From positions 25,703 to 89,702 of IMG/VR virus record IMGVR_UViG_3300048586_000134: a stretch of 64,000 bases of DNA; one strand, written 5' to 3'. Made by a program: the position numbers and the translations under genes. The first letter of the stretch is position 1. Each line of letters starts with the position of its first letter. Source of the DNA: a virus (lineage: Duplodnaviria; Heunggongvirae; Uroviricota; Caudoviricetes). Below are positions 1 through 64,000 of this stretch, one piece after another. The notes beneath the pieces are model-generated. The model saw only the letters and a list, made by a program, of their open reading frames with translations. It ran no database searches and was not told the DNA's origin.

Positions 1-9
1 AGCGGTGCC

Positions 10-1773
10 GTGGATCGTGAATCGCCACAGATCAAGCACTTTCTCTGGAAGATTTACGACGCGGACGGTAACTATCTTGAAACGTGGCACGATGCAGGCA
101 CGCCTGAATTCTCGTGGCACGAGAATGGTGGTGTTACAGACCTTCGTGTAACGTTGCCTCGACCGCTTTCCACGCTGAACGATCCATACTCCTCCATTCA
201 GTTTCAGCATCGAGTCGATATTTGGGTGGTTGATCCATCCTCGAACGGCTTTGGTACGAATTACATGGTTGATGGTGAATTTGACGCGGGTGGCTGGACC
301 ATCGATCCAGCGACAACACTCAGTAGTGGTGTGTTGACCGTGGGAACGCAAGTTGTTCCAGAAGGACCAGACGGTTCAAACTGCATGAAGATCAAGTCTG
401 CGAATACGACCGTCTACACCACACGTTCTACGCCAATTCCACTCTTCAGCGAGGAGAGTCTTGTACCTGATCCGATCAATGTTCCCTTTATCGTCACGGC
501 AATCGGACGAGCAGTCGGTTCGAAACTCAAGATGTTCGTGGAAGCCTACGACAAGAATGATCAGAAGATCGACCAGTCGGCGGAAACCGCAGAGACCGTT
601 GGTCCTGAGTGGCAAAAGCTGCGTGTCGAATACGTGCCGAAACAAGGTACGTATTATTTGCGAGTTACCCTCCAAAATGACGCGGTAGGAACGATGTGGG
701 TTGATAAAGTTGTCATGCTCGCCAAGGAGCAGCTTATTTATCGCGGATTCATCGAACGCTTCAAGCCAGAAGTTACCCAAAACGAACAGAACGTTGAGAT
801 TGAAATCCTCGGTCCTGTCTCGCTCCTTTCAGACGATTACATTGAATTCCTCCAATTCATCGATATTCAACCACAAAAGGATATCGACGCACAACGGCCA
901 CACTTCGAACCATCCGATCCTGCTGACATGATGCGCGAAGTCATTCGTGTTGCGAAGCGCCAGAACCCGCGCTTTATGCTTTACTACACGGCTGATAGCA
1001 TTAGAAACACAGGAACGCTGGCGAAGTACACCTTTCGTGACCAGCAGATTCGGGCGTGCATGGACAAGATCAGATCGCTCTGTCCGTCTGGCTGGCACTA
1101 CTACATCGAAGCGGATGGGCTTGTGGTTCTTCGTGGACCAGAGCATGCAACGACGCACACGCTTCGACTCGGTGTGGAGACCATGAACTTCAGCGTGGAC
1201 AAATCCATCCGTAATCTCAAGAACTACATTCACGTGAAGGGCCGTCAGGACGAAGACCGTAATGAGCCTGATGGACATGGCTCGATTCATTATATCACCT
1301 TTGATCAGGAATCGATCAACAAGTACGGCAAGCGTATGATGTTCATCCGCGATGCACAGATTACCGATCCTGACACCGCAGAACTTGTCGGTGACGGTCG
1401 ATTGGAAGAAATGAATCGCGAAGAGCAGCGAGCGCAATGTCTTGTCTTGGACGAGAAGCAGGTTTTTGACACAAACCATGCACTGCGCGGGTACAACATC
1501 GAAGCCTTCCGCCCTGGTGATATGATTCGTATTCTTGATCCTGTGAGCGGACCATTGACAACCTATTGGGACCAATTCACATGGGATAAGGACACATGGG
1601 ATACGCGCACAGCGGCCTTTACGCTCGTCTCCGATGCAGTTCCGATTAAGACCGTTCAATATGAAGACACACAAGCACGGCTCGAACTCTCTGAGCGTCA
1701 GCCGTCAAGCGTGGGTGACTTTGGCCGTCTCTATCGCTGGCTGCAATTGAAGGAAGCAGACTCAGGGGAGTAA
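10..1773 (+). CDS. putative tail fibre / host-recognition structural protein (first codon GTG; true 5' end may lie upstream of window)
   Basis: 587-aa ORF directly upstream of the lysis genes. Gly/Thr/Asn-rich, no catalytic motif recognised. The first codon is GTG at the window edge. Confidence 0.35.
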   Translation: MDRESPQIKHFLWKIYDADGNYLETWHDAGTPEFSWHENGGVTDLRVTLPRPLSTLNDPYSSIQFQHRVDIWVVDPSSNGFGTNYMVDGEFDAGGWTIDPATTLSSGVLTVGTQVVPEGPDGSNCMKIKSANTTVYTTRSTPIPLFSEESLVPDPINVPFIVTAIGRAVGSKLKMFVEAYDKNDQKIDQSAETAETVGPEWQKLRVEYVPKQGTYYLRVTLQNDAVGTMWVDKVVMLAKEQLIYRGFIERFKPEVTQNEQNVEIEILGPVSLLSDDYIEFLQFIDIQPQKDIDAQRPHFEPSDPADMMREVIRVAKRQNPRFMLYYTADSIRNTGTLAKYTFRDQQIRACMDKIRSLCPSGWHYYIEADGLVVLRGPEHATTHTLRLGVETMNFSVDKSIRNLKNYIHVKGRQDEDRNEPDGHGSIHYITFDQESINKYGKRMMFIRDAQITDPDTAELVGDGRLEEMNREEQRAQCLVLDEKQVFDTNHALRGYNIEAFRPGDMIRILDPVSGPLTTYWDQFTWDKDTWDTRTAAFTLVSDAVPIKTVQYEDTQARLELSERQPSSVGDFGRLYRWLQLKEADSGE

Positions 1774-1779
1774 CATATT

Positions 1780-2577
1780 ATGCCTCTACCTTATCAACTT
1801 ATGTCGGGTGAGACGGCTCGTGCGCATGAAGTTATGGCGAATTTCAATTATGTCATCAACGTCATCGGAGAGCTTGTCGGTCCTGACCGTCTTCAGACAC
1901 TCAAGGAATTCCTTATGGGAGGCAACAGCGGCGTTCTGCTGTCTGCTGCCTCCCAGCACTTCGTTCAACTCGGCTGGAATGTCGATCTGAATCACATTGG
2001 TGGTGGCGTCTTCGAGTTTGCGCGACTCGTGCCAGACAAGAACGCCACCGCGCTCCGCATCGGAAAAGATGGTGTGGAGATTATGGAAACCTCAACAACC
2101 TCTGGTGACCTCAACCGTCAACTCTCAACCGTGTGGGCGGTACGAGCGACAACTGGCAAAGACTTTATGTATTTCGCACCAGGGTGGTCGATTCAGAACA
2201 AGGACGGTGCGGCAACGAAGGTTGAAGATTACCGTTTGCTTTACACTCCATTCACGACGCCAAAGGTTATCTACACAAACAAGAGTTTTGGCGCGACCGT
2301 CCAGAACATCCCTGTGACGCAATACGATGTACCATCGGGAGCGCAAGCTGTCAAGCTCAGTGTCCGCTTCAAGGCGGGTGGCTCTGAAGCTGAGACACGT
2401 TTCTTCCCTTCTGGTCTTTCGTCTCGCCCACTCAACTCGGCTGTCTCGGTGATTGCCGCTTCAGGAGAGCGTGTTGGCGGGGTTGTTGATGTCAACCTTG
2501 TGGCAAGCAAATTCTCAATGGAAGTCATCGGCAACATTTCTGAAGCCTACGTTACAATTCTTGGATACTACCAGTAA
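1780..2577 (+). CDS. hypothetical structural (tail-associated) protein
   Basis: 265-aa ORF starting 7 nt after the previous stop. Its stop overlaps the next start (TAATG). Same strand as the structural block. Confidence 0.3.
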   Translation: MPLPYQLMSGETARAHEVMANFNYVINVIGELVGPDRLQTLKEFLMGGNSGVLLSAASQHFVQLGWNVDLNHIGGGVFEFARLVPDKNATALRIGKDGVEIMETSTTSGDLNRQLSTVWAVRATTGKDFMYFAPGWSIQNKDGAATKVEDYRLLYTPFTTPKVIYTNKSFGATVQNIPVTQYDVPSGAQAVKLSVRFKAGGSEAETRFFPSGLSSRPLNSAVSVIAASGERVGGVVDVNLVASKFSMEVIGNISEAYVTILGYYQ

Positions 2578-2909
2578 TGTTCGAACAGGTATCCCGACGC
2601 GTCTCAGGATTCGTCGGGACGCCGTTCGCCACAATCAGCGCGATCAGTCTGGTTGTGGTGTGGGCGATTGCTGGACCATTCCTCGGCTTTTCCTCTCAAT
2701 GGCAACTTTTTATCAACACGACGACAACGATTATTACCTTCATTATGGTTTTCCTCATCCAAAGCTCGCAGAATACAGACACCAAGGCGCTTCATCTCAA
2801 ACTCGATGAGTTGATTCATGCTACGGAGTCCGCAAGAAATGACTTCATTCACCTCGAAGAAGAGTCGCAGCACGACATCGAGCAGATGAAGGAAGCCGTG
2901 GATCAATAA
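2577..2909 (+). CDS. small membrane protein, putative holin
   Basis: Two predicted TM helices (FATISAISLVVVWAIAGPF and LFINTTTTIITFIMVFLIQ) with a charged C-tail. It lies ~0.7 kb upstream of the endolysin. Confidence 0.35.
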   Translation: MFEQVSRRVSGFVGTPFATISAISLVVVWAIAGPFLGFSSQWQLFINTTTTIITFIMVFLIQSSQNTDTKALHLKLDELIHATESARNDFIHLEEESQHDIEQMKEAVDQ

Positions 2910-2924
2910 GCAGGCAGGTGCGTT

Positions 2925-3656
2925 ATGTCCTCACGACCAACCAATAATACCCTCATAGCATTATCGGAGTTAGGCGAACGCATCAACCTTCTCCATAACA
3001 GCATCAACGAACGCCTCGAACTCAAGGATCGATGGATCAATACGATTCGTGAAGACCTTGAGAAGCAGATCATGTCTGAGATTAACGGAGTTTCACGCAA
3101 TCTTGAACTCCTTCGGGAAGCGCTCGCGCAAAGTGACGCTCGTCTTCTCGACGGTATCTCGACCAATCGCGAACTCTACCAGAAAGGTCTTGATCGGTTG
3201 GTTCTTGATCTGGATCGACGCATCGTAGATTTGCGAGAAACGCTCACGACACAGCAAGAAAACTCATGGAAGTCTCACGACGTTCTCCATGATGTTGCGA
3301 AAGAAGCTCAGAACGAATTCAAGAATACCGTTCAGCAGCGTCTCAATGTCCTGCAAAAAGGAATTGACGACCTCAAGGTTGAGCGTGGTCTGTTCGTTCT
3401 TCGGGACTCGTACGACTCCAAGATCGAAACCATAGAGAAGAGTCTCGACGGTCTTGAAAAGACCACACGAGAAAACCTCGAAAGCGGTCTGAAGCTCGTT
3501 CGTGAGCAGACGGATGCGCGTTTTACGACCATGACGGAACGTATCACTAAAATTGAGCAAAGTATTCAAATTACAAACGCTCGCAATCAACAGAGCATTA
3601 TTGCTCTTGGTATTCTTCTCACACTCGTTGAGATTATCATTCGTTACTACCGATAA
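2925..3656 (+). CDS. coiled-coil protein with C-terminal transmembrane anchor (lysis-associated?)
   Basis: Heptad-rich sequence throughout, hydrophobic tail IIALGILLTLVEIIIRYY, and an RBS-like GCAGG upstream. Confidence 0.45.
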   Translation: MSSRPTNNTLIALSELGERINLLHNSINERLELKDRWINTIREDLEKQIMSEINGVSRNLELLREALAQSDARLLDGISTNRELYQKGLDRLVLDLDRRIVDLRETLTTQQENSWKSHDVLHDVAKEAQNEFKNTVQQRLNVLQKGIDDLKVERGLFVLRDSYDSKIETIEKSLDGLEKTTRENLESGLKLVREQTDARFTTMTERITKIEQSIQITNARNQQSIIALGILLTLVEIIIRYYR

Positions 3657-3675
3657 CGAGAAAGTGAGGCACGAT

Positions 3676-5559
3676 ATGCCTTTTTCTACTTCCGATCCCA
3701 TTGCAGCCGCCTCTCGTGGATCGATTGACGCTGCTGCACGATATACCCTGACAACAGGAGCGCATCGTGCCTTCGCAATGGAATACATTCAAGAACTCTG
3801 GCGGCTCTGTCAGACCTACAAAATGGACTTTGCAATCCTTTTTGCTCAGTTTTGTGACGAAACCGCACGCGGCACAAGCCCGATCTGGTATGCAGATGGT
3901 AACCCTGCTGGTATTGGTATTACCGATGGTGGCAGAGTTGACATTCCGTATGCGACAGGATCAGATGCGGCTCGCGCTCATGTCGTGCACATGCACGCAT
4001 ACGTCTATGGTCCGATTCCGACGAACAGTCCACTCAGGGAGTATATCAAACTCGATCCCCGCTATCAAGCGGCCCTGAATGCCTACGGAGGAGTCGCCAA
4101 GAAGATTGCCGATCTAGCTGGGAGATGGGCAACCAACAAGAACTACGCAAATCAGATTGTTGGTCACGCGAACGCAGCATTCCCGAACGTTGGTGCTCCT
4201 CAGCCTGCGCCGACACAACCATCGACAGGAGGTTCTATGCCTACTCCGAAGATTATTGACAAGTGGCTCCACGTTGCGCAAGACGGCTATCCTGCGGTCA
4301 ATCGACGCTATGCTGGTGCCAACGGACAGGACATTATCGTTATCCACATTCAGGAAGGAACCAATTGGGGTTCGTGGCAGCACTTCCACAGTGTTTCAGC
4401 GTCTTCCACCGTCTTTGTCGGACGCAATGGTGACATCTGGCGTCTCGTGCCAGAGAGTGACGGCCCTTGGACGAACGGCGATGTTTGTTCGCCAACCCAA
4501 AAGGGACGCGATATCATCAACCGCTATGGCGGCGATCCAAACTACTATTCACTGACGATTGAGACCGAAGGTTTTGCGTCGTCAAACAACGCGCTCGGCT
4601 GGCTCGCATGGCCGAAGCCACAGGCTCAGCTTGATAGCGTCGTCTGGCAGGTTCGACAGTGGATGGACAAGTATAACATCCCGATTGAGCGTGTCGTGCG
4701 ACATGCTGATATCAATCAGTGCTCGCGCCCAGGTTGTCCAGGCGACACGTTCTACAACTACGTCATTGCTGCACTGAAATCGGGAGGAGGTTCTACCGTG
4801 GAAGAGCCTGAAGTCATTTACGCGGATCGCTCTCCTGTCAAGGATGCCGATGGTAACCTCTGGACTGGTGAGGAAGACCTCAAGATCAATGGGGCAACCT
4901 TCCATGCAGAGAAGCGCACCGTCAAGGCCGTTGCGGGTGTCACATTCCGCACGCACGCTAGCCGCAAGGCTGGTCTGACACGACCGACACTTGAGGCAGG
5001 CAAGGGCTTCTCGGTTCTTGGTTGGGTTAATGGTGAGGAAGTCAATGGGGAGCGCCGATGGTGGATCACCGAGTCATACTCGCGTGTACACGTCAGCGGC
5101 ACCGTTGAGAAGCCGACACCAGAGCCGCTTCCACTTCCAGATGAGGACACCGATCCACAGCAGCCTGACGAGCAGCCAGAGATTATCGAGTACGGTCCTG
5201 AGATTGTCAATGGACGTGCATACTACCCACTCTCGCTCTTCCTCTCTGAGCCAGCAGAACCAGTCAGCGAAGAGACTCCTGTGGGCGTTGAGAACGACAT
5301 CAAGCTCGTTCCTGTCCATGAGATGACGGTCATCGTGACTGAGGATGAAGCTGATGCTCGCCGCTCGGTTTCGCTCAAGGCTCCTGTTCGCCACACCTTT
5401 GAGAAGGGCGACGAAATTGTGGTCACACACTTCGTCGTTGGCGATGAGGTTGACGGTGAGGAACTGTGGTGGGTCATCAAGCCTTCCGACTCAGCGAAGA
5501 ATCCTTTGCGCCACGGACTGCGTATCCCATGCGCATTCACGAACGTCAGACCAAGCTAG
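3676..5559 (+). CDS. endolysin: N-acetylmuramoyl-L-alanine amidase (Amidase_2/PGRP-type) with two C-terminal SH3-like cell-wall-binding repeats
   Basis: Amidase_2-like core (..IIVIHIQEGTNWGSWQHFHSVSASSTVFVGRNGDIWRLV..CPGD). Two C-terminal repeats each end in GEE.WW(I/V). RBS GAGG lies 8 nt before ATG 3676. The track ORF 3553.. extends upstream only by frame overlap with the previous gene. Confidence 0.8.
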   Translation: MPFSTSDPIAAASRGSIDAAARYTLTTGAHRAFAMEYIQELWRLCQTYKMDFAILFAQFCDETARGTSPIWYADGNPAGIGITDGGRVDIPYATGSDAARAHVVHMHAYVYGPIPTNSPLREYIKLDPRYQAALNAYGGVAKKIADLAGRWATNKNYANQIVGHANAAFPNVGAPQPAPTQPSTGGSMPTPKIIDKWLHVAQDGYPAVNRRYAGANGQDIIVIHIQEGTNWGSWQHFHSVSASSTVFVGRNGDIWRLVPESDGPWTNGDVCSPTQKGRDIINRYGGDPNYYSLTIETEGFASSNNALGWLAWPKPQAQLDSVVWQVRQWMDKYNIPIERVVRHADINQCSRPGCPGDTFYNYVIAALKSGGGSTVEEPEVIYADRSPVKDADGNLWTGEEDLKINGATFHAEKRTVKAVAGVTFRTHASRKAGLTRPTLEAGKGFSVLGWVNGEEVNGERRWWITESYSRVHVSGTVEKPTPEPLPLPDEDTDPQQPDEQPEIIEYGPEIVNGRAYYPLSLFLSEPAEPVSEETPVGVENDIKLVPVHEMTVIVTEDEADARRSVSLKAPVRHTFEKGDEIVVTHFVVGDEVDGEELWWVIKPSDSAKNPLRHGLRIPCAFTNVRPS

Positions 5560-5676
5560 GATCAACGTAGAGGCCACTAGCAGCCTCGCTACGGCACGAT
5601 AATATCGTTTTCGACTCCTGATACCTTTATGGGTTCTGGTTTCAACACAGACGATTCTAGCGATTGGTAACCACAA

Positions 5677-5730
5677 ATAAAAATACCCCTAGCGCAAGGA
5701 TTGATTTCCAAGCGCTAGGGGTATTTTTTC
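5677..5730. terminator. bidirectional rho-independent terminator between convergent + and - transcription units
   Basis: ATAAAAAT-ACCCCTAGCGC-(16-nt loop)-GCGCTAGGGGT-ATTTTTT. An 11-bp GC-rich stem is flanked by an A-run on one side and a T-run on the other. Confidence 0.8.
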
Positions 5731-5732
5731 GT

Positions 5733-6134
5733 TTATGTTACGTCTTTCCAACTTCGTCCAACTCGTATCGCACGAACTAGTTGTGGAGAGACCATAAACA
5801 TGTCCGCAATTTGTCTGTCGCTGTGTTGAGGAAGAAGTTGCTTTATTGTTTGTACTTGCTCTTCTCGAAGTTTTGTTCTGTTGCTTCTACGAACGTTGAC
5901 AAGATTCGTGACAGGCTCTAAGTGACTTGGGTTCACACAATCACGACGCCTACACAGATGATCGAGCACCTTTCCCTTTTCAAGTGGACCAACAAAGTGC
6001 TCGTAGTAAACCACATGCGCCTGTCTTCTTCGTCGCTCGTGTGTGATACGTCCGTAACCGTCCCTATCTTTTGATCGTTGCCAAACCCAACAGTTCTTCT
6101 CCCCTTCCACGTTATATTGTGTTTCGTTAATCAT
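5733..6134 (-). CDS. HNH homing-type endonuclease
   Basis: Cys/His motif ..DHLCRRRDCVNPSHLE.. typical of HNH_3. The gene stands alone at the strand switch. Confidence 0.75.
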   Translation of the reverse strand: MINETQYNVEGEKNCWVWQRSKDRDGYGRITHERRRRQAHVVYYEHFVGPLEKGKVLDHLCRRRDCVNPSHLEPVTNLVNVRRSNRTKLREEQVQTIKQLLPQHSDRQIADMFMVSPQLVRAIRVGRSWKDVT

Positions 6135-6166
6135 AACACCACCTCGGTATTTTTGTGTTTACGGAG

Positions 6167-6439
6167 CTAGATCGTCTCGCGGACAGAGACGAAGGCTTCG
6201 AGACCAGCGCGAACAGCTTCCTTTAGTTCTTCCCACTGTTCACGAGAGCGCTCGAACCATTCTTCTCGCTCGGCTTCTTCATCCTCTCCATAAGGCGAGT
6301 CAGTGAGCGAGCGCCAATGCGACCAGATGCCGCACTCATCTTCAGACTCATCAGGACGACAGAAATCTTCCTGAATCTGTCGTGTCAATACCGCATCAAC
6401 CGCACGCGTTGCAGTCTCAAGCTGTGCTTCTGTAATCAT
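6167..6439 (-). CDS. hypothetical acidic protein
   Basis: 90-aa ORF whose stop overlaps the start of the HAD gene. Co-directional packing. Confidence 0.4.
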   Translation of the reverse strand: MITEAQLETATRAVDAVLTRQIQEDFCRPDESEDECGIWSHWRSLTDSPYGEDEEAEREEWFERSREQWEELKEAVRAGLEAFVSVRETI

Positions 6440-6876
6440 TAGAAGTCTCCTTTCGCGGGATCACTCACATCCACAACGGCCAGACCAAGCGACTGCCACA
6501 TACGGATAACCTTCGGACGGTCGTCAACCACCTTTACCACTTCAAAGTGTGGATTGATCAGGTTGTCGTAGATTTCCTGCTTGATCACGGTGTCAGGACG
6601 CTGATCCCCTTCCTTCCTCATGAAGAGCCAATCGTAAGGGATGTCGTGCTTCCAGAGCCAGCGGCGAGTCTGTTCCTCGTACGTGTCAAACCGACCGCTT
6701 ACGACAAAGACTTCGTAATCGTAGAAGTCTTCTTTCAGCATGTCGTACACCTCCTGACGGACCAGATCATTTTCGCACTCAGCCTGCGCATCTCCGTACG
6801 GGAGACGCCCATTCAGATTGGCGAGGGTGCCGTCCAGATCATAGATCACGGCCAGCGGCTTGTCGGTTTGCTGCAT
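6439..6876 (-). CDS. HAD-superfamily phosphatase (polynucleotide 3'-phosphatase-like)
   Basis: N-terminal DxDxT motif (IYDLDGTL), characteristic of HAD hydrolases. Confidence 0.6.
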   Translation of the reverse strand: MQQTDKPLAVIYDLDGTLANLNGRLPYGDAQAECENDLVRQEVYDMLKEDFYDYEVFVVSGRFDTYEEQTRRWLWKHDIPYDWLFMRKEGDQRPDTVIKQEIYDNLINPHFEVVKVVDDRPKVIRMWQSLGLAVVDVSDPAKGDF

Positions 6877-6884
6877 GGTTCCTC

Positions 6885-7121
6885 CTATAAGTTACGGGCG
6901 GCGATTTCTCCCTCCACCCATTCAACAATTTGCCGCATGTCATACGGCGTCAGGCCATAGCGCTCCTGAATGACAGAGGGGAGCAACCTGTCAAGATTCG
7001 TGCGTTCATTGAGCACGATATTGTACTCGACAAAATGATCCCCGCTGTCGAATTTCAGTCTCGCCGTAATCAGGTAGCCGTTATACTGCAACGGCGGAGC
7101 AAGTAATTCAGTTCTCATCAC
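6885..7121 (-). CDS. hypothetical protein
   Basis: 78-aa ORF, co-directional and tightly packed. Confidence 0.4.
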   Translation of the reverse strand: MMRTELLAPPLQYNGYLITARLKFDSGDHFVEYNIVLNERTNLDRLLPSVIQERYGLTPYDMRQIVEWVEGEIAARNL

Positions 7122-7122
7122 G

Positions 7123-7338
7123 TCATTTGTTCCTTTGCAGAATAAGTTTGATTCTGTGCCAGGGCACGAAGATCAGGCTGTTCTCCGCGAATCCGTCGTT
7201 CAGATAATCCGTTTGGTTTATTAGATCGGCCCAAACACCGTTTTCGGTTGTGTAAATAGTGGCTGCGAACACATTCGTTCCATCCGCAGCGTCCTCATCG
7301 ACCGCGTACACCCAACCAACGTACCCTCCTCCTGTCAT
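7123..7338 (-). CDS. hypothetical protein
   Basis: 71-aa ORF with start/stop overlap with its neighbours. Confidence 0.4.
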   Translation of the reverse strand: MTGGGYVGWVYAVDEDAADGTNVFAATIYTTENGVWADLINQTDYLNDGFAENSLIFVPWHRIKLILQRNK

Positions 7339-7670
7339 GCGAACACTCGCAGAGATGAGAGGGCACGCTCAGCGGCACCTTCGCCGTTGTCACGGTCGTA
7401 CAGACCAGTGAACAGTTCGTCGCCGCTGATATCAACCTTCATGACACGGCCTTTGAAGTAATCGAAGTACATCTTGTTGCGGCTCGGCCAAGCAGGGTAA
7501 TCGCCTGCCGCGTTGCCGCCCTTGTTGATGACTTCCTGCGCTTCAGCAACGCTCATCGGTGTCGGATCGAATTGCAGCCAACCCATACCAAGCGGCTTTG
7601 CGGAATTGTAGAGAGCCGCCAGCACTTCCGCCTTGTCCAGACCGCTGATATCAAGAGTGTCCTTTGCCAT
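7335..7670 (-). CDS. hypothetical protein
   Basis: 111-aa ORF, 4-nt overlap with the upstream gene. Confidence 0.45.
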   Translation of the reverse strand: MAKDTLDISGLDKAEVLAALYNSAKPLGMGWLQFDPTPMSVAEAQEVINKGGNAAGDYPAWPSRNKMYFDYFKGRVMKVDISGDELFTGLYDRDNGEGAAERALSSLRVFA

Positions 7671-8133
7671 TGCGTACCTCCTCGTTGTGATTGATGAATG
7701 CTCTCATCATGGCTTCGGTCTCGGTCCCTCCGCGACCTTTCCATTCGTTCTCTCCATCCGTGACCGTGGCTTCATAGCGAGCAAGGTTGAATGCCCCGCC
7801 GCCCTTGTCCACGACCTCTGGTGGATATTGTAGCGCATAGGTAATGTAGCTGTCAAGGCCCATCACATCGGTGCCGCACAGCAATCTCAGATCGACTTCC
7901 GTTCGTTCCAGATCAACGATCCAGTCGCGGACTTCCTCATCCCTTCCGCTCGCGAGATGGATGGGCCGATCATCTTTCCTTTGCAAGAGAAAGTCCAGAT
8001 GCTCGGGGTCCATACCATTCCGAATTTGCTCGAAGAAGGCTCCAAGCATATTGGATTGATTGCGGTAGCATCCGATCCGATACTGCCTCATGGTGTCGTG
8101 CAATTCGTATTCTTTTGCTTGAGCCACAATCAA
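7651..8133 (-). CDS. hypothetical protein
   Basis: 160-aa ORF, no motif recognised. Confidence 0.45.
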   Translation of the reverse strand: MIVAQAKEYELHDTMRQYRIGCYRNQSNMLGAFFEQIRNGMDPEHLDFLLQRKDDRPIHLASGRDEEVRDWIVDLERTEVDLRLLCGTDVMGLDSYITYALQYPPEVVDKGGGAFNLARYEATVTDGENEWKGRGGTETEAMMRAFINHNEEVRNGKGHS

Positions 8134-8142
8134 ATCCTCACA

Positions 8143-8337
8143 TTAGCGACGACGCACGAGCGACGGCGCGGTGCCAGTCAGCTTTGCGCCCTGCACTTCA
8201 CGTCCGATCTTCACGAGATTCACCGCCGCGATCACAAAGGCCGCGAAACAGAGAATCTCGAAGAACCCATCGATGATGAACAGGCCCGTAACAAGACAGA
8301 TTGCGATGCAGACAAGCACCTTTACTCCTTGGTCCAT
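8143..8337 (-). CDS. small membrane protein
   Basis: 64 aa with one long hydrophobic segment (VLVCIAICLVTGLFIIDGFFEILCFAAFVIAAV). Confidence 0.4.
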   Translation of the reverse strand: MDQGVKVLVCIAICLVTGLFIIDGFFEILCFAAFVIAAVNLVKIGREVQGAKLTGTAPSLVRRR

Positions 8338-8349
8338 GTTGTCTCCTTC

Positions 8350-8688
8350 CTAGAATCTGGCAACCAGATCAGCGTACTCAGCATATCCTTTGGTATGGTT
8401 GTCCTTGTAGCTCTCTGGTAGAGCCTTAATAATAACATCCTCCACCCAATCCTGCAAGAGTGAGACACGTAAGGGATCATGGATTCGTACTTCTTGAACC
8501 ATTGGAATTCCGTCATCTTCCCACGTTACTCCTACTTCTGCGTTTTCGTGCGGTAGGTCGAACCACTCCTCGGGTTCGTATGGTCCACAATACACGAACA
8601 GCTTCCCATTTGTCAAGTCCACATGGACATTGAACTCAAGAGGGGAGTGTGTTTGCGCTGGTGTAGCGCTCATCAGTAACCCCGCCAT
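8350..8688 (-). CDS. hypothetical protein
   Basis: 112-aa ORF. Confidence 0.45.
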   Translation of the reverse strand: MAGLLMSATPAQTHSPLEFNVHVDLTNGKLFVYCGPYEPEEWFDLPHENAEVGVTWEDDGIPMVQEVRIHDPLRVSLLQDWVEDVIIKALPESYKDNHTKGYAEYADLVARF

Positions 8689-9244
8689 ATTTCCTCCTCT
8701 CGAATTCGTGAATCATCTGCACAATGCAGGCAATCGTTTCAATACCTTCCTTGATCGCTTCATCCCAATCCTGTTCAAGCATCGCCTTGGCAGTTTCACC
8801 TTGCTCTTCCGCGACGATTGCATACCAGTACTCAGGAATATGGTATTGGACGCCCCACTTCTCATGCTGTCGGGAAAGTTCGCCAAGCACCTTCTCCTGC
8901 ACGCGATAGGCCGTGCCATAAACAGAACCCACGTTCTCCTCTTCCTCGGACTGCGGTACATTGGAAATGTTCTCGTCTTCTGCGGAGAACCGTCCAGTTT
9001 CAGTTGAAGGCATCTGGAAACGCTCAAAGAGGCTTGCAACCAGCTTCTCGATCTGCTCTTCAGTGAACACTGGAACGGATGCGTAATGAAAGTTCACGTC
9101 TTGTCCTCCTTTTGGTTTTGGTCGCGTCCACGATCCTTCAAGATCGCCTGCATAAAAATCAGCTTGGCCCGTTGCCCGTTCCATCGACTGTCTCATTTGT
9201 TCCTGTTCCCACTTCCTCATTTCCTCCTCCAACGCCATGAGCAT
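8636..9244 (-). CDS. MazG-like nucleoside triphosphate pyrophosphohydrolase (start uncertain, may be further downstream)
   Basis: C-terminal all-alpha EE..E..D pattern (..HEKWGVQYHIPEYWYAIVAEEQGETAKAMLEQDWDEAIKE..). The first ~40 codons of the track ORF are Arg-rich and probably non-coding. Confidence 0.45.
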   Translation of the reverse strand: MLMALEEEMRKWEQEQMRQSMERATGQADFYAGDLEGSWTRPKPKGGQDVNFHYASVPVFTEEQIEKLVASLFERFQMPSTETGRFSAEDENISNVPQSEEEENVGSVYGTAYRVQEKVLGELSRQHEKWGVQYHIPEYWYAIVAEEQGETAKAMLEQDWDEAIKEGIETIACIVQMIHEFERRKYGGVTDERYTSANTLPS

Positions 9245-9581
9245 CCCCTCCTTTGGTTGACTTCGCCTGTCCACGACCAGTAGGCTTCTTTGTCGTTCGT
9301 TTCTTTTTCTCCTGTGCGGTAATAACAGTTGTTCTTTCTTTAACGGTCTCTCTGGTGGCCTCATCTATCTCCTCCCGCATCTGGCTAAGGTGCGTGTCAA
9401 TCAAGTCACGCACCTCAACGAGTGAGTCAGGATTGAGCATCGTGACATAACGTCCTTCGTCTGTCTGGACGGCATCAACTTCGAACAAGAATGTGTAATC
9501 CTTAACGGTTACCGACTCTTCCTCAAGGTTCCACATTCCAAGTTCGGGACGCCAGAATGCCACTCGGATTCTGTCGCTCAT
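9159..9581 (-). CDS. hypothetical protein with Lys/Gly-rich tail
   Basis: 140-aa ORF with a basic, low-complexity C-terminus. Confidence 0.4.
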   Translation of the reverse strand: MSDRIRVAFWRPELGMWNLEEESVTVKDYTFLFEVDAVQTDEGRYVTMLNPDSLVEVRDLIDTHLSQMREEIDEATRETVKERTTVITAQEKKKRTTKKPTGRGQAKSTKGGDAHGVGGGNEEVGTGTNETVDGTGNGPS

Positions 9582-9888
9582 TCACACCTCGCACGTAATG
9601 CAATGGAATCCCATCATTCTTCTTGATGGAATCCTCACAAATCTCTAAGACAATATTATACAGGAAAGCGATAGAAAGTCCAGTGTTACACTCTTCCCAC
9701 GTTGAACGCGGACAGAGAACGGTTGCTCCCAATCGTTGCGTGTATGGATTGACGCAGTAGAACATCGCTCCCTCGTCATCCACACACGCGCTGATTTCGT
9801 AGGAGAAGCCATTCACGGTAACAACAGGCTCCATTTCGATATAGGACAGGAGGAGCTTCTTGCGCTCGTCCTCAGATGCAATGGTCAT
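9523..9888 (-). CDS. hypothetical protein
   Basis: 121-aa ORF. Confidence 0.4.
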   Translation of the reverse strand: MTIASEDERKKLLLSYIEMEPVVTVNGFSYEISACVDDEGAMFYCVNPYTQRLGATVLCPRSTWEECNTGLSIAFLYNIVLEICEDSIKKNDGIPLHYVRGVNERQNPSGILASRTWNVEP

Positions 9889-9905
9889 AGGGTTCCCCCT
9901 ATCAT

Positions 9906-10727
9906 TTATACCTTTCGGTGCTTGAAAACCAGTTGTGGTGCTCCGAATGTTTGGGGTACTACGGTGACATCGGCCAGTAATTCTGGCACGTATGGCAGTA
10001 CCGCTTGGTATACTGCATAGGCAAACTCCCTGATCGATGCGTCTGCACTTGGGTCAGAGCGCACTTCCAGAACGTGTCGGAGTGAACGGCCATTGAAGGT
10101 GACCAGTCCATCCGATCCTAGTGAATTCGGTAGGATGCTGCGTGCAGCTTCCTTGACGCGCTTGCGTCGGAGTGTCTTCGATTCTTCTTCACCAAGTTGC
10201 TCGGTTCCAAGACTGTCTGCAATCTCGCAGTACTTCTGGAAGTTGTGCCGCGCAAAGGATTCGAAGAACTTGCGTTGATCCTCATTCTCCCGAATGAGCG
10301 GAGGAATCACATACTCAACCCGCTTGTCCGTGAATCGGGTGGACTGCCAAGAGTACCCCATTCCCTGACGGTGACGAACAAGTTCTAGTTGCGTGGATCG
10401 GGGAACAGAAGCACACATCAGATTGAGTGTCGCATGTTCGAGAACCGATCCGTGCAAGTGGCTGATGATACTCCCCTGAATGTAGGCTTCCAGTGTCTTG
10501 TCGCCAGGGTTATGAAAACTATCATAGCAGACCTTACCACCAAATGCAATGATATTGGCGGGTTGGTGCGCATTCACAAGTCCATCCTCTCGATCCGCTG
10601 TTCCGTCAACATAGATACGTTCACGGTAGTCGAGATAGTCCTGAAAGTTGCCCCAATGTGGCGTTGTGAGACCAACCACGAAGATTTTCGGAGGAGTATC
10701 AGTCAGAAGAAACTGTCTCTCGGTCAC
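9906..10727 (-). CDS. thyX: flavin-dependent thymidylate synthase
   Basis: ThyX signature RHRx7S (LVRHRQGMGYSWQSTRF) and a length of ~270 aa. Confidence 0.85.
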   Translation of the reverse strand: MTERQFLLTDTPPKIFVVGLTTPHWGNFQDYLDYRERIYVDGTADREDGLVNAHQPANIIAFGGKVCYDSFHNPGDKTLEAYIQGSIISHLHGSVLEHATLNLMCASVPRSTQLELVRHRQGMGYSWQSTRFTDKRVEYVIPPLIRENEDQRKFFESFARHNFQKYCEIADSLGTEQLGEEESKTLRRKRVKEAARSILPNSLGSDGLVTFNGRSLRHVLEVRSDPSADASIREFAYAVYQAVLPYVPELLADVTVVPQTFGAPQLVFKHRKV

Positions 10728-11022
10728 TCGTAATCTCCTTCCCCATATTGTACTCTACATAATCCAATGTAGAGACACCCATCGCGTCAAAGATTACCCA
10801 TCTCGCTTCCTCAAGGCGAAAGAGCGCATCCACCAATTTCTGTGGCGTATCCTCCTCAGCCTGACCGATAGCGATGAGCGTTCCTGCCGCCCCTGATGCT
10901 GACGCGTGTGTGACGGCGCTCTTCCATGCCTCGATCAGTTCTCGTTTTGTAGCCACTCGTTTTCTACCTCCTCCGCCGCCTCGACTCCTTCCAGACATGC
11001 CTGATAATGCATGTCCAGACAA
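10699..11022 (-). CDS. hypothetical Gly/Arg-rich protein
   Basis: 107-aa ORF. Confidence 0.35.
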   Translation of the reverse strand: MSGHALSGMSGRSRGGGGGRKRVATKRELIEAWKSAVTHASASGAAGTLIAIGQAEEDTPQKLVDALFRLEEARWVIFDAMGVSTLDYVEYNMGKEITSDRETVSSD

Positions 11023-11106
11023 AAGTCGTAGGCGTCTATTTCGAACTCAGCCATGTCTCGGCATGCTTCGTAGGCCACATCGCGGCAGAAGTCATGCGTA
11101 CCAAGA

Positions 11107-11391
11107 TTATCCGTTCTCTGTCGCATCGGTCTCTCGTTCTACGATGTACGCAATCAGGACACCGTGCTTCCAGAAGATGCGTGCCTGCAAATCATAGCAG
11201 AATTGCTCAATCTCGGTGGCATTGTCCTGCTCGGTAATCAGGATGCGCCAGAGAGGACGCCAATCATTTGCTTCCTCACGCGACATCATCACATCGAAGC
11301 GCCGATCAACGCTGCCGCCGAAGAAGTCGGCGCAATCGTCAACCAAATGGTCTTCGAAGATCATGTCGAATTCGCCCTCATTCATACACAT
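11107..11391 (-). CDS. hypothetical acidic protein
   Basis: 94-aa ORF. Confidence 0.4.
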   Translation of the reverse strand: MCMNEGEFDMIFEDHLVDDCADFFGGSVDRRFDVMMSREEANDWRPLWRILITEQDNATEIEQFCYDLQARIFWKHGVLIAYIVERETDATENG

Positions 11392-11668
11392 CCTCCCACA
11401 TTTCGTTCGCTTCCCACTCCCACAGGAGAGATGAATCTGAACGTCTAATTACGTATTCCGTTTGCGGCTCGTCGTGCAGGATTGGGTGAAAGTACCAGTC
11501 AATGTCATCGAAGTCAAGATGCTCTGCTAGCTCCTGCGCTTCGGGCCAGCCGTCAACCCCCGCGAAACTCTGCAAGAACTCCTTCATGACCTGTCGGCGT
11601 TCGCTGCTATCCTTGCCCTTGACATCGAGTGTAGCTTTCATGACGACGGTAACAGTCTCAAATGGCAT
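11378..11668 (-). CDS. hypothetical protein (start moved to internal Met MPFETV..)
   Basis: The internal Met removes the overlap with the upstream gene. Confidence 0.4.
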   Translation of the reverse strand: MPFETVTVVMKATLDVKGKDSSERRQVMKEFLQSFAGVDGWPEAQELAEHLDFDDIDWYFHPILHDEPQTEYVIRRSDSSLLWEWEANEMWEDVYE

Positions 11669-12273
11669 TATACATGCTCCGCTCGAAGAGGCGACATGTA
11701 CGAAATCGTGCAGTTGCAGAGCACTTCCTCCCAGCGTTTGCTGATTGTGAAGGCCCAATGCCGACCTAACCCATCACAGCGTTGACAGAGCGGGTCCGCG
11801 TCGTTGCGAAGCTCTTTCGCACGCTCTGGTGTGAGTGGAATGCTTCCCTCAGAAGGATGCGTCAGGTACAGATAATAATCCGTACCAAACGCTTCCGCAA
11901 TCTTCTCCGCCGTCAGGCGTCCATCTCCGACCTCGACCGTCGTCTTCAATGACTTACGCAGACTTTCGTCGGCATCGATCATCCCAAAAACAAGCTCGCG
12001 AGAACGCTTCAGCAGTTCTTCGTTCGGTGTCAGTTCAGGATCGCCGTAGCGCGGTCGTGTACTGGAAGACTCACTCACAGGTGTTCCTCCGATCCTCGGT
12101 CCTTCGTAGCGCGGTCTACCAATGCCAGCCACAGTCTCGGCACTTCCACGATGAGCAATAAATGTCGCTCTCCTCATAGCTTCCTGAGAGCTTGGCGCGG
12201 AGAAGATTCCCCCCGCCACAGCTTTCACAGGTTGCCTCACCCTCGACGTACTCTTCAGGGATTTGTACGCCAC
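11668..12273 (-). CDS. hypothetical protein with C-terminal Cys cluster
   Basis: 201-aa ORF with ..CQRCDGLGRHW..CNC.. near the C-terminus. Confidence 0.4.
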   Translation of the reverse strand: MAYKSLKSTSRVRQPVKAVAGGIFSAPSSQEAMRRATFIAHRGSAETVAGIGRPRYEGPRIGGTPVSESSSTRPRYGDPELTPNEELLKRSRELVFGMIDADESLRKSLKTTVEVGDGRLTAEKIAEAFGTDYYLYLTHPSEGSIPLTPERAKELRNDADPLCQRCDGLGRHWAFTISKRWEEVLCNCTISYMSPLRAEHV

Positions 12274-12370
12274 AATACGAGCACGTTACGGTACGACTAA
12301 ACCTCGCATCCGTCATTTGTGCAGTAGTTCTCTCGCTCACCGTCGCTACCTCCAAACTTCGACCAGTCAA
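12116..12370 (-). CDS. zinc-ribbon protein
   Basis: CxxC..CxxC pairs (CSYCGVQIP..CESCGGG; CSSWKCRDCGW). Confidence 0.4.
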   Translation of the reverse strand: MTGRSLEVATVSERTTAQMTDARFSRTVTCSYCGVQIPEEYVEGEATCESCGGGNLLRAKLSGSYEESDIYCSSWKCRDCGWHW

Positions 12371-14291
12371 TCGGTCGAATCTCTTTCACCCGACGCTGAT
12401 ACTCAGCGACAGTGATTCCCTCGTACGGCATCTGCGCGTACGCACCTTCGTCTGTGTCTGGCAAGAGGCTGATGCTCTTGGTGAGGGGCACCAGATAGGC
12501 CAGAAGGTCTTCGATCTGATGCCCTTCTGTCCGAGGATCGAACGTGATGGTATTAGAAACCATGTTATCCGCCCAATGGAGTTGAAGCATGACGACCATC
12601 GCCGCCTTTTGCCACATCGAGATATCACGTTGACTTCTCCTTGCCTTCGCCTCGACAGGAAACTCGAAGACGATGGTGTTATCCGAGTATACATCAACTT
12701 CCCAAGGAACGCCAGCGCTCTTCAGGACATTGACGATAGGTGTATTGGCACCGACACGCACGCGACGAATATAGCGTGTGTATGGCGGATAGTGCATCCC
12801 AGGACTCACTCCTGCCAGTTGTGACACGGTGCCAGAAGGCTTGACAGTCGTTACCCGCACCGATTCAGGAACGCCAGCTTCCTTTGCGAGCGCTCGATTT
12901 GTCTCACGGACAACATCATACCCGTTGCGCATCAGATCGACAATCTTCTTCGCACCAACCGTATCGAACCAGTCCGCGATACCGCTCAGGCTCTCACCGA
13001 TACGGTGATTGCGTGCGATAACCGCATTGGTCTCGACACGATGCGTCGGGAGCAATGTTACCGTATGTGCATAGATTTGTGCAAGGCGCAACGCTTCAAA
13101 GAATTGTTCGTCCGTCTCACACTTCGTCGGGAAGACTTCTACAAGGCAGCAAACCTCTTTATCTTCCAAAGGCTGTTCTGCACAAGGATTACAGCCTGTC
13201 GCGGGATCGTACATCTTCTCCTTGTACCGTCCGTACTTCTGAACATTTAGCAGGTTAAAGATTCCAGGCTCGCCATTGTTACGAATCCTGTCCGCGATGG
13301 ACGGAAGCGCATTCAGGTCATCGAGTGAGCGAATGACGATGGAGTTGTTTGACATCCATCCAAGCTCACGACGATCATAGGCAGGCCCAGGTTCATCATC
13401 GGTGCCATAGTTCTTGAGGTTGAGGAAGCTCTGGTCAGTCGGAGAACCAAGAGCAATCTCTGCCGAACGTCGTACATTCCCCGCCACCACACAGGCTCCA
13501 ATGGCATTCATAATATCCGCCGCAACACGAGTTGAGTCGAACGGCATACCATAGTCGGACATCTGTCCCGCCTGTGAAAGAATCTCACGAATTCTGTCGT
13601 GAAGTTTGATTAGTGGTCCAGCACCACTCGCTGTTCCTCCGAACCCTCTGATGGGTTCTCCTTCTGGTCTGATGTCGTCGTAGATGAAGACGATTGGTGA
13701 ACTGGCCCCACCCTTCTCGAAACTCTCAATAAGAAGTCGTACGCTTTCCACCCAACCCTCGCGGGTATCTGGAATACGATACTCACGAGAAAACTCTTGA
13801 GTAGGAGCCGTAATTGTCGCAGCATCAAACCCTCCCAATCCGAAACCAACGCCCACTCCGCACATCAGAGCGTCCATCGCCCATGACGTATCACGAGAGA
13901 GGAGATTGATTTCAGTATAGCCGCAGTTTTGCAGTGCCATTGCACCGCGCTCGTAGACGTAGGGTGTTCCCATCGCCCAAATGCCGCGCCCAGGTGGAAG
14001 AAACCTAAAGTGAAACATCGCATCCGCCATATCGTTTGCGATCTTCTGCCACTTGGTTTCATCCCATTCGATATAGTGCTTGAGATACCAATCTTTCCGA
14101 ATCGACATCACCCCTTCGATGACGCGGATGACGGTATCAGCCCACTGTTCCTGACTTCCATCCTCCTTGAGACGGCTGTAGGTTCGATAATAAACAACTG
14201 CCCCTAACCCGCCGAATCCGAAATCTGGTGTCAGACTGTGAAGATAGCGACGAGTTAGGGGGTTCAATGTGAAGCGTTCATTTACAAACAT
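12297..14291 (-). CDS. nrdJ: class II (adenosylcobalamin-type) ribonucleotide reductase
   Basis: 664-aa single chain. It has the NrdJ-like N-terminus and an active-site region ..TGCNPCAEQPL.. with a C-terminal Cys tail. Confidence 0.8.
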   Translation of the reverse strand: MFVNERFTLNPLTRRYLHSLTPDFGFGGLGAVVYYRTYSRLKEDGSQEQWADTVIRVIEGVMSIRKDWYLKHYIEWDETKWQKIANDMADAMFHFRFLPPGRGIWAMGTPYVYERGAMALQNCGYTEINLLSRDTSWAMDALMCGVGVGFGLGGFDAATITAPTQEFSREYRIPDTREGWVESVRLLIESFEKGGASSPIVFIYDDIRPEGEPIRGFGGTASGAGPLIKLHDRIREILSQAGQMSDYGMPFDSTRVAADIMNAIGACVVAGNVRRSAEIALGSPTDQSFLNLKNYGTDDEPGPAYDRRELGWMSNNSIVIRSLDDLNALPSIADRIRNNGEPGIFNLLNVQKYGRYKEKMYDPATGCNPCAEQPLEDKEVCCLVEVFPTKCETDEQFFEALRLAQIYAHTVTLLPTHRVETNAVIARNHRIGESLSGIADWFDTVGAKKIVDLMRNGYDVVRETNRALAKEAGVPESVRVTTVKPSGTVSQLAGVSPGMHYPPYTRYIRRVRVGANTPIVNVLKSAGVPWEVDVYSDNTIVFEFPVEAKARRSQRDISMWQKAAMVVMLQLHWADNMVSNTITFDPRTEGHQIEDLLAYLVPLTKSISLLPDTDEGAYAQMPYEGITVAEYQRRVKEIRPIDWSKFGGSDGERENYCTNDGCEV

Positions 14292-14609
14292 CTATGACTC
14301 CTTGGGCGGCTTGATTTGTGATTCCTGTTGCTGAATATAATCACGAAACGACTTGCCGTGGAAGGCAGGACCGTTCGTTGTCTCTTCGTCGTCCTCTTCT
14401 TCCGCAGCTTTTGCTTGCTGCATCTGCAAGAACTCCATCTGTGATGCGAAGAAGGTTGCTCTCAGGATTTCCTGCATAATCAGTTCGGCGGCTTCACCTT
14501 CATAGTCGATGGTTACTCCGCCAGTGTAACGTATTGTAAAGGTTTCAATCTGGTTACGGGGGGCTGGTGAGAACCCCCCGATAACCTGACTGAGCATAGG
14601 ATAGGGCAT
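14292..14609 (-). CDS. hypothetical acidic protein
   Basis: 105-aa ORF abutting the nrdJ start. Confidence 0.4.
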   Translation of the reverse strand: MPYPMLSQVIGGFSPAPRNQIETFTIRYTGGVTIDYEGEAAELIMQEILRATFFASQMEFLQMQQAKAAEEEDDEETTNGPAFHGKSFRDYIQQQESQIKPPKES

Positions 14610-14628
14610 ACCTAATCCTTTCTACTCA

Positions 14629-15039
14629 CTAAAACGGAACGTCGTCCAGATTGTCATCGCTCCCGAAGCCGTCATCTGCCGCGACCGTCGCACGCTGATT
14701 GCCTCCATCCTCACCATTGCGGTCAGGAAGAAGCTGCACGCCATTGACGATCAGTTCGGTGATGGTCTGCTTCTGTCCATTCTTCTCATACTCACGCGCT
14801 TCGATACGGTATTCCACGACGACAGAGCGTCCCTTGGTCAGATACGGAGCCAGCTTGACGCCACGCACGCCGTACCAGACGCAGCGGAGCCATGAGGTTC
14901 GCTTCTGCTTCTGGCCGTCACGACCATTGAATGTGCGTGTATTCGCCAGCGAGAACGTAACACGATCCCCACTCTCCGAAATGACCGCATCCTTGCCAAG
15001 ATTGCCGCTGACAAAACCGTGATTGATTTCGAGTGCCAT
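14629..15039 (-). CDS. ssb: single-stranded DNA-binding protein
   Basis: OB-fold-like N-terminal region and an acidic C-terminal tail ..DDNLDDVPF. Confidence 0.8.
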   Translation of the reverse strand: MALEINHGFVSGNLGKDAVISESGDRVTFSLANTRTFNGRDGQKQKRTSWLRCVWYGVRGVKLAPYLTKGRSVVVEYRIEAREYEKNGQKQTITELIVNGVQLLPDRNGEDGGNQRATVAADDGFGSDDNLDDVPF

Positions 15040-15045
15040 ACTTCT

Positions 15046-15438
15046 TTACCTCCGTACTAGATAGTCCTCAACAGCAAATCGTCCACGATGAACGTCCTGA
15101 TGATGAGGAACACACAACACAACACATTTGGAAAGTTCCTCTTGCAGTCTCATGGGAGACCGTTTCGATGCAAGATCAGAAATGGTGGTCCGTTTTCCAT
15201 TTCGCCGCTCGGTATGGTGATGAAAATGGAGCGGTACTTCCGTCCGCTTACAGATCAGACACCCTTTTGCTAACTCGGCGTTTACCAGTTCCTTGTTTCT
15301 TTCATTCCACCGTAGCTGTAGCTCGGTTCTCATTTGAACGTGGCACGCCTTGCATTCACTGTTTCGCTTGGCGGCTTTAGATCGGTTGCGGGGAAAGTCT
15401 TCAAAGGCTTTCTCCTCACCACATCTGACACATCGATG
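15046..15438 (-). CDS. HNH / endonuclease-VII-like nuclease (start set at MHRCVRCGEE..; upstream part of track ORF is low-complexity)
   Basis: CxxC..CxxC plus HFHHH..LCVPHHQDVH. RBS AGGAAGGAG lies before ATG ~15438. Confidence 0.55.
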   Translation of the reverse strand, partial: HRCVRCGEEKAFEDFPRNRSKAAKRNSECKACHVQMRTELQLRWNERNKELVNAELAKGCLICKRTEVPLHFHHHTERRNGKRTTISDLASKRSPMRLQEELSKCVVLCVPHHQDVHRGRFAVEDYLVRR

Positions 15439-15478
15439 CATACTCCTTCCTTTCCGTGTTGTTCTTTGGCACGCTTGC

Positions 15479-15778
15479 CTAGAACCGCTTGTTTGGATCG
15501 ATGGACTGCTTCGCTGGTGGTGGCGGTTCCTCACCATAAAACTTACTCCATCCAGAGTTAAGTTGTTCCAGCTTGTCCCCGCGACTATCGTAGTCGCCTT
15601 GATAGTGACCTCTGCGACCGTGGAAGCCAGCAGAGTGAAAGTGGGTTGGGGGAGAGGTGAAGACGCGGCGGGAGCGTTCCTGACATTCTGGACACACCGC
15701 GAAATCGTGACTCTCCGACATGGGTTGACGCACTGCGAAGTTGCCATGCGCTTCGCAGCGGTAGAGATATTCTGGCAT
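15479..15778 (-). CDS. FmdB-family zinc-ribbon protein
   Basis: N-terminus MPEYLYRCEAHGNF..CPECQ matches the FmdB/regulatory zinc-ribbon signature. Confidence 0.55.
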   Translation of the reverse strand: MPEYLYRCEAHGNFAVRQPMSESHDFAVCPECQERSRRVFTSPPTHFHSAGFHGRRGHYQGDYDSRGDKLEQLNSGWSKFYGEEPPPPAKQSIDPNKRF

Positions 15779-15779
15779 A

Positions 15780-16025
15780 TTACCCTCGTGATTTCAAGTT
15801 CGGGTCTTTCGTGATGAGTTGTGTTAGCTGTTCAACCTGCTGCTGTTCCTGTATCTTAGCCGCAATCGAGGTACTAAGATGCTGTGTTGCCAGTTTGTGC
15901 TGCGCCATAACCATCAAGGTAATGACATTCGCGGCATCGAGGTTGGAGTTAACAATGATATCACCAAATTTGTCCATCGACAAGTTGACGAACGGTGCTT
16001 GTTTTGTGTCAGCAGACAACTTCAT
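15780..16025 (-). CDS. hypothetical protein
   Basis: 81-aa ORF. Confidence 0.4.
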   Translation of the reverse strand: MKLSADTKQAPFVNLSMDKFGDIIVNSNLDAANVITLMVMAQHKLATQHLSTSIAAKIQEQQQVEQLTQLITKDPNLKSRG

Positions 16026-16209
16026 ATCCTTTCCGTAGCATATACGTCTCCGCGTTGATGTGCATCATGTTGTGAGGAGCCGCCTTCTTTCTAGGATACT
16101 CCATGTCGTCGGTCTCTGTCAAGAGATAACGCAGAAAGCGGAAGAAGAGCATCTCATCCTCTGGCATGACCACTCTCCCGATAACCGTGGGAACAATGAA
16201 CATGTTCAT
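16009..16209 (-). CDS. hypothetical protein
   Basis: 66-aa ORF. Confidence 0.35.
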   Translation of the reverse strand: MNMFIVPTVIGRVVMPEDEMLFFRFLRYLLTETDDMEYPRKKAAPHNMMHINAETYMLRKGYEVVC

Positions 16210-16997
16210 AGGTATATCCCCCTCTCTGCAAGCTGCTCTTCCAGCTTTTCACAGTCGCATCGCCACTTCCCAGGGAAGCGCATATAGGGTGAGCACACAG
16301 GCAGAACACCTGACTGCTTCCACTGAACCAGCGGAACAACTCGATCAATAACGAAGAGTTCTGTTTGTTCAATCGGCCAGACAGGATAGGCCATTTTCTT
16401 GAACTGCGACATCTTCTTGGTGTTCCATGTAATATAATGCATGCCTCCACCAACAATGTCAACGTCAACAATTTCACCTGTCTTGACAAACGCGCCACCT
16501 TTCCACAACCATGCATAGATGTTGAATTGTGCTTCGTGGCTCGCATCTGGTTTTGTCGGGAGCGTGTGCTTCGACTTGTAATCGATCAACACGCCTCTCT
16601 TGGTATTCGTGTAGTCTGGCTTGCCCGTAATCCGAACACTCTCACCGAGGACATGCACTGATTTTGCAATCCGCTGCTCTTTGACAACATACTCTGGATA
16701 GTCGTCATCAGATTCCAGCATATAGTGCAGCCATGATCCTCGTTGTTTGTTCCATCCGCTCTCAATACTTTCGTACCAATCATAGGTCGCTCGAATGGCT
16801 TCTGCTCGTGGACAACCGAGTAGGGTTGTCGCAGACCATCCCGCATCCGCTCGATCTATATGATTGTTCTTCATTGCTTTGAGCAATTCAACAGGAGCAT
16901 CACAGTTGCGTGATCCTCCGTGCTCGTGGCACCTGATACAGACATCGAAAGGCTGAGGCGTCTGATCGTACGGACAGATGACGCCGCAGAGTGGCAT
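16206..16997 (-). CDS. Cas4-like / RecB-family PD-(D/E)xK exonuclease with Fe-S cysteine cluster
   Basis: Motifs ..GKPDY..VLIDYKSK.. (D, ExK). N-terminal Cys plus a C-terminal CxxxxxxxxCxC cluster (CSPYMRFPGKWRCDC). Confidence 0.6.
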   Translation of the reverse strand: MPLCGVICPYDQTPQPFDVCIRCHEHGGSRNCDAPVELLKAMKNNHIDRADAGWSATTLLGCPRAEAIRATYDWYESIESGWNKQRGSWLHYMLESDDDYPEYVVKEQRIAKSVHVLGESVRITGKPDYTNTKRGVLIDYKSKHTLPTKPDASHEAQFNIYAWLWKGGAFVKTGEIVDVDIVGGGMHYITWNTKKMSQFKKMAYPVWPIEQTELFVIDRVVPLVQWKQSGVLPVCSPYMRFPGKWRCDCEKLEEQLAERGIYL

Positions 16998-17482
16998 TAG
17001 GTTCTACTCCTTCGCAAGTAGTCTAGGGCGCTTTCTAAGTACAACTCGCTGTCTCTAAAGTGTCCTAGACCTTGGTTACAATGCTTACACAATAAACCGC
17101 GAACGGCTCCTGTTTGATGGTCGTGATCCACATGAAGTTCTTTTGAGCTTTTCAAGAACTGCTTACAGATAGAACAACAATGGTTTTGTTCTTCCACAAG
17201 GCGCTCAAAGTCTTCAATGGTTAAACCATATAGGCGCTTTCGTCGTCCTTTTGTGTCGCATTCTTTACATGAGCCTCGATAGGTCTGTCGCGTCATTCGT
17301 TTGGTGAAGCGATCAACAGGAAGTAGTCTTTGGCAGACACTACACGTCAAGTGTGTATGCTCACCTATGCGTCGATTGGAGAACTTGTGACCGTTTACGT
17401 AGCGTCTTTGTTTTCCGTCCCTTCGCTCTGTCTTTTGGTTACATCCACATTGACAGTATCCGTAGGGAATCGTGTCCTGCAT
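16997..17482 (-). CDS. recombination endonuclease VII (Holliday-junction resolvase)
   Basis: ..HVDHDHQTGAVRGLLCKHCNQGLG.. is the Endonuclease_7 signature. N-terminal Zn ribbons are present. Confidence 0.8.
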   Translation of the reverse strand: MQDTIPYGYCQCGCNQKTERRDGKQRRYVNGHKFSNRRIGEHTHLTCSVCQRLLPVDRFTKRMTRQTYRGSCKECDTKGRRKRLYGLTIEDFERLVEEQNHCCSICKQFLKSSKELHVDHDHQTGAVRGLLCKHCNQGLGHFRDSELYLESALDYLRRSRT

Positions 17483-17721
17483 TAGAGGGCATCCTCCCCC
17501 ATGTTGACGCTATCTAGGTCGTACTCAATTGCTGTTCGCAGTGGAATACGTGATGGTTGCAGCCCTAGCAATCCAACTGTGGATTCTCGTCTCTTGACGG
17601 CATTGATACGTCTTGCTGAGACAACTGGATACTTGCTGCATACCTCTTCGAAACGTTCAGGATCGTCTTCACGACATTTGGCGAAGAACTCTCTGACCAT
17701 CTCATGATGTGTCTGTTGCAT
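17482..17721 (-). CDS. hypothetical protein
   Basis: 79-aa ORF. Confidence 0.4.
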   Translation of the reverse strand: MQQTHHEMVREFFAKCREDDPERFEEVCSKYPVVSARRINAVKRRESTVGLLGLQPSRIPLRTAIEYDLDSVNMGEDAL

Positions 17722-17741
17722 ATAGCCTCCTCTCTCCTTCG

Positions 17742-18233
17742 TTATGATTCCATGATCTTCGTAAGCCGTTGAACGGCACGAAACACTCTCTTCTGCATCG
17801 ATCCTCTCGATGAAACCCCTCTCAGGACCATCAACTCATCGAGTGTGTAGAGATGGAGGATATGGTAGTTAATGAGAAGAAAATAATCCTCTTGCGCTTG
17901 TGCGCGGAGAGCGGGGTTAGGACTCGCTTCAGCTATTTCTCGTAGCTCAGCCAACGCATTATCCACATCGATGACTGAACAGAGTAAATCCTCCATCTGC
18001 CGTGCCCTGCGTTTCCCATCATTGGGGGTTGCCGCATGAAGTTTTTCCATGAACGGCCAGGGTTGGTTCTTTCCACCTAACGGAACTTCCCGAGTCGGCT
18101 CTCTTTTCTTGATGACTGCTGAAGAGTCGTGAACCCGCTGAGCTTTCCCCTCAAATGTAGAGCGGATATCGATATAGTTTCGAAGCACACGCTCTACAAG
18201 CGGGGGTGTGTATGTAGGTTCATCCATAGACAT
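17742..18233 (-). CDS. hypothetical protein
   Basis: 163-aa ORF. Confidence 0.45.
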   Translation of the reverse strand: MSMDEPTYTPPLVERVLRNYIDIRSTFEGKAQRVHDSSAVIKKREPTREVPLGGKNQPWPFMEKLHAATPNDGKRRARQMEDLLCSVIDVDNALAELREIAEASPNPALRAQAQEDYFLLINYHILHLYTLDELMVLRGVSSRGSMQKRVFRAVQRLTKIMES

Positions 18234-18409
18234 TACCGTGTTGGCTTCTTCAAAGAAGCAATCTTTTCTTTAAGTACGGAAACGATGCTCGTTCCCTTGT
18301 CGATCATACCGCGTTGATACACAAGACGCTGACAATTGTAACACAAGGTCTTGCCACCACGCGACATGACCTTTCCACAATTCGTACAGCGGTTGTAAAA
18401 TTGGTACAT
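18233..18409 (-). CDS. small zinc-ribbon protein (58 aa, below track cutoff)
   Basis: Hand-translated as MYQFYNRCTNCGKVMSRGGKTLCYNCQRLVYQRG.. with two CxxC pairs. Confidence 0.35.
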   Translation of the reverse strand: MYQFYNRCTNCGKVMSRGGKTLCYNCQRLVYQRGMIDKGTSIVSVLKEKIASLKKPTR

Positions 18410-18421
18410 AGTGTGTCCCTT

Positions 18422-19234
18422 CTATCGTTCGATGTTGAGAATGATCTGTCTCCTTCTCGTGAAGTCGCGGTACTTCGCCAGCATGTCAATTGTCCTTGGA
18501 TCACCCTTCGGAATCAAGTTCAAGCGATTTCGAATGTCTCGTTGTCCGAGTTCTAAGGCTCGATCTGTGAGCATCAAATCATTTTTTGATATCTGCTTGT
18601 ATTCCTCAGCCAGTGACAGATACTTTCCATCCAAGTTTGACTTTGTGTCTTTCTTGCGCCATTCAAATGTTCGGTACATATCGGGATTACGCTTCTGCAT
18701 ATCTTCGAGTACCATCAAATGTCTCTGCAAGAATGCGGTGTCGCCACGCATGAGAGGAGAGGTCGTTTGTGGCAGGTTCAATGGTTGCTCAAGCGGTGGA
18801 TCAGGGGAAGGGGAAACGCGAACGTACCCCTCCCCAAGATCGACTGATTGATAGGCTTCTTTGAACTTTGCCATTTCTGCGTACAGGAGTGTGCTATCAG
18901 CAATCTCCTTCGGCATATACGGTTCGAGAAGTTCGAAGTATCCTCGTAACCCTAGCGATCCGTCAAGTTGGGCGGTGACCTGTTGTTCGATGAACACCTC
19001 TGGATTGAATTTACCAGTTGCCTCAGCGAAGTCGCGTTCCCAGCGCTGTTGTTGCTTGAATGCGATCTGTTCAACGGTATCCTCATCAAGCACCTCCAAT
19101 TCTACCTTGACTGGCTTGGACTCCTCAAACTTCTTGGCTTCCGCACGATCCGCAAGTGCCGCCGCGCCGTAGAAGAGGCCCATAATAAGAGCCATGCTTA
19201 TCAGCGTGAATGTGGCGACAAACAATATCATCAT
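18422..19234 (-). CDS. membrane-anchored protein
   Basis: N-terminal TM MMILFVATFTLISMALIMGLFYGAAALA, followed by a charged/coiled region. Confidence 0.5.
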   Translation of the reverse strand: MMILFVATFTLISMALIMGLFYGAAALADRAEAKKFEESKPVKVELEVLDEDTVEQIAFKQQQRWERDFAEATGKFNPEVFIEQQVTAQLDGSLGLRGYFELLEPYMPKEIADSTLLYAEMAKFKEAYQSVDLGEGYVRVSPSPDPPLEQPLNLPQTTSPLMRGDTAFLQRHLMVLEDMQKRNPDMYRTFEWRKKDTKSNLDGKYLSLAEEYKQISKNDLMLTDRALELGQRDIRNRLNLIPKGDPRTIDMLAKYRDFTRRRQIILNIER

Positions 19235-19243
19235 GCGGTCCTC

Positions 19244-20347
19244 CTAGTCCCGAGAAATCTTGCCGATTGCCTGTACAGGGTCTCCGTTCCACCTGTCTGC
19301 CACTTTGTTCGCCCAAAACGGACACGTTGACGAACAATAGCTGTCTGCTTGTGGCGATCTACAAGGGTACATGCTGTACACACTATCATATGCGGAAGAA
19401 ACCTTTTGAGCGACAACTTCCGACTCCAAAGGCGGGTGTGATTTCTCGTTGACTGCTTCTGCCACCACCAAGGCGATATCAGGAGGCATGCCACGAGAAC
19501 GGCACATCGCTGCCAATGAAAACATCATCGCATCACGCGTTCCTTCCACGGCTCCTTCTCGCATGAGACGATTCAGGCATGGAATTCCATCTGAGGTTGT
19601 TGAATCCTTGATACGGACAATCGTCGCAGGAATATCAGCTACCCTCGCTTGGACAGCCCTGATTGGAAGTGGCGCAACCTCACGCAGCACCTTCCATTGA
19701 TCCTGCATGGGTTTGAAAGCACCATTCAGGAATAGACAGCGCTGTTTGGTCTTCTGGTGAATGCCCAATGGCAGCTTCACGAGGTTCCCAAAGTCGGCTA
19801 ACGTTGTTTGCTTGGGATAGACCTCGATCCGCACACCCCCAGGCAATTCCAGTTCACTCGTAATCAAGTGACCGAGACGGTAGGCGTCAAATGCGGGAAG
19901 ATTCCCATCGAAGAACAGCCAGACATGATACCCCTTGGAACCACTTTCTTCGACCAGTGCATGCCCCTTGCCGAAGATGGTAATAATCTTTCGGACAAGC
20001 ATGCGCGTGGTCTGCTGAAGTTTCTCGGCTTCGTAGTCGGTCGTAGCATCCACATCAAGGCAGAGCCACTTCACGGTTGATTGTTTGTCAAGCTGATAAA
20101 CGCCTAACGTCCAGTCGCCGCGAAGATGCTGCATAATGTGAAACGGTTCGAGTGGAATCGTCTCGACATCAGGACACTCGCTCGGTCGATGACGAGGCTC
20201 ATGCTCACAACTTCCCCGATAGACGCGACGAAAGCTCGTTCCTTTGCCCTCCTCATACTTTTGCTTGGCGAACGCATCGTCACGGTGAACGAAGCGCTCT
20301 CGCATCAGTTCGATCTGTTCGTCGCTAATGATCATCGATCCTCCCAC
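19244..20347 (-). CDS. archaeo-eukaryotic-primase-type DNA primase-polymerase with PriCT-like C-terminal domain
   Basis: AEP motifs LCLDVDATTD (DxD) and GSKGYHVWLFF (sGxGyHvw). C-terminal ..PCLNRLMREGAVEGTRD.. region. Confidence 0.75.
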   Translation of the reverse strand: MGGSMIISDEQIELMRERFVHRDDAFAKQKYEEGKGTSFRRVYRGSCEHEPRHRPSECPDVETIPLEPFHIMQHLRGDWTLGVYQLDKQSTVKWLCLDVDATTDYEAEKLQQTTRMLVRKIITIFGKGHALVEESGSKGYHVWLFFDGNLPAFDAYRLGHLITSELELPGGVRIEVYPKQTTLADFGNLVKLPLGIHQKTKQRCLFLNGAFKPMQDQWKVLREVAPLPIRAVQARVADIPATIVRIKDSTTSDGIPCLNRLMREGAVEGTRDAMMFSLAAMCRSRGMPPDIALVVAEAVNEKSHPPLESEVVAQKVSSAYDSVYSMYPCRSPQADSYCSSTCPFWANKVADRWNGDPVQAIGKISRD

Positions 20348-20499
20348 CAGACTTCAAATTGGTTTCTCGTACCAGATGGATTGTTCTGCTTCCAGTCTCG
20401 GTAGACACGGTTCTTGTAACGGTTCTCCGTGAACAGCGCCGTCAGAACGATCACAAGCGCAATCAGCGAGAGGATAACCAAGAGAATAATAAATGTCAT
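20332..20499 (-). CDS. small single-pass membrane protein
   Basis: MTFIILLVILSLIALVIVLTALF.. Its ATGA overlap links it to the next gene. Confidence 0.35.
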   Translation of the reverse strand: MTFIILLVILSLIALVIVLTALFTENRYKNRVYRDWKQNNPSGTRNQFEVWWEDR

Positions 20500-20747
20500 T
20501 GATGAGCCTCCTCGTATACGCGCTTCACCCACTCTGTCAGCGCTTCTAGCTCTGAACGATCCATTGTCAGATCGAGAGCGTGCATCCATGCCTCCCACTT
20601 CGCAGCGGCAATCGCCTGATCCATGAAGAGTTGGATGTTCCCTCTGGCTAATTCGTAGTTGCGCCATGCTCCGCGCATGTCACTGTAATACGACTTGGTG
20701 TAGCTATACACTGTGTTGCGCTGCCGTTCCTCAAGTGTCATCGTCAT
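20496..20747 (-). CDS. hypothetical protein
   Basis: 83-aa ORF with RBS GAGGAGGATGACG before the ATG. Confidence 0.45.
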   Translation of the reverse strand: MTMTLEERQRNTVYSYTKSYYSDMRGAWRNYELARGNIQLFMDQAIAAAKWEAWMHALDLTMDRSELEALTEWVKRVYEEAHQ

Positions 20748-20946
20748 CCTCCTCCTCTAAGCGATTGAGCACCTTTCTCAATGCTACACGAAGTCGGGGC
20801 AGTCTGTCAAGTTTGACGACAATGCATTCCTCGTCACCTTCTTCGGCGGCATCCTGACACAAGACAACATGCGTACCTTTATCATCATAGGATGTGATGC
20901 GGATGTCACCCCACTCAGTAGCAGAGTCAACTGTGATCGGCTTCAT
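20731..20946 (-). CDS. hypothetical acidic protein
   Basis: 71-aa ORF. Confidence 0.4.
   Translation of the reverse strand: MKPITVDSATEWGDIRITSYDDKGTHVVLCQDAAEEGDEECIVVKLDRLPRLRVALRKVLNRLEEEDDDDT
20781..20810 (-). promoter_or_regulatory. embedded promoter TTGACA-18-TAGCAT inside 20731..20946
   Basis: Read on the - strand, upstream of 20496..20747. Confidence 0.35.
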
Positions 20947-21127
20947 CAGGCTTCTCCAAAATTTCTACGTGCACTGCATTACCTGTTCGATATGCGTATT
21001 CGACTACTGCCTGCTGAAGACGCATGTAATCCATGTCGCACGAGTTTAGCTCTTCAGGCGTGAGATGTACGATTTCCGTTTTGTCCGTCTTTTGTGCCTT
21101 GCGTCCCTGCCACGGCCAGCCTCTCAT
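20927..21127 (-). CDS. hypothetical protein
   Basis: 66-aa ORF. Confidence 0.35.
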   Translation of the reverse strand: MRGWPWQGRKAQKTDKTEIVHLTPEELNSCDMDYMRLQQAVVEYAYRTGNAVHVEILEKPDEADHS

Positions 21128-21354
21128 GAGGGTAACTCCTTTCTGAGCTTCTTGATAATATCAATCACCTCGGTATCGTCTACGATCAGTTCGAAACTCA
21201 GCAGAAGAAACTTGATCTGCTCAAGGTGATCCCTGCTGACAAGTACGTAATCGCATCCGCAAACACCGCAGATCGGGCAAGCATGTTGCCAGCAGACTTC
21301 GCAGAGCGGCTCCCACGCGGCAATTTCAACGCCGCAGTTTTTGCAGGGAATCAT
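21124..21354 (-). CDS. zinc-finger protein (start at MIPCKNCGV..)
   Basis: Four CxxC pairs (CKNCG..CEVC..CPICGVCGC). Confidence 0.4.
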   Translation of the reverse strand: MIPCKNCGVEIAAWEPLCEVCWQHACPICGVCGCDYVLVSRDHLEQIKFLLLSFELIVDDTEVIDIIKKLRKELPS

Positions 21355-21593
21355 GCGCGGTCCCGCACAATCCCGATTTCGAGGCGCATGCTCCGACAGA
21401 TGTTCTGAATGCTCTTGGCCCATGCACGGTCATTGGACTCAGCCTCGGTCGCATACTCAAGCGTCTCGGTAGCAAAGGCTTCCGCGAAACCGAGAAGAGC
21501 TTCAAGGTCTTTCGTGGGTACAAGCGAGTACCCCTGACGAAACCAAGAATTTTCGAGTTGGTCAAGCGCCTTGTTAATCAAGTCTTCAATCAT
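21351..21593 (-). CDS. hypothetical protein (start at MIEDLINK..)
   Basis: The internal Met removes overlap with the upstream gene. Confidence 0.4.
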   Translation of the reverse strand: MIEDLINKALDQLENSWFRQGYSLVPTKDLEALLGFAEAFATETLEYATEAESNDRAWAKSIQNICRSMRLEIGIVRDRA

Positions 21594-21868
21594 GTGTCCT
21601 CCCTTACTGAAAGGCACGTATCCTGCTGGAAAGCAAGCTCGGCCTGAAACCATGCCTCAGCGACGATCTTCTGTACTTCGTCATTAGAGCGGTGTCCAAC
21701 GATACCCGCTCGTTTGTTGAAGGCAAACTCGATCACCACACATCCAGTGTTTTCGTTGTAGTGTGAGTACCATTGGATGTCACGATACGCCCACACAAGA
21801 TACTTGTGGACAATACTCATCATCTTTCGTGCGTTGTAGGCGTAGGTTGCCGTACCTTCTCCCAGCAT
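21590..21868 (-). CDS. hypothetical protein
   Basis: 92-aa ORF. Confidence 0.4.
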   Translation of the reverse strand: MLGEGTATYAYNARKMMSIVHKYLVWAYRDIQWYSHYNENTGCVVIEFAFNKRAGIVGHRSNDEVQKIVAEAWFQAELAFQQDTCLSVREDT

Positions 21869-21877
21869 TTCTCCTCC

Positions 21878-22081
21878 TTAGCGTGCAAAGATACCGAGTG
21901 CAATTGCAATCACACCAAGCACCATCGACACATACAGCACCAAACGTGCGTCGGCTCGGGCGTCAGGGTGCGAGTTCGCGGATAGCCATATGCCACCCGC
22001 GATTGCACCTGCTACCGATAGCATACCACAGATCAAGCTGACAAGTTGCATTATTCCTCCTATCCCTTCGCTGAACCCCAA
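21878..22081 (-). CDS. small membrane protein (2 TM)
   Basis: 67 aa, hydrophobic throughout. Confidence 0.4.
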   Translation of the reverse strand: MGFSEGIGGIMQLVSLICGMLSVAGAIAGGIWLSANSHPDARADARLVLYVSMVLGVIAIALGIFAR

Positions 22082-24171
22082 TTCGGACCAGCATGCGCAT
22101 CGGCCAAGAGCGGCAGGCTCAACTCATTCACGAGTCCGTACCCGTTCATGAAGGTGTCCATGATCTTGATTCCGATTGCTTCGTACTCGGCAGGAACTTC
22201 TGCCACGAGTTCATCATGCACTTGCAGCAGGAGCGATCCTCCAATAGCTCGAAGTGCTTTCTGCATCGGCGGCATCGCATCACAGATAATATCTCCGCAC
22301 GATCCCTGAATGATTGCATTTACGCCTTGCCGCTCAGCGCGACCACGACGCCAACCTTCACGAGAGAAGGCTTCAGGCAGACGACGCTTGCGACCACCAA
22401 TGGTACCGACATAGCCAGCCGTGCGGACATGCTTCCAAACGCGCTGCTTCCACTCGGTTGCCACCTTGTACATCGCATTGTAGCCGTCGATCCACTCTTG
22501 CGCCTGCTCTTCGGTGATGTCCAGCTTGTTGTTGACCAGCAGGTAACGGCGGAATTTCTTCGCGCCCATGCCGTAGGTCAATGCAAAGTTGCCAGTCTTT
22601 CCGAGTTGTCGTAGCTCCTTCGCCTTTGGATCACCAGCGTGATACGCCTCATAGAGTTCTTCGTAGGTCATACGAGCGAACGCCGCACCAGTCAGGATGT
22701 GAAGGTCTTTCTCTTCCTTGAATGCAGCCAGCAACTCAGGGTCTTGGCTGTAGTGTGCGAGCACTCGCAGTTCCATCTGTGAGTAGTCAGCGACGACCAA
22801 CACATACCCAGGTCGCGCAACAAACATGGATCGTGCGAGTTTGCCTACCTCTCCACGCGAGGGGATGTTCTGCAAATTGGGATTGCTGCTACTAAGACGA
22901 CCAGTCGCAGTGCCGCCACGTCCCTGTTCTGACGCAGCCTGATTGAACAGCGTCGTGATGCTATTATAGTCGTCTGGATCGGCATCTGTCAAGAATCGAT
23001 CCAGATAGGTGCCAATGAACTTGGTTGCCTTGCGCCATTCAAGCACGTCATAGAGGAACTGAGGCGGCTCGTTCTCCGCGAAGAAGATCAGCGTCTCAAG
23101 GTTGTCCTTGTCCACGCTGTACTTCTCACCAGATTTGGTCCGCTTCAGTTCAATCTCTGTCGGAATTCTCACACCGCTGTACTTGAAAATCAAGTCGTAG
23201 ATTTGATTCCCTGAGCCAGTGTTGAATTCATACCAGCGCTCGACTGATCGAGGAGTCGGCTTCCAGACAGGAATCTGGACACCTTCCACGTCGATAACCT
23301 GCTGACCCTGATCGTTGGTATAGACCTCCTCAGCAAGCTCCGCAGGGAACTTCTTGACGTAGAGATTCGGCACCGTCTCAGGGGTGTAACGCTCGGTGAG
23401 CATTTTGAGGCCCATGATCCGAACGTTCCTCTCCAATTCTGTTGCACGAGTAACGTAATCCTCACGAATGCGCTTGACCAATTCAATGTCAAGAGCGATA
23501 CCACGACCTTCCATCTGTTGCAACGTCACGAGGAGCGGCATCCAAATGTTGTTGAAGACTTCGATCAGGAACTTGTTCTTGACTTTCTCCTCACGAAGTT
23601 GTTGGGAGAAGAGACCATGTAGCTTGAAGGTTGCTTCAACGTCATTCATGGCATACTGTGCGCCCTTATCAAGAGGGACGCCAAGAAACTCTCTCTTTGA
23701 GAAGCCCTCATATTCAGAGAGTTCCATATACTTATCATACACGATACCGACCATGTATGACAAGTCTTTTAGGCCGTTCTTGCGGTTCTCATCCAGCAAT
23801 TGAGCGGCAAGAAGCGTATCGAAAAGTTGACCGTCAATCGTCAACCCGATACGCTCCATGAAATGCATATCAAATTTCGAGTTGTGTGCAATCATCAGCA
23901 CATCATGTTGTGAGAACAGCGGGGCAAGCGCGGTCCTCAAATCTGATCGTGGGATGTAATTGACGAGTTTAATTCGTCCATCCCACAACTTCACTGTATG
24001 CTCAGCGGCGAGGTAGAAGGCGTCACCGTTCTCAAAGTACAGTGCTATTCCGAGAAGACGATCCTTGCGGAAGTTAAGTCCACTCGTTTCTGTGTCGAAC
24101 GCGAACGACATTCCCTGATACGCACGAGCAATGTCCCACATCTCATTCGGATCGGTAATGATTCGTCGCAT
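22060..24171 (-). CDS. polA: family-A DNA polymerase (Pol I-like) with 3'-5' proofreading exonuclease domain
   Basis: ExoI motif FDTETSGL near the N-terminus. Pol motifs A and C (..R.RRLPE.., ..LLQVHDELV..). Length 703 aa. Confidence 0.9.
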   Translation of the reverse strand: MRRIITDPNEMWDIARAYQGMSFAFDTETSGLNFRKDRLLGIALYFENGDAFYLAAEHTVKLWDGRIKLVNYIPRSDLRTALAPLFSQHDVLMIAHNSKFDMHFMERIGLTIDGQLFDTLLAAQLLDENRKNGLKDLSYMVGIVYDKYMELSEYEGFSKREFLGVPLDKGAQYAMNDVEATFKLHGLFSQQLREEKVKNKFLIEVFNNIWMPLLVTLQQMEGRGIALDIELVKRIREDYVTRATELERNVRIMGLKMLTERYTPETVPNLYVKKFPAELAEEVYTNDQGQQVIDVEGVQIPVWKPTPRSVERWYEFNTGSGNQIYDLIFKYSGVRIPTEIELKRTKSGEKYSVDKDNLETLIFFAENEPPQFLYDVLEWRKATKFIGTYLDRFLTDADPDDYNSITTLFNQAASEQGRGGTATGRLSSSNPNLQNIPSRGEVGKLARSMFVARPGYVLVVADYSQMELRVLAHYSQDPELLAAFKEEKDLHILTGAAFARMTYEELYEAYHAGDPKAKELRQLGKTGNFALTYGMGAKKFRRYLLVNNKLDITEEQAQEWIDGYNAMYKVATEWKQRVWKHVRTAGYVGTIGGRKRRLPEAFSREGWRRGRAERQGVNAIIQGSCGDIICDAMPPMQKALRAIGGSLLLQVHDELVAEVPAEYEAIGIKIMDTFMNGYGLVNELSLPLLADAHAGPNWGSAKG

Positions 24172-24180
24172 CGCATCTCC

Positions 24181-24615
24181 TTACAAGTAGAAGTCGTAGT
24201 ATCCAATATAGGCGATCACGCCAAGCACTAGCACGTACAGAAGCACAACCCACTTGATCAGTTCGCCGTGCTTTCGATGCGCGTTGTTAGCCATGCTACG
24301 CACAGCATCGATCTGCCCTTCGAGATGTCGTTCAAGCGCTGCGTGCTCATCCTGTACTATCATATGCGCGTTGCAGACTGGACACGACATTCTCCGTGCA
24401 CGTCTATCATACACGCCGAAAGGATCGAAGTCATACGATAATTTCGTATCTTCGGTAATCTCGATCAGCGAACGACATTTCCCACAACGCCGACGCTCAC
24501 CAATAAATTCGTTTCGTTGTTCTTCAGGCTTGACGCCTGTATAGATGACGTTACTCATTGAATCCACCCCAGCGAATACGCGACACCGAGAGCGAGAACA
24601 GCAAGGAAGATGCAT
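24181..24615 (-). CDS. zinc-ribbon protein with C-terminal TM anchor
   Basis: CxxC pairs plus a C-terminal hydrophobic helix. Confidence 0.4.
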   Translation of the reverse strand: MHLPCCSRSRCRVFAGVDSMSNVIYTGVKPEEQRNEFIGERRRCGKCRSLIEITEDTKLSYDFDPFGVYDRRARRMSCPVCNAHMIVQDEHAALERHLEGQIDAVRSMANNAHRKHGELIKWVVLLYVLVLGVIAYIGYYDFYL

Positions 24616-24962
24616 TGAAGAACGAAGAAGAAGACAATTTTTTCGTTGAAATGGTCTTGGCTCTCCTTCAACTCACGGCGAGACTGTCCTCCGTCAGAAG
24701 CATATTGATACATCGACTTCCGAACATCCTTGATTGCGGATTCAAAGTATTCGTCGTCGGTCTTCACCCGTACAGCGATGCTCTTTTCACAGGTAGGACA
24801 GGCGACGGCACGATACTCGCTGGTATAGATGTTATTATCTACGAATTTCGTGTCCTTGTCCGTGAAGATCACCGTTCCACAGTGGTTGCATTGTGCTCTG
24901 CGCCCAATGAGAGACGGCTTCGTGTCAGATGGTTTACAACCTTCGATGAGAACTTGCGTCAT
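24555..24962 (-). CDS. zinc-ribbon protein with C-terminal TM anchor
   Basis: CNHCGTV..ACPTCEKS.. plus a C-terminal TM. Paralogue-like with the preceding gene. Confidence 0.4.
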   Translation of the reverse strand: MTQVLIEGCKPSDTKPSLIGRRAQCNHCGTVIFTDKDTKFVDNNIYTSEYRAVACPTCEKSIAVRVKTDDEYFESAIKDVRKSMYQYASDGGQSRRELKESQDHFNEKIVFFFVLQCIFLAVLALGVAYSLGWIQ

Positions 24963-25255
24963 GGTGCCTCCTTTGTAATAATGTCTTCAGGAATGAGACG
25001 ATAGCGACGAATCTGGTAACTCTTTTCTTGTTCGCCGTAGACAAAGCAGACCGCTTTGGCAGCTTTCTCGGCGGTTTCGAGTGTACGATATCCGTGAATG
25101 AGCGTGTCGGGAATGCGATCTTTTCGGAACAGCTTCCAGTGTGCAGGCGTGACGGTTAGCTTTCTGTTCGGATACGACAAGCGTTCCTCTTCCCACACAT
25201 AGAGAAGGTAAACCTCCTCAATTGTATCATGTGACTTCAAGCCAAAACCATCCAA
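24959..25255 (-). CDS. hypothetical protein
   Basis: 98-aa ORF. Confidence 0.4.
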   Translation of the reverse strand: MDGFGLKSHDTIEEVYLLYVWEEERLSYPNRKLTVTPAHWKLFRKDRIPDTLIHGYRTLETAEKAAKAVCFVYGEQEKSYQIRRYRLIPEDIITKEAP

Positions 25256-25451
25256 AGAGTCCTCCTAGCGCTATGATGATACCAACAACCATCAAGGTAC
25301 ATCCGACTGCCTCTCTATCATCATCCTGCTTTCCGAGGCTGACGATCCACCCCATCGATCCAAAGGTGAGGAACACTCCGATCAGGAACATCCCCAACAT
25401 AATCAGTTGCTCCACAGATACCCCTACCTTTCTTTTTACGAAAATCCCCAT
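25227..25451 (-). CDS. small 2-TM membrane protein (start at ATG, third codon of track ORF)
   Basis: Hydrophobic 74-aa product. Its start codon is embedded in a long-range stem-loop (see findings). Confidence 0.4.
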   Translation of the reverse strand: MGIFVKRKVGVSVEQLIMLGMFLIGVFLTFGSMGWIVSLGKQDDDREAVGCTLMVVGIIIALGGLFGWFWLEVT

Positions 25452-25510
25452 TTTCAAAAAGGGCTTTTTTCAAAAAATTCTGAAGCCTACTTCGAAAGGG
25501 GATTTTCGTT
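25437..25510 (-). other. long-range stem-loop CGAAAATCCCC..(~50 nt)..GGGGATTTTCG sequestering the start codon of the 25227..25451 membrane-protein gene
   Basis: An 11-bp perfect inverted repeat; read directly. The 3' arm covers codons 2-4 (GGG ATT TTC). The loop contains TTTTCAAAAA x2. Confidence 0.6.
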
Positions 25511-25707
25511 ATTCGGATCGAGGTAGACCGAGTGCTCCCCGCATTGTAACATCACAGGATGCACAATGACGAGGAGCGCATCGGTGTTGGCTACCCGCAT
25601 TCCTTCAACATAGACCTCTCCGCGTTTGACCGCAGCAGAGGCTTTTCTGATAGTCTCGCAAAGACCACTGATAACTAAAAGTTCGTTGATTGAGCGGATA
25701 TAGCCTT

Positions 25708-26196
25708 TTATTGCTCTTCCCTCCTTGCCAGATCACGACGATATCGCCGCCGATTCTTAATTTTCTTGTCATATTGGAATAACACGAATTGGGCGTGAGG
25801 ACTGGAATTGAGATATTGCTCAAATTGTCCCGCAAGCAGTTCATGGCTCCCATCCGCTGCTTTGAAGATCGGATCAGGTTGAACTGGATCGCGTGGACAG
25901 TAAATTGTCCCCACATGGACGCGATCTACGGTGCCTTCATGTCGATCCATGTAGTATTCTTCTATTTTCTCAAGATGTGTGGCATCTTTCGGAATTGGCG
26001 GATACGTGTTTGGTGGCGGAAGGTGCTTTTTGCGCGTTTTAGGCGTTTGAGAGCGCTGCCGCTGCTTTTCCAAATCTGTCTGCGGAACCGTACCACACGT
26101 TCTGCACTTAATTGACGCGGTAACAGGATCGAGGCGTAAAACGCCTGTTTTCTTGCATCGCGGACAACCGAGTGTTCGGATATCTTGCTCGTTCAT
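25708..26196 (-). CDS. zinc-ribbon protein, basic
   Basis: CPRCKK..CRTCG at the N-terminus, Lys/Arg-rich afterwards. Confidence 0.4.
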   Translation of the reverse strand: MNEQDIRTLGCPRCKKTGVLRLDPVTASIKCRTCGTVPQTDLEKQRQRSQTPKTRKKHLPPPNTYPPIPKDATHLEKIEEYYMDRHEGTVDRVHVGTIYCPRDPVQPDPIFKAADGSHELLAGQFEQYLNSSPHAQFVLFQYDKKIKNRRRYRRDLARREEQ

Positions 26197-26206
26197 AGGC
26201 GTTTTC

Positions 26207-26659
26207 CTATTTTAGTTGTGCATGACCAATTTTCGCCAATTCTATCAATTCCTTAAGATGTTCGCCTTTCAAAATACCGTATCCGTCGCGAATTGCCTGC
26301 CCTTTGAAATGAATCCAGAGCACACCAACTTCGCCAGACTCTTCGGCTTCATTGAACATCTGCTCAAGTACGTCAGTGGTGAGTGTATAGCTCTTCTCAC
26401 CTTTGGCACTGATCAGGCCAGACGCCTTGACCTCCATTTTAATGAAGAATTCGTTATTGATGTCAGGAATTTCGACATCACCCTTCAGATTGCGATTCGA
26501 GTCTTTGATCGAACCGCTCCCAGGCGTTCGGGAGCCGCCTAGTTCCTTTGCAACCATGCGTTCCACACGGTCACCAGAACGACGCGGCGATTTACCTCCT
26601 CTTCCTTTAGAAACCTTTTCAGGTTTCCAGTTTGGATAGACTATTTTGTTGTCGGGCAT
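26207..26659 (-). CDS. Hjc-like PD-(D/E)xK Holliday-junction resolvase
   Basis: ..GDRVERMVAKELGGSRTPGSGS..GDVEI..FIKMEVK.. matches the archaeal Hjc E..D..ExK arrangement. Confidence 0.55.
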   Translation of the reverse strand: MPDNKIVYPNWKPEKVSKGRGGKSPRRSGDRVERMVAKELGGSRTPGSGSIKDSNRNLKGDVEIPDINNEFFIKMEVKASGLISAKGEKSYTLTTDVLEQMFNEAEESGEVGVLWIHFKGQAIRDGYGILKGEHLKELIELAKIGHAQLK

Positions 26660-27180
26660 AGTAGTCCTAACTGCTCATTGGTCTTAGCGTGCTCTCCCCA
26701 CAATTCAACCGCTTTTGCGTCGTAGGCTCTTGCGGCGTCTTCGGCGGTGGCAAAATAGCCTATATGAACACGTTTACCCGCGATTCCAATTTTTGCTCGC
26801 CAACGACCATTCGGCATTCGTAACACACCCTTAAAGCCTGAAGTATTATCTTTGTTGAGCGTTCGATTCGCTACATTGAGCGTATCGTTTGTCTCACGCA
26901 GGTTACTTCGGCAATTATTAAGTGTATTGTTGTCAATGTGATCCGTCATGGGAGCATCAAGTAGCTCTTTGTGAAGAAACACCGTCTTTCCTGACTGGTA
27001 GTCTGTACGACAAGCATACACTCTTCCGTCTCGTTTGTCAAGAGCGGCATTCCATTTATACCGTTGGACAAATTCCGCATCCTCGGCGCTCACCCAACAG
27101 GATAAGCCCCGAGTCAGCGGAATCAACACTGCATTTGGCTCTGGCTTGGGAATCGCCAGAGCACTATAATCGATGGGCAT
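26641..27180 (-). CDS. HNH endonuclease with C-terminal AP2 DNA-binding domain
   Basis: HNH-type N-terminal region. C-terminal ..GVLRMPNGRWRAKIGIAGKRVHIGYFATAEDAARAYDAKA.. is an AP2 signature. Confidence 0.7.
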   Translation of the reverse strand: MPIDYSALAIPKPEPNAVLIPLTRGLSCWVSAEDAEFVQRYKWNAALDKRDGRVYACRTDYQSGKTVFLHKELLDAPMTDHIDNNTLNNCRSNLRETNDTLNVANRTLNKDNTSGFKGVLRMPNGRWRAKIGIAGKRVHIGYFATAEDAARAYDAKAVELWGEHAKTNEQLGLLCPTTK

Positions 27181-27271
27181 ACGTTATCCTAGCTGGCAAA
27201 GCCTCCCGCGATAAGAGCGCGTTGTTTGCGCAATCGCCGTAGCTTCTCCAATAATTCACGCAGTCGAAACA

Positions 27272-27976
27272 CTACGCACCTCCAATCGTTATCTCATAAG
27301 GCTTGCACTCCATGATACCACCTTTGATCCGACCTTCGACCACATCATTGAGAGCGTCGTGAAGGTCGCTGAGTGATCCGTTGTTGTAGAGCGTGATATC
27401 AGCCATAATAAAACGCTGTTCAGTTTCGCTTGGATGATTCTGCGTCTCTTCGAGTCGCTTTTCAACCTGCTCGGGCGTAAGAGATGGGTCTGCCGTGCGG
27501 ATAGATGTACGTACGGATTCAAGGCGCTCCTCCTCTGGTCGCTGGATACGAATCAGGGTAAACCCGACATTCTTCAGCGCATCCGCTTCGTTCGGAAAAC
27601 GACAGTCGTCGTTCACGAGTCGAGTATACCACGAATGCTCGATCCGCGCAACCAGTTTGTCGATCCAGATTGTGTCAGGGCCGAAAAACTCTCGTCCTAG
27701 CTCTGTACCAACAAGTTGCAGCAGTTTCCGAATTGGAGCCTGCCCCTTGATCGCATTCATTGTCTGAATGGTGTAGTCCGTGCGTCCCTGTCCAAGAGCG
27801 CGTGCCATAGTGTTCAACATCTCGGCAGAGATTTCCTTGACAGGATCAGCAAAGGCTTCTCGGTGGAATCCGTGCTCACTAATAAGGTACTGTGCGGCGG
27901 TTGTTTTGCCGCTATGCATTTTGCCGATCACGCCGAACTTTTGTCGCTCTACCACTTTTCCACTATCTCCTTCCAC
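27272..27976 (-). CDS. deoxynucleoside monophosphate kinase (P-loop)
   Basis: Walker A GKMHSGKTT at the N-terminus. Size and context fit phage dNMP kinases. Confidence 0.55.
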   Translation of the reverse strand: MEGDSGKVVERQKFGVIGKMHSGKTTAAQYLISEHGFHREAFADPVKEISAEMLNTMARALGQGRTDYTIQTMNAIKGQAPIRKLLQLVGTELGREFFGPDTIWIDKLVARIEHSWYTRLVNDDCRFPNEADALKNVGFTLIRIQRPEEERLESVRTSIRTADPSLTPEQVEKRLEETQNHPSETEQRFIMADITLYNNGSLSDLHDALNDVVEGRIKGGIMECKPYEITIGGA

Positions 27977-28536
27977 CCGTTGACACGGATAATACGCTCA
28001 TCCTCACCGAGATACTGATTATAGGGCATATCGATCAGGAAGATGCGGTTAATGTGCGGCTTCTTGGCAAAGAGTTCGACATGGTGAGGACCATCTTCGA
28101 TCACCCCATCCAGCTTATAGAGCCATGCGGCTTGCTGTTTGGTGAGGTTGCCGTCTGTCAAGCTGCTGTGCTTGTGCCGCGTGAAGAGCAATCGTACCAT
28201 GTCGAGTCCTTGCTTGTCAAGCCAATCTCTCGTGACCTCGAAGAGTGACGAGTGACGGTCAGAAACGACCATCGCCTCGTCACCATTCGCAATCAGGTGA
28301 TGGACACCCTCAATGGCATGCGGAATCGGATCGACAGACTCCTGAAAGTCCTCATTCATGAAACACTCAGGTGACCAAACCCAATCAAAGTGTTCTTTTT
28401 TGATGCGCTTGGGACCAGCCCACGACGTAAAATCAGACTCAGCGTAGTCAGTCCCGAAGCGTTCATTCATCGCCTGCAAATAGCGTGCTTGCGTATTTGC
28501 GAGCGTTTGATCGTAGTCGATCAACCAACGTGTCAT
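27949..28536 (-). CDS. 5'(3')-deoxyribonucleotidase (HAD, NT5C-like)
   Basis: N-terminal DxDxT motif (IDYDQTL). Length ~195 aa. Confidence 0.6.
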   Translation of the reverse strand: MTRWLIDYDQTLANTQARYLQAMNERFGTDYAESDFTSWAGPKRIKKEHFDWVWSPECFMNEDFQESVDPIPHAIEGVHHLIANGDEAMVVSDRHSSLFEVTRDWLDKQGLDMVRLLFTRHKHSSLTDGNLTKQQAAWLYKLDGVIEDGPHHVELFAKKPHINRIFLIDMPYNQYLGEDERIIRVNGWKEIVEKW

Positions 28537-28545
28537 GCGACCTCC

Positions 28546-28857
28546 TTAATCCTCAAATTCCAACGTCAGACGCATTCTCTTGCCAGTCTGTATAGCGTTA
28601 TGAATATATTCCAACTCGCTTGACTGTACAAGCTCTAGCTTGATGTCCGCATGTACGATACTGCTTTCGCTGCGGATGCTACGCAGTGTACGAACGCCCT
28701 CTAGCTCAAAGTCAACGACGATTGAGTGGTAGTCAAGATTGGCGGCGACAGAACTGACAATGAGTGGATTACTTTTCCAGATCGTTTTCAGTTGCGTTTC
28801 GGGCTTGCTTGTAGTCACCCTTGGTGTCTCGCTTTCGGGTTTGGGTGTACTCCGTGT
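28546..28857 (-). CDS. hypothetical protein (start uncertain)
   Basis: The track ORF overlaps the next gene, so its start was moved to MTRSTPKP. Confidence 0.3.
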   Translation of the reverse strand, partial: TRSTPKPESETPRVTTSKPETQLKTIWKSNPLIVSSVAANLDYHSIVVDFELEGVRTLRSIRSESSIVHADIKLELVQSSELEYIHNAIQTGKRMRLTLEFED

Positions 28858-29197
28858 CATCTTCGGCCCCAGCCGCTTGCGCATTCGCTGCCTCCTCCTC
28901 ATGGCGTGCTTCCGCTACCTCAGCGTCAACCGCGATAGGCGGCTCGGAACGGTATTGCGTAGCGCCTTCGTCAACGACGTTTTCGAGAGCAACAGGATCA
29001 ACTGGTGCCTCGGTAAGCGGAACATCGTTCGCTGCTTCGTTCTCTGCCGCAGCTTCCGCTTCACGCGCCTTCATCGCCTCAACATAGGCCAGATCACGCT
29101 CAACATTGGCAATCTGTGGTCTAACACGATCATCACGCTCAATCGGAGTATCGTTTACCACAACTTCAGTATTCTCAGCCATTGTGTTTCCTTTCAT
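28769..29197 (-). CDS. hypothetical highly acidic Ala/Glu-rich protein
   Basis: 142-aa ORF. Confidence 0.4.
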   Translation of the reverse strand: MKGNTMAENTEVVVNDTPIERDDRVRPQIANVERDLAYVEAMKAREAEAAAENEAANDVPLTEAPVDPVALENVVDEGATQYRSEPPIAVDAEVAEARHEEEAANAQAAGAEDDTEYTQTRKRDTKGDYKQARNATENDLEK

Positions 29198-29654
29198 TCA
29201 CGCTCTCCCATGTAAAGTGTTCGAGAGAGACATGATAGTATTCGTTGTTGTCATTCGGGAATCGCCTGACTTCCGAATTGTCACAGATTTCAAGAACTCG
29301 TTCGAATGTCTCAAACGCTACCTGCTTATGACGTGAATCGTACAGGAAGAACCAGAGAGGGGTGTCATCGTTCCATTGGGCCAGATACGGCATGACCTTT
29401 GGCTTGAAGGATTTGATGACCTCCCCTCCCGTTCCTTTTGCATCTACGAGGAAGTGGGTTTTCCCTTCACATAAGAAGTCGGGAGTCGCACGTATAAAGG
29501 GACTGACTTTCGGCAACTTTTTGAATGGTGGCCGATTCAGCCCATATCGTACGAAGCTGATTCCCTTTGCGGTTGCCCACGCCTCGAATTGTGCCTCAGC
29601 TTGATCGCCCATCTTGGCGAGTCGTTGTGTAAAGTGTTGTTCTGAAAATGTCAT
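29175..29654 (-). CDS. hypothetical protein
   Basis: 159-aa ORF. Confidence 0.45.
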   Translation of the reverse strand: MTFSEQHFTQRLAKMGDQAEAQFEAWATAKGISFVRYGLNRPPFKKLPKVSPFIRATPDFLCEGKTHFLVDAKGTGGEVIKSFKPKVMPYLAQWNDDTPLWFFLYDSRHKQVAFETFERVLEICDNSEVRRFPNDNNEYYHVSLEHFTWESVNERKHNG

Positions 29655-29905
29655 TTCTTCGCGATGTCAGTGTCATTCTCACAGGAGCACACAGGGCAAA
29701 TCCATTCTGCCCAAAACTCCCGCCGCTCGAAGCCAAACGGACCAATTTCCTCACTCATTGGAGGATACGGGACGATCTTGTTGAACGTCCAGAACGAACG
29801 CAACTCGATGACAGACGAACACGCTTCACAAGTTAGTTCAGCGGGAATCTCATATGGAATTTCACCCCTGTGAGTGATTTTGTAGTAATGCTCCTTGAGC
29901 GACAT
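29651..29905 (-). CDS. zinc-finger protein
   Basis: CEACSSV..CPVCSCEND. Preceded by RBS AGGAGG and an embedded promoter. Confidence 0.45.
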   Translation of the reverse strand: MSLKEHYYKITHRGEIPYEIPAELTCEACSSVIELRSFWTFNKIVPYPPMSEEIGPFGFERREFWAEWICPVCSCENDTDIAKK

Positions 29906-29916
29906 CGCTGTACCTC

Positions 29917-30615
29917 CTATTCGACTATCTCGTAGTTCCCATCGAAGATCGATTCTACTTCGGGCCAGTCGCGCTTGTCAATGTGCACGGTGCCTGCTTG
30001 GTAGTAACGGTCTCCCGCTGCGATCCACAATTCGATTCGGTGCTTGTCTTCTCCTCGCCAGACACGCGCCTTCAGGATAGACGACTTTACCTGATCGTAG
30101 GGTTCTTCGATGCCGCGTACGGCTCGGATTTCCTGCTTGGCGTCTCTTGTCGTCAAACCCTGCACTCGCTCGGCTGCTTCGATGAACTTCTCTTCCGCGT
30201 TCTCATCAGAGAGAATCGGAAGAAGATCGTACATGGTCGAAACAGGAGGAAGCAGGTTCATAGCGTCGTGCTTCTCAAGAATGGGGAGCGCTTCATCCGC
30301 AATCCGAATCAGATTGTGCGCTGTTCGGTAACTGAGACCAGGGATGTCGGCTGAATCCGCCCATGCGCGAAAGGTTGGATATCCCTTCGCCAGATAGAGC
30401 TTCTCAGCATTGAAGGTTGACAGTGCGCGAGCGAGTTTGAGGTAGTGGATTTCGATGGACTTCGTATGATCTATGATTTGTCCTTCAACCTCTTCGGCTC
30501 GGGCAACATCCTTATCCGTTACCGCTGAAAACGTATCTGCATAGCGCTGAATCTCGCCAGTACCAGGGTCTTTGATCCATTGATCTTTTCCTTCGAGTGT
30601 CATCAACGCCACCAC
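29917..30615 (-). CDS. hypothetical protein
   Basis: 232-aa ORF. Confidence 0.45.
   Translation of the reverse strand: MVALMTLEGKDQWIKDPGTGEIQRYADTFSAVTDKDVARAEEVEGQIIDHTKSIEIHYLKLARALSTFNAEKLYLAKGYPTFRAWADSADIPGLSYRTAHNLIRIADEALPILEKHDAMNLLPPVSTMYDLLPILSDENAEEKFIEAAERVQGLTTRDAKQEIRAVRGIEEPYDQVKSSILKARVWRGEDKHRIELWIAAGDRYYQAGTVHIDKRDWPEVESIFDGNYEIVE
29952..29981 (-). promoter_or_regulatory. embedded promoter TTGACA-18-TAGAAT inside 3' end of 29917..30615
   Basis: Read on the - strand. It is followed by the ATCGATCTTCGAT hairpin and RBS AGGAGG of gene 29651..29905. Confidence 0.45.
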
Positions 30616-31433
30616 ATATCAGGACCGCCGCGCCACTCACGCGTAAAGCGTGCGGCAACAGGAAGCTGCTCCATCAAGCCAATAATCGGTGAACCATCAG
30701 GATCGTTGATGTAGCGTTGATAGTGATGAGGAAGCGCATTGAGACCGAAGTCAACAAGCGCACTATACCACTCATCAATGGTAAGGTTCGCTTCCTCAAG
30801 TTCTTCAATTGTCGTCACAAAAGGCATGTACAGCGATGAATGGTCACGTTCTCGATCAAAGTCGTAGATACTCACCATTGCTGCGTAATCGCCGCGTAGG
30901 GGAGCAAGCCCCATTACCTTGTAATACTGACCAGCTTCCCGCCACGCATCGTCAGTCGGACGAACGAATGCGTTATTCGTGTGCACTCCAAGATGTGTGT
31001 ACGGATCGTCTTCAAAGATCAGTGTCGGCTCGTTACGAACAGTCAGCCAGACATCATCGCGTACACGATCAACCAGAGCGTTCACGGCAGCGCTTGGATC
31101 GACAGCCTCTTCCATTGCATTTGTGAAGTGTGCGTCCCATTTCAATTGCCCCGCCACGCGTGATCCGAACGCACTTGCATCACGCATCTTCGGATATCGC
31201 GCTACGCGAATTAGCATCTTGTTATCTGCGTTGCGGATGTTGAGCGGCGTGTTCGAGCAAAAGGAATGCATGACCTGTTGTCGTAGCTCATCACCAGTCC
31301 ATGCGAGAAGAAGCGGCTTACCTAGTTCGGGTTGTGGCGGTTCTCGCCATGTGTCGTGTGCAGAAGCGATCTGCGGGACAACGGCGGCTGCTCCTGTCGC
31401 AAGTGCGCCTGTGAGGAATGTTCGTCTATCCAT
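30603..31433 (-). CDS. secreted protein with twin-arginine (Tat) signal peptide, function unknown
   Basis: MDRRTFLTGALATGAAAVVPQIASA-HD gives an S/T-RR-x-FL motif, a hydrophobic h-region and an AxA cleavage site. Confidence 0.6.
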   Translation of the reverse strand: MDRRTFLTGALATGAAAVVPQIASAHDTWREPPQPELGKPLLLAWTGDELRQQVMHSFCSNTPLNIRNADNKMLIRVARYPKMRDASAFGSRVAGQLKWDAHFTNAMEEAVDPSAAVNALVDRVRDDVWLTVRNEPTLIFEDDPYTHLGVHTNNAFVRPTDDAWREAGQYYKVMGLAPLRGDYAAMVSIYDFDRERDHSSLYMPFVTTIEELEEANLTIDEWYSALVDFGLNALPHHYQRYINDPDGSPIIGLMEQLPVAARFTREWRGGPDMWWR

Positions 31434-31484
31434 ATCCCCTCCTAACGGAGATGGGGGAGCATATCGCTCCCCCTCCCCATTTAT

Positions 31485-32504
31485 TTACGGCGTGGTGTCG
31501 TCTGCGGGACTGACATCCACGATCCCAAGAACATCGCTCGGCAGGTAGATCACATTGGCCGACGTAATCGCGCCGATGCGCTCATGCTCAAGCAGTTCAG
31601 GGTATTGCTGGTAGGTCGCACCAATCGTCGCATTCGCTTCAGCCTGCGCATTCGCAGAAGAGATGGTGTTCTGGTTGATTGCGTCCTGCTGTGCAATAGA
31701 GACTGCCGCCTGACCTTCCGCTGCGATCAGATCAGCCGCCGCTTGACCTTCTGCTTCGATGCGCTTGCGCTCAGCTTCCTGACGCGCCGTTTCCTGCTGC
31801 GCCTGAACCGCTGACGCTCGTGCAGCTTCCGCTGAAACCTGAGCGATTGCTTGCTCGTACTCGTCACTAAAGTTCGGTCGCTTGATCTGGAAGTTATCGA
31901 TCACCACACCACGAGAGTAGAGATAATCGAAGGCTTCCTGCCAGATAGTCTGGCTGATGGAGTCAAGTTCGCCAGTATAGAGACGGTTCGCGGTGTACTT
32001 GTTCAGTTCGCCAGGGATCATACCGCGAATGTACGACTTGACGATAATCTCGTAGATGCGTTCGTCATTACGAGCACCGTTGCGGAACATTGTTGTAATC
32101 TGGTCGGTTGGCTCACCCTCACGCGTTCCGAGAAGGTGGTACTGAATAATCGCTGTCGCCGTAAAAGGCTGACCGTCTACCGAGTGTGTCGAAATCGCCC
32201 AATCCACGAAGTTCGCCTTGCTGTCGGTATCTTCTGGATTCTCGACAAGCTCAATCGTCTGAAGACGAGCATTGTAGCAATTGTAGTCGGTGATGAATGG
32301 TGTGTTCCAGTGACGGCCAGGTTCGGCAAGCTCGGTCACCTTACCACTCTTGGTGATGACGCAGATTTCACCAGCGCTCACCTTATGGTTTGATGCAAAG
32401 AGCGCCAGAATGCCGAAGAGGACGAGGACAACTCCTGCCACAAGACCAGCAATGGTTCCCGCACTGAGTTCTCCTGTATTATCACTATGGCGACTATACG
32501 ACAT
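31485..32504 (-). CDS. SPFH/band-7 (prohibitin/HflK-like) membrane protein
   Basis: N-terminal TM followed by SPFH-like GEICVITKSGKV..PGRHW..PFI.., then a long Ala/Gln coiled-coil tail. Confidence 0.7.
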   Translation of the reverse strand: MSYSRHSDNTGELSAGTIAGLVAGVVLVLFGILALFASNHKVSAGEICVITKSGKVTELAEPGRHWNTPFITDYNCYNARLQTIELVENPEDTDSKANFVDWAISTHSVDGQPFTATAIIQYHLLGTREGEPTDQITTMFRNGARNDERIYEIIVKSYIRGMIPGELNKYTANRLYTGELDSISQTIWQEAFDYLYSRGVVIDNFQIKRPNFSDEYEQAIAQVSAEAARASAVQAQQETARQEAERKRIEAEGQAAADLIAAEGQAAVSIAQQDAINQNTISSANAQAEANATIGATYQQYPELLEHERIGAITSANVIYLPSDVLGIVDVSPADDTTP

Positions 32505-32521
32505 TTTGTTTCCCTACCTCC

Positions 32522-33220
32522 TTAGTCTCGGCCAGCGACAAAGAGCGCCAGCAGAACTGCGACAATGAACGCGACGACGGCACCCGCCGTCTCCCAAAAG
32601 ATCGTGTCGAATCCCTTGAAGGCCAGAACCAATCCAGCACCGAAGAACCCGAAGAATGTGATAAACGCAAGCGCGTACCACTTCAGACTCGTATCGGACA
32701 AGTCTTCCTCGACGTAGGTTTCAGCATTGTTGTATGCATTACCTACAGTGCTCGAACCACCCGCATAAAGTTCCTCCCCCTCGTCTCGGATGGTGTCGTA
32801 ATATTCTCCGATCTGCTCCTGACGTTCCTCAACCCACTCGGAATCTCTCACGTCCTGAACGGAGTCTACCACATGTTCCCAAACGTTGTCAAGGTGCTCG
32901 GCAATCTGTTCCTTGCTGATTCGTGGTACTTGCGGCCCACTCTCTTCGACAACAGGATCAACAACACTAACCACACGATTCTGCTCGTCAAGGAAGACCG
33001 TTCCAAGTTCTTCCCCTGTCACTGGATCGGTGATCACCTGAGCGGTAACTGCACCAGTCTCCTCATTGACATCTGTGATGGTCAATGGTTCCGTAAATGA
33101 TGCACCAGTGTTGGTCACCACCGTGGCTGCACCAACAGCAGAGCCACTCTCGTCATAAATCACTTCGTCTGTTACTGGCTCAGTTGTCGGGCCAGAGGAC
33201 GACACATCTCGTTGCGTCAC
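32522..33220 (-). CDS. membrane protein (acidic ectodomain, two C-terminal TM helices)
   Basis: C-terminus ..WYALAFITFFGFFGAGLVLAF..AVVAFIVAVLLALFVAG. Confidence 0.5.
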   Translation of the reverse strand: MTQRDVSSSGPTTEPVTDEVIYDESGSAVGAATVVTNTGASFTEPLTITDVNEETGAVTAQVITDPVTGEELGTVFLDEQNRVVSVVDPVVEESGPQVPRISKEQIAEHLDNVWEHVVDSVQDVRDSEWVEERQEQIGEYYDTIRDEGEELYAGGSSTVGNAYNNAETYVEEDLSDTSLKWYALAFITFFGFFGAGLVLAFKGFDTIFWETAGAVVAFIVAVLLALFVAGRD

Positions 33221-33407
33221 GCGCTACCTCCTGACTAATCTCGACTAAATCTTCATTGTAGTCATCGAATGCGTAGTTCTCGGTGTTGTACCCTCCTACT
33301 TCAGCGAATCGATTCCCCTCTCCATCAGAGGATAACACGACGATCATCTCTCCGTCAAGGTCTTTCAGGAGTGCCCTCAATTCCTCAACAGTCATCGTGT
33401 AACCCAA
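33180..33407 (-). CDS. hypothetical acidic protein
   Basis: 75-aa ORF. Confidence 0.35.
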   Translation of the reverse strand: MGYTMTVEELRALLKDLDGEMIVVLSSDGEGNRFAEVGGYNTENYAFDDYNEDLVEISQEVARDATRCVVLWPDN

Positions 33408-33607
33408 TTTACCACATCGGGTTCTTGGATGTCAAGTTCATCGCCGTCGCAGTCGCAATCGTATTCGACGGCATCCAGATCAAACTCAGGAATCCATTCG
33501 GTCGTTCCTGACTTGTTGTCGTGGGTTTGGAGCCATTGCTTGATCGGAATGAAGATCGTCGGCTCTAGGCAATCTCCACAGACCGCTTGTGCGTACTCTT
33601 TCGTCAT
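33392..33607 (-). CDS. zinc-finger protein
   Basis: CGDCLEP..CDCDGD. Confidence 0.35.
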   Translation of the reverse strand: MTKEYAQAVCGDCLEPTIFIPIKQWLQTHDNKSGTTEWIPEFDLDAVEYDCDCDGDELDIQEPDVVNWVTR

Positions 33608-34563
33608 GCGGTCACCTTCTGTCGCTTCAAACTCATTTTCTCCTCTCCGAGAGATGGTGGCGGCTCATCGTCGCCAATCGGCGGGTTATCCCATTTCATA
33701 CGCTCAGGATAGAAGAACATCGACATCTGCGCACCACTCGGTCCCTGACGGTTCTTTGCGATGATGATCTTGGCGTCGTCTTCCACGATATCGCCTAGAT
33801 CGGTACGTCCATAGGATGCCTGCCCCTTGAGCGCCAGATAGTATTGCGGACGGTAGACGAAGATCACCACATGGGCGTCTTCTTCGATTCTACCAGTGTC
33901 CTTCAAGTCTGACAAGGTAGGGAGATTGTCTTCACGATGCTCGACATTGCGATTTAGCTGCGCAACTTCAATGGTTGCCATGCGCATGTCACGCGTGATC
34001 TTTGTAATTTCTTTGACAACATTCGCAACCTTGACGGTCTGGCTTTCGCCTTCGTTGTCGTGAATGATCGATATCTGATCGACGGTGAGAAGATCGATTG
34101 GCTCAACCGCATGCACGGCCTCTACGATACCATAAAGATGCTTACGTGACACAGAGTCATCGCCAATCTTGAACTTCCACTTGCGAATGATTTCCTCAGT
34201 CGAACGCACCTTCTCAAGCTGTTCCTGATCGAGTCGTCCATATTCGATATCGAGTGCGGGAATGCGTGTCATCGCTGACATCATTCTCAGCGCCAGCAAA
34301 CGCGCATCCATTTCCAGCGACAGGTAGAAGACATTGTAGTTCTTCGAGACATGCTCGGAGATGTTCTGAGCAAGAGAAGACTTGCCCATACCTACTCGTC
34401 CTGCGAGAACCATGACGGCTCCATTTCGCAGTCCACCAGTTGCCTCGTCTAGTTTGTGAATTCCCGTAGAATAGCCGATGAGGTTAGAACCACCTTGAGC
34501 GGTGCGCTCTGCAACCTCCGCGAATGTCGTAGTGAACGCATCCTGTAAGGTAATAATCGGCAT
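33604..34563 (-). CDS. DnaB-family replicative helicase (RecA-like C-terminal domain only)
   Basis: Walker A GRVGMGKSS. DnaB_C-like motifs through ..VIFVYRPQYY. Confidence 0.75.
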   Translation of the reverse strand: MPIITLQDAFTTTFAEVAERTAQGGSNLIGYSTGIHKLDEATGGLRNGAVMVLAGRVGMGKSSLAQNISEHVSKNYNVFYLSLEMDARLLALRMMSAMTRIPALDIEYGRLDQEQLEKVRSTEEIIRKWKFKIGDDSVSRKHLYGIVEAVHAVEPIDLLTVDQISIIHDNEGESQTVKVANVVKEITKITRDMRMATIEVAQLNRNVEHREDNLPTLSDLKDTGRIEEDAHVVIFVYRPQYYLALKGQASYGRTDLGDIVEDDAKIIIAKNRQGPSGAQMSMFFYPERMKWDNPPIGDDEPPPSLGEEKMSLKRQKVTA

Positions 34564-35279
34564 TATAACTCCCTGTACACTACTTCGTCAAGTCCGCGCT
34601 CGACCTTCTTGTTTGACTTGCCAAACTTGGCATTCTGGTAAAGGGCGTAGATGGTTCTGATCGGATTCTCACTGAGATGGGCTTTCCCACGCCAGAGCAT
34701 CTTGGTTCGCTCTGGTCCGTAGCCTTCAACAATCTCGGAGACGGCCCAAATCTCGAACGGCGACAAGCCTCTCCCAAGGTCTCTCTCAATTTCATCAACG
34801 ATCAACCGTTCCTCACCCTTGAGAATGGATGTGAGTCCACTCGATGACTTGACCTGACCGCGTTGTGTATCAGTCGCAATCCTGCGCAATTCTTTTTCAA
34901 TTGTCGCGATCTTGGTCTGGTCAGTGTTATCGTAGGTGAATGGAATCGGCTTCGCATCTCGCCCTAACCAGAATGGGCTGACCTGAATATCGTACCGATT
35001 GGAACGTTTGGTCAGCACAATGAAGTGTTCGATAGTTGGTTGTGTTTTGCGATCAGGATGGTTATTCGCATTCGGATCGCTGAGCCACAACAAGGCTCGT
35101 GCGGTGGATTCTACACCAAGATCGGCGGTACGTGCAAGCTCGGTGATGGACAGGCCGACTTTCGTGGTTAGCTGTAGTCGGTGTCTATCCATCAACACGA
35201 GCAAGACGCGGAGCGCATCGGACGGCATGTACGGTAATGCATCAATCAATTCGGGACGTAACGACATACCGTCCGACAC
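34563..35279 (-). CDS. DnaD-domain replication initiation / helicase-loader protein with N-terminal wHTH
   Basis: DnaD-domain hallmark ..GLSPFEIWAVSEIVEGYGPE..IYALYQN. Its ATGA overlap links it to the helicase gene. Confidence 0.6.
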   Translation of the reverse strand: MSDGMSLRPELIDALPYMPSDALRVLLVLMDRHRLQLTTKVGLSITELARTADLGVESTARALLWLSDPNANNHPDRKTQPTIEHFIVLTKRSNRYDIQVSPFWLGRDAKPIPFTYDNTDQTKIATIEKELRRIATDTQRGQVKSSSGLTSILKGEERLIVDEIERDLGRGLSPFEIWAVSEIVEGYGPERTKMLWRGKAHLSENPIRTIYALYQNAKFGKSNKKVERGLDEVVYREL

Positions 35280-35299
35280 TGCTCACCTCCCTCTCAAGG

Positions 35300-35965
35300 C
35301 TAGAATGCTGCGCCCTCCAACTGCTTCAGCCATTGCGTGACCTGTGCGTTGTTGAGCTTCTGGTAGTCAACTCCGTAGGCGCTCTGTGACGCCTTGTTTG
35401 CCTCAGCGATGTTGGTGGCAATCCCGCGCTTCTTGAGCGCATCCGTCAGCTTGGCGCGATCATTTGGCGAAGCTGCCGATGTCGGCCCAGGCTGCGATGC
35501 AGCGTTACCGTCGTCATCCTCAGCCGCAAGCGACAGGATCGACAGGATACCATATCGACGGAAGTAGGTGATTGCTCCGCCCATCTTCTGCGGGTTGTTT
35601 GGTTCGGCGCACGGCACGAGCGAACGACTCGAAAATTGCTGGTTCGTCGGAATATGAATCAGTACGGTGTCAAGCACCTGATTTCCAAGCTCGTCAACTC
35701 CCAGCGGTTGCAGAATAAGAATGTCGTTGGCAAGAAGCGTATCAACGACCGTTTCCAGCACGCTCTGAAGTGTTGCGTACTTGGTCCCCTTGAATGCACC
35801 ATTCGCTGCATCTTTGCGGACTGGCCCCATCTGTCTCAACGCATTGGCAAGCGCTTGCGGAAGTCCTGATGCCTTCTGCGGTTCGGGCGCAACAACAGGC
35901 ACCTGCTCCGCTTCAAGATTCTCAGTCACATCCGTCTCCGCTGCCTTAGCGATTCCTCTCGGCAT
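35300..35965 (-). CDS. erf: ERF-family single-strand annealing recombinase
   Basis: ..KYATLQSVLETVVDTLLANDILI..GGAITYFRRYGILSILSLAAEDDDGNAA matches the P22 Erf family signature. Confidence 0.8.
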   Translation of the reverse strand: MPRGIAKAAETDVTENLEAEQVPVVAPEPQKASGLPQALANALRQMGPVRKDAANGAFKGTKYATLQSVLETVVDTLLANDILILQPLGVDELGNQVLDTVLIHIPTNQQFSSRSLVPCAEPNNPQKMGGAITYFRRYGILSILSLAAEDDDGNAASQPGPTSAASPNDRAKLTDALKKRGIATNIAEANKASQSAYGVDYQKLNNAQVTQWLKQLEGAAF

Positions 35966-36040
35966 ACTTGTTAGCCTCCTAACTCTAGAAACATTTCACT
36001 TATTCAGTGCACCCCACATGGAGACTGAAGCATGCGTCCA

Positions 36041-36094
36041 GTTTCTAGGTAGAGAAGAAAGAATACTAGTATTCTTTCTTCTCTACCTAGAAAC
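36041..36094. repeat. 54-bp perfect palindrome (27-bp arms, centre ACTAGT)
   Basis: GTTTCTAGGTAGAGAAGAAAGAATACT|AGTATTCTTTCTTCTCTACCTAGAAAC, read directly. It sits in the 300-bp gap between the erf and sigma-like genes. Confidence 0.9.
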
Positions 36095-36107
36095 AGACAC
36101 CCTGCAT

Positions 36108-36131
36108 ACTATCATATGCGGACGCTTGCAA
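36108..36131 (-). promoter_or_regulatory. second-class promoter-like motif TTGCAAGCGTCCGCATATGATAGTAT (extended -10 TGATAGTAT)
   Basis: The core CAAGCnT.CCGCATATGATAGT recurs upstream of Ro60 (63251-63272). A related GCGCATATGGTAGTAT occurs at ~43080-43100. Confidence 0.4.
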
Positions 36132-36261
36132 ATTGGCGACATTCCTCTCAGAACGTTGTGGCGTGCACTGATTTCGTTTGAAAACGTCTAGCACTTATGG
36201 CTATCTCGTTACCGATAATGTCCCGTATGAATTTATTCGTTTTTTAGAGGAATATTTTCGT

Positions 36262-36795
36262 TTACGGGAGAGCGAGTGCCAGACCAGTCTTCGCACGGTA
36301 GCGTTCCAGTTTCTTCTGCTCGGCCTTGGTGATGCTGATACCAGCGTCACGCCGCTGCCAGATGTCGATGAAGAAGTCAACTGCTTCACGCTTGTCCTCT
36401 GGCAGATCAGCGAGTGCCGTCTGTAGCATGTCCATGTCAAGCACTTGCTCGAAGTCCTTGCCAGCGCTCGGATCAGCGATGTCGAAGATCGGTGAGTCCT
36501 CGATTGCCGATAGCTGTTCGATGGAGTCCACTCTCGCCTTCGGCTTCTCTGGATTTTCGCCGTACTTCTTTCGCCACATTTGCGTCCGCGCCTGCTGAAT
36601 CGCTCGGACAAGCAGACCAGCATCGTCCTTGAAGAACTCCTCGATGCTCATACCCTTTTCCCAAATCTTGCCTTGTTTCTCAAGGGTTTTCTTGGCGCTG
36701 AGAATACCCTCCTGAATGTAGTCCTTGCGCTCGTCATCCATCGTTTCTTCACTCGGCACCGATGCATTGATCAGGTTGACAAATTTGTTGTTCAC
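36262..36795 (-). CDS. sigma-70-family-like transcription factor (region-4-like C-terminus)
   Basis: The C-terminus ..ALADLPEDKREAVDFFIDIW..GISITKAEQKKLERYRAK resembles sigma region 4. Size is ECF-like. Assignment is tentative. Confidence 0.4.
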   Translation of the reverse strand: MNNKFVNLINASVPSEETMDDERKDYIQEGILSAKKTLEKQGKIWEKGMSIEEFFKDDAGLLVRAIQQARTQMWRKKYGENPEKPKARVDSIEQLSAIEDSPIFDIADPSAGKDFEQVLDMDMLQTALADLPEDKREAVDFFIDIWQRRDAGISITKAEQKKLERYRAKTGLALALP

Positions 36796-37073
36796 GCCTC
36801 TCCCTCCGTACTGTCGATAATAACGCCAGTGCTTTTCAGCGGCTCGTCTTCCGAATAATTCTCGAAATCCAGTCTTGTATTGCCGCGCCAGACACTCACC
36901 TCTGGAAAGAGGTCCGCAATCGATACGAGCGTCAGGAAGGCTTGGTCGCGATCCAGCCAGACCGCGACCTCATCCTTTCCTTCGTATTCCGTGTTGCTCT
37001 CGAACGTCAGTGCTCGCTCGATGTTGAGGATGTCTGTTCGGACGAAGAGGCTGACTTTCGGCTTAGAATCCAT
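36792..37073 (-). CDS. hypothetical protein (start MDSKPK..)
   Basis: RBS GGGAGGAACAGCGAAC precedes the ATG. Preceded by a promoter at 37151-37179. Confidence 0.45.
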   Translation of the reverse strand: MDSKPKVSLFVRTDILNIERALTFESNTEYEGKDEVAVWLDRDQAFLTLVSIADLFPEVSVWRGNTRLDFENYSEDEPLKSTGVIIDSTEGEA

Positions 37074-37150
37074 GTTCGCTGTTCCTCCCAAATGGCTTGA
37101 GGGGTCTCACGCTTCTCGAAGAACCCCCTGATGTACTGTCCATCGGACAC

Positions 37151-37179
37151 AATATATCCGTCCCACCCTGACTTGTCAA
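37151..37179 (-). promoter_or_regulatory. sigma70-like promoter TTGACA-17-TATATT
   Basis: Read on the - strand. It lies inside the track ORF 37007..37519, which is therefore rejected as a gene. Confidence 0.5.
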
Positions 37180-37238
37180 GGTGACATCGGGCGTACAGAT
37201 AATACCGTACGCCCTCATGCTCGAATGGTGTGTAGGCG

Positions 37239-38558
37239 CTACTTGAGGACACCCAACCGCTCCCTGATCTGATCGAAGCGCTCATAGTACAGATACCGTC
37301 CATTCTCCACGTAGGTGACGAAGCGTGGATTGTCCTGACGACCAGCCTTTGACCACTTGCTCTTGTCGCCAACAGGACGCTTTGCCACGTCGCGGTGCAC
37401 ACCGTCAACCACGACATGTGACACCTTGTAGGCGAAACGCAATGTATCACGATTGACCTTCTGAAGCAAGCCGCCTCCCGAACCAACGGCCAGATTCTCA
37501 GGAGCGAAGCCATGATCAACCACGGTTCGGAACAATTCAGGAATGGTGTAGAGGTCCATGCCGTCTCCTTGAATCAATCCGATGTGTGGATCGAGAACCC
37601 GAAGTCCCTTGCTGTTGACCGTGCCTCCATAGGCATCCCATAGAATGTCCAGTGAACGCAACACCACATCCTCGGGATCACCGCTGTCGGGACGGATCAC
37701 GACCTTCCCATCGCGACTGAGTACGATGTCTTTCAGCGCATCACACCATTCGTCCATAAGTGTGTCCCAATAGTTATAGGTGTCGCTAACACAGGCAATA
37801 ACGCCAGTGGGATAGGTGTTGAGAATCTGATCGAATGCGTCACCTTCGTAGTCATGCGCCAAAACAACTGAATGCTCCAAGGCAGGAATCGAGAATCCCG
37901 TAACTCCGCCAGCATACCAGCTACGAGCGAAGTCCACACCAGCCAGCGTATCCGATCCTCGGAAGGACAACAGGTGAGCCGCTCCGCCCAATTCAGCTTG
38001 CTCTTCAGTGGCACAACCTCGGTATCCGAAATCGTGTACCGCAAAGTCCAGTGCGGATGGGTTGTCGGAATAGGTATCGAACAATGACTGAAGCTGTTGT
38101 CGAATTGCGTACGACTGCGAAGCAATCGTGATCGGATACCAGAGTTTCATCATCACCGTTTCTACCCATCCTGGCAGGAAGGCGAAGCGTGGATCGGTGT
38201 TCTCAATGGTCATGAGTGGTTCACCGATCTTTGCAACAGTACCTTCGGGGAGCGCACACACACGAAGCGGCAGGAAGCCGTGGAAGTCATCAACGATTGT
38301 GTACCAAGGAGCGGGATCGAAGACCTCGCGTCCGAAGTGCTGCGCGTAGAACTCGACCGCTTCATCGACTTCGTGACGCTTGATCTGCATGCCGCTCAGG
38401 AAGCGGAGTGCGTAGTATTGCAGACCGAAGAAGACGATTTCCTTGAAGGCGGCTCCTTGTCGCGCCTCCATGTAGCTGTGCGCATATTCCAGCTTCTCGG
38501 GATATAGTGCTGGATGACTGACCTTGTATGAATCTGTTCGCAACAGTGCATTGAGCAT
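37239..38558 (-). CDS. nadV: nicotinamide phosphoribosyltransferase (NAMPT/NadV)
   Basis: 439 aa. NAMPT-like N-terminus MLNALLRTDSYKVSHPALYPEK.. with conserved blocks throughout. Confidence 0.8.
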   Translation of the reverse strand: MLNALLRTDSYKVSHPALYPEKLEYAHSYMEARQGAAFKEIVFFGLQYYALRFLSGMQIKRHEVDEAVEFYAQHFGREVFDPAPWYTIVDDFHGFLPLRVCALPEGTVAKIGEPLMTIENTDPRFAFLPGWVETVMMKLWYPITIASQSYAIRQQLQSLFDTYSDNPSALDFAVHDFGYRGCATEEQAELGGAAHLLSFRGSDTLAGVDFARSWYAGGVTGFSIPALEHSVVLAHDYEGDAFDQILNTYPTGVIACVSDTYNYWDTLMDEWCDALKDIVLSRDGKVVIRPDSGDPEDVVLRSLDILWDAYGGTVNSKGLRVLDPHIGLIQGDGMDLYTIPELFRTVVDHGFAPENLAVGSGGGLLQKVNRDTLRFAYKVSHVVVDGVHRDVAKRPVGDKSKWSKAGRQDNPRFVTYVENGRYLYYERFDQIRERLGVLK

Positions 38559-38776
38559 TAGCTCTTCACCCCCTTCACGAAGTCAAACCCGAACTGCATC
38601 ACGCGATCAACGTCATCATCGTGGTAGATGTCGTCGGTGTTGATCATGACACCATCCTCGAAGACACGGCTTGAGTAGCCTTCGTGTCCGTCCTTGAAGC
38701 GCGTCACTCGCGCCTCGATCAGAAACTCGCGCCCATCCTTGCGCACGACCTTCATCTGCTCCGTCATCAACTGCAT
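38558..38776 (-). CDS. hypothetical protein
   Basis: 72-aa ORF. Confidence 0.4.
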   Translation of the reverse strand: MQLMTEQMKVVRKDGREFLIEARVTRFKDGHEGYSSRVFEDGVMINTDDIYHDDDVDRVMQFGFDFVKGVKS

Positions 38777-38777
38777 T

Positions 38778-39707
38778 CTATTCTCCTCTCGAATAGCGAC
38801 CTAGATCGCTGACCAGTTCAGGGAGACTCATATCCCTGACCGTGTACCCCTTGCTACCATACATCGACTTTCGCGGATTGTCAAGGGTTGCGTTTTGCTT
38901 GCCGAACTTGACGGCTTTCTCCAATTGTTCCAGACGATCTATGTCCGCGTCAAGCTCCTTGATTGACGTGTAGTTGCGAGAGTCACTCATTTTTCGTTCC
39001 AGTGATTTGATCTGAGAATACTTCGATGCGGTTTCTCCCCATCCAAGCGCCTTGCGTTCGTACTCTCCTATCGCTCGGGCAATAAGGTCAATTCTGCCCA
39101 TGAGTTCAGCACCACTCGGACTGAGTTTCTCATGAACGGTCAACTCGTCATGAAGTTTGATCAAGTCCTGTCGCAATTGCTTGAGGTGGTCGATCTTGTC
39201 GTCAGTGTCTTTCATTTTCATGACAGACTTGATACGAGCGTCAATGCTGTCAAACGCAATGTCGGCGTTCAGCGAGAGTTTCTTTGGTGTCGCAACTGTC
39301 ACTGTTGGCTTGATTGGATCAAGTACCGTACCGTTCTTGATCTTCTCGGCCAGTTTATATACTGCCTCATCCGTCGTACAGGCGTCAAGGTGATGACTGA
39401 AGACACGTTTGAGGTTACCGTCCTTGTCAATGAAATCGTACATGTTCTGGTAGCTGCCAGTCTCAAGCGCGAATTGCCGCTCCCAACGAATCATCATGGC
39501 AATGCTCAACGTCAGCGGATCGTCGGGAACTGAAATTGCTTTTGGCGTTGTCTTGGTGCTTACGAACTTCTTCGGTTCTGAAGTCTCGTCAACAGCGTGT
39601 GTGAACAGGAAGAATGCAGGTGCGACGAGCAGAATACCCAAGAACGGCATTCCGATCATGTACATCGCCACCATCATCGTCGCAGCGAAGAAGAGGTTAC
39701 CGATCAC
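38778..39707 (-). CDS. membrane-anchored coiled-coil protein
   Basis: N-terminal TM pair followed by a long coiled-coil region. Confidence 0.45.
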   Translation of the reverse strand: MIGNLFFAATMMVAMYMIGMPFLGILLVAPAFFLFTHAVDETSEPKKFVSTKTTPKAISVPDDPLTLSIAMMIRWERQFALETGSYQNMYDFIDKDGNLKRVFSHHLDACTTDEAVYKLAEKIKNGTVLDPIKPTVTVATPKKLSLNADIAFDSIDARIKSVMKMKDTDDKIDHLKQLRQDLIKLHDELTVHEKLSPSGAELMGRIDLIARAIGEYERKALGWGETASKYSQIKSLERKMSDSRNYTSIKELDADIDRLEQLEKAVKFGKQNATLDNPRKSMYGSKGYTVRDMSLPELVSDLGRYSRGE

Positions 39708-40032
39708 TGTACCAGCCTCCTTGCGGTTCTAGCTCCCGCACTGGCTCGGGAAGCCGCTTCTTGGTGAGCCGAATGCTTCTCGGCGTCCACTCTACAAATG
39801 TGAGATAGCCCTCACGTTCCAGCATTCTAACATGGTCTACGCCAGATTTCAAGGACGCATATCCTCGACCTTTCTGAATCTCTCGATAGGATGGTGACTT
39901 GCCATGATAGGCGATGTATTGTGCGATCCATTTGTAGGTCTCACGGACTGGATCGCTGAGTCCGTCAGCACCGATGGGATGCCAGCCGCGCTTTTTCACA
40001 GGATCAGCTTCCCATCGGTCAGGGCAGACCAC
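39697..40032 (-). CDS. LexA-like winged-helix DNA-binding protein (no peptidase domain)
   Basis: ..VRETYKWIAQYIAYHGKSPSYREIQKGRGYASLKSGVDHVRMLEREGYLTFVEW.. resembles the LexA N-terminal DNA-binding domain. Confidence 0.55.
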   Translation of the reverse strand: MVCPDRWEADPVKKRGWHPIGADGLSDPVRETYKWIAQYIAYHGKSPSYREIQKGRGYASLKSGVDHVRMLEREGYLTFVEWTPRSIRLTKKRLPEPVRELEPQGGWYSDR

Positions 40033-40391
40033 GCCACATCATAGTCAAGCCCACGCATCCGACCTTGCTCGTCACGGTACTCGAAGTACCCATTCGGAGG
40101 AAGCTCGACGGTCTGCGGCTTGCCGAAGTGCGCCACGAAGGTGCATTCCTCTCCATCATACCAGAAGCGTTCTCCGTAGTACAGGTTGAGAATCTTGATG
40201 AAGTCCGTCGCTTCCCGCATCGGCATCACATCTTCAATGACATTGAGCGCGGCCAGATGCAGGAGAAAGCTCTGCATCGAAACGAAGGCAGGGATGCGGA
40301 AACGGTGTCCCAACACCTGTAACTTCTTTTCAAGGTTCTCGTCGTCATCGACGGTTTTCAGGAGCGTAATCAGACGATCAAGTTCAGTCAT
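39996..40391 (-). CDS. hypothetical protein
   Basis: 131-aa ORF. Confidence 0.4.
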   Translation of the reverse strand: MTELDRLITLLKTVDDDENLEKKLQVLGHRFRIPAFVSMQSFLLHLAALNVIEDVMPMREATDFIKILNLYYGERFWYDGEECTFVAHFGKPQTVELPPNGYFEYRDEQGRMRGLDYDVAWSALTDGKLIL

Positions 40392-40743
40392 GGATGCTCA
40401 CCAACCTCCCATCGAATCCTCGGAAGACAGACAGTTCATGCGAAATGGTATATGCCTCCGCCTCCCAAAGCTGCTCAAAGTAGCGCACAACCTGAAGCGA
40501 GACGTGGTTTTCGTAGTGGCGAGACTGTATATAAACTAGATTGGCGTCAAGACGGCCAAGCCAGTTCTCTCCTCGTTCGCGGTCAGCTTTCGTGAGCGGC
40601 AGTCCGAGAACGATTCCAAACTCGGGAACGGCGACATAGTATCCGCGCTGCGGGGAATGCGTGATCCCCCGCATGCGGTCAATTGTACATTGGCTTTCGA
40701 TCAGCACGTCAAGCTGATCACCACGGTCACTGATTTCCAGCAC
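40384..40743 (-). CDS. hypothetical protein
   Basis: 119-aa ORF. Confidence 0.4.
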   Translation of the reverse strand: MLEISDRGDQLDVLIESQCTIDRMRGITHSPQRGYYVAVPEFGIVLGLPLTKADRERGENWLGRLDANLVYIQSRHYENHVSLQVVRYFEQLWEAEAYTISHELSVFRGFDGRLVSIHD

Positions 40744-41008
40744 GTTTTGCCTCCTTGAGCATGGTGATGCCCTGCTCGAATCGAACGATTTGCTTCTTGC
40801 ACTGCGCGATTGCCTGCTCTCGGGTCAGAGACGGCATCTCGTGCCCTTTGATCACGACAGGCTCAGGTTCCAGACCAGCCTCGTATTTTGCCAGCCAGAA
40901 TTGAGCGGTCTCGATATTCCACTCAAGCTGAGCGATGTCGCGATCAATCGGGTTACGGATGGTTCTCACCAGCGGCTTCTGCGAGCGCCCTTTCTTGCCT
41001 TTGGACAA
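40727..41008 (-). CDS. hypothetical basic protein
   Basis: 93-aa ORF. Confidence 0.4.
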   Translation of the reverse strand: MSKGKKGRSQKPLVRTIRNPIDRDIAQLEWNIETAQFWLAKYEAGLEPEPVVIKGHEMPSLTREQAIAQCKKQIVRFEQGITMLKEAKRAGNQ

Positions 41009-41381
41009 TAGCTTTCCCCATATGCTTGCAGAACGTGTGCCGTACCTGATGATCCATGCACGTACAGGTTACAGGAACGGCCTTCTCGAACTCTACAATG
41101 TAGCGCACATTCTCGTGCGTCTCGGACTTGACGATTTCCACGTCGCGCTTTGGCTTCTCAGGACTGACTTGCTCGAATCCCAACCGCTCGGCAAATGCCT
41201 GCGCATGCTGAAGCTCCTCAAAGATCAGCGAGACCGTATCCTCGGGCGAATCCGCCTGCCTGATTGCAGCGAAGAGCGAGCGCTTCAGCCCATCCTCCTC
41301 CGCGCTCAGGTACGACCGCGCAAGCTCGTCTCCTGTCAACTCAACATGGTAGAAGGTCTTCTTCTGTTCGACAATTTTCAC
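40953..41381 (-). CDS. hypothetical protein
   Basis: 142-aa ORF. Confidence 0.4.
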   Translation of the reverse strand: MKIVEQKKTFYHVELTGDELARSYLSAEEDGLKRSLFAAIRQADSPEDTVSLIFEELQHAQAFAERLGFEQVSPEKPKRDVEIVKSETHENVRYIVEFEKAVPVTCTCMDHQVRHTFCKHMGKAIVQRQERALAEAAGENHP

Positions 41382-42079
41382 TTGTAGTCCTCCTTTGCCT
41401 TGTACACCATCTTGATGTACGATGCTCGCTTCCAGTTATCAGTGAACTCCTCACTGTCTGGTGCCAGTGTAATCGCTTTGAGCGTCGTTGTCAAGTGCTC
41501 AACCACATCTACGAAGTCAGCGGAGTACATGTGTCGAAAGTCATGCAGCAGTGAGTAGGTGTTACCGAGACCAGCGACATAATGTGAGTACCCCGCATCA
41601 GGGTTGATCGTGAAGTGACCGATCAGGAGTGACTTGATCGCATGACAAGCTGTCTTGCCATTTGATTCCTCCTGCGCCTTCTGCGTGAAGTACTCTGCCT
41701 GACGAATGCAGGCATCCCTCAGCATGTTCGGACGCTGGTAGGTGAAGGCATGTTCGCGCAAGAAGCGAAAGCCCCAATCACCCACCGAACGATCAATCCC
41801 TGTGAATGGAAAGATACGGTGTGCAGCAACAACCTCCCAGCTATTGATGTCCGAATGCCAGAGCTTGCTGACGAAGGTAGAGAACTCGAAGAGCGTTTTC
41901 TCGATCTTTCGTGTCCCATAACCGACTTCGGTACTTCTGCGCATCGTGTCCTTCTGGTAGTTGATAGGATCAAGACGCTGTTCCAGTGTCACCGTGTACA
42001 GACCACGAATGTCGTAATCCGAGTCATGCGTCTCGTAGCCCCATAGGGCGCTCCCGACTGGCTTTTCAATCTCAAGCAT
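41378..42079 (-). CDS. Pol-beta-superfamily nucleotidyltransferase (RlaP-like predicted NTase)
   Basis: hG[GS]x9-13Dh[DE]h-type motif (VGSALWGYETHDSDYDIRGLY) near the N-terminus. Start set at MLEIEKP. Confidence 0.5.
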   Translation of the reverse strand: MLEIEKPVGSALWGYETHDSDYDIRGLYTVTLEQRLDPINYQKDTMRRSTEVGYGTRKIEKTLFEFSTFVSKLWHSDINSWEVVAAHRIFPFTGIDRSVGDWGFRFLREHAFTYQRPNMLRDACIRQAEYFTQKAQEESNGKTACHAIKSLLIGHFTINPDAGYSHYVAGLGNTYSLLHDFRHMYSADFVDVVEHLTTTLKAITLAPDSEEFTDNWKRASYIKMVYKAKEDYK

Positions 42080-42318
42080 TACGCACCTCCAAAGGCTGCG
42101 ATTTCCCACTCACGCGTCATCTTCTTGATCGCCTTGTCCTTCTCAGGATTGAAGGACACATACATAGTGGCAAAGGATTTGTATTCCTGCTTTGCTGCCT
42201 GCTTGCGCGTCGTAGTAAAGTCATTGTCCAGCATCCAGAGCCATTGCTCGAAGAGCCTGCGATACTCCTCCACGAACTCAGTGTACGACATTTGTTCAAT
42301 CTTGTCAATGAGCAACAT
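42079..42318 (-). CDS. hypothetical protein
   Basis: Start moved to MLLIDK to avoid overlap. Confidence 0.35.
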   Translation of the reverse strand: MLLIDKIEQMSYTEFVEEYRRLFEQWLWMLDNDFTTTRKQAAKQEYKSFATMYVSFNPEKDKAIKKMTREWEIAAFGGA

Positions 42319-42328
42319 CGATCCCTCC

Positions 42329-42829
42329 CTAGACCTCAGACCGATACACTTGTTCATTTTCACCGTTGTCGTTTACCTGATAGGCGGCATACGCTTTTGC
42401 GTCGTAGTGGCCCATTGAACGAGCGTTCTCGGCCAACGTGTCAACCGTGTCTTCCATTTCCTGCCAGTCTGTCGCGGTGGTAACGAAAATATCATCATCG
42501 TAGTCGTCCACCTTGCAGATAATGTAGCAAGGTTTCTCGACTTCTTCAATGATTGGTTTTGGTTCAGGCACCTTGTACATTTGCAGCTTGCTTGCCATGT
42601 CGTTGATTGATTGTGCAAGCGCTCGCATGTCACGAATCAATGAAACACGATCAGGTGCCAGCAGAGTATACACCAGATTGCCGCGATCTTCAAGGGTAAA
42701 GTGATGATCGTCTACCGATGTCGCGGCAATGATGGTATCGTTCTTGTCAATGGGCTGTGCGGTAAAGATCACGCCGCGCACGTCTGTCTGTTGAATTGGC
42801 ATGCTTTCCTCCCTAGACGCAGATTGCAT
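42329..42829 (-). CDS. hypothetical protein
   Basis: 166-aa ORF. Confidence 0.45.
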   Translation of the reverse strand: MQSASREESMPIQQTDVRGVIFTAQPIDKNDTIIAATSVDDHHFTLEDRGNLVYTLLAPDRVSLIRDMRALAQSINDMASKLQMYKVPEPKPIIEEVEKPCYIICKVDDYDDDIFVTTATDWQEMEDTVDTLAENARSMGHYDAKAYAAYQVNDNGENEQVYRSEV

Positions 42830-43028
42830 CTAGCTTGCGCGATTCCTTGCGGATGTTGCGCTCGATCTTGCAGATTTCGTTCTTGACACGCTCGTAATCC
42901 CACGAACCTTCCTCGAAATGTTGGAGCGATCCGTAAAGCTGTGTGACCTTCTGCTCCATCTTGCCAATCTCGTGCTCGATCCGATCAATCGCGTGATCGT
43001 TCATTGGCCGCTTGCGACCGTTCATGTT
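42813..43028 (-). CDS. hypothetical coiled-coil protein (start MNGRKRP..)
   Basis: RBS GGAAAGGACGAAAC precedes the ATG. Promoter at ~43080-43109. Confidence 0.45.
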   Translation of the reverse strand, partial: NMNGRKRPMNDHAIDRIEHEIGKMEQKVTQLYGSLQHFEEGSWDYERVKNEICKIERNIRKESRKLDAICV

Positions 43029-43079
43029 TCGTCCTTTCCGTCGTGCTTGGGTTAGTCCCACTGACTAACCGATGGTCCC

Positions 43080-43109
43080 ATACTACCATATGCGCTAACT
43101 ACCTGTCAA
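43080..43109 (-). promoter_or_regulatory. sigma70-like promoter TTGACA-18-TAGTAT followed by leader hairpin
   Basis: Read on the - strand. The downstream leader contains GGTTAGTC..GACTAACC. Confidence 0.5.
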
Positions 43110-43130
43110 GCGACATAATCAGTCCATGCG

Positions 43131-43541
43131 CTAACGCCGTCTTACGGCCTCGTCGCGAATCTCAGTCAGTTGCTTGGCGGCGTCCAGCAGCACGGACCAG
43201 TCAGGATCGTCATCGTTTGCTACGTAAGTAAGCGATTCAATCACCTCTTTCAACTTGTTTGTCTGTCGTGCTTTTTCGCGCCGAACTCCTTCCTCACGAG
43301 CAACGAACATTACCCGCGAAAGTTTGGCGAAAAACTCCTCAGCCTCGTCAAGAGTCAGATTGACAATCGCGCCTTTCTCGAAAGCAGCAGTCGGACGCAC
43401 GATCACGTACACTCCTGGTACACTATTCACGGATGAAAATCCAACACCCGCTTCCTTTGCGTCATCGAGTGGTCGCTGTGTTCCGCGAACCGTCATAACT
43501 CGACCAGTCAGAATCTCTTTGTCGCTCATCGATACAGTCAT
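43131..43541 (-). CDS. hypothetical protein (start MTVSMSDKEIL..)
   Basis: RBS AAGGAG precedes the internal Met. The upstream part of the track ORF overlaps the neighbouring gene. Confidence 0.4.
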   Translation of the reverse strand: MTVSMSDKEILTGRVMTVRGTQRPLDDAKEAGVGFSSVNSVPGVYVIVRPTAAFEKGAIVNLTLDEAEEFFAKLSRVMFVAREEGVRREKARQTNKLKEVIESLTYVANDDDPDWSVLLDAAKQLTEIRDEAVRRR

Positions 43542-43551
43542 GTTTTCTCCT

Positions 43552-43977
43552 TTATCCGTAGACGATTTCACCGAAGATCGCCATTTGCACGATGCCGTCT
43601 GCATCGATAGCGTCGTAGTTATCATAGACGCCCTGCGGTGTCTTGTCAACATGCTCGCACCACAACCTGAAACCAGTAAGCCACTTATCTAAAGTAAGCT
43701 CGTATGGTACGTAGGTTTCAGGATCGTTGGTTTCAAGGTCGTCCACGTAGAGAACGATCACCTTTCCGTAGCTCAGGTTGTCTGCGAGATAGCGCGTGCC
43801 CTCCTGACGCTCGCCCTTGATGTCCCAATCGTCACACCAGTAGCTAATGCCGTGGTCAAGCGCGTCTCCGAACATGTGCTCAACCCACACACGCGGAATC
43901 TTGGTGGGAATCACGACCTCGCCCACAATGTCATTCAAATCAGGACGGTTGATGTACTCGAAAAATCCGTCGCTCAT
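43552..43977 (-). CDS. hypothetical protein
   Basis: 141-aa ORF. Confidence 0.45.
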   Translation of the reverse strand: MSDGFFEYINRPDLNDIVGEVVIPTKIPRVWVEHMFGDALDHGISYWCDDWDIKGERQEGTRYLADNLSYGKVIVLYVDDLETNDPETYVPYELTLDKWLTGFRLWCEHVDKTPQGVYDNYDAIDADGIVQMAIFGEIVYG

Positions 43978-44256
43978 CTAGTCCTCCCACGGTTCTGAAT
44001 CGACCACCCGCGCATCGTCGGTCTTGGTCATGCTATCTCCAATGTACAGTTCATCGGACTTGAAGTAGCTACCTTGGAAACGGCGAACGTATTCACCCAT
44101 CCAGTATCGCTCGACACGCTCGATAAAGTCCTCCCGCGACGTGACCTGATGCAGTAGCAGCGTTGTTGGCACTTCTACAGTATACGCGGTCTTGCCGTCG
44201 AAGTCAAGCCCCTCGATGCTGTCTGCCAGCGCCTCGGCCCGTTGTCGAATGCCCAT
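43978..44256 (-). CDS. hypothetical protein
   Basis: 92-aa ORF. Confidence 0.4.
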   Translation of the reverse strand: MGIRQRAEALADSIEGLDFDGKTAYTVEVPTTLLLHQVTSREDFIERVERYWMGEYVRRFQGSYFKSDELYIGDSMTKTDDARVVDSEPWED

Positions 44257-44259
44257 ACG

Positions 44260-44406
44260 TTCCTCCTAACTGAAGACGAGTGCCGCCACGATAACGCACA
44301 CTCCTACCAATGCGATGCGTGTACTCAGCGTGTTCACGCCGCTGTCAGGACGCCACGTCCCGACAAGCAGAATCGTTGACACAAGAATCGTACCATAGAA
44401 CCATCC
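44260..44406 (-). CDS. small membrane protein (48 aa, below track cutoff)
   Basis: Hand-translated as MGWFYGTILVSTILLVGTWRPDSGVNTLSTRIALVGVCVIVAALVFS. Confidence 0.3.
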
Positions 44407-44431
44407 CATTGTCAACTCCTACCGCAAGATG

Positions 44432-45043
44432 TCATGCGGCCTCCCGTTTCGCGTAGTAGTCCGCACTCGCCTCGGCCTCACTCTTGCAGTACTTGATATC
44501 ACCGATGAACCCCCAGCAAGAATCAAGGTTTTTCCCCTCGACCATTTCGCCGTCCTCATCGTACTCAACCTCGCTGATCGTGTAGCCGTAAACCTCTCCC
44601 TGAAGGTAGCTGCTGTACTCCTCAACAGACGCGTCAAGGTATTCTTCCAGCTTGATCCTTCGCGCCTTGGTCAGATTCTTCCATTCAGGATGCTCAGCCT
44701 GCCACTCTTCTCGCGTGATGTAGGCGATACCGCAGAAGCCGCTATCCCACTCGGCATGCTGTGCACGGCCTCGGAAGCTGCGCGTACTCATGGCCTGAAC
44801 GCTGTGGTCGTAGAAGTAGAGCGGAAGTACGACATTCTGCTTGCACTTCAGAATCTCCTGAATGCCTTCTGGATCAATCTCCTCGTCACCGAGAGTGTAG
44901 CGCCGATGCGGGTAGACGGCCAGCGTACCGAACCGATCCTGATATTCGCGATCACGCGGGTTGAGCGGATCGTTGTCGTAGAAGATCGTGATAAGGAACC
45001 CGTTGTGCTCGTACTCCTCGGCAATGTTTTCACGGTAGCTCAT
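44432..45043 (-). CDS. hypothetical protein
   Basis: 203-aa ORF. Confidence 0.45.
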   Translation of the reverse strand: MSYRENIAEEYEHNGFLITIFYDNDPLNPRDREYQDRFGTLAVYPHRRYTLGDEEIDPEGIQEILKCKQNVVLPLYFYDHSVQAMSTRSFRGRAQHAEWDSGFCGIAYITREEWQAEHPEWKNLTKARRIKLEEYLDASVEEYSSYLQGEVYGYTISEVEYDEDGEMVEGKNLDSCWGFIGDIKYCKSEAEASADYYAKREAA

Positions 45044-45050
45044 GGGTGCG

Positions 45051-45317
45051 TTACTCCTTTTCTGAAAAATATCGCTTCAGGTCTGCGGTGAGGGAATTGA
45101 GAACGTTCGCAATCTCCTCCTCTGTCTTTTCTACAGCATACTCGACGGCTTGCTCGCTGTCAAGTCCTGTTTCCTGCAAGAGTCGAACGTTGTGTTTCGT
45201 CATGGTCGAAATGAGTGATTTCCAGCGTGCCGTCGTTTCGTTGTCTCGCAGCACTGTATAGAGCGTAACATCACTCGGCGGCATTGTCAACCTTCTTGAT
45301 GATGCGCTGCTCGACAT
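45051..45317 (-). CDS. hypothetical protein
   Basis: 88-aa ORF. Confidence 0.4.
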   Translation of the reverse strand: MSSSASSRRLTMPPSDVTLYTVLRDNETTARWKSLISTMTKHNVRLLQETGLDSEQAVEYAVEKTEEEIANVLNSLTADLKRYFSEKE

Positions 45318-45522
45318 CGTAATTGTACAACGCTCGCACCGCTTCCTTCAAGTCCTCGTAGTCACCGATGCGAATGCAGTTTTCGTGCTCGTTCAGGAAG
45401 TAGTAGGCGCTGTGGCGAAACCCACATGGGTTACTGACTGCCCCGATTCGCCGCCTGTGAGCGCCTTCCAGAATAATTTCCATGCTGTGTTGCTCCTCAG
45501 TACGTGAGAACGATTCCATCAT
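45271..45522 (-). CDS. hypothetical protein
   Basis: 83-aa ORF; start may be an internal Met. Confidence 0.35.
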   Translation of the reverse strand: MMESFSRTEEQHSMEIILEGAHRRRIGAVSNPCGFRHSAYYFLNEHENCIRIGDYEDLKEAVRALYNYDVEQRIIKKVDNAAE

Positions 45523-45883
45523 CCACCCCCGCGATGACCAGTTGCTTCATCGAGTCGTTGCAGTAGACGCGATGGTAGTCACGAACGCACTCTTCACGCT
45601 CCTTGAGCGAGTAGAGCGCCCTCGTCCAGTAGTGTCCTTCCGAGAAGTCGAACAACGTTGCCACAAACTCTGGTGCCGCTCCGTTGTGTCCCTCGATGCT
45701 GTCAGTATACGCATCTTCCAGCCACGAGTCAATCAATTCCTCGCCGCGCATCTTCGCCTCCGCTTTACTCTCGAATCCTGCCGCTGAATGGGTAATCTCG
45801 ACGCCACCCCACGGACGAATCATGTAGGCATACGTCTTGGTATGCACATCGAAACGCGTGATAATCTGATACCCGCTGCTCAT
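45497..45883 (-). CDS. hypothetical protein
   Basis: 128-aa ORF. Confidence 0.45.
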   Translation of the reverse strand: MSSGYQIITRFDVHTKTYAYMIRPWGGVEITHSAAGFESKAEAKMRGEELIDSWLEDAYTDSIEGHNGAAPEFVATLFDFSEGHYWTRALYSLKEREECVRDYHRVYCNDSMKQLVIAGVDDGIVLTY

Positions 45884-46102
45884 TGTTATCCTTTCCTCCT
45901 GTTGGCTTATCCTCGTTGGTGCGTTGGATTGCTAGGCCCAACGCACGGACGAAGATACGTCCATTGCCTGTTTTCAGGCTAACGCATGGTAGCTCCCTTT
46001 CACGTCAATCGAACATTCCACCCACACGAACGGTATTCATTGTTCTCTCAGTCCAGCAGTGGTCGCTGACTCGGGCGGAGAACGCGCTCCCATGTTCCCT
46101 CC

Positions 46103-46303
46103 TTACTCGTCTCCGATAACCTCGTAGTCCTCCGTGAAGAGCACTTGATCGGCATGTGACCAGATGACGAACTCGACAATCTCCTCATTATTATATGGGC
46201 CGATGTCGCTTTCGTCAAGCGCCTCCTGCACAAGCTGAATCGCTTTCAGCGGGTCAGGCTCGGTCACGAGAAATTGTACCGTTACCTTGCGTCCGACTGG
46301 CAT
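46103..46303 (-). CDS. hypothetical protein
   Basis: 66-aa ORF. Confidence 0.35.
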   Translation of the reverse strand: MPVGRKVTVQFLVTEPDPLKAIQLVQEALDESDIGPYNNEEIVEFVIWSHADQVLFTEDYEVIGDE

Positions 46304-46312
46304 ATACCCCTC

Positions 46313-46600
46313 CTACAGTCCTTCGTGCCATTCCATGTCATTCCAACCGCGAACCTCTCCGCGATTGCCAGATGCTATCACATAATCCAGCAGACTGACA
46401 ACCTCATCGACATCGCGCTCCTCGTACACGCCCTCCTTGACAAGCTCGCGCAAGTCCTGAACCTCGCGAGTCAACTCCTGCACCGTCGCGTCACTAATTG
46501 CGCCAGTGCTTGCGAGAACGTAGACGGCACTCCCGCCGCCGCCGTGCCAGATTGCTGCTAGCTCTCTGGCATCCTCATCATACAGTACCTTGCTGCCCAT
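46313..46600 (-). CDS. hypothetical protein
   Basis: 95-aa ORF. Confidence 0.4.
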   Translation of the reverse strand: MGSKVLYDEDARELAAIWHGGGGSAVYVLASTGAISDATVQELTREVQDLRELVKEGVYEERDVDEVVSLLDYVIASGNRGEVRGWNDMEWHEGL

Positions 46601-46609
46601 GTCAACCTC

Positions 46610-46840
46610 CTAGAGTCCGATTGCCAGATTGATCGCTCGGACCATCGCAAACCAGACCAACTCGACCTCATGCATCGAAACTCCACGCATGTCGCGAATC
46701 TTCTTCTTTTCGTCCGCGACCGAAAGATCGATATTGATGACGTTCAGGTAGTCACCGCGCTTGCAGTAACGTTGGCGAACGCTCGCAAGTCTCGCAAGCT
46801 CGTCATACTTTCCTGACGCGCCGTATCCATCAACGATCAT
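46610..46840 (-). CDS. hypothetical protein
   Basis: 76-aa ORF. Confidence 0.4.
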   Translation of the reverse strand: MIVDGYGASGKYDELARLASVRQRYCKRGDYLNVINIDLSVADEKKKIRDMRGVSMHEVELVWFAMVRAINLAIGL

Positions 46841-47052
46841 GCGAACCTCCTATAGAAGATACCAGTCAAGTCGCCCATTGTCAACTCGACGGCCTCAACC
46901 AGTTGCGCTTTCAGCGCCTCCTCAACCTCGTCAAGATCGCGCCCGACCTCATCCTCGTCGGTCTTGTCTGGCGTCCCACGCTGCCGCAGGAACAACTCAG
47001 CCTCGAAGAGCATTTCCTCTTTCAGTTGCGAGATAATCCAATCAGGAATCAT
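46837..47052 (-). CDS. hypothetical acidic protein (start MIPDWII..)
   Basis: The internal Met abuts the neighbouring gene. Confidence 0.35.
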   Translation of the reverse strand: MIPDWIISQLKEEMLFEAELFLRQRGTPDKTDEDEVGRDLDEVEEALKAQLVEAVELTMGDLTGIFYRRFA

Positions 47053-47053
47053 G

Positions 47054-47239
47054 TTAGTCCTCCGCAGGGATCGTATCCCCGTATTCGTTGATGACCTTCT
47101 CGTACTCATCACCGATCAGCACATTGTCGATGTACGGATCGGCTTCCAGACTCTCGGCGTAATGATGCGCCTGATGGGTAGCGTCTGTCAAGTCCTTCGC
47201 CTCGACCGTCACCCACAACTGAAACACGTACTGTGGCAT
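47054..47239 (-). CDS. hypothetical protein
   Basis: 61-aa ORF. Confidence 0.35.
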   Translation of the reverse strand: MPQYVFQLWVTVEAKDLTDATHQAHHYAESLEADPYIDNVLIGDEYEKVINEYGDTIPAED

Positions 47240-47268
47240 GCTGTCCTCCTGTCTGCTAACCTGCCTCT

Positions 47269-47297
47269 ACTCTAGCAGGTTACTCCTCGCCTGTCAA
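47269..47297 (-). promoter_or_regulatory. array promoter TTGACA-17-TAGAGT (TGC extended -10)
   Basis: Read on the - strand. The -35 overlaps the last codons (..DYLTGEE) of gene 47280..47612. Confidence 0.55.
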
Positions 47298-47612
47298 GTA
47301 GTCGCCAGTGAAGTCAACCACGATCCTCGCGACTTGCGTACCCAGCGCATTCGTCTCGTATTCGAGAAACACTGGATACACCCCATCGCCTCCGAACCCT
47401 GAGACAACGATTGCCGTGTTGTTCCCATCGAACGGCTCGATGAAGTCGCCCTTGTGGTTGACTCCATCCCATGCATGCAAGACTCCATCGTAGGTAATCC
47501 CGCGCTCCGCTGGTGTGACATCGCCAAACCTGTTGTATGGGAGCGTGTAGCACGGATCACCAACCATGATCTGTCCCGAGTCCACGCCCACATACCCGAT
47601 ATGCTTCCGCAT
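47280..47612 (-). CDS. hypothetical protein
   Basis: 110-aa ORF. Confidence 0.45.
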   Translation of the reverse strand: MRKHIGYVGVDSGQIMVGDPCYTLPYNRFGDVTPAERGITYDGVLHAWDGVNHKGDFIEPFDGNNTAIVVSGFGGDGVYPVFLEYETNALGTQVARIVVDFTGDYLTGEE

Positions 47613-47613
47613 G

Positions 47614-47814
47614 TTAGTCCTCCACCAATCGTGTTACGAAGAAACCGTTGTCGTCGTACAGATTTTCGTCCTCTCCCTCGATTTCGTCTCCCATCTGCGC
47701 GGAGTAGCCCTTCATGGTTTCGTTGATCTGCGCCTCCAACGCCCACAAGTTTGCCGCCGCATCCTCTGGCGTTTCCGCCTCGGTCGTCACGAAGATACAT
47801 CCTGTGAATCGCAT
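47614..47814 (-). CDS. hypothetical acidic protein (start MRFTGC..)
   Basis: Internal Met with GAGGGG upstream. Confidence 0.35.
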   Translation of the reverse strand: MRFTGCIFVTTEAETPEDAAANLWALEAQINETMKGYSAQMGDEIEGEDENLYDDNGFFVTRLVED

Positions 47815-47825
47815 TGTCAACCCCT

Positions 47826-48413
47826 CTAGATGCTCAATCGCATCTGTGATAGTCCCAGCACGTCCAGCAACCAATCAGCCGCCGCATCGATGCGCTTCTC
47901 CACATCCAGCGGGTAAACAGGATTCATCCGCCGATCACGGCATGCATTGTGGTGAGCGATGTAGCCCATCGAACGCTTCACGCAAGCGAGTGAGAACTCC
48001 TGTCCCACGATAGCCGCAACCGACTCGGCCACGACTTCCATCATCAGCCCTTTTTTCTTTTCCTTCCCTCGCGGCCAGTTCTTACCAACCGTCTCGTACT
48101 CGAATGCGTGCACGGCCTCGTGCACCAGCGTCAGGAACTCGGAATTAGCGTGCTTGTTCGGCCTGATGAAAATGACCTTTGTATTCGGATTGCACCACCC
48201 GAGTGATGTTTTCCGTCCGCAGTCCTTCTCTTTCTGGATCGTCCATCCGCGCTTTTCCAGCACGTCAGCGAGTTTCCGCGTGGCCGCAAGAACCGCTCGA
48301 CTGGCTCCGACCACTGGCTCGTAATCCCAATTGTAGCGGTAGTGCACGCGACGTGTCTCAACCTCCACGCGTGCCTGCTGATCGAGTGTGTGCAACAGCG
48401 TCTTGTAGGTCAT
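47826..48413 (-). CDS. zincin-like metallopeptidase (HExxH)
   Basis: ..TLVHEAVHAFEYE.. is an HExxH motif. The ORF is 195 aa. Confidence 0.45.
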   Translation of the reverse strand: MTYKTLLHTLDQQARVEVETRRVHYRYNWDYEPVVGASRAVLAATRKLADVLEKRGWTIQKEKDCGRKTSLGWCNPNTKVIFIRPNKHANSEFLTLVHEAVHAFEYETVGKNWPRGKEKKKGLMMEVVAESVAAIVGQEFSLACVKRSMGYIAHHNACRDRRMNPVYPLDVEKRIDAAADWLLDVLGLSQMRLSI

Positions 48414-48447
48414 GATGCTTCCTCCATCGCTTCTCGAATCTGTTGCC

Positions 48448-48476
48448 AGTCTAGCAGGGAGTCAACTGCCTGTCAA
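48448..48476 (-). promoter_or_regulatory. array promoter TTGACA-17-TAGACT
   Basis: Read on the - strand, upstream of 47826..48413. Confidence 0.55.
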
Positions 48477-48495
48477 CTCCCTGCTGTTGCCTTCG

Positions 48496-48894
48496 CTACA
48501 GTGTGATCGTTTCCCGCTTCGCCAGATCGTAGATCGCGATTTCGCCGCGCTCACGTCCCGCGAGAAGCGCCTTGACGCGTCCCTTCGGCGTGTTCGGGAA
48601 GATCGTGACCGCATCTACATAGAGCGTATCACCATCGATCCAGCCGCCGAACCATTCAATGTTGCTCGGCTTCGGTGTCATCCAGACCGCCACCAGCGCA
48701 ATCGCGTCGTCAATTTGCGTGTCTCGTGAGATTTTGAGCGTCGGCGTGTTGAATGCGCTCCCAACCGCGAACCCCTCATCGGGAGCGTCCGCACCATACT
48801 GTCCAACCGTAGCGCCACCCGTTGCAAGCGTTCGCTCAACCAGCTTGGTTGCCGCTTGGATCGTCTGCTCGTAGGGGATGATCGACGTATTCAC
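48496..48894 (-). CDS. hypothetical protein
   Basis: 132-aa ORF. Confidence 0.45.
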   Translation of the reverse strand: MNTSIIPYEQTIQAATKLVERTLATGGATVGQYGADAPDEGFAVGSAFNTPTLKISRDTQIDDAIALVAVWMTPKPSNIEWFGGWIDGDTLYVDAVTIFPNTPKGRVKALLAGRERGEIAIYDLAKRETITL

Positions 48895-48940
48895 TTTGCT
48901 TTCTCCTCACTCTTGGCCGCTCATTGCCGCCACTGGAATG

Positions 48941-48969
48941 ACTATAGCAGGTTGTCTGTTGCTTGTCAA
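48941..48969 (-). promoter_or_regulatory. array promoter TTGACA-17-TATAGT
   Basis: Read on the - strand. The TAG stop of the upstream gene lies 4 nt from the -35. Confidence 0.6.
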
Positions 48970-48972
48970 GCC

Positions 48973-49323
48973 CTACGCATCAGGATCGTATGGGCCATAC
49001 TCCATGAAGTCGAAATAGGCTTCGATCAGCGCTGCCGCCGACTCTCGATATGCTCGCGGTTCATCGTCGCAGATTGTGGCGTTTGCGGCCTCTCGCATGT
49101 GCTGATACAGACGCGTCCCGAGTGCGTCACCCGTAGTCTCGATCAGCTTGTGTGCGGCCTCGTAACGATCCGCGTAGTGCGCATCCTCTGGTAGCGTGAG
49201 ATACACTTGGAAGTAGAGCGCGAACTCTTTGAGCGGGAGCCGCGTGCTGTACCACGCTCCATCAACGCCAACCACTTCCACGAAACCGTCCTCGGAAATG
49301 CGGTATTCCTCGCGCTTGCTCAT
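48973..49323 (-). CDS. hypothetical protein (start MSKREEY.., RBS GGAGGAA)
   Basis: 117-aa product. Confidence 0.45.
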   Translation of the reverse strand: MSKREEYRISEDGFVEVVGVDGAWYSTRLPLKEFALYFQVYLTLPEDAHYADRYEAAHKLIETTGDALGTRLYQHMREAANATICDDEPRAYRESAAALIEAYFDFMEYGPYDPDA

Positions 49324-49394
49324 CGGTTCCTCCAAATGGGCGAGACATAACTGCCTCGACGTGTCAGGCTGTACACAATCGCCAGCCAGTCCCT

Positions 49395-49423
49395 ACTGTA
49401 CACCGCGATCAGCTTGCCGTCAA
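49395..49423 (-). promoter_or_regulatory. array promoter TTGACG-17-TACAGT (GTG extended -10) followed by leader hairpin
   Basis: Read on the - strand. The leader contains GGCTG..CAGCC. Confidence 0.45.
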
Positions 49424-49579
49424 GCCAGACGCCGTAGTGCATGCTACCAACCACCGATGTCGTCCAGCCAAAGCTCGAAGTCCAGTTCATCGTCTGTCCA
49501 GCAGACTAGCACATCGCCGTTCCGCATGTCAAGCATGGCGTCCAGCATGTCGTAGTACCAGTCAACGATCCAGCCGTGT

Positions 49580-49837
49580 CTATTGAGAATGACCCACCAC
49601 ATTGTTTTGCTCCTTCAGTTTCGCGTAGAAGCGAGTCGCGTCAATCGCGTCCTTCAGCTTGTGCGCCTTGCGTAGCTCCGTGTCCGCGTCCTCGAAGTCG
49701 TGCAGATGTCCGAGTCGAATGATCGTATCGGGACCGTCCACGTAGAGCGTCACTTGATAGCAGCGCCCCATCGGAATGTAGGCGATTTCTCCAATCGCCC
49801 GATTGCCGTCCTTGACCACGTACACGCTTGGTTTCAC
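49580..49837 (-). CDS. hypothetical protein
   Basis: 85-aa ORF. Confidence 0.4.
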   Translation of the reverse strand: MKPSVYVVKDGNRAIGEIAYIPMGRCYQVTLYVDGPDTIIRLGHLHDFEDADTELRKAHKLKDAIDATRFYAKLKEQNNVVGHSQ

Positions 49838-50124
49838 TTCACCCCTCCACGACCATCGTACTCGATGATCTGCGGCTTGTCAAGCCCCTTGTTGCTGATG
49901 TAGTGCTTGATACCAGCCTGCACCAGCCGATACGCCTTGATCGCGCTCTTGCGTGCCTCTTCCAGCGGCTCACCGAGACTGACCAGCAGATCGTCGCTCT
50001 CGTTGTCCGTGCATGCGCACCAGACGATCCACTTTGTCGGATCGCTTTTCGACTTGCGTGCCTTGCCGACACGCTCAGCGCCGACGTAAAAGACCACGAT
50101 TTCCTGAATCTCCTGCTCGTTCAT
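49834..50124 (-). CDS. hypothetical protein
   Basis: 96-aa ORF. Confidence 0.4.
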   Translation of the reverse strand: MNEQEIQEIVVFYVGAERVGKARKSKSDPTKWIVWCACTDNESDDLLVSLGEPLEEARKSAIKAYRLVQAGIKHYISNKGLDKPQIIEYDGRGGVK

Positions 50125-50177
50125 GCCCTGTCCTTTCTGATTGACCAGCCCTCAGTGGTGCGGTACCACCCTCCTCG

Positions 50178-50206
50178 ATGATAGCAGCTTAGTTGCTCTC
50201 TGTCAA
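50178..50206 (-). promoter_or_regulatory. array promoter TTGACA-17-TATCAT
   Basis: Read on the - strand; overlaps the stop of the HNH gene. Confidence 0.55.
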
Positions 50207-50656
50207 GTGTTCGCATATCCCTCCGTTTCGTCGCTTGCTGTCGTTACAGTTTGCGCACAAGATTTGTAGCGTGTCAGGAAAGTCGTTTTTGATGATCCAG
50301 CGATATGTCTCACTCCCCGATGCTGACCGACGCTTTCCGTTGCTGATTTGCGCACGATGTTCATTACCGCCGCCCTCAATATGGTCGATGTGTAACATAG
50401 TCATCCGATGCTCACCACAACACGCACATTTATTTCCATAATGCTCGAATACTGTTGTCCGTAACTTTTCTCGATACCTCTTGTTTGCGTCCAGCTTATC
50501 AGCCGCATTGACAATCACTAAACAAGCCTGACACAACGATCCCTGTCTGTCAAGCGTCTTGCCACATTTCCCGCACAAGCCCTCCGCTCGTCGCTTGTGG
50601 TACGTCTGTCGTTGCCATGTCGCGCTGTACGTGTCAGATTTTATTTCTCTGCTCAT
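50189..50656 (-). CDS. HNH endonuclease
   Basis: ..MLHIDHIEGGGNEH..LQILCANCN.. is an HNH motif. N-terminal CxxC pairs are present. Confidence 0.7.
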   Translation of the reverse strand: MSREIKSDTYSATWQRQTYHKRRAEGLCGKCGKTLDRQGSLCQACLVIVNAADKLDANKRYREKLRTTVFEHYGNKCACCGEHRMTMLHIDHIEGGGNEHRAQISNGKRRSASGSETYRWIIKNDFPDTLQILCANCNDSKRRNGGICEHLTESN

Positions 50657-50733
50657 GTGTGCCTCCCGTACTGTAGAGACTACCCTATGCAGCCTCTACA
50701 GTACAGTAGCACCGACTACCGAATTAGTTTCCG

Positions 50734-50762
50734 TCCGTTCGGACGAACTCAGGACGGTTGAA
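50734..50762 (-). promoter_or_regulatory. TTGACA -35 with weak -10 (AGTTCG). Its long structured leader contains the 14-bp palindrome CGTCCGAACGGACG plus the hairpin TACTGTAGAG..CTCTACAGTA
   Basis: Read on the - strand, upstream of the HNH gene. May be a regulated promoter. Confidence 0.35.
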
Positions 50763-50778
50763 TGGTTGTCAAGTAGTC

Positions 50779-51090
50779 TTAGCGACACGTCCCATCTTCG
50801 TAGACCACGTACCCCGCTCGCTTCATTTTCGTAAAGTAGGTGCCGCTGAACGGGTAGACTCCATTCCTCGTGAGCGTCCGCTGATAGCCTGCACACGCTC
50901 CCGACCGTCGTACATACGTGCCGCGCTTGCTTCCCTCATCGCAGCCAGTCGCGTGCACAATCTGCGAATCCCTTACGCTCGTCTGTCCGTACCACCGCGC
51001 CCACATCAGGCACTCGCTCGACGCCGACGCGCTTCCACCATACCCGACGAACAGACTTGCCACGATTGCAATGATAACCACAAACCGCAT
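50779..51090 (-). CDS. small secreted Cys-rich protein (Sec signal peptide)
   Basis: MRFVVIIAIVASLFVGYGGSASA-SS.. with 6 Cys in the mature part. Confidence 0.45.
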   Translation of the reverse strand: MRFVVIIAIVASLFVGYGGSASASSECLMWARWYGQTSVRDSQIVHATGCDEGSKRGTYVRRSGACAGYQRTLTRNGVYPFSGTYFTKMKRAGYVVYEDGTCR

Positions 51091-51272
51091 TACCGCGCTA
51101 CCTCCTGCTGAATCCGTCGTGCCTTGTCCTCATTCCACACGATGCCGTGCCGAATCTGCTTGTTGCGCTTGTCTAGCTTGCGCTGCTCCTCCCGCTCACG
51201 CTCGATCCGTCGCCGTTCCGACTGCCGCTGCTGTCGTGCTCCCATGATACTTGCTCCTCTCGATCCTGTCAA
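51090..51272 (-). CDS. hypothetical Arg/Glu-rich basic protein
   Basis: 60-aa ORF. Its start overlaps the next promoter, so it is probably translated from the upstream transcript. Confidence 0.3.
   Translation of the reverse strand: MTGSRGASIMGARQQRQSERRRIEREREEQRKLDKRNKQIRHGIVWNEDKARRIQQEVAR
51244..51272 (-). promoter_or_regulatory. array promoter TTGACA-17-TATCAT
   Basis: Read on the - strand. Confidence 0.5.
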
Positions 51273-51282
51273 GTAGCGTCTG

Positions 51283-51612
51283 CTACGTGGTGGCGAAAAA
51301 CTTCTCGACCAGTGCTTCCAGATCGTCCCGCACGCTTACCAGCGTGCTGATGTATGCCTGTCGTGCGCTGTCGTTATCCTCCTCCTCTACGCCGTCCGTA
51401 ACCAGTGAGTCAAGACGATCTTTGATCGTGATGATGTCCCTGACTTCCTCAGTACTCACGGATGCCCGAACAGTCTTGATCGCCACCGCTCCGAGTGAGT
51501 CCTCGACTTCGTATTCCGCCTCTCTCACGGCTTGCTTTGCGGCATCCTCCTTGTCTGTCGCCCAAACCGTGTGCAAGCTGTCTTGTCGTACTGTAACCTT
51601 GAACCACTCCAT
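51283..51612 (-). CDS. hypothetical acidic protein
   Basis: 109-aa ORF. Confidence 0.4.
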   Translation of the reverse strand: MEWFKVTVRQDSLHTVWATDKEDAAKQAVREAEYEVEDSLGAVAIKTVRASVSTEEVRDIITIKDRLDSLVTDGVEEEDNDSARQAYISTLVSVRDDLEALVEKFFATT

Positions 51613-51619
51613 CTGTCAA
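51590..51619 (-). promoter_or_regulatory. promoter-like TTGACA-18-TACAGT
   Basis: Read on the - strand. It overlaps the annotated ATG of 51283..51612, so either the start or the promoter call is wrong. Confidence 0.3.
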
Positions 51620-51638
51620 GCCTCCTCAGTAGCCGTAG

Positions 51639-51896
51639 CTACACATCGAACTTACGGTCGAATCGATCAGCGGCCTCGGCCTCGTACAGTTCATCTTGGA
51701 AACTCTCGTCAATGTCAAGCACGTCTGCCTCGTAGTGCTTGCTTGCCGCGTCCGAGAGTGTGCGAAGAAAACTTTGCACTGCCTCCTCGACGGTTTCCGC
51801 CACTACATCGAAGTTGACGTAATATCGGTTCATGTCGTTACTCCTTCTCGACCAGACCGTAGCCGTGGATATCCGCGAGTGCCAGCAGAAGCGCAA
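51639..51896 (-). CDS. hypothetical acidic protein
   Basis: 85-aa ORF. Confidence 0.4.
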   Translation of the reverse strand: MRFCWHSRISTATVWSRRSNDMNRYYVNFDVVAETVEEAVQSFLRTLSDAASKHYEADVLDIDESFQDELYEAEAADRFDRKFDV

Positions 51897-52065
51897 GCGC
51901 CTCAGTTGACTTCAGGTGAATGCCTGTCTGATAATCGTACTGGCTCAGGCCAGTGTTGTCAAGATCATACCCGCCGCGAGTCGATGTCAACTCAATCGGG
52001 CTATCGTGGATCACCACCCGCACGTCGCCGTCGTCGCTCGTCCATTTCGTGTACGGCTTGCTCAT
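51838..52065 (-). CDS. hypothetical protein
   Basis: 75-aa ORF. Confidence 0.35.
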   Translation of the reverse strand: MSKPYTKWTSDDGDVRVVIHDSPIELTSTRGGYDLDNTGLSQYDYQTGIHLKSTEALALLLALADIHGYGLVEKE

Positions 52066-52067
52066 GT

Positions 52068-52598
52068 TCAGTCCTCCACTCCATCGAACATGCTGCTAGG
52101 ATAGCACACTCGGCATCCTTCGTCAAGCCACTCCTCATAGTATTCCAGCGGCTCGTCGCATTCGCTACATGTCGGCCAGTTCTCGATGATCGCTTGCCGT
52201 GCATACTCGTAGGCCAGTTGTTGCGCGTCACTGATCCATCGGTCAATGTCGCCGTAGCTTTGCCCATCCTCGCACAACTCATTCATCAGAACCGCGTGCT
52301 TGATGTTCTCGGCCAGCCAGCCAGTCAGCGCCAGCGTTTCGTAATCGGAGTCAGGAAGTACCATGTCCGCGATTTCGTCAGGACCGTTGAGACCGTTCAC
52401 CGCCGCGTCTGAAAGAAGTTCATGAACGTACTCGTATGCCGTATCCTCGTTCATGTTTTCCGCTGCCGCTCGCACCATTTCGCTCAGTGGCGTTTGTTGT
52501 GCGTGATCCCGCAGAAACCAGATGCGCTTGCCTGCACTCGTTACGCGAGTGTCGAACATGTTGCTCATTGCCTCGGTGATCGTGACCAGATCGCCCAT
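52068..52598 (-). CDS. hypothetical acidic protein (start MGDLVTI.., RBS GGAGG)
   Basis: The start lies downstream of the promoter at 52644-52672. Confidence 0.45.
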   Translation of the reverse strand: MGDLVTITEAMSNMFDTRVTSAGKRIWFLRDHAQQTPLSEMVRAAAENMNEDTAYEYVHELLSDAAVNGLNGPDEIADMVLPDSDYETLALTGWLAENIKHAVLMNELCEDGQSYGDIDRWISDAQQLAYEYARQAIIENWPTCSECDEPLEYYEEWLDEGCRVCYPSSMFDGVED

Positions 52599-52643
52599 GA
52601 TTGTCCTCCGTTTCGTCGTGCGGCCCTCGTTGACCACACCATC

Positions 52644-52672
52644 ACTGTACACCATCCTGCCAGCCGTGTCAA
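52644..52672 (-). promoter_or_regulatory. array promoter TTGACA-17-TACAGT
   Basis: Read on the - strand. The upstream gene's TAG stop sits in a GTAGCGGCGGCTAC hairpin 10 nt before the -35. Confidence 0.6.
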
Positions 52673-52682
52673 GTAGCCGCCG

Positions 52683-53142
52683 CTACAAATCCTCGAATGC
52701 GTCGTAACTCGCATCTGTCCAGTAACTAATCGTGCGGTAGATAACCCCGCCGATCTGCCAGCATGCCGCCTGTACAATAGGCATTGCCTCGTAGTCGCGA
52801 TACAGGTTGACGTAATCACCCACTTCCTTGATGTGTTCCTGTGCGAACTCCTTGAACGCCTCGATCATTTTCTTTTCGTCGCTTGCATATTGTAGCAGGA
52901 AGCGGTGCGACGGCTCACCCTGATACTTGACGAACTCGTTTCCGATTGCCGCCGTCCGTCCTCGGATCGTGTATTGATGATTCTCGATGAACGGCCCACG
53001 CTGCATGAGTGCCGCGTATGCCTCGTCATAGGTCGCGAACGAACTTTCATAAAACGGTTCATCGCCGCGAAGATCGATGTAAAACTTGCCGCTGTACGCC
53101 TGACCGATGTTGGCAACCGTGCCGCCGTTGATGTAGTTCATG
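52683..53142 (-). CDS. hypothetical protein (start MNYINGG.., RBS AGGGAGTGCGATC)
   Basis: The start was corrected to lie downstream of the promoter. Confidence 0.45.
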
Positions 53143-53184
53143 ATCGCACTCCCTGTGATGGTAGCCGTTGCTTGACTACCATCA

Positions 53185-53214
53185 CTGTACATCATTCGTC
53201 CATGTCCTGTCAAG
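53185..53214 (-). promoter_or_regulatory. array promoter TTGACA-18-TACAGT
   Basis: Read on the - strand; shares the conserved ACCATCACTGTACA block with 52644. Confidence 0.55.
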
Positions 53215-53223
53215 TAGTGACCG

Positions 53224-53460
53224 CTACCGAATCGACGGTCGTTCGTCGCCGCTGTCGTAGACGATGTAATACTCGTCCTCGTTCACACCCTCCCACGGAT
53301 CGCGGTACACGGTCGTTACACCCATCGTACTTCTCTGAATCTCAGCACTCACGTACTCGTCTTGGAGCGCTTCGTGCGCCAACTCGGATGCCTGCTCGAA
53401 CGTGTCTGCCTCAACAAAGAACTCGGATCGCTCGGTTACACCGACCTTGAAGAATGGCAC
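53224..53460 (-). CDS. hypothetical acidic protein
   Basis: 78-aa ORF. Confidence 0.4.
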   Translation of the reverse strand: MPFFKVGVTERSEFFVEADTFEQASELAHEALQDEYVSAEIQRSTMGVTTVYRDPWEGVNEDEYYIVYDSGDERPSIR

Positions 53461-53509
53461 TGTCGTTTACCCTTCACTTTACTGTCGTTATGCCGTGTTT
53501 CACTGTCGT

Positions 53510-53860
53510 TTAGAACTTGAAGTTGATCGCCGCGTCCTTCTTCGCGAGAATGTCCGCAGCCTCTTTCACGTTGACCGCGCATTGGAGATTGCATTCAAGC
53601 GCCTTCACGCCGTCGTAATTCTGACGCATCAGATCATCCTCGTCAACCGTGCCATAGTTGCGGAAGCTACTGTTGTTCAGCAGCCGCCCGAAGCGTCCCC
53701 ACATCCGCTTGCTCATGGTCACGTAGAAATACCCGTTCTCCACGCGAATCGAGATAACCGTGTTCATCTTGAACCGTGCACGCTCGGCTTCCTGTCGTGC
53801 ACACACATCGCATTCGATGTAGGTCACGGTCGTAAGAAAGTCTTTCGCCTCGTTGTTCAT
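53510..53860 (-). CDS. hypothetical protein
   Basis: 116-aa ORF. Confidence 0.45.
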   Translation of the reverse strand: MNNEAKDFLTTVTYIECDVCARQEAERARFKMNTVISIRVENGYFYVTMSKRMWGRFGRLLNNSSFRNYGTVDEDDLMRQNYDGVKALECNLQCAVNVKEAADILAKKDAAINFKF

Positions 53861-53904
53861 CGGTGCCTCTCCTCGGTGACACGGCCCTCATCGACCGTGC
53901 CACC

Positions 53905-53933
53905 ATGTTAGCCTATCGCTCAGTCGTTGTCAA
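53905..53933 (-). promoter_or_regulatory. array promoter TTGACA-17-TAACAT followed by leader hairpin
   Basis: Read on the - strand. The leader contains GGTGGCACGG..CCGTGTCACC. Confidence 0.55.
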
Positions 53934-53952
53934 GTGCCTTGTGTTGCGTTCG

Positions 53953-54609
53953 CTACTTGATCGGCGCTCCGAAGAATTGTTCGCTGTACCACACTCCCAC
54001 TTGTGGCGCGTAGTCGCCCGTTATGGCATAGTAGGCTTGTTGGCCGCATGTCTCGCTAAAGAGTGCGTGATGTGCCATGCGTGAGAACAGTTTCGCGTGA
54101 CTGTAGTACGCTTTCGTCTCGCCAGCCCATCCGAATGACCCACCCGAAGCGAAGTGACCCAGCACGTCATGCACTGCACGAAAGATGGTGTTGAGCGTCT
54201 CGTTTCGGCCATTGTACCAGATGAATCCCTGATCCAGAAACTCATGGTCGCCAGCGCTACGGAACACTCGCAGCACGCCAGTCTCGTTGAACTCCGCGAA
54301 CGTCTCAGCCGCCGACTTGAAACCCTCCCCTGTCACGTTCGGATCATCGTCCACGAACTCGAACACGAACCCGCGAGAGAGAAGGTAGGCCCACTGCTCG
54401 GCCAGTTCATTCATGAATGCCTCGTAACTCAGGATCAGATCGGCGCGATGTGGCTTGAAGTCGATGCGGTAATCGTTCGCCTGTCGCTCGTAGATGTCGA
54501 AAATCACCTGCTGATAGTCTGTCAGATCGACATCCAGCGTGTCAAGTGGCTTACGCTGGAACGGATAGGCAGTGTGTGCATCGACCGCTGACTGAATCGG
54601 AGTAGGCAT
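53953..54609 (-). CDS. hypothetical protein (start MPTPIQS.., RBS GGGAGAAC)
   Basis: The start was corrected to lie downstream of the promoter at 54653-54681. Confidence 0.45.
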   Translation of the reverse strand: MPTPIQSAVDAHTAYPFQRKPLDTLDVDLTDYQQVIFDIYERQANDYRIDFKPHRADLILSYEAFMNELAEQWAYLLSRGFVFEFVDDDPNVTGEGFKSAAETFAEFNETGVLRVFRSAGDHEFLDQGFIWYNGRNETLNTIFRAVHDVLGHFASGGSFGWAGETKAYYSHAKLFSRMAHHALFSETCGQQAYYAITGDYAPQVGVWYSEQFFGAPIK

Positions 54610-54652
54610 TGATGTTCTCCCTCGTTTGTGGTCCCTCGACCACCGTGCAACC

Positions 54653-54681
54653 ACTGTACCACGTTCGGTTTCGCTTGTCAA
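54653..54681 (-). promoter_or_regulatory. array promoter TTGACA-17-TACAGT (GTG extended -10)
   Basis: Read on the - strand. Confidence 0.55.
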
Positions 54682-54685
54682 GCCC

Positions 54686-54937
54686 CTAGTAGTCGATTGC
54701 CTCCCGCTCGTTGTATTCAGGCTCATACTCGCCGCACGTATCGCAGGCTACGAAGTACTCATCGCGACTTTCCGAACAACACCCACACGCGAAGTAGTGC
54801 GTTTCGGTGTCAATCGTCAGCCTAGCACCCTCGCCGCCGCATCGCGGACACTTGACCGTGTACTCCTCGCGGTCGTTGTACGTGCGAGAACTGTACTCGC
54901 TTTCGTATTCGTCCACGTACTGCTCGTCCTCGTCCAT
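54686..54937 (-). CDS. zinc-ribbon protein (start MDEDEQY.., RBS GAGGAG)
   Basis: CPRCGGEG..CGCC..CDTCGEYEP. Confidence 0.45.
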   Translation of the reverse strand: MDEDEQYVDEYESEYSSRTYNDREEYTVKCPRCGGEGARLTIDTETHYFACGCCSESRDEYFVACDTCGEYEPEYNEREAIDY

Positions 54938-54960
54938 CGTGTCGCTCCTCACTTGTGACT

Positions 54961-54989
54961 ACTGTATCACGTTCGGATCAGGTTGTCAA
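54961..54989 (-). promoter_or_regulatory. array promoter TTGACA-17-TACAGT
   Basis: Read on the - strand. Confidence 0.55.
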
Positions 54990-55138
54990 GTGTTTGCTAC
55001 GATTCGATGCTCCTCAGTGTAGCCGCCGCTACGCTTGATGTCGATGTAAACGCGTGCGGTTTCGAGTGTGACGCAGCGTGCCAGCGGATCAGGCACCCAA
55101 TGACCGCGTGTGAAGTACTCAACCCTGAACGTCTGCAT
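54986..55138 (-). CDS. small hypothetical protein (50 aa; start MQTFRVEY..)
   Basis: RBS AAGGGAGCACGATC precedes the ATG, downstream of the promoter at 55193-55221. Confidence 0.35.
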   Translation of the reverse strand: MQTFRVEYFTRGHWVPDPLARCVTLETARVYIDIKRSGGYTEEHRIVANT

Positions 55139-55192
55139 GATCGTGCTCCCTTGCTTGTGGTGACCAACCCTCGTTGGTGCCGTACAGTCCTC

Positions 55193-55221
55193 ACTATACG
55201 GCACGGACGAATGTTTGTCAA
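55193..55221 (-). promoter_or_regulatory. array promoter TTGACA-17-TATAGT followed by leader hairpin
   Basis: Read on the - strand. Confidence 0.55.
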
Positions 55222-55229
55222 GCCCCTCG

Positions 55230-55970
55230 TTAGTAGCCGAAGATACCAAGATGTGACTCAAAGTAGCCGTGCTGAATCTGCCACATCGCCCACTGTAGCA
55301 CGAATGGCCGATACCCGTTCTGTCGCGCCCACTCGACCAGCGTAGCCTCAAGCATGCGATAGGGCACTTTGTTGACCGTCATGCTTGTCGCCGTGATGCC
55401 ACCCACGAACGATTGTAGCATCCTCAGCATGTGCACGTCAAGTGTGAACACATCGGCGTCACCGTTGAACAAGGCAACCGCCATTGCCGCCGTTTTCTCG
55501 CCCACGTTCCGCAACTTTCCTTGTTTCTTTAGGGCCAGTAGGTTATCCTTCGTCATATCCTCTGGCTCAATGTTGCGGATCGTGTCAAGCGATGTGAAGA
55601 TACCGCGTGCAGCCCCGCCAGCCGTCACCCATGACATCGCGCCGTCGTTCGTCAGGATACGGTAGACATCATCGACCGTCTCGAAGTTGTCATACAACCG
55701 ATCCATGATCCTGCGAGTCGCCGCGACATTGTGACCGAACCAGCATTGCGGTGATATTATCGCGAACACCAGCGACGTTTGAGCGTGCAGTATCGCGTCC
55801 TGTTCTCGCAGTGCATCCATGACTGCCACTTCAGCCGCGATTGCATCCACGTTCGCGTCAATCTCTGGCTTGATGCGTTCCATGTGATTGTTCAGCACCA
55901 GCAGGATACGTGCCGCATCCTCAGCCTTGACCGTGTAGGATGCCTGATCGTGATTGCTAACGCTCGCCAT
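55230..55970 (-). CDS. HhH-GPD superfamily DNA glycosylase (endonuclease III-like)
   Basis: Helix-hairpin-helix plus catalytic Asp: ..LRNVGEKTAAMAVALFNGDADVFTLDVHMLRML.. Start corrected to MASVSNH. Confidence 0.5.
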   Translation of the reverse strand: MASVSNHDQASYTVKAEDAARILLVLNNHMERIKPEIDANVDAIAAEVAVMDALREQDAILHAQTSLVFAIISPQCWFGHNVAATRRIMDRLYDNFETVDDVYRILTNDGAMSWVTAGGAARGIFTSLDTIRNIEPEDMTKDNLLALKKQGKLRNVGEKTAAMAVALFNGDADVFTLDVHMLRMLQSFVGGITATSMTVNKVPYRMLEATLVEWARQNGYRPFVLQWAMWQIQHGYFESHLGIFGY

Positions 55971-56016
55971 GTCTGTACCCTTCCTCGTTCGTGCCAGCCC
56001 ATCGCTGACACTCTCA

Positions 56017-56045
56017 CTATCGCACATCCTCAGCAGGTTGTCAAG
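56017..56045 (-). promoter_or_regulatory. array promoter TTGACA-17-GATAGT
   Basis: Read on the - strand. Confidence 0.5.
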
Positions 56046-56061
56046 TGCTCGTTTGTCGTTT

Positions 56062-56187
56062 GCGCTACAACCCTCCTGCCAGCCAGCCCACTAGTATCAC
56101 CAGCCCATACAACACGCTCGGCACCACCACCCAAGCGATGTTCTGATTGCGAGTCCACTTTTTCGGCGGATAGTGCTTCATGATCGG
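56062..56187 (-). CDS. small membrane protein (~42 aa, below track cutoff)
   Basis: Hand-translated as MAPIMKHYPPKKWTRNQNIAWVVVPSVLYGLVILVGWLAGGL. Confidence 0.3.
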
Positions 56188-56214
56188 TGCCATTGCCTCT
56201 CCTCGCTTGTGTCT

Positions 56215-56243
56215 ACTCTACCAGCCTGTCAAGCGTTTGTCAA
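56215..56243 (-). promoter_or_regulatory. array promoter TTGACA-17-TAGAGT (two overlapping TTGACA hexamers)
   Basis: Read on the - strand. Confidence 0.5.
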
Positions 56244-56344
56244 CCCGCACCGCAGATGCTCAGGACCGTAGCAACTATCACCCACAAGAGAATGAAGATT
56301 GCCGCACCAGTGAGAAGATACCCGATACGCTGTCCGATGCTCAT
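56240..56344 (-). CDS. small membrane protein (~34 aa, below track cutoff)
   Basis: Hand-translated as MSIGQRIGYLLTGAAIFILLWVIVATVLSICGAG. Its TGA stop overlaps the next -35. Confidence 0.3.
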   Translation of the reverse strand: MSIGQRIGYLLTGAAIFILLWVIVATVLSICGAG

Positions 56345-56375
56345 TGCATCCTCCCTGTCTCGCTACCGTGCCACC

Positions 56376-56404
56376 ACTCTAGCACGGTAGCGCCGTCTTG
56401 TCAA
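56376..56404 (-). promoter_or_regulatory. array promoter TTGACA-17-TAGAGT
   Basis: Read on the - strand. An upstream GTAGCGGCGACTAC hairpin carries the TAG stop of 56415..56741. Confidence 0.6.
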
Positions 56405-56414
56405 GTAGTCGCCG

Positions 56415-56741
56415 CTACTCGATCCAAACGACCTTCGCGGGAATGCTCCAATCAATCGCGTCTGCCAGTTGATAGAGCCGCTGTCCCTGTACGATCACCT
56501 GAAAGTGATTGATGAGTGCCGCCGTGTAGTCCGTGCGACTGAATGGCACATACTTCGCGTTTAGGTCAACCGTCCCGATGCAATCCTCAATCGTCCCGCG
56601 TATCGCGGCCAGCGTCTTCCCTCGCTTGACATCGTTATCGTAGCTAAATGAATTGATACCCTTCAGGTTGTCCAGCACGTCCTCGAAGTGCACGATAGCG
56701 TCCGCGAGAATGTCGTTACCGAACAATTGATCGACCGTCAT
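56415..56741 (-). CDS. hypothetical protein
   Basis: 108-aa ORF. Confidence 0.45.
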   Translation of the reverse strand: MTVDQLFGNDILADAIVHFEDVLDNLKGINSFSYDNDVKRGKTLAAIRGTIEDCIGTVDLNAKYVPFSRTDYTAALINHFQVIVQGQRLYQLADAIDWSIPAKVVWIE

Positions 56742-56786
56742 GACCGTTCTCCCTCGCTAGTGGCACCGTCTCTCGATGCCACTAGC

Positions 56787-56815
56787 ACTGTACCAGACTG
56801 CCAAACGTTTGTCAA
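56787..56815 (-). promoter_or_regulatory. array promoter TTGACA-17-TACAGT followed by leader hairpin
   Basis: Read on the - strand. The leader contains GCTAGTGGCA..TGCCACTAGC. Confidence 0.6.
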
Positions 56816-56825
56816 GTAGTCCGTG

Positions 56826-57104
56826 CTACGGATGCAGTGGCAGCACCACCGTGTCCGTATCGTGTGCATTCCCGCGCTCGTCCGTCGCGACCGTCATGAG
56901 CGTGTACATCGTGGCGTCCACATTATTACGCCACATACAATACCGCAACACCGTATCCTCGCCCACGACTTCGCTGATGTTGACCCCGATCACTTCCTTA
57001 TTGTCAATCAGCAACCTGCCCATGTCCAGCGCCGTTGTGCGTGACTGCAAGAGAACGGGAAACGCGTGCGGCTTGTCCTTGACCATCACGATAACCTGAT
57101 ACAT
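56826..57104 (-). CDS. hypothetical protein
   Basis: 92-aa ORF. Confidence 0.45.
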   Translation of the reverse strand: MYQVIVMVKDKPHAFPVLLQSRTTALDMGRLLIDNKEVIGVNISEVVGEDTVLRYCMWRNNVDATMYTLMTVATDERGNAHDTDTVVLPLHP

Positions 57105-57140
57105 GGTGCCTCTCCTCGCTTGTCTCGCTCGACTGTTACC

Positions 57141-57169
57141 ACTCTACCAGACACGGATCAGATTGTCAA
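57141..57169 (-). promoter_or_regulatory. array promoter TTGACA-17-TAGAGT
   Basis: Read on the - strand. Confidence 0.55.
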
Positions 57170-57439
57170 TGCCTCGCTTGTCGCGTTCGCTACATCGAAT
57201 GTCGTTTGCAGCGCCAGCGTCCGACCGTCGCACGTCGTCACGTATTCCCACATGACGCCCGTATTTTCGTGCGAGTCGCGATACAGTTGACGGACCCGAT
57301 GTTCACCCTCGTAAAGTATCGCGCCGTCACAATCGGGAGATGCCACCACCATTTTCGCCAGCGTGGTAGCCGCCGCTACCGTGTCCACATCGAACCGCAT
57401 CAGGCTACCCGACTTGCTGCGAACGTCCACCGTAATCAT
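57158..57439 (-). CDS. hypothetical protein (start MITVDVRSK..)
   Basis: RBS GAGGGAGTGCGGTC precedes the ATG. Confidence 0.45.
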   Translation of the reverse strand: MITVDVRSKSGSLMRFDVDTVAAATTLAKMVVASPDCDGAILYEGEHRVRQLYRDSHENTGVMWEYVTTCDGRTLALQTTFDVANATSEALTI

Positions 57440-57476
57440 GACCGCACTCCCTCGCTTGCTTGCCTCGACTGTCACC

Positions 57477-57505
57477 ATTCTAGCAGGTTGCTTGTCGGTT
57501 GTCAA
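57477..57505 (-). promoter_or_regulatory. array promoter TTGACA-17-TAGAAT
   Basis: Read on the - strand. Confidence 0.55.
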
Positions 57506-57852
57506 CCCCCAATCTGTAGCCTGCACGACAGTCGCATATCAGCCAGTGCGTACATCGCACGTCCGAACTCGCTCACGCATGGTAGCGGAAGATACGCGTC
57601 TCGACCGTCCTTCTTGATGCCGACAATCCACGCCAGCGGAATAAATGTCTGCTCGTAATAGACTACTATACCTAGGTGGCCGTCGTGTGTCGCGCCGACA
57701 CTTTGCTCCTTGATGAAATCCTTACTCACGTCAAACAAATCGCTCAGCTTTTCTTTTGCCTCGTCAATGGCCGTGTACTCGTCCCGTAGTCGATCCTCGC
57801 TGAATGATGCCGCGCCAACAAAGTGCAGTTTACCGTCTTTCCAGTTGACCAT
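57502..57852 (-). CDS. hypothetical protein (start MVNWKDGK..)
   Basis: RBS GGGAGAACGGTC precedes the ATG. Confidence 0.45.
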   Translation of the reverse strand: MVNWKDGKLHFVGAASFSEDRLRDEYTAIDEAKEKLSDLFDVSKDFIKEQSVGATHDGHLGIVVYYEQTFIPLAWIVGIKKDGRDAYLPLPCVSEFGRAMYALADMRLSCRLQIGG

Positions 57853-57895
57853 GACCGTTCTCCCTTGTGAGTGCAGCCCCGACTTGACTGCACTC

Positions 57896-57924
57896 ACTCT
57901 ACCATGCCTGAATCCCGTTGTCAA
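57896..57924 (-). promoter_or_regulatory. array promoter TTGACA-17-TAGAGT followed by leader hairpin
   Basis: Read on the - strand. The leader contains GAGTGCAG..CTGCACTC. Confidence 0.6.
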
Positions 57925-57934
57925 GTAGTCCGTG

Positions 57935-58141
57935 CTACTTGACTTTCACGATCACGCCGTCTTTCAGTTCCACTTCAGCGTACCACTTGTGGTATTCAGC
58001 AGGGCCAGAAATAAACTCCCTGCCATTGCGCGGTGGAGCCTGAAAGAGATAGTAACTCTCGTCAAGTACCACGCGCTCGCCCTTCGCGACCGCTTCCTTG
58101 AATGCCTTCTTGCTCTTGAAGTCAGGAATGATGTGCGCCAT
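57935..58141 (-). CDS. hypothetical protein
   Basis: 68-aa ORF preceded by GGGAGAACGATC. Confidence 0.45.
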   Translation of the reverse strand: MAHIIPDFKSKKAFKEAVAKGERVVLDESYYLFQAPPRNGREFISGPAEYHKWYAEVELKDGVIVKVK

Positions 58142-58188
58142 GATCGTTCTCCCTTGTGTGAGTGTGACCGTCCCTCGACCACACTCAC

Positions 58189-58217
58189 ACTATACCATGC
58201 TGCCAGCCAGTTGTCAA
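58189..58217 (-). promoter_or_regulatory. array promoter TTGACA-17-TATAGT followed by 11-bp-stem leader hairpin
   Basis: Read on the - strand. The leader contains GTGTGAGTGTG..CACACTCACAC. Confidence 0.6.
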
Positions 58218-58222
58218 GTAGC

Positions 58223-58762
58223 CTAGGCGACAATCTCCTCCACGTCTGCCGCCGTTGGAGCCTTACCCCATGCGGGTATCGGTACATAGGTCACACTATA
58301 GCCACCGCTCGACCGTGACACAAGCACCGCGTCCCGCCAGATATAGGCCAGTTGGTAGCCCTTGCTACGCAGCGTGGCAATCGAACGCTTGTTCCACACT
58401 ATCGTGCCGTCATCCTGCACGTCCCGACGCGGAATGCTCAACCATGCCACCGCATCGCCCGTAGGTTGCCCACGCTCATCCCATGCGCTTGTGACCAGCC
58501 ACTTAGGTCCGTACCGTGTCTCCACAATCTTACACGGTACAGGATTGCCTGTCAAGTCCACCAGACCCTCGAAATCGTAGCGTCCGTTACTTTCGGCCAG
58601 TGTCGCCGCCAGATCGTATGCGCGGGCCATTGTGTCGCTCGCCCACTGCGAGAGAAAACCGTCAGTATCAGACCGCTCGAAAGAATCCTCGGACGACTTC
58701 CGCGATGCGCGTGCCATTGCGCGGAACTCATCAGCCGTGTGATCGATCTTGATGACGCTCAT
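58223..58762 (-). CDS. hypothetical protein
   Basis: 179-aa ORF. Confidence 0.45.
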   Translation of the reverse strand: MSVIKIDHTADEFRAMARASRKSSEDSFERSDTDGFLSQWASDTMARAYDLAATLAESNGRYDFEGLVDLTGNPVPCKIVETRYGPKWLVTSAWDERGQPTGDAVAWLSIPRRDVQDDGTIVWNKRSIATLRSKGYQLAYIWRDAVLVSRSSGGYSVTYVPIPAWGKAPTAADVEEIVA

Positions 58763-58806
58763 TGAGATTCTCCCCGCTAGTGCAGCCGTCCCTCGACTGC
58801 ACTAGC

Positions 58807-58835
58807 ATCATAGCACGTCCGACCGTCCCTGTCAA
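58807..58835 (-). promoter_or_regulatory. array promoter TTGACA-17-TATGAT followed by leader hairpin
   Basis: Read on the - strand. The leader contains GCTAGTGCAG..CTGCACTAGC. Confidence 0.6.
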
Positions 58836-58845
58836 GTAGTCGCCG

Positions 58846-59217
58846 CTACACCGCGTATTGCTTGCCCCAATTCCATGACGGCTCACCCTCGTTCTCGTTG
58901 CGCGTGAACTCCTGAATGAAGCGGCGATCACCGCTCACATTGTAGGTTGCCAGCACGAAACCGTCATGTGTGTTGTCGATGATGCGACCGCCGCAATCGT
59001 TGTCCGTGGCATAGCGTACACCATACCGCGTCATGGTGTCAAGCGCATCGGAGTAGTCCTTGCTACCCTTGATCGTGGCGATGACGCGTGGCGTGCCATT
59101 CTCCCAGCGGTTGAACTCGACTACGAAACACTCGCACACGAGATAGTTTGCCGCGTCAAGTGTCTGGCCGCAACCTTCGCAGAATCCCATGACCGTCCTC
59201 CCTTGTGGCGTAGCCAA
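58846..59217 (-). CDS. hypothetical Cys-containing protein
   Basis: 123-aa ORF. Confidence 0.45.
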   Translation of the reverse strand: MATPQGRTVMGFCEGCGQTLDAANYLVCECFVVEFNRWENGTPRVIATIKGSKDYSDALDTMTRYGVRYATDNDCGGRIIDNTHDGFVLATYNVSGDRRFIQEFTRNENEGEPSWNWGKQYAV

Positions 59218-59232
59218 CTCGACTACGCCACT

Positions 59233-59261
59233 ACTCTACCACGTCCGACCGATGCTGTCAA
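59233..59261 (-). promoter_or_regulatory. array promoter TTGACA-17-TAGAGT
   Basis: Read on the - strand. Confidence 0.6.
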
Positions 59262-59271
59262 GTAGTCTCGA

Positions 59272-59604
59272 CTACCAGCGGATCGCCCCGCGCTCAGCCC
59301 CGCGACCGCCGTTCTCATCCGCCCACGCGTTCCAGTGATCGCGATAGTTGATGATCGTATCAAAGTCAAGCGGTCGCCGCATGCACTGAATGGGCCGATA
59401 CTTATAGTCCACAAGTTTGCCGTTCGATGCGCGATAGGTGACGTATGGCTCATCCGTTCGCCATATCCGCGTTATGAACGATCCCGCTTTGAGCATAGCA
59501 TATGCTTGTGGCAGTGTCAAGCCGTCAATCGTTCGGCGGATGTGACCCTGATTCTCGACCGCCAGCACCACGGACGCCGCGTACATACCCTGAGCCTTCT
59601 TCAC
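59272..59604 (-). CDS. hypothetical protein (probable GTG start within conserved GGAGAACGGTC-GTG block)
   Basis: The track ORF start lies upstream of the promoter. The conserved RBS/start block places the start at a GTG. Confidence 0.4.
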   Translation of the reverse strand: MKKAQGMYAASVVLAVENQGHIRRTIDGLTLPQAYAMLKAGSFITRIWRTDEPYVTYRASNGKLVDYKYRPIQCMRRPLDFDTIINYRDHWNAWADENGGRGAERGAIRW

Positions 59605-59646
59605 GACCGTTCTCCTTCGTGGCACGATCCCGATTGACCGTGCCAC

Positions 59647-59675
59647 CACTTTACCACCGTTCCGACCGTCTGTCA
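59647..59675 (-). promoter_or_regulatory. array promoter TTGACA-17-TAAAGT
   Basis: Read on the - strand. Confidence 0.5.
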
Positions 59676-59701
59676 AGTCCCCAGCGTAGCGCCGACTACT
59701 T

Positions 59702-59821
59702 TCGTGCATTCTTTTCCTTCACGAGACAAACTTCGCACAGTTCGGGATTCTCGCGAGTGCACCCACACGAGCCGCACTCCACACACGCGAGATTGTCAAG
59801 ATCGACCGTGCTCATGATCCT
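59702..59821 (-). CDS. small zinc-finger protein (39 aa, below track cutoff)
   Basis: Hand-translated as MSTVDLDNLACVECGSCGCTRENPELCEVCLVKEKNARK. The TAG stop lies inside the GTAGTCGGCGCTAC hairpin. Confidence 0.35.
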
Positions 59822-59875
59822 ACTCCCTGCTAACTATCCCTGAGCGACCATCGCTCATTGGTGGGCTACGTGAGT

Positions 59876-59904
59876 AGCATAGCCCACGGATGAGAGATTG
59901 TCAA
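59876..59904 (-). promoter_or_regulatory. array promoter TTGACA-17-TATGCT followed by leader hairpin
   Basis: Read on the - strand. The leader contains GAGCGATGGTCGCTC. Confidence 0.55.
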
Positions 59905-59923
59905 GACCCTAGTGTAGCGCCGA

Positions 59924-60185
59924 CTACTTCGACAATTCTTCCAGCCGATTTTGAGCACGCATCGCCGCCGACTGATAGTAATAGGCCCGAATAATTGCCA
60001 TGCCGCGCTCGACCGTCACCTGAGCGAGCATGTGTATCTCAGTGAGTGCCATATTTTCGTTCGCGTTGAATACGAAAAGCCGCATTTTGCCCGTATTTTC
60101 GTCAATTTGAACGCGGCCTACTGGTTCGCCACCGAATCCCTTGACGCGGATAACTTTCTCAGTGTCAAGAATCGTGCCAGACATT
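59924..60185 (-). CDS. hypothetical protein (start MSGTILD.., RBS GGGAGG)
   Basis: The upstream part of the track ORF contains the promoter. Confidence 0.45.
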
Positions 60186-60239
60186 GCGCGTGCCTCCCGT
60201 TTGTTCGTGTGAGTGACCATCACTCTCGATTGTGCTAGC

Positions 60240-60268
60240 ATGCTAGCACAATGGGGAACGATTGTCAA
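60240..60268 (-). promoter_or_regulatory. array promoter TTGACA-17-TAGCAT overlapping the 20-bp perfect palindrome TGTGCTAGCATGCTAGCACA
   Basis: Read on the - strand. A leader hairpin GAGTGATGGTCACTC follows. Confidence 0.6.
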
Positions 60269-60287
60269 GTGCCAAGTGTAGCGCCGA

Positions 60288-60458
60288 CTACGCGAGTCGT
60301 GCATGCTCGCCGCGATTCGCGGAGTAGAGTGCCAGCGTAATGCCGACATACTTTCGGCGCAGAAAGTTTAGGACGTTCTCGGCTTCGTCGCGCCGCGTGC
60401 CATTGTGGAGAATCGCATCGGGAGAAAAGTTTTCACCGATAACCACATGGTACGTCAT
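60288..60458 (-). CDS. small hypothetical protein (start MTYHVVIGE..)
   Basis: RBS AGGAG precedes the ATG. It is the last gene of the leftward array. Confidence 0.4.
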   Translation of the reverse strand: MTYHVVIGENFSPDAILHNGTRRDEAENVLNFLRRKYVGITLALYSANRGEHARLA

Positions 60459-60516
60459 GACCAGACTCCTGACTAGAACGGATGTGCGAGTGACCATCAC
60501 TCTCACTAACGCTACC

Positions 60517-60545
60517 AGTGTAGCACTAGTGAGAATGATTGTCAA
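60517..60545 (-). promoter_or_regulatory. array promoter TTGACA-17-TACACT followed by leader hairpin
   Basis: Read on the - strand. It is the outermost promoter of the leftward array. The leader contains GAGAGTGATGGTCACTCG. Confidence 0.55.
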
Positions 60546-60789
60546 GTCTCTTGCGAGACTCGCATCATTCCCGATGGTAGCTTGCGCTACCGTAGGAAGA
60601 TGGTCCTATCTGTCAACTAGGACCATTGCGCTATTCGATGTCACGTTCTTCTTGTGTACGTTCGCCTTCGTTTCGATAGCCAGAGCCGTTATGTTGGCTA
60701 CCACGAACGTACACTCAGAGCGTCAACACTCCAGAGCGCTAAGTTGTCAATGTGCCCATAGAGTCAGCTAAGCGTCCCTCAGTAGTCCG

Positions 60790-61055
60790 TACTACTCACT
60801 AGCTCGCGCCTCCCCCCCTTACCATAACGGACGCTTACGCGTGGTAGCTATGGCAGACGAGTTACAAACATTCGCGAGTTTCCACGAGTAGTCGTGGCTA
60901 CGTCCCTCAGCAGAGCGGACTATGCGCTATGTCGCATGAAGTCAGATAGGTCAGGCCGTTCAATCAGAGAGTGAGCCATCGATGGTAGTCATGCGTTCGC
61001 GTGTCCGTTTCACCACGCGTTCGGCTTACCGCGACCATCGGTGCACCGTGCTATG
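60790..61055 (-). ncRNA. candidate structured non-coding RNA (promoter-driven, no ORF)
   Basis: A TTGACA-17-TAGTCT promoter at 61061-61089 points into ~270 bp with no ORF of 30 aa or more in any frame. The region is dense in short hairpins (CCACGAGTAGTCGTGG, GTAGTCCGTACTAC, ATGCGCTATGTCGCAT, CACCGATGGTCGCGG). Fold and exact ends were not determined. Confidence 0.25.
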
Positions 61056-61060
61056 TGAGT

Positions 61061-61089
61061 AGACTAGCAGAGAATCAGCGCCGTGTCAA
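61061..61089 (-). promoter_or_regulatory. sigma70-like promoter TTGACA-17-TAGTCT
   Basis: Read on the - strand. Confidence 0.5.
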
Positions 61090-61094
61090 GAGAG

Positions 61095-61250
61095 TCAGGT
61101 AGCGTATGCAACAGAGCCGTAATTTTGCTTTGCGAAACAATCGGGGCGCTTACTTCATTCGGCGTGACGCGACTGTTTCCGTAGCTTGACCGCCGAAGCG
61201 GATTTTGTCTCTCGCCGTTCGGTTTCCCGTTCGGCTTGATGTGACTACTA
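61095..61250 (-). ncRNA. candidate small non-coding RNA with UUCG-tetraloop hairpin
   Basis: Lies downstream of the TTGACA at 61270-61275. It contains CCGC-UUCG-GCGG (plus-strand ccgccgaagcgg ~61191-61202) and repeated CCGAACGG. The only ORF (61064..61291) is low-complexity and starts upstream of the promoter. Confidence 0.2.
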
Positions 61251-61485
61251 TGCCATAGCATGAAACCATTGTCAAGCGGTTTCGCAGTCAATTCTAAAAT
61301 TGTTGCGCAACTTGACTACTACGACTCATACTCGAACGGATGTTCTACTAATCAGGATTGTGAGTGTTTATGTCAAGTTGTCTGATAGTAGAACAAATGT
61401 TCTAATCAGGGGATCATTAGCATGGTAAAGGACTTTACTTGGTAACTAACGATTAGTAAGTATGTATCTCTTGACTGACATTGTT

Positions 61486-61835
61486 TCGCAGCGCGTTGCG
61501 CGTGCGTATGTGCGCGTATGCGTATGCGCGTCTCGCACGCGTGCGCATGCATGCGCGTTGCGCGGTTCCAACGTGACGCGAAAAGCGACTCGTTAGCTAC
61601 GCAAAGCAAAGTTTCCTCGCGTATGCGCGTGCACGCGTGTGAGTGGCAGTTGTTGATATAAAACTCAAGATTAGTAATCTCGCAGCGTGCGTATGCGCGT
61701 GCACTGATTGTCGAGTTCTGGATAAAGAACTCAAGATTAGCAATGTAGATTGTTGACTTGTGGATCAACAACTGGCCGTTAGTTTTCTCGCGTGCGTCAC
61801 GCGTGCACGTATGCGCGTGCGAGGAGCTTAGCTAC
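61486..61835. repeat. four alternating purine-pyrimidine, palindrome-rich GC tracts built on GCGTGCGTATGCGCG (Z-DNA/cruciform-prone)
   Basis: The tracts are interleaved with direct repeats AACTCAAGATTAG[T/C]AAT (x2), GATTAGTAA (x3) and TTAGCTACGCAAAG[C/T]AAA (x2). Tract 61497-61531 is 35 bp of perfect R-Y alternation, then CGCACGCGTGCG and GCATGCATGC. Further copies lie at ~61615-61640, 61685-61704 and 61790-61821. Confidence 0.8.
61759..61767 (-). promoter_or_regulatory. DnaA-box-like 9-mer TGATCCACA (1 mismatch) inside inverted repeat TTGTTGA..TCAACAA
   Basis: Plus-strand tgtggatca. It is flanked by ttgttgacttgtggatcaacaa. Confidence 0.3.
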
Positions 61836-62204
61836 GCAAAGTAAATCGGCCCTATTACTTATCGTTACTAACCCCTAGAATCGCCTGTTTGGTGTCGTTA
61901 TGCGGTCACTAATGGTAGACATCATTTTACGCGTGGAATGCGCTTAGAATCGATTGTAGCGCCTTACAGACGTATCCTAGAATTGACGCCAACACCAAAA
62001 ATGCGGTCTTTTACCACGCTAAATAACAGCGTCACTGTTGTTGACTGCCACATAGGGCATTCTTTACTGTCCGTTACTGTCGTTGCTTTGATTCATAACG
62101 ATAAGTAATATCGATTTTGCCTCTTTTCTGACCCAACAGGATTGTTGACGGCCACTAATGAAACCTAACGCCGTTCGGATAGCCTAACGACGTTCGCTCA
62201 GGCA

Positions 62205-62235
62205 TGCGCGTGCGTGCGCGTGCGCGTGCGTAGCG
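62205..62235. repeat. fifth alternating purine-pyrimidine GC tract (GCATGCGCGTGCGTGCGCGTGCGCGTGCGTA)
   Basis: Read directly. Same family as the 61.5-61.8 kb tracts. Confidence 0.8.
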
Positions 62236-62426
62236 TTCGGTTTGGCGAACGTTGTTCGCTTATCCTAACGTTGTTCGGAGTAGGGTACAGTGTTAGGTAG
62301 AGTGGATTGTTTAGTTCTTTACTACTTACTTTATTTCTGCGCGTAGCTATCATAACGTGCGTCACTTACACAACGTTAGCGACCGAACGTTAGCTATGCT
62401 AAGCAAACTATCGCATCTCTCATTGT

Positions 62427-62435
62427 TGATCCACA
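62427..62435 (+). promoter_or_regulatory. DnaA-box-like 9-mer TGATCCACA (1 mismatch)
   Basis: Lies in ttgttgatccacaac, which is related to the 61759 element in the opposite orientation. Confidence 0.3.

Positions 62436-64000: not shown

Follow-up and report, generated by a model that had tools for sequence, protein, structure and literature searches.

The region described here lies in a 64,000-nt stretch of DNA, hereafter the window, from a phage that is novel and virulent. An ORF-free region of ~2.8 kb (60.55–63.33 kb) is bordered on the left by ~55 kb of leftward genes with ~45 consensus σA promoters and on the right by rsr, which encodes a Ro60/Rsr protein (Table 1). Neither strand carries a comparable σA-type promoter between 61320 and 63080. 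The rightward promoters at 63082 and 63241 are weak matches (9/12), and the divergence of the region, which depends on them, is a correspondingly weak assignment. Many early genes are preceded by a consensus promoter and a 5′ stem–loop.

The spacer also holds a cluster of DnaA-box-like sites. Six of the 16 such sites in the window lie among or beside a series of alternating purine–pyrimidine (R-Y) tracts, the cluster includes an inverted pair of the form TTTTCCACA-AAAA-TGTGGATAA, and the cumulative GC skew reaches its minimum in the tract region. A first-pass annotation had placed the tracts near DnaA-box-like sites and, as one possibility, an origin; it had overlooked the rsr gene, the leftward promoter array, and the lack of promoters between them. 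The origin-like setting stands and the sites are real: Four, each with one mismatch, fall within 61717–62785, whereas the perfect TGTGGATAA copies at 62790 and 62885 lie outside the interval it had marked. A 121-aa ORF (61406–61771, minus strand) covers several of the tracts. It has no Pfam match and, by eye, neither promoter nor Shine–Dalgarno sequence. Alternating sequence lacks stop codons as a matter of course, and we reject a coding reading.

Table 1. Features of the untranslated region and its borders (positions in the window)
Feature	Position	Strand	Description
Rightmost leftward σA promoters	61061–61377	−	TTGACA-17-TGnTAnnnT at 61275 and 61089; CTTGACA at 61377
Two Cheo/LexA-type boxes	61331–61403		TCGAACGGATGTTCTA (61331) and TAGAACAAATGTTCTA (61388); flank the last leftward CTTGACA (61377), just left of T1
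ACGATWAGTAAK-type boxes, five copies	61449–62109		61449+, 61667+, 61733+, 61854−, 62098+
Tract T1a	61497–61531		35-nt perfect R-Y run; plus strand G/T-rich
Tract T1b	61534–61558		25-nt R-Y run; contains palindromes CGCACGCGTGCG and GCATGCATGC
TTAGCTACGCAAAGCAAA / TTAGCTAYGCWAAGYAAA repeat	61593–62407	+	Three same-strand copies: 61593, 61828, 62390
Two tandem ~68-bp units	61611–61747	+	Each: R-Y tract, ~15-nt spacer, then GTTSTKGATAWARAACTCAAGATTAGYAAT
Tract T2	61618–61641		24-nt R-Y run; core GCGTATGCGCGTGCAC identical in T3
Tract T3	61685–61704		20-nt R-Y run; same 16-nt core as T2
DnaA-box-like cluster	61717–62893		61717−, 61759−, 62427+, 62777+, 62790− (perfect), 62885− (perfect)
Tract T4	61789–61821		One 9-nt and one 24-nt R-Y run (the latter 61798–61821), one phase slip
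115-bp imperfect palindrome	62164–62278		34-nt arms, 76% complementary, made of YTAACGNYGTTCGS boxes; 47-nt center contains tract T5
Tract T5	62202–62232		31-nt R-Y run; three overlapping TGCGCGTG copies
Ro60/Rsr (TROVE) protein, N-terminal 222 aa	63334–64000	+	PF05731, 1.3e-18; first rightward gene

Alternating Tracts and Their Repeats

Between 61497 and 62232 the spacer contains six runs of perfect R-Y alternation of at least 20 nt, each 20–35 nt long. They form five clusters because T1a and T1b are only 2 nt apart, which reconciles them with the five tracts of up to 35 bp that had first been noticed. The only other run of at least 20 nt in the 64 kb is a 21-nt run inside a lysin ORF (3984–4004); elsewhere in the window, intergenic DNA has none. 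Dinucleotide-preserving shuffles of 61401–62300 (2,000 replicates) gave a mean of 0.026 such runs against the six observed, and shuffles of the whole window gave 0.09. The tracts are thus far beyond chance. Their mutually different sequences and unique flanks argue against an assembly artifact.

The tracts consist mainly of GC (39), CG (38), TG (24), and GT (23) steps, with fewer AT (9), CA (8), TA (7), and AC (5) steps, and contain tandem sub-periods of 6, 10, and 14–16 nt. In T1a, TGCGCGT recurs at 61497, 61511, and 61525, a 14-nt period, and a 12-nt direct repeat, GCGCGTTGCGCG, brackets T1a and T1b together (61491–61502 and 61553–61564). T2 and T3 have a common core because both belong to the ~68-bp tandem duplication. 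T4 lies between CTCGC and GCGAG, with an TTAGCTACGCAAAGTAAA motif after it. Each TTAGCTAYGCWAAGYAAA copy adjoins a tract or a tract remnant; shuffles give 0.07 matches to this repeat.

The palindromes singled out by the first-pass annotation are present (CGCACGCGTGCG at 61534, GCATGCATGC at 61545, and CGCGTGCACGCG at 61626). Its two direct repeats also exist, but not as exact pairs: AACTCAAGATTAGTAAT is matched by AACTCAAGATTAGCAAT, and TTAGCTACGCAAAGCAAA occurs three times. We agree that the array is not CRISPR, as tract spacing is irregular and tract sequences vary. Nor do the tracts qualify as origin iterons, which are ~17–22 bp, conserved, and spaced in helical phase; the cores here are 105, 70, 118, and 396 nt apart, out of phase, and variable in sequence.

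Motif Polarity and Tracts in Other Phages

No close relative of the phage was found by megablast or blastn against phages, or in IMG/VR with the TROVE protein, two neighboring ORFs, and a 17-mer operator as queries. The best identity to the TROVE protein was 55% in JGI metagenomes and 54% in a 5.8-billion-protein database, and an exact look-up of the phage PolA returned no match. A distant relative (L175; IMGVR_UViG_3300032223_002826) resembles the window in GC content, likewise avoids CCGG and carries TTGACA promoter cassettes, and has one gene family in common with it, by a 20-residue C-terminal match. Three of its intergenic regions contain R-Y tracts, the longest of 71 nt; these face either way relative to genes, and tracts 2 and 3 lack the TGCGCGT motif. 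A search with its promoter cassette retrieved no further relatives of L175.

Similar intergenic tracts occur, in either orientation, in several unrelated viral contigs; in L196 they lie in a divergent, iteron-bearing intergenic region. DnaA boxes are weakly associated with the tracts of other phages (7 in 14.8 kb vs. 8 in 46.8 kb), and no neighboring protein common to tract-bearing phages was found. Matches to the 16-mer core in IMG/VR came from a high-GC, ~60-kb phage family with R-Y/GCGCGC runs inside ORFs, which we rejected as analogues because these phages are unrelated to the window; a paired-core search in GTDB genomes returned unrelated tandem repeats and arrays only.

Tract polarity within the window is uniform (T 33 vs. 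A 15), and TGCGCGT occurs in the tracts in 10 copies of one orientation and none of the other. An oriented core of this kind, written (A)TGCGCGT(G) or GTATGCGCGTGCAC, might serve as the binding site of an initiator or a repressor, or of a protein for partition or packaging, encoded by phage or host. The 14-nt period in T1, the identical cores of T2 and T3, the origin of the region's most enriched 8-mers in the tracts, the YTAACGNYGTTCGS boxes symmetric about tract T5, and TATGCGCGTGC, with three exact copies and one with a single mismatch, all on the plus strand, would suit a protein-binding array. Against this, the most frequent 7-mer in random, composition-matched R-Y sequence reaches ~6.8 copies, and some 7-mer reaches 10 in 11% of trials (P = 0.11). 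The TGCGCGT count is largely explained by composition and alternation; the feature common to the tracts is alternation itself. Moreover, the motif spacing is irregular (14, 14, 27, 72, 70, 118, 393, 10, and 6 nt), recent duplication can account for the T2/T3 identity, and both the two motif-free tracts of L175 and the lack of a common neighboring protein count against a dedicated binder. We consider sequence-specific binding improbable.

The same polarity could mark a signal near a genome terminus: an oriented Chi-like cluster that shields an incoming DNA end from AddAB/RecBCD, or an injection-stop, nick, or packaging signal. In the window, TGCGCGTG occurs 11 times in one orientation and 0 times in the other, with 10 of the 11 copies at 58.7–62.2 kb. 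The core contains GCGCGTG, the Chi sequence of Lactococcus lactis. Outside the tract region, however, the TGCGCGT strand bias (12 vs. 1) ranks only 113th of 2,826 7-mers, and a genome-wide Chi-like skew of the motif was rejected as not significant.

Phage T5 offers an architectural parallel to a terminus signal. Its nicks fall on the motif R/GCGCRGG, which has an orientation and contains GCGC (PMC3517423), and its untranslated repeat region 3, the injection stop signal (iss), spans NC_005859 9140–10149 (Davison, bioRxiv 10.1101/866236). Like that region, the tract region is a large untranslated stretch, dense in direct and inverted repeats and palindromes, beside early genes with strong promoters; both contain clustered DnaA boxes (TTATCCACA and variants) and an inverted repeat–spacer–inverted repeat element (131 bp in phage T5, 115 bp here). 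In the phage T5 region, by contrast, R-Y runs do not exceed 13 nt. That region lies in a long terminal repeat and goes with A1/A2-dependent two-step injection. The window and phage T5 showed no homology in sequence or protein. A PHROGs scan of the 10 nearest early ORFs found no A1/A2-like protein and assigned them no function. With the mixed orientation in L175 as well, a terminus-proximal signal appears very unlikely.

A role as host-defense decoy, which the first-pass annotation had also raised, is not supported by the restriction-site record and was rejected. The genome wholly avoids many palindromic sites (CCGG, 0 vs. 148 expected; CGATCG, 0 vs. 49; GCGCGC and CGCGCG, 0 each), and every palindrome in the tracts is one that the genome does not avoid (ACGCGT, GCATGC, GTGCAC, and TGCGCA); GCGCGC and CGCGCG never occur there. 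The other suggestions of that annotation, a recombination or packaging signal and a site for a Z-DNA or cruciform binder, are speculative.

Much of the above could instead reflect neutral slippage, in which functionless, microsatellite-like GC-rich R-Y repeats grew by slippage and local duplication and persist because the DNA is noncoding. The tandem sub-periods within tracts, the ~68-bp duplication holding T2 and T3, the largely compositional motif count, and the scatter of similar tracts over unrelated viral contigs with no common neighbor gene are all consistent with it. Local duplication would also yield uniform strand polarity, of which Z-DNA has no need. Set against this are the compactness of phage genomes, in which Z-prone repeats are deletion-prone; the perfect 20- to 35-nt alternation kept in six tracts of differing sequence; their confinement to one region beside DnaA boxes; and their recurrence in intergenic regions of L175. 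Neutral growth is possible but, on balance, rather unlikely.

Folding Potential and the rsr Neighborhood

The tracts lie 1.1–1.8 kb upstream of rsr, and the strand that folds better as RNA is the rsr strand. T1 folds as RNA at −51.6 on the plus strand vs. −34.1 on the minus strand, and the 115-bp palindrome around tract T5 at −60.9 kcal/mol (z = −5.0) vs. −42.3; the plus-strand advantage arises from G-U pairs. Of the four 120-nt segments that fold most stably in the 64 kb, three fall in the tract region. At other phage and metagenome loci, rsr sits within same-strand tRNA arrays, with a Y-like RNA 150–220 nt upstream; the corresponding space here has neither. The tracts might accordingly be read as stems in plus-strand noncoding RNAs or in a long leader, pointing the same way as the rsr gene that begins 1.1 kb to the right—possible partners or substrates of Ro60/Rsr, perhaps damage-inducible through the two LexA-type boxes (61331 and 61388), which have the form GAAC-N4-GTTC and lie directly upstream of T1.

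Several observations weaken a structured-RNA reading. No credible promoter leads into the tracts, and in the one candidate, TTGTCT-17-TCTAAT, the key A at −11 is missing. The tracts are not followed by terminators: No T-run follows any of them, and a terminator scanner found none at the tracts, which also disposes of an intrinsic-terminator identity. Folding of T1–T4 is no better than that of dinucleotide shuffles, and the common core of T2 and T3 pairs in different registers, so there is no conserved hairpin. In L175 the tracts take both orientations relative to genes. R-Y runs of at least 18 nt are absent from 80 metagenomic rsr loci (535 kb) and runs of at least 16 nt from six viral ones, which also bears out the initial view that the tracts are rare.

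Nor can the region be identified as a Y RNA or YrlA. Rfam models of the Y-RNA type gave no match at E ≤ 10 in 60300–64000 or 62880–63340, whereas the same models detect Y-like RNAs upstream of rsr in loci L029 and L075. ARAGORN found no tRNA or tRNA-like module at the tracts or upstream of rsr, the Ro-binding signature GGTCCGA/TTGACT is absent from the region, and an Rfam scan of the region returned only spurious miRNA-like hairpin matches. The resemblance to YrlA and its relatives is thus one of position and shape: Both adjoin an Ro60/Rsr gene and fold better on the gene strand, and the tract-T5 element would form a 123-nt rod-like hairpin. Unlike Y RNAs, the region has no covariance-model match, tRNA-like module, Ro-binding helix motif, or promoter, and other rsr loci are without R-Y tracts. 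We regard structured RNA as an unlikely explanation.

Predicted Z-DNA Propensity of an Origin-Like Spacer

All six tracts are potential Z-DNA-forming sequences, with alternation beyond ~12 bp that is rich in CG and CA/TG steps. In a simplified B–Z energy scan they are predicted to rank above every other segment of the window in Z propensity, tract T5 foremost, in keeping with their first-pass description as textbook Z-DNA-prone sequence. The computed threshold superhelical density σ is ~−0.037 to −0.042 under a simplified Z-Hunt-like model (5-kb domain, approximate energies, no competition between sites). Typical unconstrained superhelicity in vivo falls short of these values.

The accompanying proposal of cruciforms might apply in one place only. 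The palindromes within T1–T4 total only 10–12 bp and are too small for cruciforms, which call for near-perfect arms of ~10 bp or more around a short spacer, and folding of these tracts ranges from z = −1.7 to 0 relative to dinucleotide shuffles. The 115-bp palindrome around tract T5 is significant, with both strands at ~−31 (z = −3) under DNA parameters. Its extrusion is uncertain, given imperfect arms and a long spacer formed by the partly self-complementary 47-nt center.

In E. coli, Rahmouni and Wells reportedly found in 1989 that (CG)n/(TG)n tracts turn Z upstream of active promoters. Protelomerase target sites (N15 telRL and relatives) have a central alternating TACGCGCGTA and are single perfect palindromes of ~56 bp at the telomere-resolution site. 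With these the tracts have in common a short GC-rich R-Y core in phage noncoding DNA, but here there are six imperfect, nonpalindromic tracts and no protelomerase. Z-DNA in supercoiled plasmids is treated by Nordheim and Rich (1983), as cited in PMC13174585. The present tracts resemble such plasmid tracts in their 20–35 bp of unbroken alternation, mostly CG, GC, TG, and GT steps, and in lying upstream of strong divergent promoters, a site of negative supercoil build-up. They differ in being natural, multicopy, mixed in sequence, strand-polar, and free of GCGCGC and CGCGCG, and their Z-form is a computed one.

We tentatively favor, among the readings considered, a non-B element that acts at the DNA level, responds to supercoiling, and belongs to an origin or control hub. 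The tracts would then be degenerate, locally duplicated CG/TG-rich R-Y repeats in a large untranslated control region, the promoter-free spacer between leftward early and replication genes and the rightward genes that begin with rsr. This spacer also holds the DnaA-box cluster and iteron-like repeats. Under the twin-domain model, divergent transcription would put negative supercoils into this spacer; the tracts, as the most readily flipping segments of the window, would pass from B to Z, and the tract-T5 palindrome might extrude too. By taking up or buffering torsional stress, tracts and palindrome together would insulate or tune the adjacent origin-like region and promoters. Formation of Z-DNA or cruciforms in vivo, with an effect on replication or transcription, is a hypothetical step of this proposal. 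Deletions concentrate in Z-prone repeats (PMC13174585 and its references), so the tracts could also be tolerated junk rather than selected.

More ambitious versions are long shots. In one, the tracts, seen also in L175, would be under selection in this lineage and act as a torsional switch, in which B–Z flipping, or hairpin extrusion at tract T5, couples divergent early transcription to the firing or silencing of the adjacent DnaA-box origin; in another, plus-strand transcripts would serve as new Rsr RNA partners in place of the tRNA/Y-RNA arrays beside rsr in other phages. To our knowledge, hardly any natural Z-DNA-prone tract in bacteria or phages has a demonstrable role. The region packs six tracts into 750 bp, with opposed promoter arrays on either side and DnaA boxes alongside, and has counterparts in other phages; it offers a clean, compact, and experimentally tractable case. 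If neutral, they would still mark a lineage with unusual genome hygiene, in which many restriction sites are totally avoided; if a phage Ro60 uses them as RNA partners, they would represent a new class of Y-like RNAs; and if their role in a phage origin or control hub is to sense supercoiling or to buffer it, they would embody a new cis-regulatory principle.

Sequence anatomy of the alternating tracts

A scan of the entire 64-kb window for uninterrupted purine–pyrimidine (R-Y) alternation, with 60800-63000 also read directly, confirmed the alternating tracts reported by the first-pass annotation, and we name them T1 (T1a and T1b) to T5. Elsewhere in the 64 kb, a single run of ≥20 nt was found, at 3984-4004 within a lysin ORF. 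The enrichment over dinucleotide-preserving shuffles that the annotation had proposed to check is clear: six runs of ≥20 nt, against a mean of 0.026 in 2000 such shuffles of 61401-62300 and 0.09 in whole-window shuffles.

Perfect R-Y runs of the tract region and the comparison locus closest in kind
Feature	Record	Positions	Length (nt)	Method
T1a, perfect R-Y run	window	61497-61531	35	alternation scan
T1b, perfect R-Y run	window	61534-61558	25	alternation scan
T2, perfect R-Y run	window	61618-61641	24	alternation scan
T3, perfect R-Y run	window	61685-61704	20	alternation scan
T4, perfect R-Y run	window	61798-61821	24	alternation scan
T5, perfect R-Y run	window	62202-62232	31	alternation scan
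L175, comparison locus	IMGVR_UViG_3300032223_002826	29840-35779		

The palindromes and direct repeats described at first pass are both present, the direct repeats in imperfect form. A 12-nt direct repeat, GCGCGTTGCGCG, brackets T1 (61491-61564), whose sub-period is 14 nt. T2 and T3 lie in two tandem units of ~68 bp and have an identical 16-nt core (GCGTATGCGCGTGCAC) that T4 matches at 14 of 16 positions. Tract T5 comprises three overlapping copies of TGCGCGTG and occupies the middle of an imperfect palindrome of 115 bp, whose 34-nt arms are composed of YTAACGNYGTTCGS boxes. Neutral slippage repeats are one reading of such tracts, somewhat unlikely in our estimate. A CRISPR array had been discounted from the outset, and no regular repeat-spacer structure is present at the tracts.

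Polarity is uniform across all tracts, the + strand carrying 33 T vs. 15 A and 64 G vs. 47 C. The runs hold 10 copies of TGCGCGT and none of its complement. In composition-matched random R-Y sequence, the commonest 7-mer has ~6.8 copies, and it attains 10 in 11% of trials; what the tracts have in common is therefore alternation and composition rather than a strongly specific motif. That they form a sequence-specific binding array is decidedly unlikely. We set aside a genome-wide Chi-like skew of TGCGCGT, which is unremarkable beyond the tract region (rank 113/2826).

Structural potential and the rsr neighbourhood

In a simplified B–Z energy scan of the window (our own implementation, with dinucleotide energies after the Z-Hunt literature), the six tracts scored as the six most Z-prone segments, at threshold sigma values of −0.037 to −0.042; the Z-DNA potential first claimed from the sequence is thus borne out at the level of prediction. 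The companion cruciform claim was overstated: internal perfect palindromes total only 10-12 bp and are therefore too short for stable cruciforms, and as RNA, T1–T4 do not exceed the stability of dinucleotide shuffles (z between −1.7 and 0). Among the tracts, significant folding is confined to the T5 palindrome (RNA z = −5.0); with DNA parameters, the two strands fold equally (~−31 kcal/mol, z = −3). A further perfect palindrome of 54 bp, with halves GTTTCTAGGTAGAGAAGAAAGAATACT and AGTATTCTTTCTTCTCTACCTAGAAAC, lies in the intergenic region at 36041-36094 and is among the window's most stable folds on both strands; its CTAGGTAGAG arms resemble ACTAGATAGAG repeats upstream of rsr, the gene for the Ro60/Rsr (TROVE) protein.

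Folded as RNA, the tract region is far more stable on the + strand than on the − strand because of G-U pairs, and of the four most stable 120-nt RNA windows in the 64 kb, three fall here. The core common to T2 and T3 adopts a different pairing register in each of the two. Other rsr loci, from phages and metagenomes, have the gene within arrays of dozens of same-strand tRNAs (L001, L004, L005, L029, L068, L071, and L075), with a Y-like match (Rfam RF01656) 150-220 nt upstream in L029 and L075. Despite its rsr gene, the window contains neither tRNA nor Y-like RNA; repeats and R-Y tracts take up the DNA upstream of rsr, where those loci have tRNAs or Y-like RNA. This placement keeps alive the reading of the tracts as a structured + strand RNA linked to Rsr, although nothing beyond the rsr context supports it and we consider it unlikely. 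A Y RNA was rejected on finding no Rfam match even at E ≤10, no tRNA, and no Ro-binding signature. The tracts are likewise not a general trait of rsr loci: no R-Y run of ≥18 nt occurs in 80 metagenomic rsr loci (535 kb), and none of ≥16 nt in six viral ones.

Genomic setting

The source phage is novel and of virulent type. The window encodes PolA (~30% identity at best to any known phage), primase, class II RNR, thymidylate synthase, dNMP kinase, and NAMPT. Between 5.7 and 60.5 kb, genes are encoded on the − strand; no credible gene is present from ~60.55 to 63.33 kb, and rsr starts at 63334 on the + strand. A + strand ORF called mechanically at 60340-60771 probably does not represent a gene. 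There are 62 copies of CTTGACA on the − strand vs. 7 on the + strand, and 45 of the 62 are followed 17-18 nt later by a (TGn)TAnnnT −10 element. A relaxed promoter scan placed leftward promoters at 61275 and 61089 (plus CTTGACA at 61377); the only rightward candidates, both weak, lie at 63082 and 63241, and none was found on either strand from 61320 to 63080. The tracts therefore occupy a promoter-free spacer separating divergent transcription units.

The ~45 consensus sigma-A promoters (CTTGACA-N17/18-TGnTAnnnT) are all leftward. Roughly a dozen on the − strand at 47000-61400 (e.g., 58218, 57925, 58836, 59262, 59677, 56816, 54682, and 53214) form cassettes of GTAGCGGCGACTA, promoter, a 10-12-bp 5′ stem-loop (loop like GTCGAGGGAC), and a GGGAG Shine-Dalgarno sequence, resembling the promoter-plus-stem-loop (PeSL) cassettes of T4-type phages. 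Just downstream of two leftward promoters lie exact copies of the 17-mer GAGTGACCATCACTCTC, at 60211 and 60487 (60211-60270; 60485-60548), the latter inside a 25-nt inverted repeat; both are probably operators.

The window has 16 DnaA-box-like sites (≤1 mismatch), of which six fall at 61717-62893; two of the six are perfect boxes, and an inverted pair is among them. Several repeats are confined to this part of the window: TTAGCTAYGCWAAGYAAA (three copies), ACGATWAGTAAK (five), ACTGTCRTTTTG (three), and ACTAGAKA (seven). The minimum of cumulative GC skew falls there as well, confounded by the gene-strand switch. An origin-like module at 62777-62893 combines, in AT-rich DNA, the inverted DnaA-box pair TTTTCCACA-AAAA-TGTGGATAA, a second perfect box at 62885, the ACTGTCRTTTTG copies, and two TTTGTCGAA-like (Spo0A-box-like) sequences. 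The ACTAGAKA copies (ACTAGAGAC in three cases) lie at 63101-63227, immediately before the promoter and Shine-Dalgarno sequence of rsr, and look like operators or iterons.

GAAC-N4-GTTC boxes of Cheo/LexA type number five in the window vs. 1.4 in shuffles. Two of them, TCGAACGGATGTTCTA (61331-61346) and TAGAACAAATGTTCTA (61388-61403), stand 57 bp apart just left of the first tract and flank back-to-back hexamers at 61372-61383. These boxes, the extended −10 promoters, and an amidase/glucosaminidase lysin jointly suggest a Gram-positive host. Within 1-60300, many palindromic sites are wholly or almost wholly avoided (observed/expected: CCGG 0/148, CGATCG 0/49, AAGCTT 0/20, CCGCGG 0/18, CTCGAG 0/17, GGATCC 0/15, CACGTG 1/12), and CTGCAG, CCATGG, GTCGAC, GCGCGC, and CGCGCG have 0 copies each, which suggests a host with many restriction-modification systems. 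The data do not support the earlier guess of a host-defence decoy: avoided sites are missing from the tracts too, which contain only non-avoided palindromes and never GCGCGC or CGCGCG.

Alternating tracts in other phages

No close relative was found in any collection searched. An IMG/VR search for three nearby TGCGCGT copies returned at least 120 loci; among the matches listed, 11 have at least two R-Y runs of ≥20 nt, and in several of these, ORF-poor DNA holds closely similar GTGCGCGTRT-type tracts as long as 71 nt. In one viral locus (L196), the tracts lie in a divergent intergenic region adjoining GGATTGCACAAGG iterons. The search shows that R-Y tracts recur in phage noncoding DNA. Their link to a particular setting is loose, since tract-bearing phages have no common neighbouring protein and DnaA boxes are only weakly enriched nearby. 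GCGCGC-rich R-Y runs also occur, inside long ORFs, in an unrelated group of ~60-kb high-GC viral contigs (L007-L027; e.g., L016 1095-4683) that have the 25-mer GTGCACGTGCGTATGCGCGTGCACG in common. In L163 (10377-10633), an R-Y (TGCGCG)n tract decays into telomere-like GGGTGCGT repeats up to the contig end, a pattern that either a true terminus or an assembly error could produce.

By analogy, the closest architectural counterpart is untranslated repeat region 3, the injection stop signal, of phage T5: ~1.2 kb of direct and inverted repeats and palindromes (10.1101/866236; NC_005859) that also holds a DnaA-box cluster and an IR-spacer-IR element of 131 bp and adjoins pre-early genes with strong promoters (10.1101/866236). 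The likeness is one of layout, not sequence, because no R-Y tract there exceeds 13 nt. That the window's tracts serve as a terminus, Chi, or injection signal is very improbable.

L175 is closest in kind to the window among the matches listed. As in the window, its GC content is 0.52, CCGG is absent (0 in 5.9 kb), and TTGACA promoters form cassettes with 5′ hairpins; the L175 promoters read TTGACA-N18-TATCAT. A 140-aa protein of L175 and a 141-aa window protein (ORF 43555-43977) are identical at 15 of 20 positions, over a 20-residue motif in the C-terminal part only (DA..AD.IVQMA.FGE.VYG), and may belong to one gene family; a noncoding motif, GACGCG..AAAAGCGAC, is also common to both. On these resemblances, L175 is probably a distant relative. 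Its R-Y clusters occupy three intergenic regions, where the tracts (the longest of 71 nt) run either way with respect to the genes and TGCGCGT is present only in the first cluster; a strand-symmetric, DNA-level property is therefore favoured. On this comparison, readings based on an oriented RNA, a Chi-like signal, or a specific motif fare less well than alternation itself. Of the readings weighed, the best supported, though still less likely than not, is that the tracts are a supercoil-responsive non-B DNA element in an origin or control hub of the phage, with divergent promoter arrays on its two sides.
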